From Acaryochloris marina S15 (GTDB lineage: Bacteria > Cyanobacteriota > Cyanobacteriia > Thermosynechococcales > Thermosynechococcaceae): 32,000 nucleotides of DNA. Location: the NCBI RefSeq assembly GCF_018336915.1, contig NZ_CP064923.1, positions 5,310,001 to 5,342,000 of the forward strand, written 5' to 3'. The notes below the pieces were generated by a model, which searched no databases, was not told where the DNA came from, and was given only the letters and a program-made list of their open reading frames with translations. This document shows, in pieces, positions 1 through 32,000 of the stretch. Within the stretch, counting starts at the first letter, position 1. Each line of letters starts with the position of its first letter. A program made the translations under genes and the position numbers.

Positions 1-451
1 ATTGGGGCACAAAGCTATAGTTATTGTCCAATGAGCATAAGCAAGAAAACCGGGTATTGGTCACCACCAACTGCTCTGTGCCCCACGCCAATTCATGCAC
101 AGCAATTTCGCTGGTATAGTGAGCGCCTCGAGTTAAAAAACAAGCATCATGTGTGTTGGGCTCACCGACAGAAGCCGCTAGTTCGGGCGCATTCTTCAGA
201 AAATAGATCCAATCTTTACCTCCCACAGCGATCTGTTTGGAGCTGGCTGCGACTCCCATGGCTTGCTCAAAATTATGGAAAGAAATCTGAAGTGCCTGGT
301 CATGAACGCCAACAACCACAAGTTTGCCAGCTTGATACGTAGATAGCAGAAGAGACGCATTCAATTGCATCAGTAATGGCACCAGATTATTAGAGTACTG
401 ATAACGTACTTCTCGTTCGGGAAAATTCTCTGAAGCTGTATTTTTTTGCAT
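1..451 (-). CDS. TIGR03032-family conserved hypothetical protein, N-terminal ~150 aa (gene runs off the left edge)
   Basis: Absent from the ORF track because it has no stop inside the window. The reverse complement from ATG (451..449) reads open to position 1: MQKNTASENFPEREVRYQYSNNLVPLLMQLNASLLLSTYQAGKLVVVG...HDACFLTRGAHYTSEIAVHELAWG...VVTNTRFSCLCSLDNNYSFVPQ. I associate the STYQAGK, HDACFL and NTRFSCLC blocks with the uncharacterised TIGR03032 family. Confidence 0.6.
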   Translation of the reverse strand, partial: MQKNTASENFPEREVRYQYSNNLVPLLMQLNASLLLSTYQAGKLVVVGVHDQALQISFHNFEQAMGVAASSKQIAVGGKDWIYFLKNAPELAASVGEPNTHDACFLTRGAHYTSEIAVHELAWGTEQLVVTNTRFSCLCSLDNNYSFVPQ

Positions 452-1342
452 AAAAGGTTATGACATCCCAAGAAATTTCAAGCCTGCTTTATGCCCAAAA
501 TTACAGCTGACTCTTTGCATGCCATTGAACACTGTTGCTACTATATCTAATCAGTTGCGATATAAGTCTTGGGAACAAGTATTAGGATATTTATTTAATA
601 CTTAAAAAGTATCAGATAACTCTGGCAAGATAATAAAAAAAATTATTAAGACTCTACAAATTCCATCAAAAATACCTACAAAAAAATATCACTTTGGTAT
701 ATGATTTATACGGACATTAAATCTATTTTTTAAAAAAATAGGTTTAATCGATATCTTAAAAATTTCAATAGATAGACTGTCCACAGCCTTTTTAGTGCAG
801 TGTCTCAATTGAGTGCAATTAAAAAAACGTCGCACATTATCACCCTTCATCTGTCAGGAGATCTCTGCAATACTTGAGCACTGTTTAACCTATATAAACG
901 CAAATCCAAAGAAGCTTTGCCATAACCATATGGCTAGCTATACTTCTGCCTGAGTCTTTTCAGGTCCAGTCTAATTTTTTTGTGGACTGAAGAAATATAT
1001 AAAGCATAATGCTATCGATTCGAGATATAGACATATATTCAGAGGATATATACAATCTTCCTGAATAAAATCAGTTATAGGTCAAATAATTAGCTCAAAT
1101 CAAAACACTTTAGATCGAAAAACTTACAAGTGCAGCCTAGACTTAGAAATACATGCTTACTTAAAAGAGCTTATTTTTTTGCTTGTTTTTAGCACTTAAA
1201 TATCGAAGTACTTCATCTAGGTTAATCCAATTAACACTGGCATGCTTCAGCACTATTCATATATAAATAACTAACTTTTTTTATTCAATATCTTGCAATC
1301 TCTATTCACTTTTCTTGTTGGAAATAATGTGAGATTCTCAAA

Positions 1343-3820
1343 ATGAACTCTAACAATATTGCATTAACTACAGAAATCACAGGAGCACGCCTTCTCAAAG
1401 ATATCACCCCAGACGGTACGTCTAGATTTCCAGGTGATGACTCCGGTTCTAATCCATCGAACTTGACCGAATTCGATGGCAAGCTATTTTTTTCAGCGGA
1501 TGATGGAACCAATGGAAGCGAGCTGTGGATTAGTGACAGGACTACTAATGGCACACAGCTTTTAAAAGATATTAATCCAATCGAAAGGTACTATAACAGT
1601 CTCTATGCATCTAGATATAGATCTTCTAGTTCTAATCCATCGAACTTGACCGAATTCGATGGCAAGCTATTTTTTTCAGCGGATGATGGAACCAATGGAA
1701 GCGAGCTATGGATTAGTGACGGGACTATTAATGGCACACAACTCTTAAAAGATATTAATCCAGGAAGCTCGTATAGGGGAATCCCATCCCCAGGTGGCCG
1801 GCGGCCTAATAGCTCTCGTATAGCTAACTTCATCGAACTCGATGGTAAGTTATTTTTTACCGCGACTGATGGCACCTCCGGAGAAGAACTTTGGGTCAGT
1901 GATGGGACGGTTGACGGTACACAACTGCTAAAAGATATTTATCCTGGAAGCTCATTTGAGTCTCGCATAAACCGGGGTTTGCGGCCCAACAGCTCTGGTA
2001 TATCGAACTTGACCGAATTCGATGGCAAGCTATTTTTTTCAGCGGATGATGGTATCAACGGACGGGAGCTTTGGGTTAGTGACGGCACTGAGAATGGCAC
2101 GCAACTCTTAAAAGATATAAATCCAGGGATTTTATTGAGTAATGGTTCTGCAGCAGGCTCTATTCCATCTAACTTGACCAAATTCGACGACAAACTATTT
2201 TTTACCGCAAATGATGGCATCTCTGGACCAGAACTTTGGGTCAGTGACGGGACCACCGATGGCACACAACTCTTAAAAGATATAAATCCAGGAATCTCAT
2301 ATAGGCAATATGGGCCTAACTATCCCATACCGTTTGGCTCTGATATATCTAGCTTGACTGAGTTCGATGGCAAGCTATTTTTTACTGCAAATGATGGAAT
2401 CAACGGACAGGAGCTTTGGGTTAGTGACGGCACTGAGAATGGAACACAACTCCTCAAAGACATAAATCTAGGAAGCTCATCCAATATATTTAACTTAACC
2501 GAAGTTAATGGCAAGCTATTTTTTACTGCGAATGATGGAATCAACGGACAGGAGCTTTGGGTTAGTGACGGCACTGAGAATGGAACACAACTCCTCAAAG
2601 ACATAAATCCTCCCAATCAACAAGATGGGTATATTTCAAAACTAGTCGTTGCCGGGAATCTATTCTTTTTCACAACAGGCTTTGATGGAGAATTATGGAT
2701 TAGTAATGGCACCCGTGAAGGAACGTTGCTTTACCAAGATATTAATCCAGAAGGTGGTTCATTTCCTGAAGAGTTAACTGTCGTTGGCAATCAACTATTC
2801 TTTACGGCTGATGATGGTGTCACTGGCAAAGAGCCCTGGGTCCTCAACATTCCAGACAATTTAGTTGTGGGCGATGCGAATAACAATATTCTCAGCGGAA
2901 ATGCTGGAGTCGATTTGATCAGTGGTTTAGATGGAAATGACATTATTCGTGGCCGTGGTAATAATGACACTCTGGATGGAGCCAGTGGTGATGATGTCTT
3001 ATTTGGAGATGAAGGTAACGACAGACTTAGCGGCAGAGCTGGTAATGATCAGATTTTTGGTGACCAAGGTAACGACGGACTTAGCGGCGGAGCTGGTAAC
3101 GACATTCTTGAGGGAGGCACTGGTGATGACGAGTTGCAAGGGGATGCTGGTGATGATGTAATCAACGCAGGCAGCGGAAACGATTCGGTTCGTGTGACTG
3201 ATTTCTTGGGCGTAGACAACTTTGATGGAGGGCCTGGAACAGACTTGATTCGATTTACTCCCACAGATAATCGCAACCTACTGGTTTCCCTCGAGGGTGG
3301 ATTTGTTGGTGATGGGAGAGTTGGGGGGCAGTTTTTTGAAAACTTTGAGCAATTTATAGCAGGCGGCGGCAATGACCGAATCTTAGGGGACAGTAGAGAT
3401 ACTCTACTGAATGGAGGAGATGGTAATGATGAGATCAGGGGTGAAGCAGGCCAAGATACACTGATCGGTGAAAGCGGCTCTGATACATTAATCGGCGGTC
3501 AAGGAGCGGATGTTCTCAATGGTGGTTTGGGTAGTGACGTGTTAATTGGTGATCAGGGTGTCAATACGTTTCAATTTGATCAAACATTAAGCACGTTTTT
3601 CTTTTTTGATCGCAGTATGGATGTAGACACGATCTTAAATTTTGAGACTGAAGATGTATTAGATTTTTCTGGCTATCTTGATGCTAGAGGTTCCATCGAG
3701 GCCACCAGAGTCACAGATAATTTTCTTCGCATTAATCTGGACCTAAACAAGACTATTCAAATTTTTGGCACTGCCCAAGGTTTAAATAGCGCTGAAACTC
3801 AAATTGAGCCATTGCTATAA
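1343..3820 (+). CDS. ELWxxDGT-repeat (beta-propeller-like) protein with two RTX hemolysin-type Ca-binding blocks; probable type I secretion substrate
   Basis: 825-aa ORF starting at ATG. It has nine units of the form NLTEFDGKLFF(S/T)A(D/N)DG.NG.ELW(V/I)SDGT..GTQLLKDINPG. GGxGxDxxx nonapeptides occur at ~2871-3190 (GNAGVDLISGLDGNDIIRGRGNNDTLDGASGDDVLFGDEGNDRL...) and ~3360-3560. There is no N-terminal signal peptide. The C-terminal D.ILNF...DVLDFSG segment is typical of RTX secretion-signal regions. Confidence 0.85.
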   Translation: MNSNNIALTTEITGARLLKDITPDGTSRFPGDDSGSNPSNLTEFDGKLFFSADDGTNGSELWISDRTTNGTQLLKDINPIERYYNSLYASRYRSSSSNPSNLTEFDGKLFFSADDGTNGSELWISDGTINGTQLLKDINPGSSYRGIPSPGGRRPNSSRIANFIELDGKLFFTATDGTSGEELWVSDGTVDGTQLLKDIYPGSSFESRINRGLRPNSSGISNLTEFDGKLFFSADDGINGRELWVSDGTENGTQLLKDINPGILLSNGSAAGSIPSNLTKFDDKLFFTANDGISGPELWVSDGTTDGTQLLKDINPGISYRQYGPNYPIPFGSDISSLTEFDGKLFFTANDGINGQELWVSDGTENGTQLLKDINLGSSSNIFNLTEVNGKLFFTANDGINGQELWVSDGTENGTQLLKDINPPNQQDGYISKLVVAGNLFFFTTGFDGELWISNGTREGTLLYQDINPEGGSFPEELTVVGNQLFFTADDGVTGKEPWVLNIPDNLVVGDANNNILSGNAGVDLISGLDGNDIIRGRGNNDTLDGASGDDVLFGDEGNDRLSGRAGNDQIFGDQGNDGLSGGAGNDILEGGTGDDELQGDAGDDVINAGSGNDSVRVTDFLGVDNFDGGPGTDLIRFTPTDNRNLLVSLEGGFVGDGRVGGQFFENFEQFIAGGGNDRILGDSRDTLLNGGDGNDEIRGEAGQDTLIGESGSDTLIGGQGADVLNGGLGSDVLIGDQGVNTFQFDQTLSTFFFFDRSMDVDTILNFETEDVLDFSGYLDARGSIEATRVTDNFLRINLDLNKTIQIFGTAQGLNSAETQIEPLL
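1370..2860 (+). repeat. In-frame tandem coding repeats (9 units, period 138-183 nt) encoding the ELWxxDGT modules
   Basis: The E(L/P)W codon triplets lie at 1520, 1703, 1886, 2066, 2231, 2411, 2552, 2690 and 2831. Segment 1446-1525 is identical to 1628-1707 (~80 nt). Segment 2369-2468 matches 2510-2609 with one mismatch in 100 nt. Confidence 0.85.
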
Positions 3821-3955
3821 AGGGAAGCAGATACAACGATCTAAAAGTCTAAATATACCTACGAGGAGATAGGGTTAACATTAACCTGAACCCCCCCTCT
3901 TTTTTCATCCCTTGGTATCCTGAAGACAGCGTTCAACAAACCCTAGAGCATCGCA

Positions 3956-5149
3956 ATGACAGGAATCCAGCCAACAATTTGTATCTTAGGGGGTGGCTTT
4001 GGGGGGCTCTACACAGCGCTACGCTTGAGCCAGCTCCCGTGGAATGAGCTGAAACCCCAAATTTTTTTAGTGGATCAGAATGATCATTTCCTGTTTTCAC
4101 CCTTACTGTATGAATTGGTTACAGGAGAACTCCAGTCTTGGGAAATTGCCCCACCCTACAGCGAACTCCTAGCCAATACAGAAGTGCGTTTTATTCAAAG
4201 CGCTGTTAAGGAGATTGATGTAGCTCAGCAGCAGGTTACCTTATCTGATCAATCCATCTCCTACGATCGCTTAGTCCTAGCACTAGGAGGAGAAACACCT
4301 CTACACCAAGTTCCTGGATCAGCGGAATATGCCCTGCCGTTTCGGACGGTGCAAGATGCCTATCGCCTTGAAGATCGATTACGAACCTTAGAAACATCCG
4401 AAGCGCCAAAAATTCGAGTGGCTGTGGTGGGGGCTGGCCCTAGTGGCGTGGAACTCGCCTGTAAGTTAGCGGATCGTTTAGGCGATCGCGGTCGGATACG
4501 GCTGATCGAACGGAATAATCAAATTCTCAAATCAGCCCCTGAATTCAATCAAGCAGCGGCCGAAAAAGCCTTAGAAAAACGACAAGTTTGGACGGATCTA
4601 GAGACCAGTATTGAATCCCTAGAAGCCAAGCAAATGACGCTTAGGTATAAGGATAAACCCGATACGCTCCCCGTAGACTTGGTATTGTGGACGGTGGGAA
4701 CTGCGATCTCACAGCCGATTCAAGCCTTACCTCTTCTCCATAATGACCTCGGCCAACTCTTAACTGACCCAACCCTGCAGGTCCAAGACTCACCTAATAT
4801 TTTCGCCTTGGGTGATTTAGCAGACTGTCGTGATCCGCAAGGAAAGCCGAATCCCAAAACGGCCCAAGTGGCTATTCAACAAGCAGATTGTGTAGGGTGG
4901 AACCTGTGGGCTTCCTTAACCCAACGGCCATTACTGCCGTTTCACTACACTCATCTGGGAGAAATGCTGACCTTAGGAGAAGACTCAGCTGCCATGTCTG
5001 GACTGGGCGTACAGCTCGATGGCCCCCTCGCATTTATGGCTCGACGTTTGATTTATCTTTACCGCATGCCCACCCTCGACCATCAGCTTAAAATTGGGTT
5101 TAACTGGATGTTCAAACCTGTTTTATCCGCCCTCAACACAGCTAGATAG
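3956..5149 (+). CDS. ndbB: Type II NAD(P)H dehydrogenase (NDH-2), NdbB/NDC1-like
   Basis: 397 aa. N-terminal Rossmann motif ICILGGGFGGLYTALRL and a second dinucleotide motif VAVVGAGPSGVELA. The C-terminal GDLADC block is typical of NDH-2. Size and N-terminus resemble cyanobacterial NdbB, so the symbol is tentative. Confidence 0.8.
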   Translation: MTGIQPTICILGGGFGGLYTALRLSQLPWNELKPQIFLVDQNDHFLFSPLLYELVTGELQSWEIAPPYSELLANTEVRFIQSAVKEIDVAQQQVTLSDQSISYDRLVLALGGETPLHQVPGSAEYALPFRTVQDAYRLEDRLRTLETSEAPKIRVAVVGAGPSGVELACKLADRLGDRGRIRLIERNNQILKSAPEFNQAAAEKALEKRQVWTDLETSIESLEAKQMTLRYKDKPDTLPVDLVLWTVGTAISQPIQALPLLHNDLGQLLTDPTLQVQDSPNIFALGDLADCRDPQGKPNPKTAQVAIQQADCVGWNLWASLTQRPLLPFHYTHLGEMLTLGEDSAAMSGLGVQLDGPLAFMARRLIYLYRMPTLDHQLKIGFNWMFKPVLSALNTAR

Positions 5150-5334
5150 AAGCGGTAAAGTTGGTCCCTACAAGCAAGACAGGAAAGCAAATCAGAACGG
5201 TTCTGAGTTTGCGGTATAGTGATTGGGGTATAACTGGATTTATGCCATAGATACACTCGTTTTTTTGCACGCAGTCGATTGATCTTTGTAGGTATCAGTA
5301 TCTGCAATCAACACCCTATAGGAGTAATTTGGTT

Positions 5335-5943
5335 ATGTCGCAACACGAAGCGCATGAATGTTTACGGGTCGGCCAGTCCGCACCTGACTTTACAGCAACG
5401 GCTGTTTACGACCAAGAATTTAGTGAAGTCAAACTCTCCAATTACCGGGGTAAATACGTCGTCATCTTTTTCTATCCCCTTGATTTCACCTTCGTGTGTC
5501 CGACGGAAATTACAGCATTTAGTGATCGCTATGATGCCTTTAAGAACTTAAATACTGAAGTTCTAGGTATTTCTGTAGACAGCGAGTTCTCCCACTTAGC
5601 TTGGACCCAGACCGACCGCAAATCTGGAGGAGTCGGCGACCTCAACTACCCATTGGTTTCTGACATTAAAAAAGAAATTAGCACTGCCTATAACGTTCTA
5701 GATCCAGATGCTGGTGTTGCCTTAAGAGGTCTCTTTATCATTGATAAAGAAGGCGTTGTACAACATGCCACCATTAACAACCTCGCCTTCGGCCGTAACG
5801 TTGATGAAACCCTGCGCACCTTGCAGGCTATTCAACATGTTCAGTCTCATCCCGATGAGGTTTGTCCAGCAGGCTGGCAGCCAGGGGATAAGACTATGAA
5901 CCCTGATCCAGTGAAATCTAAGGTTTACTTTGAATCCATCTAA
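5335..5943 (+). CDS. Typical 2-Cys peroxiredoxin
   Basis: Peroxidatic Cys motif [14 protein letters not shown] and resolving Cys motif EVCPAGW. The track ORF starts at TTG 5329. ATG at 5335, preceded by AGGAG at ~5320, is the more likely start. Confidence 0.95.
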
Positions 5944-5971
5944 CATATTTTAGGCAACATTTAAGTTGCAA

Positions 5972-6016
5972 CATAGCCCTCAAATACTCACAGAGCTTGC
6001 GTATTTGAGGGCTATG
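5972..6016. terminator. Perfect 16-bp stem-loop between the convergent prx and GT2 genes
   Basis: CATAGCCCTCAAATAC (5972-5987) and GTATTTGAGGGCTATG (6001-6016) are exact reverse complements separated by a 13-nt loop. No U-tract follows on either strand, so terminator function is inferred only from its position. Confidence 0.45.
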
Positions 6017-6120
6017 TCGTTGGCCCTTCATAGGTCATACAAGCCTTTGCTTTGCCGAGATTGCTAACCAGATTCAACAACCTGATAGATGGCAATATGC
6101 TTATCACCTGGCTTATGCCT

Positions 6121-7110
6121 TCAGTCTGTGGAATTTGTTTGGACAACTTCTCTTACCCGGTAGATAGGGCGACTTTGCGACTCATGGTAGGTTCGCATTA
6201 AGAGCTCTGCTAACAATCCAATTGAAAAGAGCTGAATCCCTGTCAATAAAAGCACAGCGGATAAAATCAGCAAGGGGCGGTCGGCAATCCCTTCACTCAA
6301 GCCGTACTTTAAAAACACTAAATAGCCACCCGTCAAGACCCCTAAGCTAGTAAAGGTAATCCCCAAAAGCCCAAAAACATGCATGGGACGAGTTAAAAAG
6401 GTTTTCATAAAGGATACGGTCAACAAATCCATGACCACCCGGAAAGTCCGATCTAGTCCATACTTGCTTTGACCAAATTGGCGGGCATGATGACGCACAG
6501 GCAGCTCCGCAATTCTGGCACCTTCAATAAAAGCTAACGCCGGTAAAAATCGGTGTAATTCTCCATACAGGTTCATATCAGCAATCAGCTCTGCTCGATA
6601 GGCCTTCAGGGAACAACCATAATCATGCAGCTTAACTCCTGTAATCCACCCAATCATCAAGTTGGCAATCTTAGATGGGAGCAAGCGCGTCAACGCAGCA
6701 TCTTGTCGATCTTTACGCCAACCACTGACCAAATCGTATCCTTCATTCATTTTGGCCAACAGCAATGGAATATCAGCTGGCTCATTTTGCAAGTCACCAT
6801 CAAGGGTGACAAAAATCTCGCCGTGGGCATGGTTAAATCCAGCAGACATGGCAGCCGTTTGTCCATAATTTCGGCGCAACACAACTCCCCGTAGCCGGGG
6901 GTATAGATCCACTTGTTTTCTTAACAACTCAGTCGTACCATCTACCGAGCCATCATCTACACAGATTATTTCATAATTGACCTGAGTATCATTTAGGGTA
7001 TCTGAAATCCTACAAATGAGATGCTCCAGGCTTTCGACCTCATTATAGATGGGGATAATGACCGATATTTCGGGCTGAGTGATCTTGGCTTTTTGGTCTT
7101 GCATTAGCAT
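6121..7110 (-). CDS. gtrB: Polyisoprenyl-phosphate hexosyltransferase, GT2 family (GtrB/ArnC/DPM1-like)
   Basis: 329 aa. It has ISVIIPIYNE, CVDDGSVDGT, a DGDLQ (DxD) motif, and two C-terminal TM helices (HVFGLLGITFTSLGVLTGGYLVF, LLILSAVLLLTGIQLFSIGLLAELL). This is the GtrB architecture. Confidence 0.8.
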   Translation of the reverse strand: MLMQDQKAKITQPEISVIIPIYNEVESLEHLICRISDTLNDTQVNYEIICVDDGSVDGTTELLRKQVDLYPRLRGVVLRRNYGQTAAMSAGFNHAHGEIFVTLDGDLQNEPADIPLLLAKMNEGYDLVSGWRKDRQDAALTRLLPSKIANLMIGWITGVKLHDYGCSLKAYRAELIADMNLYGELHRFLPALAFIEGARIAELPVRHHARQFGQSKYGLDRTFRVVMDLLTVSFMKTFLTRPMHVFGLLGITFTSLGVLTGGYLVFLKYGLSEGIADRPLLILSAVLLLTGIQLFSIGLLAELLMRTYHESQSRPIYRVREVVQTNSTD

Positions 7111-7387
7111 TGGTAATTTTATCTCACTCGCTATTCATTAACTCACTTCAGAGGACTTCATTCAAGAAAACTGCCAAGAACGGTATTTAGAGCATTTTTC
7201 GCAACTCAACGACCCAGATAAAGCTCAAATACCTTCTATAACTAACATTATTTAGGACCAATACTCGCCTCTTCTAGAAGGTAAACTTGGGTAAAATACT
7301 TGAGTGCTAAATTCTTAGCAATACCAAATAACGTTCATTAAAGCCTTTTTACCTGAAGGCCTAACACCTTTAGTATTAGAGAACCAC

Positions 7388-7972
7388 ATGAGGATTCTAC
7401 TCTTAGCTCCACATCCATTTTTCCAGACCCGTGGTACACCGATCGCAGTTGATCTTATGCTCAGAGTGCTATCAGAGAGGGGAGATCAGGTTGATATGCT
7501 GACTTTCCCAGAAGGGGATGATGTTGTCTATGACAACGTGCGGATCTATCGGACTCCTAAATTACCATTTATTAAAAATATCAGTCCAGGTTTTTCTGGG
7601 AAAAAACTGGTCTGTGATGGTTTTATGCTGATCCAGGCTATTAACCTCTGTTTGAAGTATAAATATGATATCGTCCATTCGGTTGAAGAATCGGCTTTTA
7701 TCGCGTTGGTTCTTAAAGTCGTGTTTAGAACACCCTATATCTATGATATGGACTCATCCCTGGCACAGCAAATGATTGAGAAATTTTCATTTCTCTCGTC
7801 TTTGCGCTTTCTCTTCAATGCTTTTGAAAGACTGGCCGTCCAACAAGCCAAAGTGGTGATACCTGTTTGCGAAACCTTATCTGAAGATATTCAAGTCTAC
7901 AAACCGAAGCGAGTGGTTGTTTTACCAGACATTTCGCTTTTAGATTACTCTGCCCCGAATAAAAAGGCATAA
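7388..7972 (+). CDS. GT4-family (GT-B fold) glycosyltransferase, N-terminal acceptor domain only (split gene, part 1)
   Basis: MRILLLAPHPFFQTRGTPIAVDLMLRVLSERGDQVDMLTF is a typical GT4 N-terminus. The ORF ends (..VVVLPDISLLDYSAPNKKA*) exactly where the interdomain linker of GT4 enzymes lies. Confidence 0.65.
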   Translation: MRILLLAPHPFFQTRGTPIAVDLMLRVLSERGDQVDMLTFPEGDDVVYDNVRIYRTPKLPFIKNISPGFSGKKLVCDGFMLIQAINLCLKYKYDIVHSVEESAFIALVLKVVFRTPYIYDMDSSLAQQMIEKFSFLSSLRFLFNAFERLAVQQAKVVIPVCETLSEDIQVYKPKRVVVLPDISLLDYSAPNKKA

Positions 7973-7994
7973 CTGATGAATAGAATCATCTGCA

Positions 7995-8642
7995 GTGACG
8001 AAATCTCACCCGTCCAATATGGATAATATCAACGAAAATATCAGAGAGCACTGTCAGCCTGATGAGCTCATTCTGATGTATGTCGGTAATTTAGAGCTTT
8101 ATCAGGGGATTGATTTGCTGCTGGATGGCTTTAAAGTAGCTCAGAATCTTGCTCTTAATGTCCCTTTAAAGCTCGTCATTATCGGCGGTAAAGATGGCGA
8201 CATTGCAAAATATAAGTTAAAAACGAAAAATATCGGCATTGACCACCAAGTTTTATTCTTAGGGCAACGCTCGGTAGAGAATCTAGGGTACTATCTCGCC
8301 CAAGCAGACATCCTGCTCTCTCCTCGCATTAAAGGAAGAAATACGCCAATGAAATTGTATTCTTATCTTGATAGTGGTAAGCCCGTCCTCGCCACTGATT
8401 TGCCAACGCATAATTGGGTTCTGGATAATGAGGTGGCAGTGCTCAGTGCGCCTAACCCAGAAGCGTTTGCCCAGGGAATTATCCACCTAGCCAACCATCC
8501 TCAAATTAGACAAACCCTCGCAGTCGCCGCCAAGAAAATGGTGCAACAAAGGCACTCATTTTCTGCTTATAAGCAGCAGCTCAATAGCTTATATGATTCA
8601 TTACAGTTAGAGTTCAACAATGCTGCCTCAATTGATCAATAA
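7995..8642 (+). CDS. GT4-family glycosyltransferase, C-terminal nucleotide-sugar donor domain only (split gene, part 2)
   Basis: ILMYVGNLELYQGIDLLLDGF...LVIIGG...VLFLGQRS...ADILLSPRIKGRNTPMKLYSYLDSGKPVLATD matches the Glycos_transf_1 core. It lies in a different frame from part 1. The start is uncertain (GTG 7995 or ATG 8019) and there is no clear SD. Confidence 0.65.
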   Translation: MTKSHPSNMDNINENIREHCQPDELILMYVGNLELYQGIDLLLDGFKVAQNLALNVPLKLVIIGGKDGDIAKYKLKTKNIGIDHQVLFLGQRSVENLGYYLAQADILLSPRIKGRNTPMKLYSYLDSGKPVLATDLPTHNWVLDNEVAVLSAPNPEAFAQGIIHLANHPQIRQTLAVAAKKMVQQRHSFSAYKQQLNSLYDSLQLEFNNAASIDQ

Positions 8643-8685
8643 TATGCTCTATTTTCAGCCAAAGCGTTAGGATGCCACTGGTTTT

Positions 8686-10395
8686 ATGCAACGAAATCTA
8701 GAGGAATTATCCAACACTAAATTTGACGTCTTAGTCATAGGCGGCGGCATTTATGGGGCTTGTGTTGCCTATGAAGCAATCCTAAGAGGCTTATCCGTTG
8801 CTTTAGTCGAAAAACAAGATTTTTGTGGGGCGACCTCAGCTAATAGCCTAAAAACCATCCATGGTGGCCTGCGATATCTACAGCATGCTGACTTTAAGCG
8901 GATGCGAGAGTCTATTTATGAGCGGCGCACATTAATGAAAATTGCGCCTCACCTCGTGCATCCCCTGCCTGTGTTGGTGCCGACCTATGGGCATGGATTG
9001 AAAGGCATAGAAGCGATGACGGTGGCACTAAAAATTAATGATTGGGTGAGTTGCGATCGCAACCACGGATTGCCCGATCCTCAACAACATATCCCGGCTG
9101 GTCGAACAATATCTGCGACCGAATGCCTACAGACCATGCCAGGCATTTCCGCAGATGGCCTCACTGGGGGAGCTATTTTCCACGATGCTCAAGTGTTCAA
9201 TTCAGAGCGGTTAGTGCTTGCCTATTTACAGTCTGCGACTCAGCTCGGGTTACAAGCTGCCAACTATCTTAAAGTCACTGATTTTTTACAAGATGGAGAT
9301 ACCATCCTTGGCGCTCAAGTGACGGATGCTCTAACTCAAAACACCTTTGATATTCAAGCCAAAACAATCATTAATACCAGCGGGCCATGGATTAATGAAG
9401 TCCTGGGATTGCTAGATCAACCTCCTTCCTCTCATCAGCCCTTTGCATTAGCCATGAACCTAGTAACCCGATCGCTATTTGATCATGACTATGCCGTCGG
9501 TATCTATAGCAAGACTGACTACACAGATGAAGATGCCATTCTAAAGCGCAAGAACCGATTACTCTTTATCGCACCTTGGCAAGGGTGCTCTTTAGTGGGT
9601 ACAACCTATTCACACTACTCTGATACCCCCGATCATTTATCTATACCCCAGCATGAAATCCAACACTTTTTGGATGACATCAACCATGCCTATCCACTCG
9701 CCAATCTAACGGCTCAGGATGTTTATTGGGTGCATCAAGGTCTACTCCCCAGCAGCCACTCCCCAGCAACCACTCATGTCCAATTAACCAAGCATTACCA
9801 CATCCAAAATTATCAAGAAGAAGGCTTAAATGGCCTCATCTCCGTCACCGGAGTTAAATATACAACTGCTCGCAACGTCGCCATCCATGCAGTCGATACT
9901 GCAGCAGCGATGTTAAAGAGGCCAGTCCTTCCCTCTCAGTCTGCTCAGCAACCCTTACATGGCGGAGCGATCGACAACCTAGATGACTTTTTGGACCAAG
10001 GGCATAACCAACTCAGCCGTATCCCTGATCATCCGTCTGTCCAGAATTTTCTCTACAATTACGGCACAGCCTATTCATCAGTTCTCAAACAGGTACAGCA
10101 CGGGCAACGAGCAACGCCACGACTAGACCTTCTACAAGCACAAGTCACCTATGCAATTGAGGAAGAAATGGCGCAAACCCTCAGTGACGTTATTTTTAGA
10201 CGCACGGGTATCGGCGCTGCCCAAAAGCCTACCACTGCAGAGTTACAAACTTGTGCAGATATTATGTCAAATACACTGTTATGGAATCAGTCTAGAGTAG
10301 AACAAGAGATCTCAGAAGTGACATCTAGGTGGTCTTGGTCTACTCCTAAACCACCCTCTGTGGGGGAAAAAACAGCAACTATTCAGGGAAGATAG
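8686..10395 (+). CDS. FAD-dependent oxidoreductase of the glycerol-3-phosphate dehydrogenase/oxidase (GlpD/GlpO) family
   Basis: 569 aa. FDVLVIGGGIYGACVAYEAILRGLSVALVEKQDFCGATSANSLKTIHGGLRYL is the GlpD-type FAD fold and signature. The C-terminal TLSDVIFRRTGIG resembles the DAO_C domain. Confidence 0.8.
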   Translation: MQRNLEELSNTKFDVLVIGGGIYGACVAYEAILRGLSVALVEKQDFCGATSANSLKTIHGGLRYLQHADFKRMRESIYERRTLMKIAPHLVHPLPVLVPTYGHGLKGIEAMTVALKINDWVSCDRNHGLPDPQQHIPAGRTISATECLQTMPGISADGLTGGAIFHDAQVFNSERLVLAYLQSATQLGLQAANYLKVTDFLQDGDTILGAQVTDALTQNTFDIQAKTIINTSGPWINEVLGLLDQPPSSHQPFALAMNLVTRSLFDHDYAVGIYSKTDYTDEDAILKRKNRLLFIAPWQGCSLVGTTYSHYSDTPDHLSIPQHEIQHFLDDINHAYPLANLTAQDVYWVHQGLLPSSHSPATTHVQLTKHYHIQNYQEEGLNGLISVTGVKYTTARNVAIHAVDTAAAMLKRPVLPSQSAQQPLHGGAIDNLDDFLDQGHNQLSRIPDHPSVQNFLYNYGTAYSSVLKQVQHGQRATPRLDLLQAQVTYAIEEEMAQTLSDVIFRRTGIGAAQKPTTAELQTCADIMSNTLLWNQSRVEQEISEVTSRWSWSTPKPPSVGEKTATIQGR

Positions 10396-10397
10396 CT

Positions 10398-10937
10398 ATG
10401 CCTTCTCCCATTGCGCACTCAGCAACTGCATATTTCCTATACAAAATCACGCCCCAAAACAATCGCTCTATCCACTTAAACCGACATCGTTGGATTGATC
10501 TTGCCTACATCATTGTGATTGGAAACATCGCGGATTTAGACTTTATTCCTCATCTAATCTTAGAAGGCAGTTTTCATCGAGGTCCTTCCCATAGTCTCTG
10601 TATTGCCTTACTGATCAGTATAGGCTGTACCCTTATTTTCAAATGGCTCCATCAATCAACCTTCCAACGATTGTTTTTACTCACGTTTGGAATCTATATC
10701 TCCCATCTTTTTCTGGATTTCTGGACAGCCGGGGGCTCTGGGATGAAGTTACTTTGGCCGTTTACCAATGCTTTTATTAAATCGCCAATTGCTTTTTTTC
10801 CCAGTGTTAGGCATTCCGAAGGATTATTCTATCCAGGTCATATCGTCTTTATGACCTTTGAGACCATTTACAGTGTCGTCCTGTTGGTATTCATTAATCG
10901 ATATCAAAAATATAAACGACAGAATCAAAATACATAG
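10398..10937 (+). CDS. Membrane-bound metal-dependent hydrolase, DUF457/YdjM family
   Basis: 179 aa. The start lies 2 nt after the upstream stop. It has the SPIAHS, ADLDFIPH, HRGPSHSL and HLFLDFWT...LLWPF motifs and several hydrophobic helices. Confidence 0.7.
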   Translation: MPSPIAHSATAYFLYKITPQNNRSIHLNRHRWIDLAYIIVIGNIADLDFIPHLILEGSFHRGPSHSLCIALLISIGCTLIFKWLHQSTFQRLFLLTFGIYISHLFLDFWTAGGSGMKLLWPFTNAFIKSPIAFFPSVRHSEGLFYPGHIVFMTFETIYSVVLLVFINRYQKYKRQNQNT

Positions 10938-10972
10938 ACTCAAAAAAAATATTTAAACCCAGATAATACCTA

Positions 10973-11824
10973 GTGAATATGCACGACTCACAACCATCCC
11001 ATATTCTTGTCGACGCCCATGTGCACCTGCATCACTGTTTTTCCTTACAAACAGTGCTCGATTCAGCATTACAGAATTTCCAAGATAATGGCCAATACAT
11101 AACGACCGGCTTACAGCATCAACTTGGGGTTCTATTCATCAATGAGATAGGGCACCAGAATTCATTTGCACAATTACGGGCAGACATATCTAACAAGCAA
11201 GCGATCACCCTTGATGACTGGACCTTAAACATCACACCTGAACAGGAATCACTAGTCGCTCACCATTCCTCCAATCAGCAAATTCTGCTCATTGTAGGCC
11301 GTCAAATTGTTACCCACGAAAATATCGAAGTCTTATCACTATTCTCAAGTACAACCATCCCAGAACAGCAATCCTTAGAGAAAACACTGCTAAATGTGAG
11401 TATGGCAGGAGGGTTAGCCGTCCTGCCCTGGGGATTTGGTAAATGGTTTGGTAAACGAGGCAAACTCGTGAATCAAGCGATTCAAGCCAGAGATCAAACT
11501 GAGATATTGATAGGCGACAACGGCAATAGACCCAGTTTTTGGATTAATCCAGTTTATCTAAATAAAGCTAAAAAAAAGGGCATCAAGGTATTACCAGGGA
11601 CAGATCCCTTACCTTTAGCAACAGAAGTGCACCGTCCTGGGAGTTTCGGATTCTACACCCAAGGGATCATTCAGGCCAACCATCCTGCAGCTTCTCTCAA
11701 ACAAATACTGATCGATCCAAACACAAGCCTTCAACCCTATGGATCGCTGGAAACGCCATTTCGCTTCATTAATAATCAAATTCAATTTAGACTACAAAAG
11801 AAAAAACGCAACGCCGTTGAATAG
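10973..11824 (+). CDS. Hypothetical protein with an N-terminal HxH metal-hydrolase-like motif (amidohydrolase/PHP-type?)
   Basis: 283-aa ORF in operon context. ILVDAHVHLHH near the N-terminus and LPGTDPLP later are the only recognisable motifs. ATG at 10979 is an alternative start. Confidence 0.5.
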   Translation: MNMHDSQPSHILVDAHVHLHHCFSLQTVLDSALQNFQDNGQYITTGLQHQLGVLFINEIGHQNSFAQLRADISNKQAITLDDWTLNITPEQESLVAHHSSNQQILLIVGRQIVTHENIEVLSLFSSTTIPEQQSLEKTLLNVSMAGGLAVLPWGFGKWFGKRGKLVNQAIQARDQTEILIGDNGNRPSFWINPVYLNKAKKKGIKVLPGTDPLPLATEVHRPGSFGFYTQGIIQANHPAASLKQILIDPNTSLQPYGSLETPFRFINNQIQFRLQKKKRNAVE

Positions 11825-11914
11825 TGTGTTCGAGCCCAAAACTGGTTGGACCTGCAATCCCTGGAATTGCTGAACCAGATTCATTAGCTCAACCTCAAAT
11901 GACAACACGCTAGA

Positions 11915-12694
11915 TTGAAAATCAGCCCGAGAAAACATAACGCTCTTTTACTCATTAATCAGATGCAGCCGGAGAACAACTTTTTAGAAACAGCAGATAT
12001 AGAAACATCTTCCGATGACTATGCTTCTCGTTTTCAAGGGCCTACAGGGGAGTGGCTGCTCCACGTTCAAGAGCAAGCCACCCTGTCTATGCTGACTCAA
12101 TATCCCAACGCCAGCATTTTAGATGTGGGTGGAGGACATGGGCAGCTAACCAAAGCCCTAATCAATAAAGAGTTTTCACTCACCGTTTTGGGTAGTAGCC
12201 TGTCTTGCCAAAACCGTATCAAAACTTATATTGACGCTGGACAGTGTGAGTTCAAGATGGGCGATGTTTTAAGCTTGCCTTACCCAGACAACGCCTTTGA
12301 TATTGTGATTAGTTATCGGTTTCTAGCACATGTGAACCAGTGGCAAGCGTTCTTATCTGAGCTAGGGCGTGTTGCCAAAACAGCCGTGATCGTCGATTAC
12401 CCCACCACTCGCAGCATTAACTACTTATCACCGTTATTATTCAAATTCAAAAAAGGCGTAGAGGGCAATACGCGAAAATTCATCTGTTACCAAGAGAAAG
12501 AGCTATTAGACTTTTGCAGCAGCATTGGGTTAGAGAAGGACAATCGTCATCCACAATTTTTTTGGCCAATGGTTCTCCATCGAATGATGAAGCAACCCAA
12601 AGTCTCAGAACTCCTGGAGAATCCAGTGAAGAAGCTCGGTTTAACATACGTATGGGGCTCTCCAGTAATTACAAAATTCCAGAAAGTTCACTAA
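11915..12694 (+). CDS. Class I SAM-dependent methyltransferase
   Basis: Motif I ILDVGGGHGQL, followed by PYPDNAFDIVISYRFLAHV (Methyltransf_11-like). The track start is TTG. ATG at 11963 (MQPENN) is a plausible alternative. Confidence 0.8.
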   Translation: MKISPRKHNALLLINQMQPENNFLETADIETSSDDYASRFQGPTGEWLLHVQEQATLSMLTQYPNASILDVGGGHGQLTKALINKEFSLTVLGSSLSCQNRIKTYIDAGQCEFKMGDVLSLPYPDNAFDIVISYRFLAHVNQWQAFLSELGRVAKTAVIVDYPTTRSINYLSPLLFKFKKGVEGNTRKFICYQEKELLDFCSSIGLEKDNRHPQFFWPMVLHRMMKQPKVSELLENPVKKLGLTYVWGSPVITKFQKVH

Positions 12695-12751
12695 TCTATT
12701 CATTACTCGAATCCATCATTCATCTAACCATCAACATCCATTAAATACCGT

Positions 12752-13786
12752 ATGTCTTCAATAATGGCTCACGAGAACACAATCAGCCCTGGTCAACGTG
12801 TTTTAGTGACTGGTGCAACTGGCTATACAGGCAGCACCTTAGTCCAAAAACTGCTGACCCAGAATGTAGAGGTTGTGGCGATAGCCCGCCAATCATCTGA
12901 TCTAAGCCGTTGGCAAGATGCACCCATTCAATGGATTAAGGGAGATGTTTTTGATCCACGGCTTATTCAACAGGCGATGGAAGGAGTGAACTATATATTT
13001 CATATGGTCACCCCGTTTCGGGAAGCAAAGTCGTCTGATGATGTTTATTACAATGTTCATGTTAAAAGTACACAGCTACTAGCGAAGGCAGCCTTAAACC
13101 AACCCGACTTCAAGCGCTTTGTCCATATATCGACGATAGGTGTCCATGGACATATCGAAAATCCTCCTGCTGATGAGAACTATAGAACTTCTCCTGGAGA
13201 TTTATACCAATCCACCAAATTAGAAGGCGAAATATGGATCAAGCAATTTGGTGCTGAAACTGGACTACCCGTAACCATCATCAGACCGGCAGGCATTATT
13301 GGGCCTGGTGAAAAACGGCTGTTAAAAATATACAAGATGGTTTGTTCTGGCTTGGTACCAGCCATTGGTAATGGGAGTAATCTTCTGCATTTAATTCACG
13401 TCGATGATTTGACCAACTGTTTTCTGCTGGCCTCTCAACATCCGAATGCAGTGGATGAAGTCTTCATTTGTGGAAATCAAGAATCGATTTCTTTCAAAGA
13501 AATGGTCAATTTGATCTCCGCGTGTTATCAGAAAAAAGCCACTCTTCTACCACTCCCAGCTGCGCCCTTATTCCTATTGGGAGACATGCTTGAGTTTATT
13601 TGTAAGCCTCTAAATATTGAGCCTCCCATTTACCGTAGAAGACTTGCCTTTTACACCAAAGATCGTGCATTCAATGTTAACAAGCTTAAATCGAAACTAG
13701 GTTTTGTGCCGCGACATTCCAATGAGCAGTGTGTTGCTGAACTAGCACAATGGTATTTACAAGAAGGGTGGACAACAGTTAGCTAA
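12752..13786 (+). CDS. NAD-dependent epimerase/dehydratase (extended SDR)
   Basis: VLVTGATGYTGSTLVQKLL (TGxxGxxG) and a catalytic YQSTK (YxxxK). 344 aa. Confidence 0.85.
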   Translation: MSSIMAHENTISPGQRVLVTGATGYTGSTLVQKLLTQNVEVVAIARQSSDLSRWQDAPIQWIKGDVFDPRLIQQAMEGVNYIFHMVTPFREAKSSDDVYYNVHVKSTQLLAKAALNQPDFKRFVHISTIGVHGHIENPPADENYRTSPGDLYQSTKLEGEIWIKQFGAETGLPVTIIRPAGIIGPGEKRLLKIYKMVCSGLVPAIGNGSNLLHLIHVDDLTNCFLLASQHPNAVDEVFICGNQESISFKEMVNLISACYQKKATLLPLPAAPLFLLGDMLEFICKPLNIEPPIYRRRLAFYTKDRAFNVNKLKSKLGFVPRHSNEQCVAELAQWYLQEGWTTVS

Positions 13787-13877
13787 ATTCATATCAATAG
13801 AAAAAGATTATAGCCAATATTACTCAAATATAATCCTCAGGAATCAGTTCAATAAACGTAAAACAATATATTTTTTA

Positions 13878-15734
13878 GTGATGCTAGATGCTGATATAAA
13901 GTCTCAACTAAGAGAAGCTCAGACTCAAACTGATATTTCTATAATATTGAGGAATATTCACTCCACAGACTTGTCAAGCTCAGATTACTTTTTTATTAGT
14001 AGAGTACTGAACAAAAAACATTCTGAATCTTGTTTAAAAATCGCCTACTTTTCGAATTACACGATTGTTCCTCTGCCTTCTTTTATTGAAGTACAGAGCG
14101 CTTTTCATAATATTGAAGTTAGGAGCTATATAGGAGAGTACAATCAGCACTATCAGGAAATACTAAATCCCAATTCATCAGCTTTAAGCTTCAGCCCTGA
14201 TATCGCTTTCTTACTCTTATCTCTACATGAGCTATGCCCTTCTATCCTGTACAGTTTTACAAGCCTTACTAATCAGCAAAAACTAGATCAAAAAAACATT
14301 ATTCTGGAGCATATCTTTAACTGGGTCAATCTCACTATAGACAAAACGAGTGCTACAGTTTTTGTCAGTGACTTCTTACAACCCACTTTTCCATCTCTTG
14401 GAATCGCGGATAGCCAGCAAAGTTATAGCGAACATGAATTCTATATTGAGCTAAATCTAGCCTTAAAAAAAGAATTTAGAGAAAATCCTAGAGTCTATGT
14501 TATTGATATAGATAAGTTAGCTTCCAGATATGGAAAAGAAGATGCTGTAAACTCCAAAATGTTTTTTATGGCCAAAGTTCTTTGGCATGAAAAATTTTTA
14601 CCCACAATTGCTCAAGAGATCATTCGATATCTCACCAGTTATTTGGGTCGAACTAAAAAATGTTTAGTTTTAGATCTTGACAACACATTATGGGGTGGAG
14701 TGGTTGGTGAGGAGGGAATAGAAGGCGTAAAGATTGGCAATGGCGATCCTATTAGCGAAGCCTATCTTGCTTTTCAATATAAAATTTCTGCTTTGAAAAA
14801 CCGAGGCATAATTCTTGGTATATGCAGTAAAAACAATCAAGCAGATGCTTTAGAAGTCTTTGACAAAAAAGTCGAAATGCCACTAAACATTCAAGACTTT
14901 TCAGCAATCGAAATCAACTGGGAACCCAAATATATCAATATCAAGAACATCGCTCAGAAGTTAAATATTGGAACTGACAGCATCGTCTTTATTGACGATA
15001 ATCCTGTAGAGTGTAGTCTTGTTTCTCAAGCACTTCCTGAAGTAACAACTGTCCAATTACCGAAAGACCCAGCTCTTTACGCTGATGTCCTCGACAAAAT
15101 TCTTGTATTTGAAAAGTTTAATATCCTAAGCGATGATCTCAACAAAGTACAGCAGTATTCGCAAAATGAACAGCGTAAAGAAGAGAAAGAACGAATCGGA
15201 GATCTCAACTCTTATCTACATAGCTTAGAGACGAAAGTTAAAATCTGCTTAGCTGCCGATCAAGATTTACCAAGGGTTCACCAACTCTTTTCTAAAACGA
15301 ATCAATTCAACCTAACCACTATTCGTTACTCGATGTCCAACATTGAGGAATTTCATAAGAATGAGCATGATTCGATTATAATTACCTCTGTTCAAGATAA
15401 ATTTGGCGATTTGGGCACTGTAGGATTATGCTTACTCAAAAACCAAGAGCATCAACTCCTGATTGACAGCTTTATACTGAGTTGTCGGGCGATGGGACGC
15501 GGCATTGAGACAGCATTGCTCAACTACATCAAGCGAGAATATCTTTTAGGTGACCGGTCGCTAAAGCTCATAGGGTCTTACATTCCCACAAAAAAGAACA
15601 TTCCGACTAGAGACTTTTTAGAATCGCAAGGATTTGTTCTAGTATCAAAAGGTACTCAGGGAGAAAAATATTATGAGGTGCACTCCGATGATGCATTAGA
15701 AGTCTCTTGTCCCTGGATTAACATTATTGATTAG
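13878..15734 (+). CDS. FkbH-like / HAD-superfamily subfamily IIIC protein (candidate glyceryl-ACP loader)
   Basis: 618 aa. HAD motif I is LVLDLDNTLWGGVVGEEGIEGVKIG, followed by GIILGICSKNNQADALEVF and FIDDNPVECSLV. The C-terminal GNAT-like part is FGDLGTVGLCLL...IDSFILSCRAMGRGIETALLNYI. The ~250-aa N-terminal extension is unassigned. Confidence 0.8.
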   Translation: MMLDADIKSQLREAQTQTDISIILRNIHSTDLSSSDYFFISRVLNKKHSESCLKIAYFSNYTIVPLPSFIEVQSAFHNIEVRSYIGEYNQHYQEILNPNSSALSFSPDIAFLLLSLHELCPSILYSFTSLTNQQKLDQKNIILEHIFNWVNLTIDKTSATVFVSDFLQPTFPSLGIADSQQSYSEHEFYIELNLALKKEFRENPRVYVIDIDKLASRYGKEDAVNSKMFFMAKVLWHEKFLPTIAQEIIRYLTSYLGRTKKCLVLDLDNTLWGGVVGEEGIEGVKIGNGDPISEAYLAFQYKISALKNRGIILGICSKNNQADALEVFDKKVEMPLNIQDFSAIEINWEPKYINIKNIAQKLNIGTDSIVFIDDNPVECSLVSQALPEVTTVQLPKDPALYADVLDKILVFEKFNILSDDLNKVQQYSQNEQRKEEKERIGDLNSYLHSLETKVKICLAADQDLPRVHQLFSKTNQFNLTTIRYSMSNIEEFHKNEHDSIIITSVQDKFGDLGTVGLCLLKNQEHQLLIDSFILSCRAMGRGIETALLNYIKREYLLGDRSLKLIGSYIPTKKNIPTRDFLESQGFVLVSKGTQGEKYYEVHSDDALEVSCPWINIID

Positions 15735-15746
15735 GATAAATAAGTT

Positions 15747-15986
15747 ATGGCTAAAAGTGGTGTCCAAGAAAGAGTTAAACTGGTTTTTTCTGACGTTCTA
15801 GACATCGATCTGCAAACAATTTCAGATGATCTTGGCCCTGACAACTGTGATAGCTGGGATTCTATGAATAATCTACGGCTCATTACAGCTTTAGAAGAAG
15901 AGTTCAGTATTAATTTCTCAATGGAAGAGATCTCTTCAATGGTTGATATTAGCCGTGCAATTGAGCTAATTGAAAGCAAAAGCTAG
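15747..15986 (+). CDS. Acyl carrier protein
   Basis: 79 aa and acidic. Starts 13 nt after the FkbH-like stop. CDSWDSMNNLRLITALEEEF matches the DS(W/L)xS...L..ALEEEF phosphopantetheine-attachment helix of stand-alone ACPs in polysaccharide loci. Confidence 0.75.
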   Translation: MAKSGVQERVKLVFSDVLDIDLQTISDDLGPDNCDSWDSMNNLRLITALEEEFSINFSMEEISSMVDISRAIELIESKS

Positions 15987-16022
15987 ATAGCGCTTATTCA
16001 ATCCTCAGATTTGACCTAATAT

Positions 16023-16574
16023 GTGATTTTCAAGGACTATGCTGTAATGGATGCTGGTAAAATTGTCCGTAGGTTTTTAGTTCCATCACCTGCAATTACC
16101 CTATATTATCTAATAAAGTTTGGGGCTAAAATCAGTCCTAAAGCTGAGGTTGAACTCAGTTCATTTTTCACAATTGGTCGCCAATCTGTTATCAGTTCAT
16201 TTACTAAGATTAAGGCATCTGAAGGGCCACTAAAAATTGGTTCACATGTTTCTATTTCAACGGGATGCTTTATCAGTTCCCATACGGGTGGACTTGAAAT
16301 TGGTGATTACTGCTTAGTGGGTCCAAATGTAACAATAGTAGGCAATAATTATAACTATAGTAAAATTGATGTTCCCTTAGAACAACAAGGAATTATATCT
16401 AAAGGAATTAGGATTGGTAGCAATGTTTGGCTAGGTGCGGGTGTATGCGTTCTCGATGGAGTCACAGTCGGAGATAATTGTATTATCACCCCTAATTCAG
16501 TTATCTCGTCAAATATTCCTTCCGGTGCGATCGCAAGTGGGCAACCAGCTAAAGTTATTTTTAAACGTAGGTAG
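16023..16574 (+). CDS. Left-handed beta-helix (hexapeptide-repeat) acyl/acetyltransferase
   Basis: Hexapeptide repeats IGDYCLVGPNVTIVG...IGSNVWLGAGVCVLDGVTVGDNCIITPNSVISSNIPSGAIASGQPAKVI. The track start is GTG; ATG at 16047 is an alternative. Confidence 0.8.
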   Translation: MIFKDYAVMDAGKIVRRFLVPSPAITLYYLIKFGAKISPKAEVELSSFFTIGRQSVISSFTKIKASEGPLKIGSHVSISTGCFISSHTGGLEIGDYCLVGPNVTIVGNNYNYSKIDVPLEQQGIISKGIRIGSNVWLGAGVCVLDGVTVGDNCIITPNSVISSNIPSGAIASGQPAKVIFKRR

Positions 16575-16767
16575 TGCGCTACAGAGAAATTGCGGTTCGG
16601 CAATATCAAATTCATTTCTATCATCACTCTTTTCTGCGATCTAGACTCATTCTATTAGTTCCAATATCAGTTGCAATAGGCTAGGTAATTTACCCAAAAA
16701 ATCTATTATTAGATTCACGAAATATGAAGAATTTATATCAAGTTTCTTTATCCTCTAAGTTATTAGT

Positions 16768-17766
16768 ATGTACTCATCTAGCATAAGAAATACTAATCCT
16801 ATTTTCATCTTCGGATCGGCACGATCAGGAACTTCTTTATTGAGTCGAATCATTAATTCTCACCCTAGAATTTCAGTTCCATTTGAATCTCATTTATACG
16901 ACACTTTTTATCCCTGGCTGAAGTATTACGGCGATTTAAATCTCTCTAAAAATAGAGAACGCTTAGTCGATGATATTTTAAGTATTGAATGCATGAGAGA
17001 TTGGAGTCCTAGACCTGGTCGAGAATGTGTTTTAGCAGCAGTCTCACAGAATAATTTTGCTGGTATCGTAGATGGATTAATCCGGTCATGGTCTATCAGC
17101 CAGGGGAAAAAAAGATGGGGAGAAAAAACACCAGCGCATGCCTTTTTTTGGCGTGAGATCTTAAATGATTTTCCTAATTGCAAGGTTATTCACATCGTGC
17201 GTGATGGCCGCGACTCATCCTTGTCTTTAAAAAATGCTCGTTTTGGCCCCAAACATTATTATCATTTAGCAAAAGTATGGGTGAAATATTTACAGGTTAT
17301 TGAAAGCTTAAAATCCAAGATAAATAGTAGCTCTTTTTATGAGATACGCTACGAAGATTTGTTGTCTAATACCAATGCTAAATCTAGAGAGATATGTGAT
17401 TTTCTTGAGGAAGATTTTTCTGAAGAAATGCTCAGTTTCTATAACAATAATAATCCATATCCAACTGACAAAGATAATCTCAAAAACCTAGCGAAACCTA
17501 TCATATCTAGCAATTCCAATAAATGGAAGAGTAGTATGTCTCCTAGAGATATAAGAATATTTGAGTCAGTCGCTGGTCCTTATTTAGAGGCATATGGTTA
17601 TGAAACAGTAATGAGTCATCCTACAATCTCTTCTATAGAAGAGTGGTTAATTAAGTATTTTGAGCATCCTCCCAAAAAGATTTTATCTATGATCAAGAAT
17701 AGGAAAGGTCATATTGATGGTTTGCGTAGGTTAGCTATTTATACTCGTCTTGTTATTACTCAATAG
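16768..17766 (+). CDS. PAPS-dependent sulfotransferase
   Basis: 5'-PSB loop FIFGSARSGTSLLSRI and 3'-PB motif IHIVRDGRDSSLS. 332 aa. Confidence 0.8.
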   Translation: MYSSSIRNTNPIFIFGSARSGTSLLSRIINSHPRISVPFESHLYDTFYPWLKYYGDLNLSKNRERLVDDILSIECMRDWSPRPGRECVLAAVSQNNFAGIVDGLIRSWSISQGKKRWGEKTPAHAFFWREILNDFPNCKVIHIVRDGRDSSLSLKNARFGPKHYYHLAKVWVKYLQVIESLKSKINSSSFYEIRYEDLLSNTNAKSREICDFLEEDFSEEMLSFYNNNNPYPTDKDNLKNLAKPIISSNSNKWKSSMSPRDIRIFESVAGPYLEAYGYETVMSHPTISSIEEWLIKYFEHPPKKILSMIKNRKGHIDGLRRLAIYTRLVITQ

Positions 17767-17839
17767 TGTTATGCCCGTCATATATTACTGTTGTGTTTTT
17801 GAAACATTGAGATTTAAAAATATATACTGAATAACAAGA

Positions 17840-19330
17840 ATGAGTAAGTTCATTAAGGGCGCTGGTATTTCATTTATTGGGCAACTAGGAAGTACTGGCT
17901 TAAAATACCTCACCCAAGTTACTCTAGCCTGGATTTTTGGAGCTGAAGTGTTTGGTTTATACACCCTGGGTCTCGTTTTCTATCAATTTTGTGACTTATT
18001 TGCTCGGTTAGGCTTAGAGTTTGGAGCTGTACGTTATGTTGCCATCAACACGACTGCAGAAAGCCGCCCCAACTTAAAAGGGGTTCTACTGACCATACTA
18101 GGTCTCCCATTCATATTCGGATGTGTTCTTGGAGGCATACTATTTTATTGGTCTAGTTTTATTGCCACCGATATTTTTCAAAAACCAGACTTAGCTGTTG
18201 TTCTACAGATATTTTCTCTCGCTATACCTGTCGGCGCTAGCATGACCACAGGCTCGTTTGCAACAACAGGGTTTCAAACTACTTTATATAGAGTCTTAGT
18301 ATTTGACTTAATTGTGCCATTCACCAATCTATTCTTCGCGATTGGTTTAGGGCTAATTGGATTCAAGCTATTGGGAGCATCCTTAGCTTGGTTAATAGCA
18401 TTAATAGTTGGTTTAATACTTATTTTTTATTTTATTTGCAATCTATTTCCAGATATTTTTTCAAGCAAAGTAAAGCCAGTTTTCAATCTAAAAGAAATCC
18501 TTAGTTTCTCTTTACCATTATCTTTTGGAACATTTGTTTGGTTACTTTTAATTTGGACTGATATCTTGATGCTAGGCTACTATAGCAGCGCATCAGAAGT
18601 CGGGATCTATCGAGCTGCTTCACAAACTGCTTTTTTGATGATCCTTTTTGATCGTTCTCTCATCACAATTTTTGTGCCTACAATTGCAAGCTTATTTAAT
18701 CAAGAGAAACTGTCAGAGGCTAATCAACTATATACAACTTCTACTCGTTGGAATTTTATCCTAACTTTACCGCTGTTTATCATACTAACTATTTCTAGCC
18801 AACATATACTCAAAATTTATGGCTCTGATTTTCAATCTGCATGGATGATTCTAATTATCTTGGCAACAGGACAATTAACAAGATCAGGGGGCGGTGGCTT
18901 ATGCATGCATATGTTAGCCATGTCAGGAAACCAATATTTAAAGCTATATGGTGATATTGCTCTAGCCACTACAAATATAACACTTAATTTTTTGCTCATT
19001 CCCTTATGGGGACCACTAGGAGCATCTATTGCTACTGCTTCTAGCATGGCTGGAATTAATTTAGTGCGCGTGATTCAAGTCAAGTACGTTCTAGGAGTTT
19101 ATCCATATTCATTTCGTGATTTCAAACTCATTATTTGTGGTGTAGTGGCTGCTTTGTCTGGCGTCTTAATTCAGTATTTTTTGCATGACATATTTTATTT
19201 ACTGCTAATTGCAATATCTGCACTTGTCATGATTATTACATACAGCCTGATTCTTTTTTTTACAGCACTCAATGAAGATGACAAACTACTTATCAATCAG
19301 TATAAAATAAAGCTTAAAAACTTTCTATAA
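17840..19330 (+). CDS. wzx: Wzx-type oligosaccharide/polysaccharide flippase (MOP superfamily)
   Basis: 496 aa. Hydrophobic throughout, with about 12-14 predicted TM segments and the N- and C-terminal halves typical of Polysacc_synt proteins. The symbol denotes the family only. Confidence 0.75.
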   Translation: MSKFIKGAGISFIGQLGSTGLKYLTQVTLAWIFGAEVFGLYTLGLVFYQFCDLFARLGLEFGAVRYVAINTTAESRPNLKGVLLTILGLPFIFGCVLGGILFYWSSFIATDIFQKPDLAVVLQIFSLAIPVGASMTTGSFATTGFQTTLYRVLVFDLIVPFTNLFFAIGLGLIGFKLLGASLAWLIALIVGLILIFYFICNLFPDIFSSKVKPVFNLKEILSFSLPLSFGTFVWLLLIWTDILMLGYYSSASEVGIYRAASQTAFLMILFDRSLITIFVPTIASLFNQEKLSEANQLYTTSTRWNFILTLPLFIILTISSQHILKIYGSDFQSAWMILIILATGQLTRSGGGGLCMHMLAMSGNQYLKLYGDIALATTNITLNFLLIPLWGPLGASIATASSMAGINLVRVIQVKYVLGVYPYSFRDFKLIICGVVAALSGVLIQYFLHDIFYLLLIAISALVMIITYSLILFFTALNEDDKLLINQYKIKLKNFL

Positions 19331-19700
19331 GATGAAATTTGCGAAAGAAAGAATACTATTTCAACAGTACTAATTCAAGAAGCCAGCAACTAAGATAAGT
19401 TGTGACAAGGAATGACTTCTATCCCTTATCGGGTAGTTTTATTATATGCTTTCGCTCATGAGCAAGTCTCAAAATATCTTTTGAATCATTGATTAAATAC
19501 TTCCTGGTTAGTTCACCGTATAAATTGAGTCAATAGCACAACATAAAGCGAATATTGCAAGAGGTCTCAAGTTTTCGCCATATCATGAAGTCTAGTTCGA
19601 CCTCTCTAAAGTCTTCTGACGTCTAGAGTTCCATCACGATTTTGAGGTAGAAAATTATTTTTTAGTGGCGCATCAAAAGGCAAGGTTCGTTGGAGTATAA

Positions 19701-21116
19701 ATGAAACATTTAAAACTATTATGCGTTTTCTCTATCTTACTTTTCACAGGTTGTAAATCTGAAAATCTGGGAAGTGAAAATCCAGAAAGTAAAAATATTC
19801 CTTATGCATCCATTGAGCCGACCCAATTCACTGTAGATTTACCGCAAGAATATGACGGGTCTGGTGGGTTAGTTGCGATCGATATTACCCAAGATAGCAA
19901 GAAAGACTTCATCATTACCCAAACCAATCACATCGCTGCTTATCGCCATTCTGGCGAAAAACTTTGGACCAAAACAGCTGATATACAGCTCTCAGATAAA
20001 TCAGAACGGCAAGGGCTACCGGGATTACATGCTCCAGGTGTTCAAGTCGCTGATATTGATGGGGATGACAAACCAGAAGTCCTATTTATTACAAGAGACA
20101 ATAGATTACATGTTGTCCAGGGAGAAGATGGCAAATCTGAACATACGCTGGCATTACCCTCTCCGGCAAAATCAAACCGTTGGGAACATATTGTCGTTGC
20201 TGATTTTCGGGGGAAAGGCGACCGCGATATTTTGTTGCAATCTACGACGGAAACGGAGTATCGATTAGGGCGTCATCTTGCAGCTTATTCCATCGACAGC
20301 TTGCTGAAAGATCCTAAAACGCCACCCCTATGGGTACAAAATGATTTTCATAGCGCCGCCCATAATGGTGTTCGTGTGATGGATCTCAACGGCGATGGTA
20401 AGGATGAAGTGATCGGAGCCAATATCCTCAATGGTCAAGGCAAGATCCTGTTTCAGCTTCCCCTCACCTTGCAAAGGTTCCCCCACATTGATTCTGTTTT
20501 TATCTCTGATGTTGACCCCAATATCGAAGGATTAGAGGTGATTGCTCTGGAAGAGGGAGGCGATAATCGCGTTTTTCTCTACAATACAGAGCAGTTGATC
20601 TGGCAAATCGATTATAAAAATCAAGAACCTCAAAATGCTGTTTTTGGAGATTTTGACCTCGAACGGCCGGGTCTAGAAATTTGGTGTAGAAGTCGGTATA
20701 ACGAAGACCAAAAGCCTTTTATCTTTGACGCCCAAGGGAAATTCATAAACTCCTACAGAATGTCTAATGTCGCCCCGAATGATTGGACGATTAAAGGGGT
20801 CGAAGTCATTATTCCCATTCACTGGACCGGTGAACCCAAGCAATTAGCTGCGGCCAAAGAGCGTCACGAATCAGGAGATGTGGGCATTTTTGATCCGGTC
20901 AGTGGCGCATTTCTCTATAAATTTAAAACAACTGCCGATCGCCTCTATGTAGCAGATGTGACGGGGGATTGGCGAGAAGAATTAATCGTCTTAAACCAGA
21001 AAGAACTGAAGATTTTTCAAAATCCTGCTCCTAATGCTAATCCAAATCAACCTAGATTATGGGATCAAAAACATTATCAACGCAGTAAGATGACCTGGAA
21101 TTACTATAGTCCTTGA
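19701..21116 (+). CDS. Lipoprotein with FG-GAP/Ca-binding beta-propeller repeats, resembling PL11 rhamnogalacturonan-lyase-type propellers
   Basis: Signal peptide plus lipobox MKHLKLLCVFSILLFTGC. Repeated D-x-D/N-G-D loops are present (DIDGDDKPEVLF, DFRGKGDRDILL, DLNGDGKDEVIG, DVTGDWREELIV). The C-terminal RLWDQKHYQRSKMTWNYYSP recalls the YesW/YesX C-terminal motif. Confidence 0.5.
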   Translation: MKHLKLLCVFSILLFTGCKSENLGSENPESKNIPYASIEPTQFTVDLPQEYDGSGGLVAIDITQDSKKDFIITQTNHIAAYRHSGEKLWTKTADIQLSDKSERQGLPGLHAPGVQVADIDGDDKPEVLFITRDNRLHVVQGEDGKSEHTLALPSPAKSNRWEHIVVADFRGKGDRDILLQSTTETEYRLGRHLAAYSIDSLLKDPKTPPLWVQNDFHSAAHNGVRVMDLNGDGKDEVIGANILNGQGKILFQLPLTLQRFPHIDSVFISDVDPNIEGLEVIALEEGGDNRVFLYNTEQLIWQIDYKNQEPQNAVFGDFDLERPGLEIWCRSRYNEDQKPFIFDAQGKFINSYRMSNVAPNDWTIKGVEVIIPIHWTGEPKQLAAAKERHESGDVGIFDPVSGAFLYKFKTTADRLYVADVTGDWREELIVLNQKELKIFQNPAPNANPNQPRLWDQKHYQRSKMTWNYYSP

Positions 21117-21516
21117 CAAAGAATCAGAATTTATACCTATCAAGAATCAACTATTTTTAAGGTGCCGAAGTGCAAAATAAGACTTATTTTTATCTTTCAG
21201 AATCTTATCAATCGAATGTTTAGCGGATAGGGGGGCGTCTTATACTCCTGTTAATAGCTGAAGAGCATTAGAAATAGCTGCAGATTAGTCAAGACAAAGG
21301 TCCCCAAAAATGTATTGAGGAACTTTTGAATATTTATGGTGTCTATCTGACTGTATTTTTGCTGAAGAAGATAAATATGGCTCGCTGTTTTTAGCTTTTC
21401 TAGGATGAAGTTCGATAGTGGATAAATTCTAATCTAAACTTCACGGAGTTTTCACAGAAGCCTACTAATATCGTACTCATAGTGATGCTTGATACTAATT
21501 TTAGATTTCATCTTTA

Positions 21517-21530
21517 GTGATGAGTATCAC
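21517..21530. promoter_or_regulatory. CRP-type palindrome GTGATGAGTATCAC upstream of the Crp/Fnr-family gene
   Basis: It matches the core (T)GTGA-N6-TCAC(A), with 5-bp perfect arms GTGAT/ATCAC. It lies 69 bp upstream of GTG 21599 and is followed by TATATA at ~21537. A half-related copy TAGTGATGCTTGATAC lies at ~21480-21495. Confidence 0.35.
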
Positions 21531-21598
21531 GTATCTTATATAACTTCTGGCCTCACCCCATTGTCCAAATTGCTGACTAGCACAGGCAATATTGTTGG

Positions 21599-22297
21599 GT
21601 GAGTCTAACGCAAAGTTTCATTCAGTTTTTCGCAGGTACGCAGCTAATGGCAGTATCAACTCCCATCACTCCGCAATCTATTTCTAATACGGTTACTTCC
21701 CTCTATGATTCTCGAAGTCTATGTCTAAGGCCGGGCCAAGCCGTTCCACAGCAGTCTGATTATCTCTGGCATATTGAGAAAGGCTTAGTGCGCACCTTAA
21801 CTTGGAATGAAGAGGGTGACTTAGTTACTCTGGGGCTATGGGGCGCTGGTGACTCTGTGGGTCGCCTATTATCTGAAATCACTCCTTTCCAGATAGAGTG
21901 CTTAAGCCCTGTAGAGGTGAAGCCCTTACCTTTGGCAGGACAAGATTTGGGTGTGGTGATGCGATCGCACCTCCGCTACATGGAGGAACTCTTCAGCATC
22001 ATCAGCTACAAGCGTGCACCACAAAGGTTATTGCGCTTTTTGGATTGGCTAGGTGATCGGTTTGGCCGTCATGTGGATCAGGGACGTATTTTAGATCTGG
22101 GATTGACCCATCAGCTTATGGCTGAAATCACCGGGATTACCCGAGTCACGGCTACCCGCTTGCTCAACGAGTTTGAGCGGGAAGGTAAGCTGATGCGTTT
22201 ACCCAAGCAACAAATGCTGCTGCAGTTCAACTCAGGTCACCCTGATCGAGTCACTAGCATGGCCCGACATCGAGCCAAAGGGAAACGTAACGCCTAA
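21599..22297 (+). CDS. Crp/Fnr-family transcriptional regulator
   Basis: An N-terminal cNMP-binding-like beta-barrel (GLVRTLTWNEEGDLVTLGLWGAGDSVG) and a C-terminal HTH (LTHQLMAEITGITRVTATRLLNEFEREGKL). The track start is GTG; ATG 21647 is an alternative. Confidence 0.85.
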   Translation: MSLTQSFIQFFAGTQLMAVSTPITPQSISNTVTSLYDSRSLCLRPGQAVPQQSDYLWHIEKGLVRTLTWNEEGDLVTLGLWGAGDSVGRLLSEITPFQIECLSPVEVKPLPLAGQDLGVVMRSHLRYMEELFSIISYKRAPQRLLRFLDWLGDRFGRHVDQGRILDLGLTHQLMAEITGITRVTATRLLNEFEREGKLMRLPKQQMLLQFNSGHPDRVTSMARHRAKGKRNA

Positions 22298-24432
22298 TTG
22301 ATTAAGGCTGTGAGCTGATTGACTTGTTCAGCAATGCCTTGATCCAGGTGCTGCAGGCGCTCGGTCTCTTGCTCTAGCTGAATATCTTGAGTCTCTTTTT
22401 GGGTGACCAAATGGGTGAGTTCCGTTTGGCGAGCCAGAATATCATCGTTCAAGCGCTGAATGATCTCAGTTTCATAGGTGTTAAAACAAGACTCAACCGC
22501 GTCATACACTGCCTGCTGTTGCTCTTGGGCAATTTGGGGCAGACATTTGGCGAATTCTTGGCGGGTAGTGGTCAGAAACGTCTGACGAACATATTCAGCT
22601 TGCCCGGCAACTAAGCCAGCCCCAGCAACAATCACTAAAAATACGTTCAAGGCCATGGCTGAAAACACAAGGCCGACCATTTGCACCACCAGGGTGACAC
22701 AGAGAGAGGTGAACACCGCCTGCATCACCCGTCGCCAAAAAGGACTTAAGCGACCGACTACCCCATTGAGGGAGTTGGGAATGGCATCTAAGACTTCAAA
22801 GACAGTATCGGTCCAGGTTTCAGTGGCATTGTAGGAATGACCAGATGCCACATAGGACTGCCCCAGCAGTTTGGCATTGATCACGTCCACGACTTGGGTA
22901 TAGGTTGCCCGATATTGATCGACCACAACCTGTACCTGAGCAAAGGCGGTTTCTAATTGCTGAGTGGCCTGAATTTCCCAGTTGGCCAATTGATCCGTGA
23001 GATAGCGCTCAAAGGCTTGCTTAAAAGATTCATGGAACTTGGCCCGGTTCTGCTTGTTGAGAAAGTCTAAAAACTCTAGATCGGGCTGGGAAGCCACAAA
23101 GTCCGTTTCAAAGGTTTTTTCTAGCTGCAGCATATAGCCCTGAAACGAATCGGCGATGGCTTGAGCTTCGCGATCACGGATTTTGCGAATTTCGGCTTGA
23201 AAGTCTGTGGAGACGGCTGCAAGCTGGTCAAACTCGGTCTGGACGGAGGCGACTTTTGCCTTGAGATGGTCAATATCTTCATCTAACAGAGGAATGCGCC
23301 GTTCGACCGCTTCATGGACATGGGCCGCCACAGAACGGGCCTGGTGCACCGCATGATTTAACTCGGCATTGGTTCGCTCTCGGGTTAAGAACTGGGTGAG
23401 GGAATCGAGAAAAGCAGGAATGCCCGTATCGTCTAGAGGGGCTTTAGGGTCATGGAGTTGAGACCTTAACGCAGGCAATGCTGAAATTTCAAAGACTCGC
23501 TGCTGATAGCGATCTTCGCCATTGACTGAACAGTAGGGGGCAAGGTAGGTTTGAAAGACTTGTCGAAGCTTCGATTCTGCTTCGGCTACAGCATCCTTAT
23601 CGTCCGGATCAAGCAGACTAGTTTGCACCTTATCCCAAGCATTGAGGAGGAAGAAAATGGTTAGCCCTCGGTTCTGGAGAAAGTTGCGTAAGTAACGCCG
23701 CTCATCTAGGGTGCAGGGCTGGGTTGTATTGAGGACAAATAACACCGCATGACAGTCGTTGAGATAGTTGAGTACTAGCTCGTTGCGGGCTTCTGTATCG
23801 TTTAATCCAGGGGTATCGACGAGTTCAATCCCTTTAGCTAAGAGAGGCAGGGGATATTCGATCACCGCATGGCTGACATTGGGAAAGGCTTGCTCATCTT
23901 TTTCCTGGAGCGCTTTGGATTCTGACGGGTCAATGGTGTATTTCCATTTGAAGGTGGCAACATCAATCTGCTGGGGCGGGGTGTCATCGCGAAAGTGGAT
24001 GGTGATTTGCTTCTGAGGACCATATTTGAGCACGCTCAGAATGGCGGTACAGGGATTGACATCGCTAGGCAGCAGTCGCTCTCCCAAAATGGCATTAATC
24101 AGGGTGCTTTTTCCCCGTTTGAGATCGCCCAACACCACTAGTCGAAAGACGCCTTGCCGCAGATGGTCACTGGCTGTTTTGACCAGGGTGACCTGGCGAT
24201 CAAAACCTAACGGTCCCGAAGCCTTGGCTCCTTCCAGTTCAGATTGGATCAAACTCTGAGAAATTTGTTCTAAATGATCGGCAACCTGCTCTCGAACACG
24301 ACGAACTTGGTCAAAATCATCTAAATATCCCGCAGGTTGGGAGAGGTTGACAGGATTACTCATGAATTGGAGGTTGAAAGGACTGAAGTCTGAAATAGCA
24401 GGCGCTGACCGTTCCATCATAGCGATAGCCAA
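22294..24432 (-). CDS. Bacterial dynamin-like protein (BDLP-type large GTPase)
   Basis: 712 aa. G1 is VVLGDLKRGKSTLINAILG, G3 is LVDTPGLND and the G4-like motif is FFLLNAWDK. Long helical stalk regions are present. A hydrophobic paddle/TM segment (FTSLCVTLVVQMVGLVFSAMALNVFLVIVAGAGLVAG) sits in the C-terminal third, as in Nostoc BDLP. Confidence 0.85.
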   Translation of the reverse strand: MAIAMMERSAPAISDFSPFNLQFMSNPVNLSQPAGYLDDFDQVRRVREQVADHLEQISQSLIQSELEGAKASGPLGFDRQVTLVKTASDHLRQGVFRLVVLGDLKRGKSTLINAILGERLLPSDVNPCTAILSVLKYGPQKQITIHFRDDTPPQQIDVATFKWKYTIDPSESKALQEKDEQAFPNVSHAVIEYPLPLLAKGIELVDTPGLNDTEARNELVLNYLNDCHAVLFVLNTTQPCTLDERRYLRNFLQNRGLTIFFLLNAWDKVQTSLLDPDDKDAVAEAESKLRQVFQTYLAPYCSVNGEDRYQQRVFEISALPALRSQLHDPKAPLDDTGIPAFLDSLTQFLTRERTNAELNHAVHQARSVAAHVHEAVERRIPLLDEDIDHLKAKVASVQTEFDQLAAVSTDFQAEIRKIRDREAQAIADSFQGYMLQLEKTFETDFVASQPDLEFLDFLNKQNRAKFHESFKQAFERYLTDQLANWEIQATQQLETAFAQVQVVVDQYRATYTQVVDVINAKLLGQSYVASGHSYNATETWTDTVFEVLDAIPNSLNGVVGRLSPFWRRVMQAVFTSLCVTLVVQMVGLVFSAMALNVFLVIVAGAGLVAGQAEYVRQTFLTTTRQEFAKCLPQIAQEQQQAVYDAVESCFNTYETEIIQRLNDDILARQTELTHLVTQKETQDIQLEQETERLQHLDQGIAEQVNQLTALIN

Positions 24433-24563
24433 TGGCTGATGGCACTACTGACTCTCAGTATTCCCAGTTGAGGAGGGGTGCCGGACCGCAGTGAGCGAGA
24501 GCACTAGCAGAATCGGAGCACAGGGCTAGACTAGCGCTAGTTGAACCCATCCATATATTGCAA

Positions 24564-25007
24564 ATGAAGCAGTCTCTGTTTTTTGTTGGTTTTTGCTTGC
24601 TGATGACCTGTACAGGGTGCGGTGGCTCTAAATATCCCAAGGTCAATGTGACTGCAGCTATTGCTGACCATCTACAAACCCAATCCGATCAACCCTTCGA
24701 TTTAGGGACCCTTGGCTCGGATGAGTGGCAGAAGATTTGTGTACTAGATCCATACACAGCCAACACAGAAGGCGCGAAAATCTTGGGGTTTAACTGGGAT
24801 TTCGAAAGCCAGTCGTCGATTAAAGAAAATGATGGAATTAATCTGTTGGTGTTTGTAAAGGATCAATCGGTCGTTGCCTTTGCCGAACATCTGAGACACA
24901 AAGGAGATTTCACGAGCCTAAAGCCATCTTGCCTCGATCGGGAAGATGCTGTGGTTAAGCCCAGAAAAGGCACCAAGGATTGGATCTCTTTTGTGAAGGA
25001 CGAATAA
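24564..25007 (+). CDS. Small putative lipoprotein, unknown function
   Basis: MKQSLFFVGFCLLMTCTGCGGS is a signal peptide with a Cys-containing lipobox-like end. ATG 24564 is preferred over the track's TTG 24558. It is transcribed divergently from the dynamin-like gene. No recognisable domain. Confidence 0.5.
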   Translation: MKQSLFFVGFCLLMTCTGCGGSKYPKVNVTAAIADHLQTQSDQPFDLGTLGSDEWQKICVLDPYTANTEGAKILGFNWDFESQSSIKENDGINLLVFVKDQSVVAFAEHLRHKGDFTSLKPSCLDREDAVVKPRKGTKDWISFVKDE

Positions 25008-25224
25008 TTTACTGTAATGCTTTGTTGCTTCACCTGAATATCGCAACCCATCGCGGTATCGGACCGTTTATGGGTTACAACTCGGCTTAAATCAGAGGAG
25101 GAAAAACTACGAGTTTCATGCTAGACGAGGTTTAAATCGCTGATACAAAATTCTGATTAGTCCCGGACAGGCATAATATCACTCCTCAATTCCTCCTATA
25201 ATCCAAGCATGAGTAGTTACCGCT

Positions 25225-25259
25225 CCCCTCACCTCAGCGTGAACGGGGGCCTTTTTTTT
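25225..25259 (+). terminator. Rho-independent terminator-like hairpin with a T8 tract
   Basis: CCCCTCAC (25225-25232) pairs with GTGA(AC)GGGG (25239-25248) with a 2-nt bulge, followed by CC and TTTTTTTT (25252-25259). It lies ~220 nt downstream of the lipoprotein stop. Confidence 0.55.
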
Positions 25260-25314
25260 ACTCACTTATGAATGGGACTCAGAGGTGGATTGGCAGTACA
25301 GTCTGAATCGAACG

Positions 25315-25593
25315 TTATGCCCCATCAATCTTGTCAGCGATCCGATCATTCCAATCAACGTCTAATTCCTGCCGATCCATTTGCCACGTTTTAGGGACGA
25401 TTTCTTCTTCGGCAAACTCGACATCACCTGTGGGAGGGATATCTACAACATCCATGAGATTCTTACCCAAAGTCTCAGCAATGTCCCAAGCATTATCAGG
25501 ATCTTCAGCTTTTATATGTCGAACAAGAGGTTTACCATTGTCCTGCTCATAAATCGCATAAAAGTCTTTATCAACAATATTTAACTGACTCAT
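25315..25593 (-). CDS. Small acidic hypothetical protein (92 aa)
   Basis: ATG-initiated ORF. It is strongly acidic (many D/E) with no recognisable motif. The two plus-strand ORFs overlapping it look like shadows. Confidence 0.45.
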   Translation of the reverse strand: MSQLNIVDKDFYAIYEQDNGKPLVRHIKAEDPDNAWDIAETLGKNLMDVVDIPPTGDVEFAEEEIVPKTWQMDRQELDVDWNDRIADKIDGA

Positions 25594-25749
25594 GGTTAAA
25601 GCTTCTAGACAAATATCAATAGTCCTAACCTCATGATCTCATAAAGAAGAGGATTAACTCAGAATGACCTGGGCGACGTTTTGGTGATGCCTCCATACAT
25701 TCGCATAGGTACCTCAGTGTCGTAATCTTGTACCGAATGAGAAAAAGCT

Positions 25750-26910
25750 ATGTCCTCCCAACGTCGTACATTCAGCGCTAGTTTCAAAGCTAAGGTGGTT
25801 TTACAACTATTGCGTGGCGACAAAACAGCAATGGAGTTGTGTTGGACCTACAAACTCCACCCCAGTCTACTCAACCGCTGGCATCAAGAATCTCTAGACG
25901 AAACTCGCTGTCTTTGTGAAGCCCCTGTTGCTGATGAGAGAGTTCAGCAAATCTTACAGGCCGTGCCTTCTCAAGCGTTCTCACCATCTCAGGGATCGCA
26001 ACATCGCTTCTTGTCTGATGCCACGACGCGACGCGCATTTCTAGCTTTATTGGGCTTTGCAGGAGTAGGAGCAATGGGACTGCTGACCTCTTGTGAGTCC
26101 AATGAAATCGTGACGGTTGATGCTAAGGGCCGTACCGTTAACCGCCGCCGTCTCCCTCAACTACAAACTTTTACCGAAAATCTCGACAACAACACCTTAT
26201 TAGAGATGGTGTTGATACCTGGAGGCACCTTCACAATGGGTTCGCCCTCAAGTGAGTCAGAAAGGAATCAGGATGAAGGGCCGCAGCATGAGGTGAGTTT
26301 ACCTGACTTTTATCTGGGTAAGTATCCTGTGACTCAAGCTCAATGGCAAGCCATTATGGGTTCTAATGCCTCTCACTTCAAAGGCGCAAATCGTCCAGTT
26401 GAGCAAGTCACCTGGTACAAAGCTTTTGAATTTTGCCAGAAACTCTCCCAGAAAAGTGGCCAAATATATCATCTTCCCAGTGAGGCAGAATGGGAATATG
26501 CCTGTCGAGCGGGAACAACTACTCCCTTCTATACAGGGGAAATAATTACCCCTAAGCTCGCGAATTACGATGGTACTTTTACCTATGATGCTGGTCCTAA
26601 AGGGCAATATCGAGAACAGACGACTAACGTCGGTAGCTTTCCTCCAAATGCCTTTGGTCTATATGACATGCATGGCAATGTCTGGGAATGGTGCCATGAC
26701 ACTCCCCATAAAACATACACTGGAGCACCGACAGATGGAAGTGCTTGGATAGATGAGAATGATACTGATGATCGTATTATTCGCGGTGGCTCCTGGCTCA
26801 ACCCTCCAGGGAACTGTCGCTGTGCAGAGCGCTTCAGGTTCACTGCTGGATTCCGCAACTACAATCTTGGTTTTCGAGTAGCTTGGGTTGGGTCAAGTAC
26901 GCTTCCATAG
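25750..26910 (+). CDS. FGE-sulfatase (SUMF1/EgtB/PvdO-type) domain protein; the native product probably starts internally with a Tat/lipoprotein signal
   Basis: The core is LIPGGTFTMGSP...EGPQHEVSLPDFYLGKYPVTQAQW...RPVEQVTWYKAFEFC...LPSEAEWEYACRAGTTT...NAFGLYDMHGNVWEWC...RGGSW...LGFRV. TTRRAFLALLGFAGVGAMGLLTSC is a twin-arginine signal with a lipobox. TTG at 26011 gives MSDATTRRAFL.... The first ~50 codons of the track ORF are transposase-derived (see next feature). Confidence 0.85.
   Translation: MSSQRRTFSASFKAKVVLQLLRGDKTAMELCWTYKLHPSLLNRWHQESLDETRCLCEAPVADERVQQILQAVPSQAFSPSQGSQHRFLSDATTRRAFLALLGFAGVGAMGLLTSCESNEIVTVDAKGRTVNRRRLPQLQTFTENLDNNTLLEMVLIPGGTFTMGSPSSESERNQDEGPQHEVSLPDFYLGKYPVTQAQWQAIMGSNASHFKGANRPVEQVTWYKAFEFCQKLSQKSGQIYHLPSEAEWEYACRAGTTTPFYTGEIITPKLANYDGTFTYDAGPKGQYREQTTNVGSFPPNAFGLYDMHGNVWEWCHDTPHKTYTGAPTDGSAWIDENDTDDRIIRGGSWLNPPGNCRCAERFRFTAGFRNYNLGFRVAWVGSSTLP
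25759..25902 (+). mobile_element. Remnant of an IS3-family transposase orfA (HTH, COG2963-type), fused in frame to the downstream gene
   Basis: QRRTFSASFKAKVVLQLLRGDKTAMELCWTYKLHPSLLNRWHQESLDE follows the RRxFSxEFKAKVxLExLxGEKTxxELxxxYxxHPxQIxxWKxxLLE pattern of IS3-family orfA N-termini. No orfB, frameshift site or inverted repeats follow. Confidence 0.55.
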
Positions 26911-26977
26911 CTACCCTCTTGTTTCATACACCAATGGCGATTCCTGCGGATTTCTTGAACACAACCATCATTCTAGA

Positions 26978-27112
26978 AGGTCGCTAATCTTAGAACTAGG
27001 GACGCTTCAAGAGGCATCTATTATTGTGATGACTAGACTCTTGGCAGTGAATATTTGGACATTAGATGATCGAGATTTTGGCCGTTTTCAGGACCTGAAG
27101 CTTTGGAAGCAA
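26978..27112 (+). pseudogene. Possible 3' fragment of a PIN-domain (VapC-like) toxin gene
   Basis: Frame of track ORF 26888..27199: LILELGTLQEASIIVMTRLLAVNIWTLDDRDFGRFQDLKLWKQ resembles VapC C-termini (..T.N.RDFG+...L....W). The N-terminal two thirds of a PIN domain are absent. Confidence 0.25.
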
Positions 27113-27118
27113 GTAGGA

Positions 27119-28630
27119 TTAAGCTTTTTCCAACATCAGCTTTGTGCGTTTGAGAGGTTCAGGAATGGAGATGGGATAATCCCCTGTAAAGCAGGCTGAG
27201 CAATAATTTTCAGGATTACGGCCTGTTGCGGCTAACATGCCTTCCCAACTGAGATAGTTGAGGGAATCAACCCCAATTTTTTTAGCAATGTCTGAAGTGG
27301 AGGTTGTAGCTGCAATCAGCTGATCTTGATCATCGGTGTCAATGCCATAAAAGCAGGGATGGGTGACGGGGGGGGAAGAGACCCGCATATGGACTTCTGT
27401 GGCGCCTGCTTCTCGGAGGGCGCGGACGATTTTGTAGCTCGTCGTACCTCGGACAATCGAATCATCGACAATGATAATCCGCTTTCCTTCCAGAACATCC
27501 CGCAGCGGATTGAGCTTCATACGAATGCCAATTTCGCGCATGGCTTGGGTGGGTTGAATGAAGGTTCGGCCCACATAGCGATTTTTAATTAAGCCTTCTG
27601 CATAGGGAATGCCGCTGGCTTGGGAATATCCAATGGCTGCAGGAACACCAGAATCGGGAACCGCAATCACCATATCTGCATCGATGGGAGATTCTTTGCC
27701 GAGATGGTGACCGAGGCGCAAGCGATAGCTATAGAGACTTTCGCCTTTCATATGGCTGTCAGGGCGAGCAAAGTAAATCATCTCAAAGATGCACAACTTC
27801 CGCTCTGGTTTAGCGGCCCAAGTCTCTGAGGTTATACCGTCAGCGGTGATATGGACAATCTCACCGGGCTCAATCTCACGAACATGGGTGGCTCCGATAA
27901 TATCTAGGGCACAAGTTTCGGAGGCGAGGACGTAATGGGGCTTGTCGGGGTTATCTTCATTCTCAATGGTGCCCAGAACTAAGGGGCGAATCCCTTGGGG
28001 GTCACGAATCCCGAGAATGCCTGTGGGGGTGCCGATGACTAGACTGAACGCCCCTTCACTTTGTTGACAAGCTGAGATCGCACTTTGATGCCAATCCTTA
28101 CCAGTTTTGATCGCTTCACTAATGGCATAGGCAATCACCTCAGAATCTGTGGTGGTTTCTAGGGGGCAGTTTTTGGCCAGTAACTTTTCTCGAAAAGCGA
28201 CGGTGTTAACCAGATTGCCATTATGGGCTAGTGCTAGGGAGCCTTGGGACGTTTCAACTACTACGGGTTGGGCATTGGCGACCCGACTCGATCCGGTGGT
28301 GGAGTAGCGGGTATGACCAACGGCAATATAACCCGGTAAGTCATTCAAAATTGGTTCTGAAAAGACTTGGGACACCAAACCCATATTTTTATAGGAGTGA
28401 ATTTGGCCATCCGTTGTGTAGGTGGCAATTCCAGCTGATTCTTGACCCCGATGTTGGAGTGCATAGAGACCAAAGTAAGCGAGCTTTACGGCTTCTATGC
28501 CCGGCGCAAATACGCCAAACACCCCGCAAGCTTCTTCTGGTTTGTCGTCTGACCACGATTCAGCAGAAAGGTGGGGATCAACAGGATCGTTACCAGTTGG
28601 ACTCGATGGAACAGAAGCAGCAGGAAACAT
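27119..28630 (-). CDS. purF: Amidophosphoribosyltransferase
   Basis: CGVFGVF Ntn-nucleophile motif after a propeptide, then YALQHRGQESAGI and the PRT motif IIVDDSIVRGTT. Cys ligands CFYGID and CSACFTGDYP are present. 503 aa. Confidence 0.95.
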   Translation of the reverse strand: MFPAASVPSSPTGNDPVDPHLSAESWSDDKPEEACGVFGVFAPGIEAVKLAYFGLYALQHRGQESAGIATYTTDGQIHSYKNMGLVSQVFSEPILNDLPGYIAVGHTRYSTTGSSRVANAQPVVVETSQGSLALAHNGNLVNTVAFREKLLAKNCPLETTTDSEVIAYAISEAIKTGKDWHQSAISACQQSEGAFSLVIGTPTGILGIRDPQGIRPLVLGTIENEDNPDKPHYVLASETCALDIIGATHVREIEPGEIVHITADGITSETWAAKPERKLCIFEMIYFARPDSHMKGESLYSYRLRLGHHLGKESPIDADMVIAVPDSGVPAAIGYSQASGIPYAEGLIKNRYVGRTFIQPTQAMREIGIRMKLNPLRDVLEGKRIIIVDDSIVRGTTSYKIVRALREAGATEVHMRVSSPPVTHPCFYGIDTDDQDQLIAATTSTSDIAKKIGVDSLNYLSWEGMLAATGRNPENYCSACFTGDYPISIPEPLKRTKLMLEKA

Positions 28631-28714
28631 ATTAAGTCATTAAGTAAACGGAATAAACCAGAAAAACTGACACATTACAAACGTTTGTCCCTTCTAGCCA
28701 CAAGCAGCCTAGAT

Positions 28715-31096
28715 TTACGCTAGCTTGGACTCAATGGCTTGAGACCATCGTTGAGTGGCCTCCTCAATCCTAACCTTGATTAAGGTTTGGTGAACATTTG
28801 TTGTGAGGGTGAGCTCTGAATTGGGGGTGGTGACTGTTCCTATCTGTTGCCAATACTGAGGCAGATGTTCTTGTAAATAGGATTCCCAGGCGGCTTGATG
28901 AGTTGTGCTCACAGAAACGATAATCCTGGCCCCCCCTTCTCCAAATAAGATCTGATCCCAGCGGTTTGAACCGGTAGGAACCTGAATCTCAGCGCCTCGT
29001 TTTCCACTGATGCAAGATTCGGCTAGAGCCACGGCGATCCCTCCCTCTGCACTGTCATGGGCAGAGTGGAGCCAGCCCTGTTGAATGCCGTGACGGCAAG
29101 TGGCTTGGACTTGGGCTTCTAGATCTAAATCAGCATGGGGGGGTTCACCCGCGACCTGATGATGAATGCTGGCTAAATATTCAGTGCCTCCTAAGGTGAC
29201 GAGGTCACTTGGGGCTTCGATGAGAATCCCCAGTAAATAAATTAGATCACCTTCTGCTTGCCAACCTTGGAGACAGGTTTTGGTGAGATCGGGGACTAAA
29301 CCCACCATGCCAATCACAGGAGTGGGATAGATAGGCTGAGGTTGACCCTCGGCATCAAAGGTCTCGTTGTAGAGGGACACGTTGCCGCCAGTCACTGGAG
29401 TGCTGAGATGGCGACAGGCGTCTGAAAGTCCCCGGCAAGCTTCTGCCAATTGCCAATAGCCAACGGGTTTTTCTGGGCTGCCAAAGTTGAGATTATCGGT
29501 GACGGCAATGGGTTCTGCTCCGACACAACTTAAATTTCGAGCGGCTTCTGCTACGGTCATCTTGGCCCCTTCGTAGGGATCTAAATAGACATAGCGAGAG
29601 TTGCAGTCGATGGTGGCGGCGACGGCAGTTTGAGTGTCTACGTCTGGATCGGGGGTTTCTTGATTGACGACAGGACGGAGGCGCACGATGGTGGCGTCCG
29701 CATCACCGGGCAAGACGACGGTGTTATTTTGCACCTGATGATCGTATTGGCGATACACCCAGCGTTTGCTGGCAATCGTTGGTACTTGTAAGAGCTGTAG
29801 GAGAATGTCTGACCAGGAGTGTTGCTGGCCTTGAAGCTCGATGCCTTCGGCGGTGCAATTGGGGATGCGATCGCAACTCCACTCCCGTGCTTTCTGTACA
29901 TACTCAGGCGGTTCTGCCAAAACCTCATGCTTATAAATCGGCGTATTGTCTGATAAGGCCGTAGCGGGAATTTCCGCTGCCACTTCTCCCTGAAACCGGA
30001 TCTTCACAATCGGATCGGCGATTACCGAACCGGCGACAACCGCCTGTAGTCCCCAACGATGGAAGATATCAATCAGCTCCTGTTCCCGGCCTTTTTCCGC
30101 TACAAACAACATTCGCTCCTGGGATTCGGAGAGCAAATACTCGTAGGGCACCATCCCCGTTTCCCGATTGGGAATCAGATCTAAATCTAGATCAATGCCC
30201 ACGCCACCTTTTTCCGCCATTTCGGCGGTAGAACAGGTGAGGCCAGCGGCTCCCATATCTTGAGCAGCGACGACAGCCCCTGTTTGGAAGGCTTCTAGAC
30301 AGGCTTCAATTAAAGATTTTTCTAAAAAGGGGTCGCCCACCTGAACGGCAGGACGATCTTCTACTTCAGAGGTGGCATCCAGTTCTGCACTGGCAAAGCT
30401 GGCCCCACCCATGCCGTCTCTCCCAGTAGTAGAGCCAACATAAAGCACTGGATTGCCCACACCAGCTGCTCCTGCTTTGACAATCTCTGAGGTTTCCATC
30501 AGCCCCATGGCCATGGCATTGACCAAAGGATTGCCGTTATAAGCGGGGTCAAAATACACCTCACCACCAACGGTCGGCACACCGACGCAGTTGCCATAGT
30601 GAGCAATTCCGGCGACTACCCCACTAAATAAGCGGCGGGTGCGGGCATCATCTAGATCGCCGAATCGGAGGGAATTAAGTACGGCAATAGGGCGGGCGCC
30701 CATGGTGAAGATATCCCGTAAAATCCCCCCTACTCCAGTTGCCGCACCCTGAAAGGGCTCAACGGCAGAGGGATGGTTGTGGGACTCTACTTTAAAAGCA
30801 AGCTGTAGGCCATTGCCTAAATCCACGACTCCAGCATTTTCACCTGGCCCTACTAAGACATGCTTTCCTTCTGTGGGAAATTGCGAGAGTAAGGACCGCG
30901 AATTCTTATAGCAGCAATGCTCGGACCACATGACACCAAACATACCGAGTTCGGCTCGATTAGGATGACGGCCCAAGCGCTGAACAATATCGTCGTATTC
31001 TTCGGGCTTTAGCCCTTCAGCAGCAATTTCTTTAGGGGAAAAAGGAGAAGATCCAGGGCTTGCCATGTACTCTATACCAATCGCACAAGTCCCCAT
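28715..31096 (-). CDS. purL: Phosphoribosylformylglycinamidine synthase subunit PurL (FGAM synthase II)
   Basis: [53 protein letters not shown] and duplicated AIR-synthase-like domains. The second Met at 31066 ([10 protein letters not shown]...) is the more typical N-terminus. It sits upstream of purF on the same strand. Confidence 0.95.
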
Positions 31097-31177
31097 TGTA
31101 CAGGTTGATTTGAGCCATAGATTTCTACAAATCTATGGATGAAGATTTAGGATCAGATTGCTGCCAATTAGGATGAT

Positions 31178-31810
31178 TTAATTTTGTAGATGTGTCTGTG
31201 CCCATGTCCGAATAGCTTGGCGAAGTGTCCGTCTTCCTTGCTGACGATATTCCTCAATTAATTGTGGTAGTTCTCGAATTGGGAGCTGTGGAAACACTAA
31301 GCTATTAGCTGATTCTACATACGCTCCTTGGCGCAGATGGTAAATCGTTATCTGTCCATCGTCATAACACCATAGTTCAGGGACACCCAGTCGAGCATAA
31401 ATGGGTAAGCGGTTTAATGACTTGCTGGTTAAATCAATTTCTAACGATAAGTCAGGGGGCGGATCACGATCTAGGTCAAACGATAATTTTCCTCGAACCT
31501 TAGATTCATTTTGAAAGTAAAAGCAGTTATCTGGTTCTAGCCCTGCTTCTTGGATTTGCCGCCGCCAAGTTGTCGAACCATAGCTTTCATAATCGCGTTC
31601 CAGGACATCGGCTATTTCTTTGGTGGCCTCGCTGAGAACTTCTTTGTAATATTCGTGTTCTGGTAGAGGCGTCATAATTTCTAGAGTTCCGCGATCGTAG
31701 GCTAGACGAGCGGCACGATGATCTCCCAAGTCTTGGAGAAGAGCTTCAAATTGTTGCCAACTAATGTCATATAGGAGAATGCGATCGCATCTCCGAAACG
31801 TTGTAACCAT
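31178..31810 (-). CDS. Uma2-family (DUF820) putative endonuclease
   Basis: ISWQQFEALLQDLGDHRAARLAYDRGTLEIMTPLPEHE...GLEPDNCFYFQNE...DPPPDLSLEIDLTS...IYARLGVPELWCYD is the characteristic cyanobacterial Uma2 pattern. Confidence 0.85.
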   Translation of the reverse strand: MVTTFRRCDRILLYDISWQQFEALLQDLGDHRAARLAYDRGTLEIMTPLPEHEYYKEVLSEATKEIADVLERDYESYGSTTWRRQIQEAGLEPDNCFYFQNESKVRGKLSFDLDRDPPPDLSLEIDLTSKSLNRLPIYARLGVPELWCYDDGQITIYHLRQGAYVESANSLVFPQLPIRELPQLIEEYRQQGRRTLRQAIRTWAQTHLQN

Positions 31811-31855
31811 AAAATTTTAATGAACACCTATCCGTGATATTGGCAGTCAGTGCTT

Positions 31856-32000
31856 TTATAGAGACTTACCCCGATTATCTCGTACATCACAGACCCGGTG
31901 CCAGAGATCATGATCTTGGCGATAGATTTCCAGGGCTTGGATTGCTTCTTGGGCCGTTTTGTCACTGCCGTCTGCAACCAGATCTAGCAAAAACTGAAAT
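31856..32000 (-). CDS. C-terminal 47 codons of an unidentified ORF running off the right edge
   Basis: The reverse complement reads FQFLLDLVADGSDKTAQEAIQALEIYRQDHDLWHRVCDVRDNRGKSL* with its stop at 31858..31856. No recognisable motif. Confidence 0.3.
   Translation of the reverse strand, partial: FQFLLDLVADGSDKTAQEAIQALEIYRQDHDLWHRVCDVRDNRGKSL

Follow-up and report, generated by a model that had tools for sequence, protein, structure and literature searches.

Five genes around a GlpD-like flavoprotein form the centre of a conserved bacterial module proposed to tailor glycoconjugates

Why a relative of glycerol-3-phosphate (G3P) dehydrogenase should be encoded within a glycan locus is the question raised by a 32,000-nucleotide stretch of Acaryochloris marina S15 (positions 5,310,001-5,342,000 of NZ_CP064923.1), referred to here as the window. 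Five forward-strand ORFs at 8686-13786 encode the flavoprotein, a YdjM/DUF457 membrane protein, a PHP-fold protein, a methyltransferase, and an extended SDR. An earlier note on this DNA had described five co-oriented genes with short spacers, and this is borne out by the sequence: all five ORFs lie where it had placed them, the intergenic spacers measure 2, 35, 90, and 57 nt in gene order, and the TAG stop of the flavoprotein gene at 10393-10395 precedes the ATG of the YdjM gene at 10398. The block is also a real, co-conserved, operon-like unit, but it was drawn too narrowly, omitting a GT4 (76/81 loci) and a hexapeptide (LbH) acyltransferase (63/81); the five genes are the middle part of a longer operon.

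Upstream of the block, the GT4 is encoded by two forward-strand ORFs, an N-terminal acceptor domain (7388-7972; Pfam Glyco_transf_4) and a C-terminal donor domain (7995-8642; Glycos_transf_1), and a divergent GT2 occupies 6121-7110 on the minus strand. Downstream follow, all on the plus strand, an FkbH-type loader, a 79-aa acyl carrier protein (ACP), the LbH transferase, a sulfotransferase (16768-17766; Sulfotransfer_3) that has an orthologue in 11 of the 48 full-flank loci, and a MOP/Wzx-type flippase (17840-19330; Polysacc_synt). The flippase gene is probably the last of the operon; a terminator-like hairpin lies 3′ of it at 19419-19436. An FG-GAP/rhamnogalacturonan-lyase-family-11-like lipoprotein (19701-21116, plus strand; FG-GAP_3 and RGL11_C, lipobox LFTGC) is loosely associated with the module, with orthologues of 52-60% identity close to it in about 10 loci. 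Pfam/NCBIfam annotation of the window ORFs recognized just two GTs and neither an initiating phosphoglycosyltransferase nor a Wzy.

Conservation was assessed in 81 loci, comprising the window and 80 genomes retrieved via the 283-aa PHP-fold protein, with a subset of 48 full-flank loci used for 10-kb neighborhood counts and three Chloroflexi loci collected separately using the flavoprotein as seed. Genes for the FAD flavoprotein were present in 77 loci, GT4 in 76, SDR in 73, LbH in 63, YdjM in 53, and the methyltransferase in 44, mostly in one order, although these mostly PHP-seeded counts lack phylogenetic independence and are biased toward versions of the module that contain PHP. Given the mostly shared gene order and high co-occurrence, the arrangement is not due to chance. 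The recurrent core consists of GT4 (often two ORFs), the GlpD-like flavoprotein, the extended SDR, and an LbH acyltransferase, to which different lineages add, as optional parts, YdjM/DUF457, the PHP-fold protein, one or more methyltransferases, one or more AsnB-like amidotransferases, and an FkbH-ACP cassette. Two cyanobacterial orders recur, GT4-FAD-YdjM-PHP-MT-SDR-LbH in 23 loci (PHP and MT being fused in nine of these) and PHP-GT4-AsnB-FAD-SDR-LbH in nine, and similar orders are found in Gammaproteobacteria, Nitrospirota, Syntrophaceae, Planctomycetota, and Chloroflexi. Hundreds of genomes from cyanobacteria and other bacteria keep the module; no description of it was found within the searchable literature. 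The co-occurrence profile proposed in the earlier note returned genes that are co-conserved in related genomes, their closest partner being GT4 rather than GT2 or FkbH.

The flavoprotein (569 aa; 8686-10395, plus strand) displays the DAO plus DAO_C architecture of GlpD/GlpO and matches GlpD/GlpO structures in the PDB (E about 1e-52 to 1e-45). It falls under every GlpD/GlpO equivalog cut-off in NCBIfam, scoring 248 bits against 360 for GlpD. Five residues (H233, D272, R317, R332, and K354 in E. coli GlpD numbering) do not vary among the three solved GlpD/GlpO structures and are taken here to serve in G3P binding, as reportedly described by Colussi et al. (2008) and Yeh et al. (2008). Among 80 module flavoproteins, H233 is replaced by Asn in 75, R317 by Leu in 73, D272 by Tyr or His, and R332 by Lys in 64; the window protein carries Asn, Leu, Tyr, and Lys at these positions and retains R54 and K354. 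Because His233, Arg317, and Asp272 are replaced family-wide, the flavoprotein is, judged from its sequence, a GlpD descendant that has lost its G3P-defining residues and not a glycerol-3-phosphate dehydrogenase. Its orthologues lie inside the module in 77 of the 81 loci, and no glycerol kinase or facilitator was recognized near them across the set. A GlpD-family enzyme had seemed out of place in a glycan locus; its orthologues do not adjoin glycerol-catabolism genes but sit in glycan loci, with the GlpD/GlpO active-site residues lost. We read the five genes as the center of a conserved module that tailors glycoconjugates rather than as a glycerol pathway.

The GT4 adjoins the flavoprotein or PHP-fold gene and is split into N- and C-domain ORFs in 47 of the 76 loci that contain it; its PDB/NCBIfam neighbors include, weakly, MshA (E about 1e-6). 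The GT2 (Pfam Glycos_transf_2) is of the ArnC/GtrB/AglJ type, resembling polyprenyl-phosphate sugar synthases, with 230 bits for ArnC (cut-off 529), 92 bits for AglJ, and two C-terminal hydrophobic helices (residues 248-305). Orthologues with 63-76% identity occur near the module in other cyanobacteria, and the gene divergently adjoins it in Acaryochloris, several other cyanobacteria, and two Chloroflexi (L081 and L082; 52% orthologue). A GT2-family gene is found in 22/81 loci and, within 10 kb, in just 20/48 full-flank loci, which makes the link to a carrier lipid moderate. At least one GT2, GT-C (PMT_2/ArnT-like), or LPG_synthase_TM gene lies within 10 kb in 30/48, and Wzx occurs in 23/48.

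The SDR (344 aa; 12752-13786, plus strand; PF01370) contains the motif GATGYTG and catalytic S127 and Y152-x3-K156. Its best-scoring relatives, HpnA, OleD, SdmB, and 3-beta-HSD, act on lipids, although the top NCBIfam matches (HpnA, OleD, and SdmB) are each below cut-off. A conserved NADP-type Arg46 after the β2 strand is consistent with use of NADP(H), and the enzyme is probably an NADPH-dependent ketoreductase. Most loci contain both the FAD and the SDR gene, and in many the two lie side by side or overlap. The LbH gene almost always comes next, and the SDR-LbH pair is duplicated in two loci (L056 and L063). In loci lacking FkbH, this position holds a WcaF/WbbJ-like LbH of ~260 aa. The window LbH (16023-16574, plus strand; Pfam Hexapep) is a predicted O-acyltransferase with maltose/galactoside O-acetyltransferase-like PDB relatives, and matches to it at 55-62% identity are restricted to FkbH-containing loci.

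The PHP-fold protein (283 aa; 10973-11824, plus strand) has no Pfam or NCBIfam match, and its family comprises 2579 clusters when grouped at 50% identity. Its AF2 model (pLDDT 89.7) retrieved PsfC, the TM0559 PHP phosphoesterase, EndoQ, and RNase AM by Foldseek (probability 1.0, TM 0.34-0.61, identity 11-16%), pointing to a putative metal-dependent phosphoesterase. Invariant residues are D14, H16, and H18 of the N-terminal D14-x-H16-x-H18 together with E90, E116, E119, D182, D211, and E218; since just two of the usual PHP histidines are retained, a phosphatase role is a guess. YdjM/DUF457 (179 aa; 10398-10937, plus strand; PF04307, 62 bits against a cut-off of 29) is an integral membrane protein with invariant M1-P-S-P-I-x-H7, D46, D48, H60, H65, H103, and D107; its AF2 model (pLDDT 88.7) found no structural neighbor in the PDB, leaving it without structural or functional precedent. 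The structural check suggested in the earlier note thus assigned a fold to the former protein only. Neither had a role in that note's two schemes, which still holds, and both are accessory, missing from the three flavoprotein-seeded Chloroflexi loci. The class I SAM methyltransferase (259 aa; 11915-12694, plus strand; Methyltransf_11/25) is fused to the PHP-fold protein as a single ORF in 14 loci and has a 52% orthologue upstream of GT4 in Chloroflexi. Homologue lengths and alignments suggest that the true starts of the PHP-fold protein and methyltransferase are likely ATG 10979 and ATG 11963.

The reading that we favor, tentatively and with a probability of about 40%, is remodeling of a lipid-linked sugar. 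GT4 would install a sugar on a lipid-linked intermediate, which the divergent ArnC/GtrB/AglJ-like GT2 may have begun on polyprenyl phosphate. The flavoprotein would then oxidize a secondary hydroxyl of this non-nucleotide substrate to a ketone, and the NADPH-type SDR would reduce it, giving net epimerization and a rare sugar. LbH would esterify the product, in the window with glycerate from FkbH/ACP rather than acetyl from acetyl-CoA, before methylation by the methyltransferase and sulfation by the sulfotransferase. The PHP-fold enzyme and YdjM may hydrolyze a phosphate ester, either of the intermediate or of its carrier, and the Wzx-type flippase would export the product. A FAD/SDR redox pair acting on a GtrB-made polyprenyl-phosphate sugar had already been suggested; the co-occurrence of the two genes, the NADP-type SDR, and the divergently adjacent GT2 agree with that suggestion, but the limited GT2 count does not, and it left out GT4, the tightest partner. 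The pairing is a proposal, and the two enzymes could act at separate positions. AsnB-like amidotransferases in many modules imply a carboxylate, yet the epimerization scheme makes none. One locus (L054) has the order PHP-GT4-SDR-LbH without a flavoprotein, which counts against this reading.

MshA, sucrose-phosphate synthase, and GpgS glycosylate phosphorylated small acceptors, and an unlikely alternative to lipid-linked remodeling is a route through a phosphorylated C3 unit or polyol. Here, GT4 would glycosylate an acceptor resembling G3P or 3-phosphoglycerate, the PHP-fold protein would dephosphorylate it, the flavoenzyme, devoid of phosphate-binding arginines, would oxidize the glycerol moiety, and SDR, MT/AsnB, and LbH would finish the product. 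The descent of the flavoprotein from a G3P enzyme, with R54 and K354 kept, is in keeping with this route, as are the PHP gene directly before GT4 in the second cyanobacterial order, Gammaproteobacteria, and Nitrospirota, the PHP-MT fusions together with the same MT abutting GT4 in Chloroflexi, and the recurrent glycerate chemistry (FkbH), a glycerate carboxylate being suited to AsnB and the methyltransferase. The similarity of GT4 to MshA also points this way but is marginal. Against the route, dephosphorylation is not a universal step given the three Chloroflexi modules lacking PHP and YdjM, and the abundant carrier-lipid and export genes are unexpected for a soluble solute.

We regard as quite improbable a uronic acid route, in which FAD and SDR oxidize a primary alcohol of the sugar to a carboxylate or epimerize a uronic acid, and a methyl ester (MT) or amide (AsnB) cap plus O-acylation yields a pectin-like residue. 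To our knowledge, no GlpD-family flavoenzyme or extended SDR makes uronic acids. The best PDB match of the methyltransferase, LahSB, which we take to act on a carboxylate, favors the route, but it is weak and limited to the SAM-binding core. AsnB-like enzymes, which require a carboxylate, lie inside the module in 17/81 loci as well as in L082 and L083; MT and AsnB occur together in L083, so they are not simple alternatives. Further points in favor are the family 11 rhamnogalacturonan-lyase-like protein and a precedent from lipid-linked glycans, on which AglP forms the methyl ester of a hexuronic acid (PMC3871713).

The earlier note had also proposed that flavoprotein, SDR, and methyltransferase tailor an FkbH-loaded glyceryl-ACP, in functional parallel to FkbI/FkbK/FkbG. 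FkbH (13878-15734, plus strand; TIGR01686, 288 bits against a cut-off of 147), predicted to load a phosphoglycerate-derived unit onto the ACP (15747-15986, plus strand; no Pfam match), does lie directly downstream with the LbH transferase, and the ACP directly follows FkbH in eight loci with the motif (D/E)xWDS(L/M)N. The proposal is nonetheless disfavored by co-occurrence and very improbable: FkbH is present in 9/81 loci (6/48 full-flank) compared with 77 for FAD and 73 for SDR, and it travels with its ACP and special LbH, replacing the ordinary acetyltransferase-like LbH at the same position, so that the cassette would supply LbH with a different acyl donor. Several FkbH loci moreover encode, after FkbH, a MaoC-dehydratase/ketoreductase fusion fit for any ACP-level tailoring, and FkbI, FkbK, and FkbG belong to other enzyme families than the module proteins. 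An ordinary respiratory GlpD present by accident, as the DAO architecture and the public names found for the family (all "glycerol-3-phosphate dehydrogenase/oxidase") would have it, merits almost no credence in view of the equivalog scores, the residue replacements, and the embedding of its orthologues in the module.

Remodeling of a lipid-linked sugar, as favored here, has parallels in known systems. The FAD/SDR pair resembles DprE1/DprE2 in its oxidation/reduction logic but not in homology. The Haloferax Agl pathway, in which a glycan is built up, methylated, and isomerized on a polyprenyl monophosphate carrier, provides a precedent for the remodeling of carrier-bound glycans (PMC3871713).

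All five co-oriented genes that the earlier note had described are present where it had placed them: an FAD flavoprotein of 569 aa with DAO and DAO_C domains (8686-10395), a YdjM/DUF457 membrane protein of 179 aa (10398-10937, PF04307), a 283-aa protein with a DxHxH start and no Pfam or NCBIfam match (10973-11824), a class-I methyltransferase (MT, 11915-12694), and an extended SDR (12752-13786, PF01370). The spacing is as tight as had been reported, with the TAG stop of the flavoprotein gene at 10393-10395 followed by an ATG at 10398. The co-oriented run exceeds these five genes, reaching from a GT4 glycosyltransferase at 7388 to the end of a Wzx-type flippase at 19330 (17840-19330) with gaps of 2-193 nt. 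No convincing terminator-like site was found in the + strand gaps between 7388 and 19330, the predicted + strand sites there being intra-coding, and a hairpin followed by a T-run lies at 19419-19436, after the end of the flippase gene. A GT2 of the ArnC/GtrB/AglJ type (6121-7110, - strand) diverges from the operon 277 nt upstream. The window holds just two glycosyltransferases, lacks an initiating phosphoglycosyltransferase or polymerase, and gave no Rfam or tRNA matches anywhere. Synteny with A. marina MBIC11017 spans the NDH-2 gene through the flippase (protein identity 83-98%; locus L001), and for YdjM there is an A. marina counterpart with 100% identity. Neighbors unrelated to the operon comprise an 825-aa RTX calcium-binding repeat protein (1343-3820), a protein that has an FGE-sulfatase domain and weakly matches HTH_Tnp_1 at its N-terminus (25750-26910), a purF-like amidophosphoribosyltransferase (27119-28630, - strand), and a purL-like FGAM synthase (28715-31096, - strand).

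Related loci were retrieved with the 283-aa protein, chosen as the most distinctive gene and called the PHP-fold protein hereafter on account of its predicted structure. The protein collection contains 590 of its relatives, every one "hypothetical" where named, and a one-genome-per-species scan yielded at least 588 confirmed matches. The best 80 of these and the window were analyzed with up to 10 kb of flank per side, using tblastn with all window proteins, all-against-all ORF clustering, and HMMs built from those clusters. The earlier note had asked what the block travels with across genomes; it is co-conserved and accompanied in most of the 81 loci by GT4, the SDR, and a hexapeptide acyltransferase (LbH; 16023-16574 in the window). 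Counted over loci seeded mostly by one gene, from related genomes and within a 10 kb flank, the flavoprotein is present in 77 of 81, GT4 in 76, the SDR in 73, LbH in 63, YdjM in 53, the MT in 44, an ArnC-like GT2 in 22 (29 by HMM), a GT-C enzyme in 18-21, an AsnB-like amidotransferase in 17, and FkbH (13878-15734 in the window) in 9. The order GT4-FAD-YdjM-PHP-MT-SDR-LbH, where FAD stands for the flavoprotein and PHP for the PHP-fold protein, occurs in 14 loci and in 9 more with PHP and MT as one ORF; PHP-GT4-AsnB-FAD-SDR-LbH was found in 9, GT4-FAD-YdjM-PHP-SDR-LbH in 5, and the window's own arrangement, GT4-FAD-YdjM-PHP-MT-SDR-FkbH-LbH, in 3. Among the 80 genome loci, eight lie outside the cyanobacteria (Gammaproteobacteria, Nitrospirota, Syntrophaceae, and a Deferribacteres-labelled bin), and these retain PHP-GT4-FAD-SDR-(FkbH)-LbH.

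Because a sample seeded with the PHP-fold protein is biased by its probe, flavoprotein homologues were also looked up directly, and four loci outside the 81-locus set were examined. Three Chloroflexi contigs found through the flavoprotein display either a reverse-strand GT2 followed by MT-GT4-FAD-MT'-SDR, MT' being a second methyltransferase, or GT4-FAD-MT-SDR-LbH-FkbH; the PHP-fold and YdjM genes are absent from all three. The PHP-fold protein led to a Planctomycetota contig that carries GT2-GT2-GT4-PHP-FAD-AsnB-MT-SDR-MT-AsnB-LbH-YdjM in an exosortase (EpsH/EpsI) locus, where the two exosortase genes are directly followed by the module. Given the counts and gene orders over the 81 loci and these contigs, the core is GT4, flavoprotein, SDR, and LbH, with the remaining genes as accessories. 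The five-gene block is thus real, although it is not the natural unit. Overall, we put the probability at roughly 0.85 that the locus is a conserved module for glycoconjugate tailoring and its flavoprotein something other than a GlpD.

The flavoprotein possesses the GlpD/GlpO domain pair (PF01266, 137.7 bits; PF16901, 69.8 bits) and aligns with solved GlpD/GlpO structures (PDB 2qcu, 3da1, and 2rgh) over ~500 residues at E values of about 1e-45 to 1e-52. It falls under every GlpD/GlpO equivalog cut-off (NF008899, 248.5 vs 360 bits; NF033461, 231.8 vs 840; NF009906, 215.9 vs 352). Eighty module-linked flavoproteins were aligned with the three structures and compared at positions where all three agree. 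The residue corresponding to H233 of E. coli GlpD (KG[SVI]H motif), the proposed base of GlpD/GlpO (H233/H259), is Asn in 75 of the 80, and that corresponding to R317 (G[VL]RP motif), the anion-binding arginine (R317/R346) common to glycine and D-amino-acid oxidases, is Leu in 73 and otherwise Val, Ile, or Gln. These roles are reportedly those given in the GlpD/GlpO structure papers of Yeh et al. and Colussi et al., both of 2008. D272 is replaced by Tyr or His throughout and R332 by Lys in 64 of the 80; the window's counterparts of H233, R317, D272, and R332 are N258, L354, Y308, and K369. H50, R54, K354, and the FAD-binding motif are retained. In the orthologues from Chloroflexi and Planctomycetota, position 233 is likewise Asn and position 317 Leu or Val. 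Five loci (L035, L042, L060, L075, and L076) carry a second flavoprotein copy, 39-42% identical, at the end of the module 3′ of LbH; this paralogue displays Thr/Ser at the H233 position and Val/Ile at R317.

Nearly all database names for the flavoprotein family read "glycerol-3-phosphate dehydrogenase/oxidase", with a few giving only "FAD-dependent oxidoreductase". Since the residue substitutions and the genomic context, in which the flavoprotein sits inside a GT4/SDR/LbH module in 77 of 81 loci, contradict the G3P name, it is on this evidence a mis-annotation. No glycerol kinase or facilitator was recognized among the more common annotated gene families within 10 kb. With the G3P-site residues replaced and a glycan-assembly context, the flavoprotein is out of place as a GlpD.

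The GT4 of the window is divided into an N-domain ORF (7388-7972) and a C-domain ORF (7995-8642) that lie 22 nt apart in different frames. In 47 of 76 loci the gene is likewise divided at the inter-domain linker, the two ORFs overlapping by up to 4 nt or standing up to 265 nt apart, while the gene is fused in the other 29, including all non-cyanobacterial members of the 80-locus set. The split form resembles a conserved GT-B enzyme made of two polypeptides more than it does a pseudogene. The divergent GT2 combines its catalytic domain with two C-terminal helices, as in polyprenyl-phosphate GT2s; it scores 230.4 bits against the ArnC equivalog (cut-off 529) and has a sub-threshold match to AglJ. 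Its orthologue divergently adjoins the module in two phyla. Among the 48 loci with full flanks, 30 contain at least one of an ArnC-like GT2, a PMT_2/ArnT-like GT-C, or LPG_synthase_TM within 10 kb, and 23 contain a Wzx. In two of the Chloroflexi contigs, LPG_synthase_TM and PMT_2 (GT-C) genes lie 3′ of the module, in one case with a pyruvyl transferase and an FrhB-like protein.

The SDR displays the motifs GATGYTG, S127, and Y152-QST-K156 and matches PF01370 with 117 bits. Its best family matches (HpnA, OleD, SdmB, and 3-beta-HSD) are all under cut-off; against the hopanoid-associated HpnA model (TIGR03466, cut-off 367.65), the window SDR scores 134.7 bits and paralogous SDRs 172-184. Two SDR types were distinguished, with type A, the window's, in 39 of 42 loci that have the MT and type B alone in 25 of 26 that do not. 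An Arg after beta-2, a feature that generally goes with NADP(H) in SDRs, is found in 39 of 40 type A proteins and, in the other type, as 26 Arg and 3 Lys of 37. The coupling of MT and type A had suggested that the MT acts before the SDR; this idea is weakened by the Chloroflexi, in which an orthologous MT lies upstream of GT4 and the SDR is of type B. The SDR and LbH genes are almost always adjacent, and the pair is duplicated in two loci (L056 and L063).

The window's 183-aa LbH has orthologues of 55-62% identity only in FkbH loci, and elsewhere a ~260-aa WcaF/WbbJ-like LbH takes the position after the SDR. FkbH itself is over its family cut-off (TIGR01686, 288.4 vs 146.65 bits) and is directly followed by a 79-aa putative ACP (15747-15986) with a conserved xWDS(L/M)N motif, which is present in 8 of 8 other FkbH loci checked and has no PP-binding Pfam match at E ≤ 1e-3. 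The simplest reading is that the FkbH cassette leaves the acylation step in place and exchanges its acyl donor, with glyceryl-ACP taking over from acetyl-CoA. In four loci (L011, 14104-15729; L017; L073; and L084, 7665-9386), FkbH/ACP is followed by a fusion of a MaoC dehydratase and a FabG-like ketoreductase, which the window lacks. Because of this fusion, a lactyl-ACP donor made from glyceryl-ACP may operate there, implying lactate instead of glycerate esters. The window also shows a GC break within the operon, the genes from GT4 to the SDR having values of 0.40-0.47 and the FkbH-ACP-LbH-sulfotransferase-Wzx segment (~13800-19400; sulfotransferase, 16768-17766) values of 0.35-0.38. Protein identity to Acaryochloris sp. 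IP29b (locus L016) drops stepwise (GT2, 94%; GT4, 87/79%; flavoprotein, 76%; YdjM, 59%; PHP-fold protein, 51%), and beyond the PHP-fold gene that genome has different genes (type B SDR, LbH, GT4, deacetylase, and Wzx), the FkbH-Wzx segment being replaced. Together, the GC break and this replacement point to a recombination boundary, with a downstream cassette that can be swapped.

A tentative scheme, held at somewhat less than even odds, is suggested by the conserved core, the lost G3P site, an SDR of NADP type whose catalytic residues are intact, the adjacency of SDR and LbH, the exchange of acyl donor, and the surrounding carrier-lipid and export genes. In it, a membrane-bound, non-nucleotide glycosyl intermediate would be tailored at the cytoplasmic face. 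GT4 would attach a sugar to this intermediate, the flavoenzyme would oxidize a secondary alcohol, and the SDR with NADPH would reduce the ketone to the epimer. LbH would then esterify the epimerized product, the MT and the sulfotransferase would decorate it, a phosphate ester would be hydrolyzed by the PHP-fold and YdjM proteins, and Wzx would flip the finished product. For non-nucleotide-sugar substrates, separate oxidase and reductase enzymes are seen in DprE1/DprE2 rather than one NAD-retaining epimerase. By analogy, the flavoprotein and the NADPH-dependent extended SDR could constitute a second, independently evolved DprE1/DprE2-type epimerase acting on carrier-lipid-bound sugars in Cyanobacteria, Chloroflexi, Planctomycetota, Nitrospirota, and Proteobacteria, the rare sugar then being esterified (acetate, glycerate, or lactate) and methylated or amidated with the help of the PHP-fold and DUF457 proteins; we regard this more specific proposal as possible and, on balance, doubtful.

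A structure prediction for the 283-aa protein, proposed in the earlier note, gave an AF2 model with a pLDDT of 89.7, and a Foldseek search against the PDB retrieved, as its best neighbors, PsfC, the TM0559 PHP phosphoesterase, EndoQ, and RNase AM (7rty, 2anu, 5zb8, and 7ug9; probability 1.0, E values of 4e-6 to 9e-4, TM 0.34-0.61, identity 11-16%). Neither Pfam, NCBIfam, nor single-sequence or profile PDB searches gave a sequence-level link to PHP models; a PDB sequence match to light-harvesting proteins was discarded as a chance likeness over "PGxDPL". The protein belongs to a large, tight family (2,579 clusters at 50% identity, of which 1,968 at E ≤ 1e-30). Its invariant residues are D14, H16, H18, E90, E116, E119, D182, D211, and E218, plus K157, R162, and R186. 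The only invariant His are the two of DxHxH, and E90, E116, E119, D182, D211, and E218 may replace the missing metal-binding His. On the strength of the model, we take the protein for a divergent metal-dependent hydrolase of the PHP fold, probably a phosphoesterase. A CpsB-like tyrosine phosphatase was considered and set aside, the loci containing no BY-kinase and the Foldseek matches neither CpsB nor YwqE. PHP and MT form one ORF of 529-569 aa in 14 loci (L015, L020, L021, L025-L027, L033, L045, L052, L053, L063, L070, L077, and L078), and a 531-aa member of this size also appeared in the representative-sequence search. The YdjM protein matches PF04307 with 62.1 bits (cut-off 29) and has an invariant N-terminal MPSPIxH together with D46, D48, H60, H65, H103, and D107; its confident AF2 model found no structural neighbor in the PDB (best E 3.3). 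We know of no demonstration of hydrolase activity for YdjM/DUF457, and an apparent literature match proved to concern DUF4579, which shares the prefix.

A rival route would start from a phosphorylated polyol as acceptor, with GT4 acting like MshA or SPS, the PHP-fold protein as the phosphatase, and the flavoenzyme working on the glycerol moiety. This route, which we consider unlikely, accounts for the PHP-GT4 adjacency and the ancestry of the flavoenzyme; it leaves the PHP-less Chloroflexi modules and the carrier-lipid context without explanation.

The protein encoded at 19701-21116 is a lipoprotein (lipobox LFTGC) that combines FG-GAP repeats with a C-terminal domain of rhamnogalacturonan-lyase family 11; orthologues of 52-60% identity occur near the module in ~10 cyanobacterial loci. 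Its lyase-like domain hints at a uronic acid in the exported polymer. The module AsnB resembles the XrtA/PEP-CTERM amidotransferase TIGR03108 (612 bits vs a cut-off of 817). MT and AsnB are nearly exclusive over the 81 loci (both in 1, MT only in 43, AsnB only in 16), and we considered them as alternatives acting on one carboxylate; since both are present, twice each, in the Planctomycetota locus, the exclusivity is treated as a lineage effect and the idea was dropped. A uronic-acid route would account for the AsnB genes, the PL11-like protein, and a methyltransferase that may act on a carboxyl group, and is nonetheless distinctly improbable, as it demands chemistry without precedent in these enzyme families.

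The second reading in the earlier note, in which the flavoprotein, SDR, and MT tailor the FkbH-bound glyceryl unit, is disfavored because these genes occur in far more loci than FkbH (flavoprotein in 77 and SDR in 73 against 9, an 8-9-fold excess, with the MT in 44), and we now consider it very improbable. A true GlpD, for all its shared domains, has next to no chance against the co-occurrence pattern and the active-site residues.

No publication on the module was found in a full-text search whose coverage excludes most subscription journals. Through the G3P dehydrogenase/oxidase naming of the flavoprotein family, glycerol metabolism is wrongly labelled in many genomes of cyanobacteria, Chloroflexi, and other groups. 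The module occurs widely, and its PHP-fold family by itself comprises ~2,600 clusters at 50% identity and at least 588 genome matches. The module brings together a flavoenzyme put to new use, a hydrolase family outside Pfam, DUF457, and a GT4 whose split is conserved. If the flavoprotein and SDR do epimerize carrier-bound sugars, evolution would have solved the DprE1/DprE2 problem a second time; this would also hint at unrecognized sugars and esters of glycerate or lactate in the sulfated exopolymers of cyanobacteria, which are of interest both ecologically and biotechnologically.

Several known systems share parts of this organization. GlpD/GlpO have the same fold as the module flavoprotein (DAO + DAO_C, with H50, R54, and K354 in common) and differ in that the latter has N, L, Y/H, and K at 233, 317, 272, and 332 and lies in a genomic context of glycan assembly, not glycerol catabolism. 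The 283-aa family resembles the PHP superfamily (TM0559, RNase AM, and EndoQ) and PsfC in predicted fold and the N-terminal DxHxH strand; unlike them, it is a separate tight family with just two invariant His and no sequence-level match. As in polyketide and tetronate pathways, an FkbH domain is directly followed by a putative dedicated small ACP, although the cassette here would feed an LbH O-acyltransferase in a glycan locus rather than a PKS, and FkbI/FkbK/FkbG-type partners are absent. ArnC/ArnT and GtrB/GtrC, which are three-component systems of periplasmic glycosylation, offer an ArnC/GtrB-like GT2 with C-terminal membrane helices, and GT-C (PMT_2) and flippase-like genes recur in many related loci; however, the window has no GT-C gene, and those systems lack the GT4/FAD/SDR/LbH module.

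DprE1/DprE2 is the decaprenylphosphoryl-ribose 2′-epimerase of mycobacteria, in which a membrane-associated flavoenzyme oxidizes a secondary hydroxyl of a polyprenyl-phosphate sugar and the resulting ketone is converted to the epimer by a second enzyme, an NAD(P)H-dependent SDR; a phosphatase step precedes epimerization, and GT-C enzymes use the product. The likeness lies in the oxidation/reduction logic and is one of functional analogy only, as the earlier note had it: DprE1 is of the VAO type (FAD_binding_4) and DprE2 a classical SDR, whereas the module has a GlpD/DAO-type flavoprotein and an extended SDR (PF01370), and its carrier-linked sugar would come from GT2/GT4 instead of a UbiA-type phosphoribosyltransferase. 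In the Agl pathway of Haloferax volcanii, a GT2 starts the glycan on polyprenyl monophosphate and other GTs lengthen it on that carrier; a SAM methyltransferase and an isomerase take part while the glycan is being assembled, and a second lipid-linked sugar is dealt with by a Wzx-like protein together with a GT-C enzyme (PMC3871713). Build-up, methylation, and isomerization on the carrier by AglJ, AglG/I/E, AglP, AglQ, AglR, and AglS thus provide a precedent for the proposed scheme, although Agl serves archaeal protein N-glycosylation and has no flavoprotein, LbH acyltransferase, or FkbH.

Follow-up and report, generated by a model that had tools for sequence, protein, structure and literature searches.

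The presence of an FkbH-like enzyme and a carrier protein (ACP) among glycosyltransferase and flippase genes in Acaryochloris marina raises the question of which acyl group is loaded and where it is delivered. The genes lie within a variable surface-glycan locus of ~15 kb (6.1-21.1 kb) in the window, the whole 32,000-nucleotide stretch of DNA that we analysed. Profile searches confirmed the five genes described in an earlier note as present, correctly typed and all on the plus strand: an FkbH-like enzyme with FkbH_N, HAD-IIIC phosphatase and GNAT-fold C-terminal domains (13881..15734), a dedicated ACP of 79 amino acids (15747..15986), a hexapeptide-repeat transferase of the left-handed beta-helix (LbH) type, with 175 amino acids (16047..16574), a PAPS-type sulfotransferase of 332 amino acids (16768..17766; Sulfotransfer_3, 103.2 bits) and a Wzx/MOP-family flippase of 496 amino acids (17840..19330; Polysacc_synt, 79.4 bits). 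Their description as a single cassette was not borne out, as the sulfotransferase and Wzx are members of a broader conserved locus. It comprises GT2, split GT4, GlpD-like, 283-aa protein, methyltransferase, SDR, sulfotransferase, Wzx and FG-GAP genes, and the FkbH-ACP-LbH triad is an optional add-on to it. Moorena (L089) and gammaproteobacterial L090 have the core locus but no FkbH-ACP, whereas in Okeania, Calothrix, gammaproteobacteria and Acidobacteriota its upstream genes accompany the triad.

The GT2 glycosyltransferase (329 amino acids, with a hydrophobic C-terminal tail) is encoded on the minus strand (6121..7110; Glycos_transf_2, 106.6 bits) and has orthologues in the same locus of A. 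marina L001 and L005, Calothrix L022, Moorena L089, L091 and L092. The remaining genes are on the plus strand, beginning with a GT4 (GT-B) glycosyltransferase split into two ORFs (7388..8642), the N-terminal half (7388-7972) matching Glyco_transf_4 and the C-terminal half (7995-8642) Glycos_transf_1; the split is common to Acaryochloris, Calothrix and Moorena, with a fused gene in Okeania. A GlpD/GlpO-like FAD oxidoreductase (8686..10395; PDB glycerol-3-phosphate dehydrogenase/oxidase match, E 1e-52) precedes a YdjM-family inner-membrane protein (10398..10937; PF04307, 62.1 bits) whose synteny is kept in Okeania, Calothrix and Moorena. The 283-aa conserved protein (10973..11824), without assigned function, gave zero matches in Pfam, NCBIfam and PDB searches and is a core-locus member with orthologues in L004, L006, L008, L011, L015, L022, L089 and L090 and a methyltransferase fusion in L092. 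The class I SAM methyltransferase (11915..12694; Methyltransf_11, 49.4 bits), whose real start is probably near 11963, occurs in Okeania, Moorena, L015 and L092, and the extended-SDR NAD-dependent epimerase/dehydratase-type enzyme (12752..13786; Epimerase, 117.4 bits), also a core-locus member, scores 134.7 bits against an HpnA-like model, under its cutoff. Downstream of Wzx, whose Moorena orthologue (513 bits) holds the same position, lies a secreted FG-GAP/RGL11-C-like beta-propeller protein (19701..21116; FG-GAP_3 66.3 and RGL11_C 62.6 bits), a locus member in Okeania (58 % identical) and Moorena (626 bits); in strain L005 a VanZ/Laminin_G gene takes its place. Domain searches of the window found no Wzy, PCP/OPX or priming phosphoglycosyltransferase, and an EPS/LPS repeat unit as the product is not supported.

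The FkbH-like protein has all the sequence features expected of a glyceryl-ACP synthase and is followed by its dedicated ACP, as proposed earlier; we predict it to be a glyceryl-S-ACP synthase. It covers the full length of TIGR01686 (288.4 bits, cutoff 146.65) and exceeds the cutoffs of TIGR01681 (78.9 versus 35.75 bits) and FkbH_N (36.2 versus 27 bits), and its most likely start, ATG 13881 (13878 is an alternative), gives 617 amino acids, the same as its database twin P0001. Alignment of 15 diverse homologues identified D266, D268, T270, S317, K318, K351, D373, D374 and C536-R537-x-x-G540-R541-G542 as invariant, with the HAD Asp residues kept along with the predicted transfer thiol, Cys536, which directly precedes the GNAT 'RxxGxG' motif. 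In the AlphaFold model (pLDDT 88.1) the C-terminal domain matches GNAT acetyltransferases, a pantetheine-binding fold, while the N-terminal part matches BF1531 of Bacteroides fragilis (PDB 3slr) with a TM-score of 0.86, normalised to the length of 3slr. BF1531, the only solved relative (E 1.8e-58), covers the N-terminal and HAD domains and is a structural-genomics fragment of no assigned function without the Cys-bearing C-terminal GNAT domain. FkbH domains load 1,3-bisphosphoglycerate onto carrier proteins and dephosphorylate it (PMC8949500, PMC7489565).

The ACP begins 12 nt after the FkbH-like gene, correcting a spacer given earlier as 13 nt, and matches carrier-protein models weakly (PP-binding 18.4 bits, under the cutoff of 20.8; NCBIfam ACP models 26-30 bits, cutoffs 66-106). 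The expected carrier Ser is present: Ser39, within a WDS motif, is the predicted phosphopantetheine attachment site, and Ser36 was rejected as a candidate since the conserved Ser is Ser39. Across 87 FkbH loci from Bacteria and Archaea an ACP adjoins FkbH in 81, with the WDS motif conserved, and four of the six loci without an adjoining ACP are contigs stopping at FkbH. Neighbours of FkbH-ACP include GT2, GT4, Wzx, NeuB (7 loci), UDP-sugar dehydrogenase and deacetylase genes as well as AcpS-type PPTases (10 loci).

From homology and gene context, the basis of every step of the mechanism, we infer that the FkbH-like enzyme would take 1,3-bisphosphoglycerate, its HAD domain (Asp266/Asp268) stripping the 3-phosphate, and would hold the glyceroyl group on Cys536 of the GNAT-fold C-terminal domain before handing it to the Ser39-attached phosphopantetheine thiol of the ACP. 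The LbH, a predicted acyl-ACP-dependent glycan acyltransferase, would use glyceroyl-S-ACP instead of acyl-CoA and attach the C3 hydroxyacyl group to one of the sugars in a lipid-linked glycan, for whose assembly the nearby GT2, split GT4, GlpD-like/SDR and methyltransferase genes are presumably responsible. The PAPS sulfotransferase would add sulfate, most likely on the glycan, and the Wzx-type protein would flip the decorated unit. The triad probably puts a glycolysis-derived glyceroyl group on a sugar; as a whole, the best reading is a carrier-protein-dependent glyceroyl module in a surface-glycan locus, followed by sulfation and flipping, a reading that we hold with moderate confidence.

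The PAPS-binding motifs of the sulfotransferase are kept, in line with its earlier typing, the invariant residues being R19-S20-G21-T22-S23 and R145-D146-G147-R148-D149/S153. Its acceptor could alternatively be the glyceroyl group, on the ACP or post-transfer, with loading and transfer as proposed; this would yield 3-O-sulfoglyceroyl or, with the locus methyltransferase acting too, 2-O-methyl-3-O-sulfoglyceroyl. We regard this as a tentative possibility, less probable than sulfation of the glycan. It parallels the FkbH-methyltransferase-sulfotransferase loading modules of dysinosin and suomilide, the domains of the cyanobacterial NRPSs DysB and SuoB that are implicated in sulfated (O-methyl)glyceric acid (PMC6520454, PMC8609519), where as in the window a cyanobacterial FkbH, carrier, sulfotransferase and methyltransferase occur together. 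Those are however NRPS domains with a peptide product, whereas here the proteins are stand-alone in a glycan locus, and all of the top 120 sulfotransferase homologues are likewise stand-alone, none being an NRPS domain. The closest solved relatives of the sulfotransferase, CurM (E 2e-9) and OLS (E 1e-8), sulfate the beta-hydroxyl of an ACP-bound acyl chain, although the similarity is remote (40 bits). In several lineages (the window, L088, L093, L097, L102, L129 and L136) sulfotransferase orthologues directly adjoin ACP-LbH, and other sulfotransferases lie near FkbH-ACP on a Niveispirillum plasmid as well as in ~10 loci of Acidobacteriota. However, orthologues 56-60 % identical are found in core loci without FkbH, ACP or LbH-175 (Moorena L089, gammaproteobacterial L090/L103), as is one 45 % identical in L123, and the methyltransferase tracks the core locus and not FkbH, being present in Moorena and missing from the L005 allele; unlike in DysB/SuoB, both activities also occur without FkbH.

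The proposed transfer of glyceroyl to a glycan sugar assigns the last step of the triad to LbH (Hexapep, 59.7 bits), whose most likely start, ATG 16047 (16023 is an alternative), gives the 175 amino acids seen in all orthologues. A likeness to LpxA and LpxD suggested in the earlier note did not hold up: these models match in the generic hexapeptide region only (32 versus a cutoff of 226 bits and 45 versus 207 bits respectively), WbbJ scores 83.6 bits (cutoff 243), the nearest PDB matches are maltose/galactoside O-acetyltransferases, and the closest enzymes are the CoA-dependent maltose/galactoside/WbbJ-type O-acetyltransferases. The alignment of its compact subfamily contains no invariant His, although Y102 and Y104 are conserved, and the chemistry of LbH is uncertain because it is acetyltransferase-like and yet lacks the catalytic His both of the O-acetyltransferases and of LpxA/LpxD. 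The structure model is poor (pLDDT 67) and a fold search using it was not significant. LbH might be an ordinary acetyl-CoA O-acetyltransferase functionally unrelated to FkbH-ACP, with glyceroyl-ACP consumed by another enzyme such as a glycosyltransferase, FkbH through its own GNAT domain or, in the role of a thioester reductase, the SDR. Its family and PDB matches favour this, as do the matches of the SDR to the thioester-reductase-type models NAD_binding_4 and TIGR01746 and the situation in Moorena, where the same locus order includes a different LbH, related to LbH-175, also His-less and at the same position, with neither FkbH nor ACP. We nevertheless consider it improbable, as the LbH-175 proteins form a close family that has a distinctive conserved N-terminus and lacks the acetyltransferase His, no alternative candidate for consuming acyl-ACP is conserved alongside the FkbH-ACP pair, and LbH-175 adjoins an ACP wherever examined, in many cases with a stop codon that overlaps the next start (4 nt in L006, L091, L093 and L097). 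Of the 17 loci with an FkbH at least 40 % identical, at least 13 have LbH-175 after the ACP, and the two adjoin in all nine loci reached by searches starting from genes other than FkbH; the search started from the sulfotransferase yielded ACP-LbH pairs in L097, L102, L129 and L136. All three look-ups from LbH homologues found an adjoining ACP, with FkbH in two and an AMP-binding ligase in one. The linkage of LbH and ACP suggested earlier holds across phyla, also with LbH as the search start, and since an AMP-ligase can replace FkbH beside the same ACP-LbH pair in other lineages, LbH tracks the carrier protein and not the loader. The triad FkbH-ACP-LbH is a conserved unit that recurs widely in bacteria.

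The glyceryl-ACP chemistry of the methoxymalonyl-ACP and tetronate pathways (PMC7489565, PMC8949500) provides the closest parallels for loading: FkbH/FkbJ of FK520 and Mad7/Mad8 and Mad14/Mad12 of tetromadurin share with the window a homologous loader with HAD Asp and conserved Cys and an adjoining stand-alone ACP. Here, in contrast, there are no downstream dehydrogenases, FkbG-type O-methyltransferase, FabH-like enzyme or PKS, and the proposed consumer is a small LbH transferase in a glycosyltransferase/flippase locus. That FkbH-ACP serves a small-molecule pathway (tetronate, butenolide, methoxymalonyl-ACP or NRPS/PKS) instead of glycan decoration is very unlikely, for although the characterised FkbH/ACP pairs in the literature searched all come from PKS/NRPS pathways, ketosynthase, FabH-like, condensation and thioesterase genes are absent from the window and closely related loci, as are FkbK/FkbI/FkbG homologues, the look-alike GlpD-like/SDR/methyltransferase set is also found without FkbH, and the neighbours are glycosyltransferases and flippases.

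For glycan decoration, the reading we prefer, LpxA/LpxD with acyl-ACP and D-alanylation by DltA/DltC are examples of carrier-protein-dependent acylation of envelope glycopolymers in which, as proposed here, a phosphopantetheinyl carrier brings an acyl group to a sugar-containing envelope molecule, LpxA/LpxD also having the LbH fold. They differ in that the acyl group proposed for this locus is a glycolysis-derived C3 hydroxy acid, loaded by a HAD/GNAT enzyme as against fatty-acid synthesis or an adenylating enzyme. Glyceroyl-type acyl groups are found on bacterial sugars in Campylobacter jejuni (di-O-methylglyceroyl-pseudaminic acid), whose flagellin glycosylation island contains the FkbH-domain gene cj1302, and in Tannerella forsythia (Pse5Am7Gra) (PMC7099621, PMC3068675, PMC5378307). 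The literature searched did not connect cj1302 with the glyceroyl group; these acyls are N-linked to nonulosonic acids, and the Acaryochloris window has no NeuB gene. The synechan xss cluster of Synechocystis 6803, a sulfated exopolysaccharide locus, likewise combines cyanobacterial sulfotransferase, Wzx and glycosyltransferase genes (PMC8205485) but differs in including Wzy and PCP, which the window lacks along with OPX, and in having no acylation module based on a carrier protein; an EPS of Acaryochloris has been reported to be sulfated (PMC11034128). The literature searched contained no paper tying the triad to glycan acylation and none describing the combination, which the earlier note had held to be undescribed. 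The triad in a glycan locus is a variant of known chemistry.

The five genes have a G+C content of 36.2 % compared with about 45.2-45.5 % elsewhere in the window, where every 5.45-kb segment clear of them is at least 42.9 %. Two-breakpoint segmentation delimited a low-GC block at 13,601-19,800, confirming the G+C step suspected near ~13.8 and ~19.4 kb and placing its breakpoints best at 13.6 and 19.8 kb, and GC3 is 0.26-0.34 in the five genes, 0.38-0.47 in the upstream cluster genes and 0.42-0.52 in the flanks. The suggestion that the cassette was acquired separately from its flanks stands as regards this step, but the block that diverges between strains is wider (~9.39-21.31 kb), and no tRNA, IS or boundary repeat was found. 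Over this block the near-identical strain L005 has a divergent allele, with DNA identity dropping from ~98 % to ~75 % at ~9390, its left edge, inside the GlpD-like gene; protein identity is 36-79 % in the GlpD-like-to-Wzx block and 97-100 % in the flanks.

What follows FkbH-ACP also varies between lineages, being a WcbI-family polysaccharide acetyltransferase on the Niveispirillum plasmid and GNAT/FemAB-like genes in Acidobacteriota. Some related loci add MaoC-dehydratase/SDR genes after the ACP, which would mean lactoyl-type processing, and the ACP-bound acyl group could be altered before transfer. The triad would be an interchangeable decoration module. The divergent L005 allele marks the whole locus as an exchange hotspot, which is probably swapped between Acaryochloris strains, as serotype-type loci are, when the conserved flanks recombine.

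All five open reading frames proposed in the earlier note to form a cassette exist, are co-oriented and have the domain content described. The assignment of the FkbH-like protein (13881-15734, the start being probably at 13881) is strong, with scores above cutoff for both TIGR01686 (288.4 bits against 146.65; residues 259-587 on profile positions 2-320 of 323) and TIGR01681 (78.9 bits against 35.75), and the protein is 83 % identical to that of another A. marina strain. HAD motifs I-IV (D266, D268, T270, S317/K318, K351 and D373/D374) are invariant across 15 homologues of 42-83 % identity, the nucleophile Asp lying within an intact DxDxT motif I. A conserved thiol is also in place, C536 being invariant in 15 homologues within 'DSFxLSCRAMGRG' immediately before the GNAT RxxGxG motif, and it would correspond to the catalytic Cys of characterised FkbH enzymes. 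The AlphaFold model (pLDDT 88) consists of three domains, the first two of which match BF1531 (3slr; TM-score 0.86 normalised to the length of 3slr) while the C-terminal domain matches GNAT folds (E about 1e-6). By its position before the RxxGxG motif, Cys536 lies at the point to which a pantetheine thiol would come.

The acyl carrier protein (ACP) gene (15747-15986) follows closely as noted previously, with a spacer of 12 rather than 13 nt. Its product falls under the family cutoffs for PP-binding (PF00550, 18.4 vs 20.8 bits) and for the ACP models of NCBIfam (26-30 bits against 66-106) and represents a divergent ACP subfamily, although the gene itself is conserved. The conserved carrier serine is Ser39 (WDS), not Ser36, and it stands at the start of helix 2 in a D-S-[LM]-type motif, the WDS(M/L) form of which is kept in every listed ACP adjoining FkbH or the left-handed beta-helix transferase (LbH). 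Loading of ACPs by FkbH enzymes is established in PKS/NRPS pathways (PMC7489565, PMC8949500), and the FkbH-like protein is predicted to charge the ACP with glycerate from 1,3-bisphosphoglycerate. The third gene (16047-16574, start probably at 16047) encodes the 175-amino acid LbH protein (Hexapep 59.7 bits, above the Pfam cutoff), for which NCBI lists a 100 % identical A. marina protein, and is followed by the sulfotransferase (16768-17766; Sulfotransfer_3 103.2 bits against a cutoff of 27, PF13469/PF00685 class) and the Wzx flippase (17840-19330; Polysacc_synt 79.4 bits against 28.2). The sulfotransferase is of the PAPS type as proposed, with the 5′-phosphosulfate motif R19-S20-G21-T22-S23 and the 3′-phosphate motif R145-D146-G147-R148-D149/S153 both invariant in 16 homologues. 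Of the components of a Wzx/Wzy-dependent polysaccharide locus the flippase is present, but no Wzy, PCP/OPX or priming phosphoglycosyltransferase was found among window ORFs of at least 100 amino acids; a Bac_transf gene occurs in two related loci (L090 and L097).

The five genes do not, however, constitute a single cassette, as comparison with related loci (designated by L-numbers) separates the FkbH-ACP-LbH triad from the sulfotransferase and Wzx. We identified a larger locus common to A. marina, Okeania, Calothrix, Moorena, gammaproteobacterial MAGs and Acidobacteriota, comprising a GT2 and a GT4 glycosyltransferase, a GlpD/GlpO-family FAD oxidoreductase (a true family member, E 1e-52 to solved structures), a 283-amino acid protein, a SAM methyltransferase and an extended SDR, with YdjM, LPG_synthase_TM, a PMT_2-type GT-C and an FG-GAP/RGL11-like or DUF5060/GH5 protein as frequent additions. 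The Moorena locus L089 retains the exact gene order of the window through the sulfotransferase, Wzx and FG-GAP genes, with a single 262-amino acid LbH in place of FkbH-ACP-LbH, and the gammaproteobacterial locus L090 contains the sulfotransferase and core genes without any acylation genes. The sulfotransferase and Wzx are therefore part of the core locus, and it is the triad that forms an interchangeable insert. The core locus (window 6121-13786 and 19701-21116; also L089, L090, L091, L092, L097 and L136) occurs with or without the triad in Cyanobacteria, Gammaproteobacteria and Acidobacteriota. A non-orthologous methoxymalonyl-ACP pathway, in which FkbH, ACP, SDR, GlpD-like protein and methyltransferase would be analogues of FkbH/J/K/I/G, was rejected because the GlpD-like, SDR, methyltransferase and 283-amino acid proteins form a unit without FkbH or ACP in L089 and L090.

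Within the core locus the FAD enzyme and SDR could together epimerise, by oxidation and reduction, either a lipid-linked sugar or a glycerol-phosphate unit. The GT4 (GT-B) enzyme is encoded by two ORFs, one per Rossmann half (7388-7972 and 7995-8642), an arrangement kept in A. marina, a second Acaryochloris strain, Calothrix and Moorena, while Okeania has a single 447-amino acid gene; the split form looks like a genuine two-polypeptide enzyme and not a pseudogene. The 283-amino acid protein (10973-11824) is a constant member of the locus, carries an N-terminal 'DAHVHLHH' and has no match in Pfam, NCBIfam or the PDB. Its fusion to the SAM methyltransferase in L092 (10889-12424) suggests that the two work together.

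A computed profile reproduced both the difference in composition and the G+C step reported for the five genes, with 36.2 % G+C against 45.2 % in the remainder of the window, a two-breakpoint fit that puts the low-GC block at 13,601-19,800, and GC3 values of 0.26-0.34 compared with 0.38-0.52 elsewhere. The proposal that these genes were acquired separately from their flanks is upheld as regards this step, but the recombination boundary does not fall there. Comparison with a near-identical strain (L005) showed flanks of 96-99 % DNA and 97-100 % protein identity enclosing a strongly divergent block of twice the length of the five-gene segment; its left edge, at about 9,390, falls within the GlpD-like gene and its right edge is at about 21,310. 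Proteins within this block are 36-79 % identical to those of the window, L005 lacks the methyltransferase, and a different gene stands in place of FG-GAP, which is the pattern left when one allele replaces another at a variable surface-glycan locus. The window contains no tRNA, IS element or Rfam match that would mark a mobile island at the G+C boundaries, repeats at the steps are at chance level only, and the window has no DNA match to plasmids. In the A. marina locus L001 transposase genes lie just after Wzx. Promoter-like sites are not enriched (35 found vs 41 ± 6 expected) and terminator-like sites are slightly above expectation (19 vs 12.3 ± 3.3). The 94-nt spacer before FkbH (13787-13880) has a G+C content of only 23 %, and a hairpin with a T-run, resembling a terminator, is found at 19419-19436, 89 nt past the Wzx stop; both are consensus matches only and may be operon boundaries.

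Two further genes of the window were noted. An 825-amino acid protein (1343-3820) comprises about ten repeats of ~40 amino acids ('ELWxSDGTxxGTQLLKDINPG') followed by RTX calcium-binding nonapeptides (HemolysinCabind 118.7 bits) and is probably secreted. An FGE-sulfatase-family protein (25750-26910; 201 bits) has an annotated N-terminus resembling a transposase-type helix-turn-helix followed by a twin-arginine/lipoprotein-like signal, and its true start may be downstream of the annotated one.

The LbH family comprises proteins of 174-176 amino acids at ≥ 50 % identity in 239 database clusters. In the FkbH subclade nearest to the window the gene order is ACP then LbH, and in several lineages the two genes share 4 nt. 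All three look-ups begun from LbH homologues found an adjoining ACP; the order was FkbH-ACP-LbH in L091 and L093, and LbH-ACP-SDR followed by an AMP-binding ligase instead of FkbH in L092. A scan begun from the sulfotransferase recovered ACP-LbH-sulfotransferase with an AMP-ligase nearby in L097 and L136, and sulfotransferase-FkbH-ACP-LbH in L129. LbH thus keeps to the carrier protein irrespective of whether FkbH or an AMP-ligase is the loader, and no stronger evidence is at hand that LbH may consume acyl-ACP. The arrangement in which an adenylating enzyme serves the ACP-LbH pair instead of FkbH is located at 8001-10898 in L092, 9147-12528 in L097 and 9222-12499 in L136.

The likeness to LpxA and LpxD suggested in the earlier note was not sustained, matches being confined to generic repeats far under the cutoffs (LpxD 45.4 bits against 207, residues 120-165 only; LpxA 32.1 bits against 226, residues 120-163 only). 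Closest to LbH are acetyltransferases of the maltose, galactoside and WbbJ types, with MAT and GAT the best PDB sequence matches in a profile search (E 1e-18), and LbH is also under the cutoffs of these families (WbbJ 83.6 vs 243, WcaF 56.7 vs 192, MAT 47 vs 314). Alignments of 11 and of 34 orthologues contain no invariant His, and the catalytic His of MAT aligns to Y102 or to the variable residue 105. The AlphaFold model of LbH is mediocre (pLDDT 66.9), and a PDB fold search with it gave non-significant LbH matches (best E 0.056, TM-score about 0.2). We infer the chemistry of LbH, together with the acceptor and product of the triad.

FkbH-like proteins number more than 7,900 at E ≤ 1e-10. An ACP adjoins FkbH in 81 of 87 loci, 80 fetched with the FkbH profile from species-representative genomes and seven fetched earlier, and in four of the six loci lacking an adjoining ACP the contig ends at FkbH. 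Such pairs are present in Cyanobacteria, Acidobacteriota, Proteobacteria, Firmicutes, Thaumarchaeota and Asgard archaea. Archaea seldom possess carrier-protein systems. Archaeal FkbH-ACP contigs were from Asgard, Thaumarchaeota and Nanoarchaeota (L018-L020, L024, L025, L032, L046, L047), a few with a nearby MaoC dehydratase or NeuB, and an AcpS-type phosphopantetheinyl transferase often adjoins the archaeal pairs. NeuB genes neighbour FkbH-ACP in seven loci, and GNAT/FemAB-like genes come after it in Acidobacteriota. A MaoC dehydratase and FabG-type reductase directly follow the ACP in 29 loci, recalling the formation of lactate by FkbH-DH-KR in bryostatin. In Okeania, Calothrix and one gammaproteobacterium a fused MaoC-dehydratase/SDR (~545 amino acids) lies between ACP and LbH (L004 12428-14068, L008 12159-13799, L022 12122-13744, L088 8308-9951), which suggests on-carrier change of a glyceroyl to a lactoyl-type unit. 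The Niveispirillum cyanobacteriorum plasmid NZ_CP025615 (L095, 5462-13268) carries a sulfotransferase, FkbH-ACP, a WcbI-family polysaccharide acetyltransferase and an SDR flanked by a Tn3-family transposase and IS66 elements, possibly a mobile version of the module. An FkbH homologue (~33 % identity) is encoded on pSymB of Sinorhizobium meliloti (L094), where about 40 plasmid records of this species contain it.

Two targets were considered for the sulfate. Placement on a sugar of the glycan is somewhat favoured because orthologous sulfotransferases sit in core loci devoid of ACP or LbH, an occurrence that also counts against sulfation of the glyceroyl group. This second target appears rather unlikely to us, even though the sulfotransferase gene repeatedly lies side by side with ACP-LbH and the solved structures closest to its product are those of the CurM and OLS sulfotransferases, which act on ACP-bound substrates. 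It would also parallel the cyanobacterial sulfated O-methylglyceric acid made by FkbH, methyltransferase and sulfotransferase domains. Cyanobacterial EPS clusters with a sulfotransferase are known (PMC8205485), and sulfated EPS has been reported for an Acaryochloris (PMC11034128).

Bacterial sugars carry glyceroyl-type substituents, and the flagellin glycosylation island of C. jejuni includes an FkbH-domain gene (PMC3068675, PMC7099621, PMC5378307), while the genetic basis of N-glyceroyl substitution has been termed 'a major challenge' (PMC5378307). The openly searchable literature, subscription journals lying outside the search, yielded no link of FkbH-ACP or the LbH family to glycan acylation, and FkbH in glycan contexts returned natural-product papers only, apart from mention of the C. 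jejuni gene. The triad in a glycan locus is real, widespread, uncharacterised and directly testable. We tentatively propose, as a possibility of fairly low probability, that FkbH-ACP serves as donor arm in a carrier-protein pathway, widespread but so far unrecognised, by which C3 hydroxyacyl groups derived from glycolysis are placed on glycans of the cell surface across many bacterial phyla and in Archaea, with LbH as a new His-less family of acyl-ACP-dependent sugar acyltransferases accepting FkbH or AMP-ligase loaders. The groups transferred would be glyceroyl, lactoyl after MaoC/SDR processing and possibly sulfoglyceroyl.

The antigenicity of bacterial glycans, their recognition by phages and the properties of the polymers are shaped by short hydroxyacyl groups such as glyceroyl, lactoyl and related units. 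If FkbH-ACP with a small transferase is a donor system it would provide a sequence marker for such decorations, and its swappable loaders and tailoring enzymes could serve the engineering of acylated or sulfated exopolysaccharides. The donor-arm pathway, if true, would supply the missing genetic basis of glyceroyl-type substituents, for example on the nonulosonic acids of C. jejuni and T. forsythia, and would carry polyketide-type carrier-protein chemistry, fed directly by 1,3-bisphosphoglycerate, into glycan decoration.
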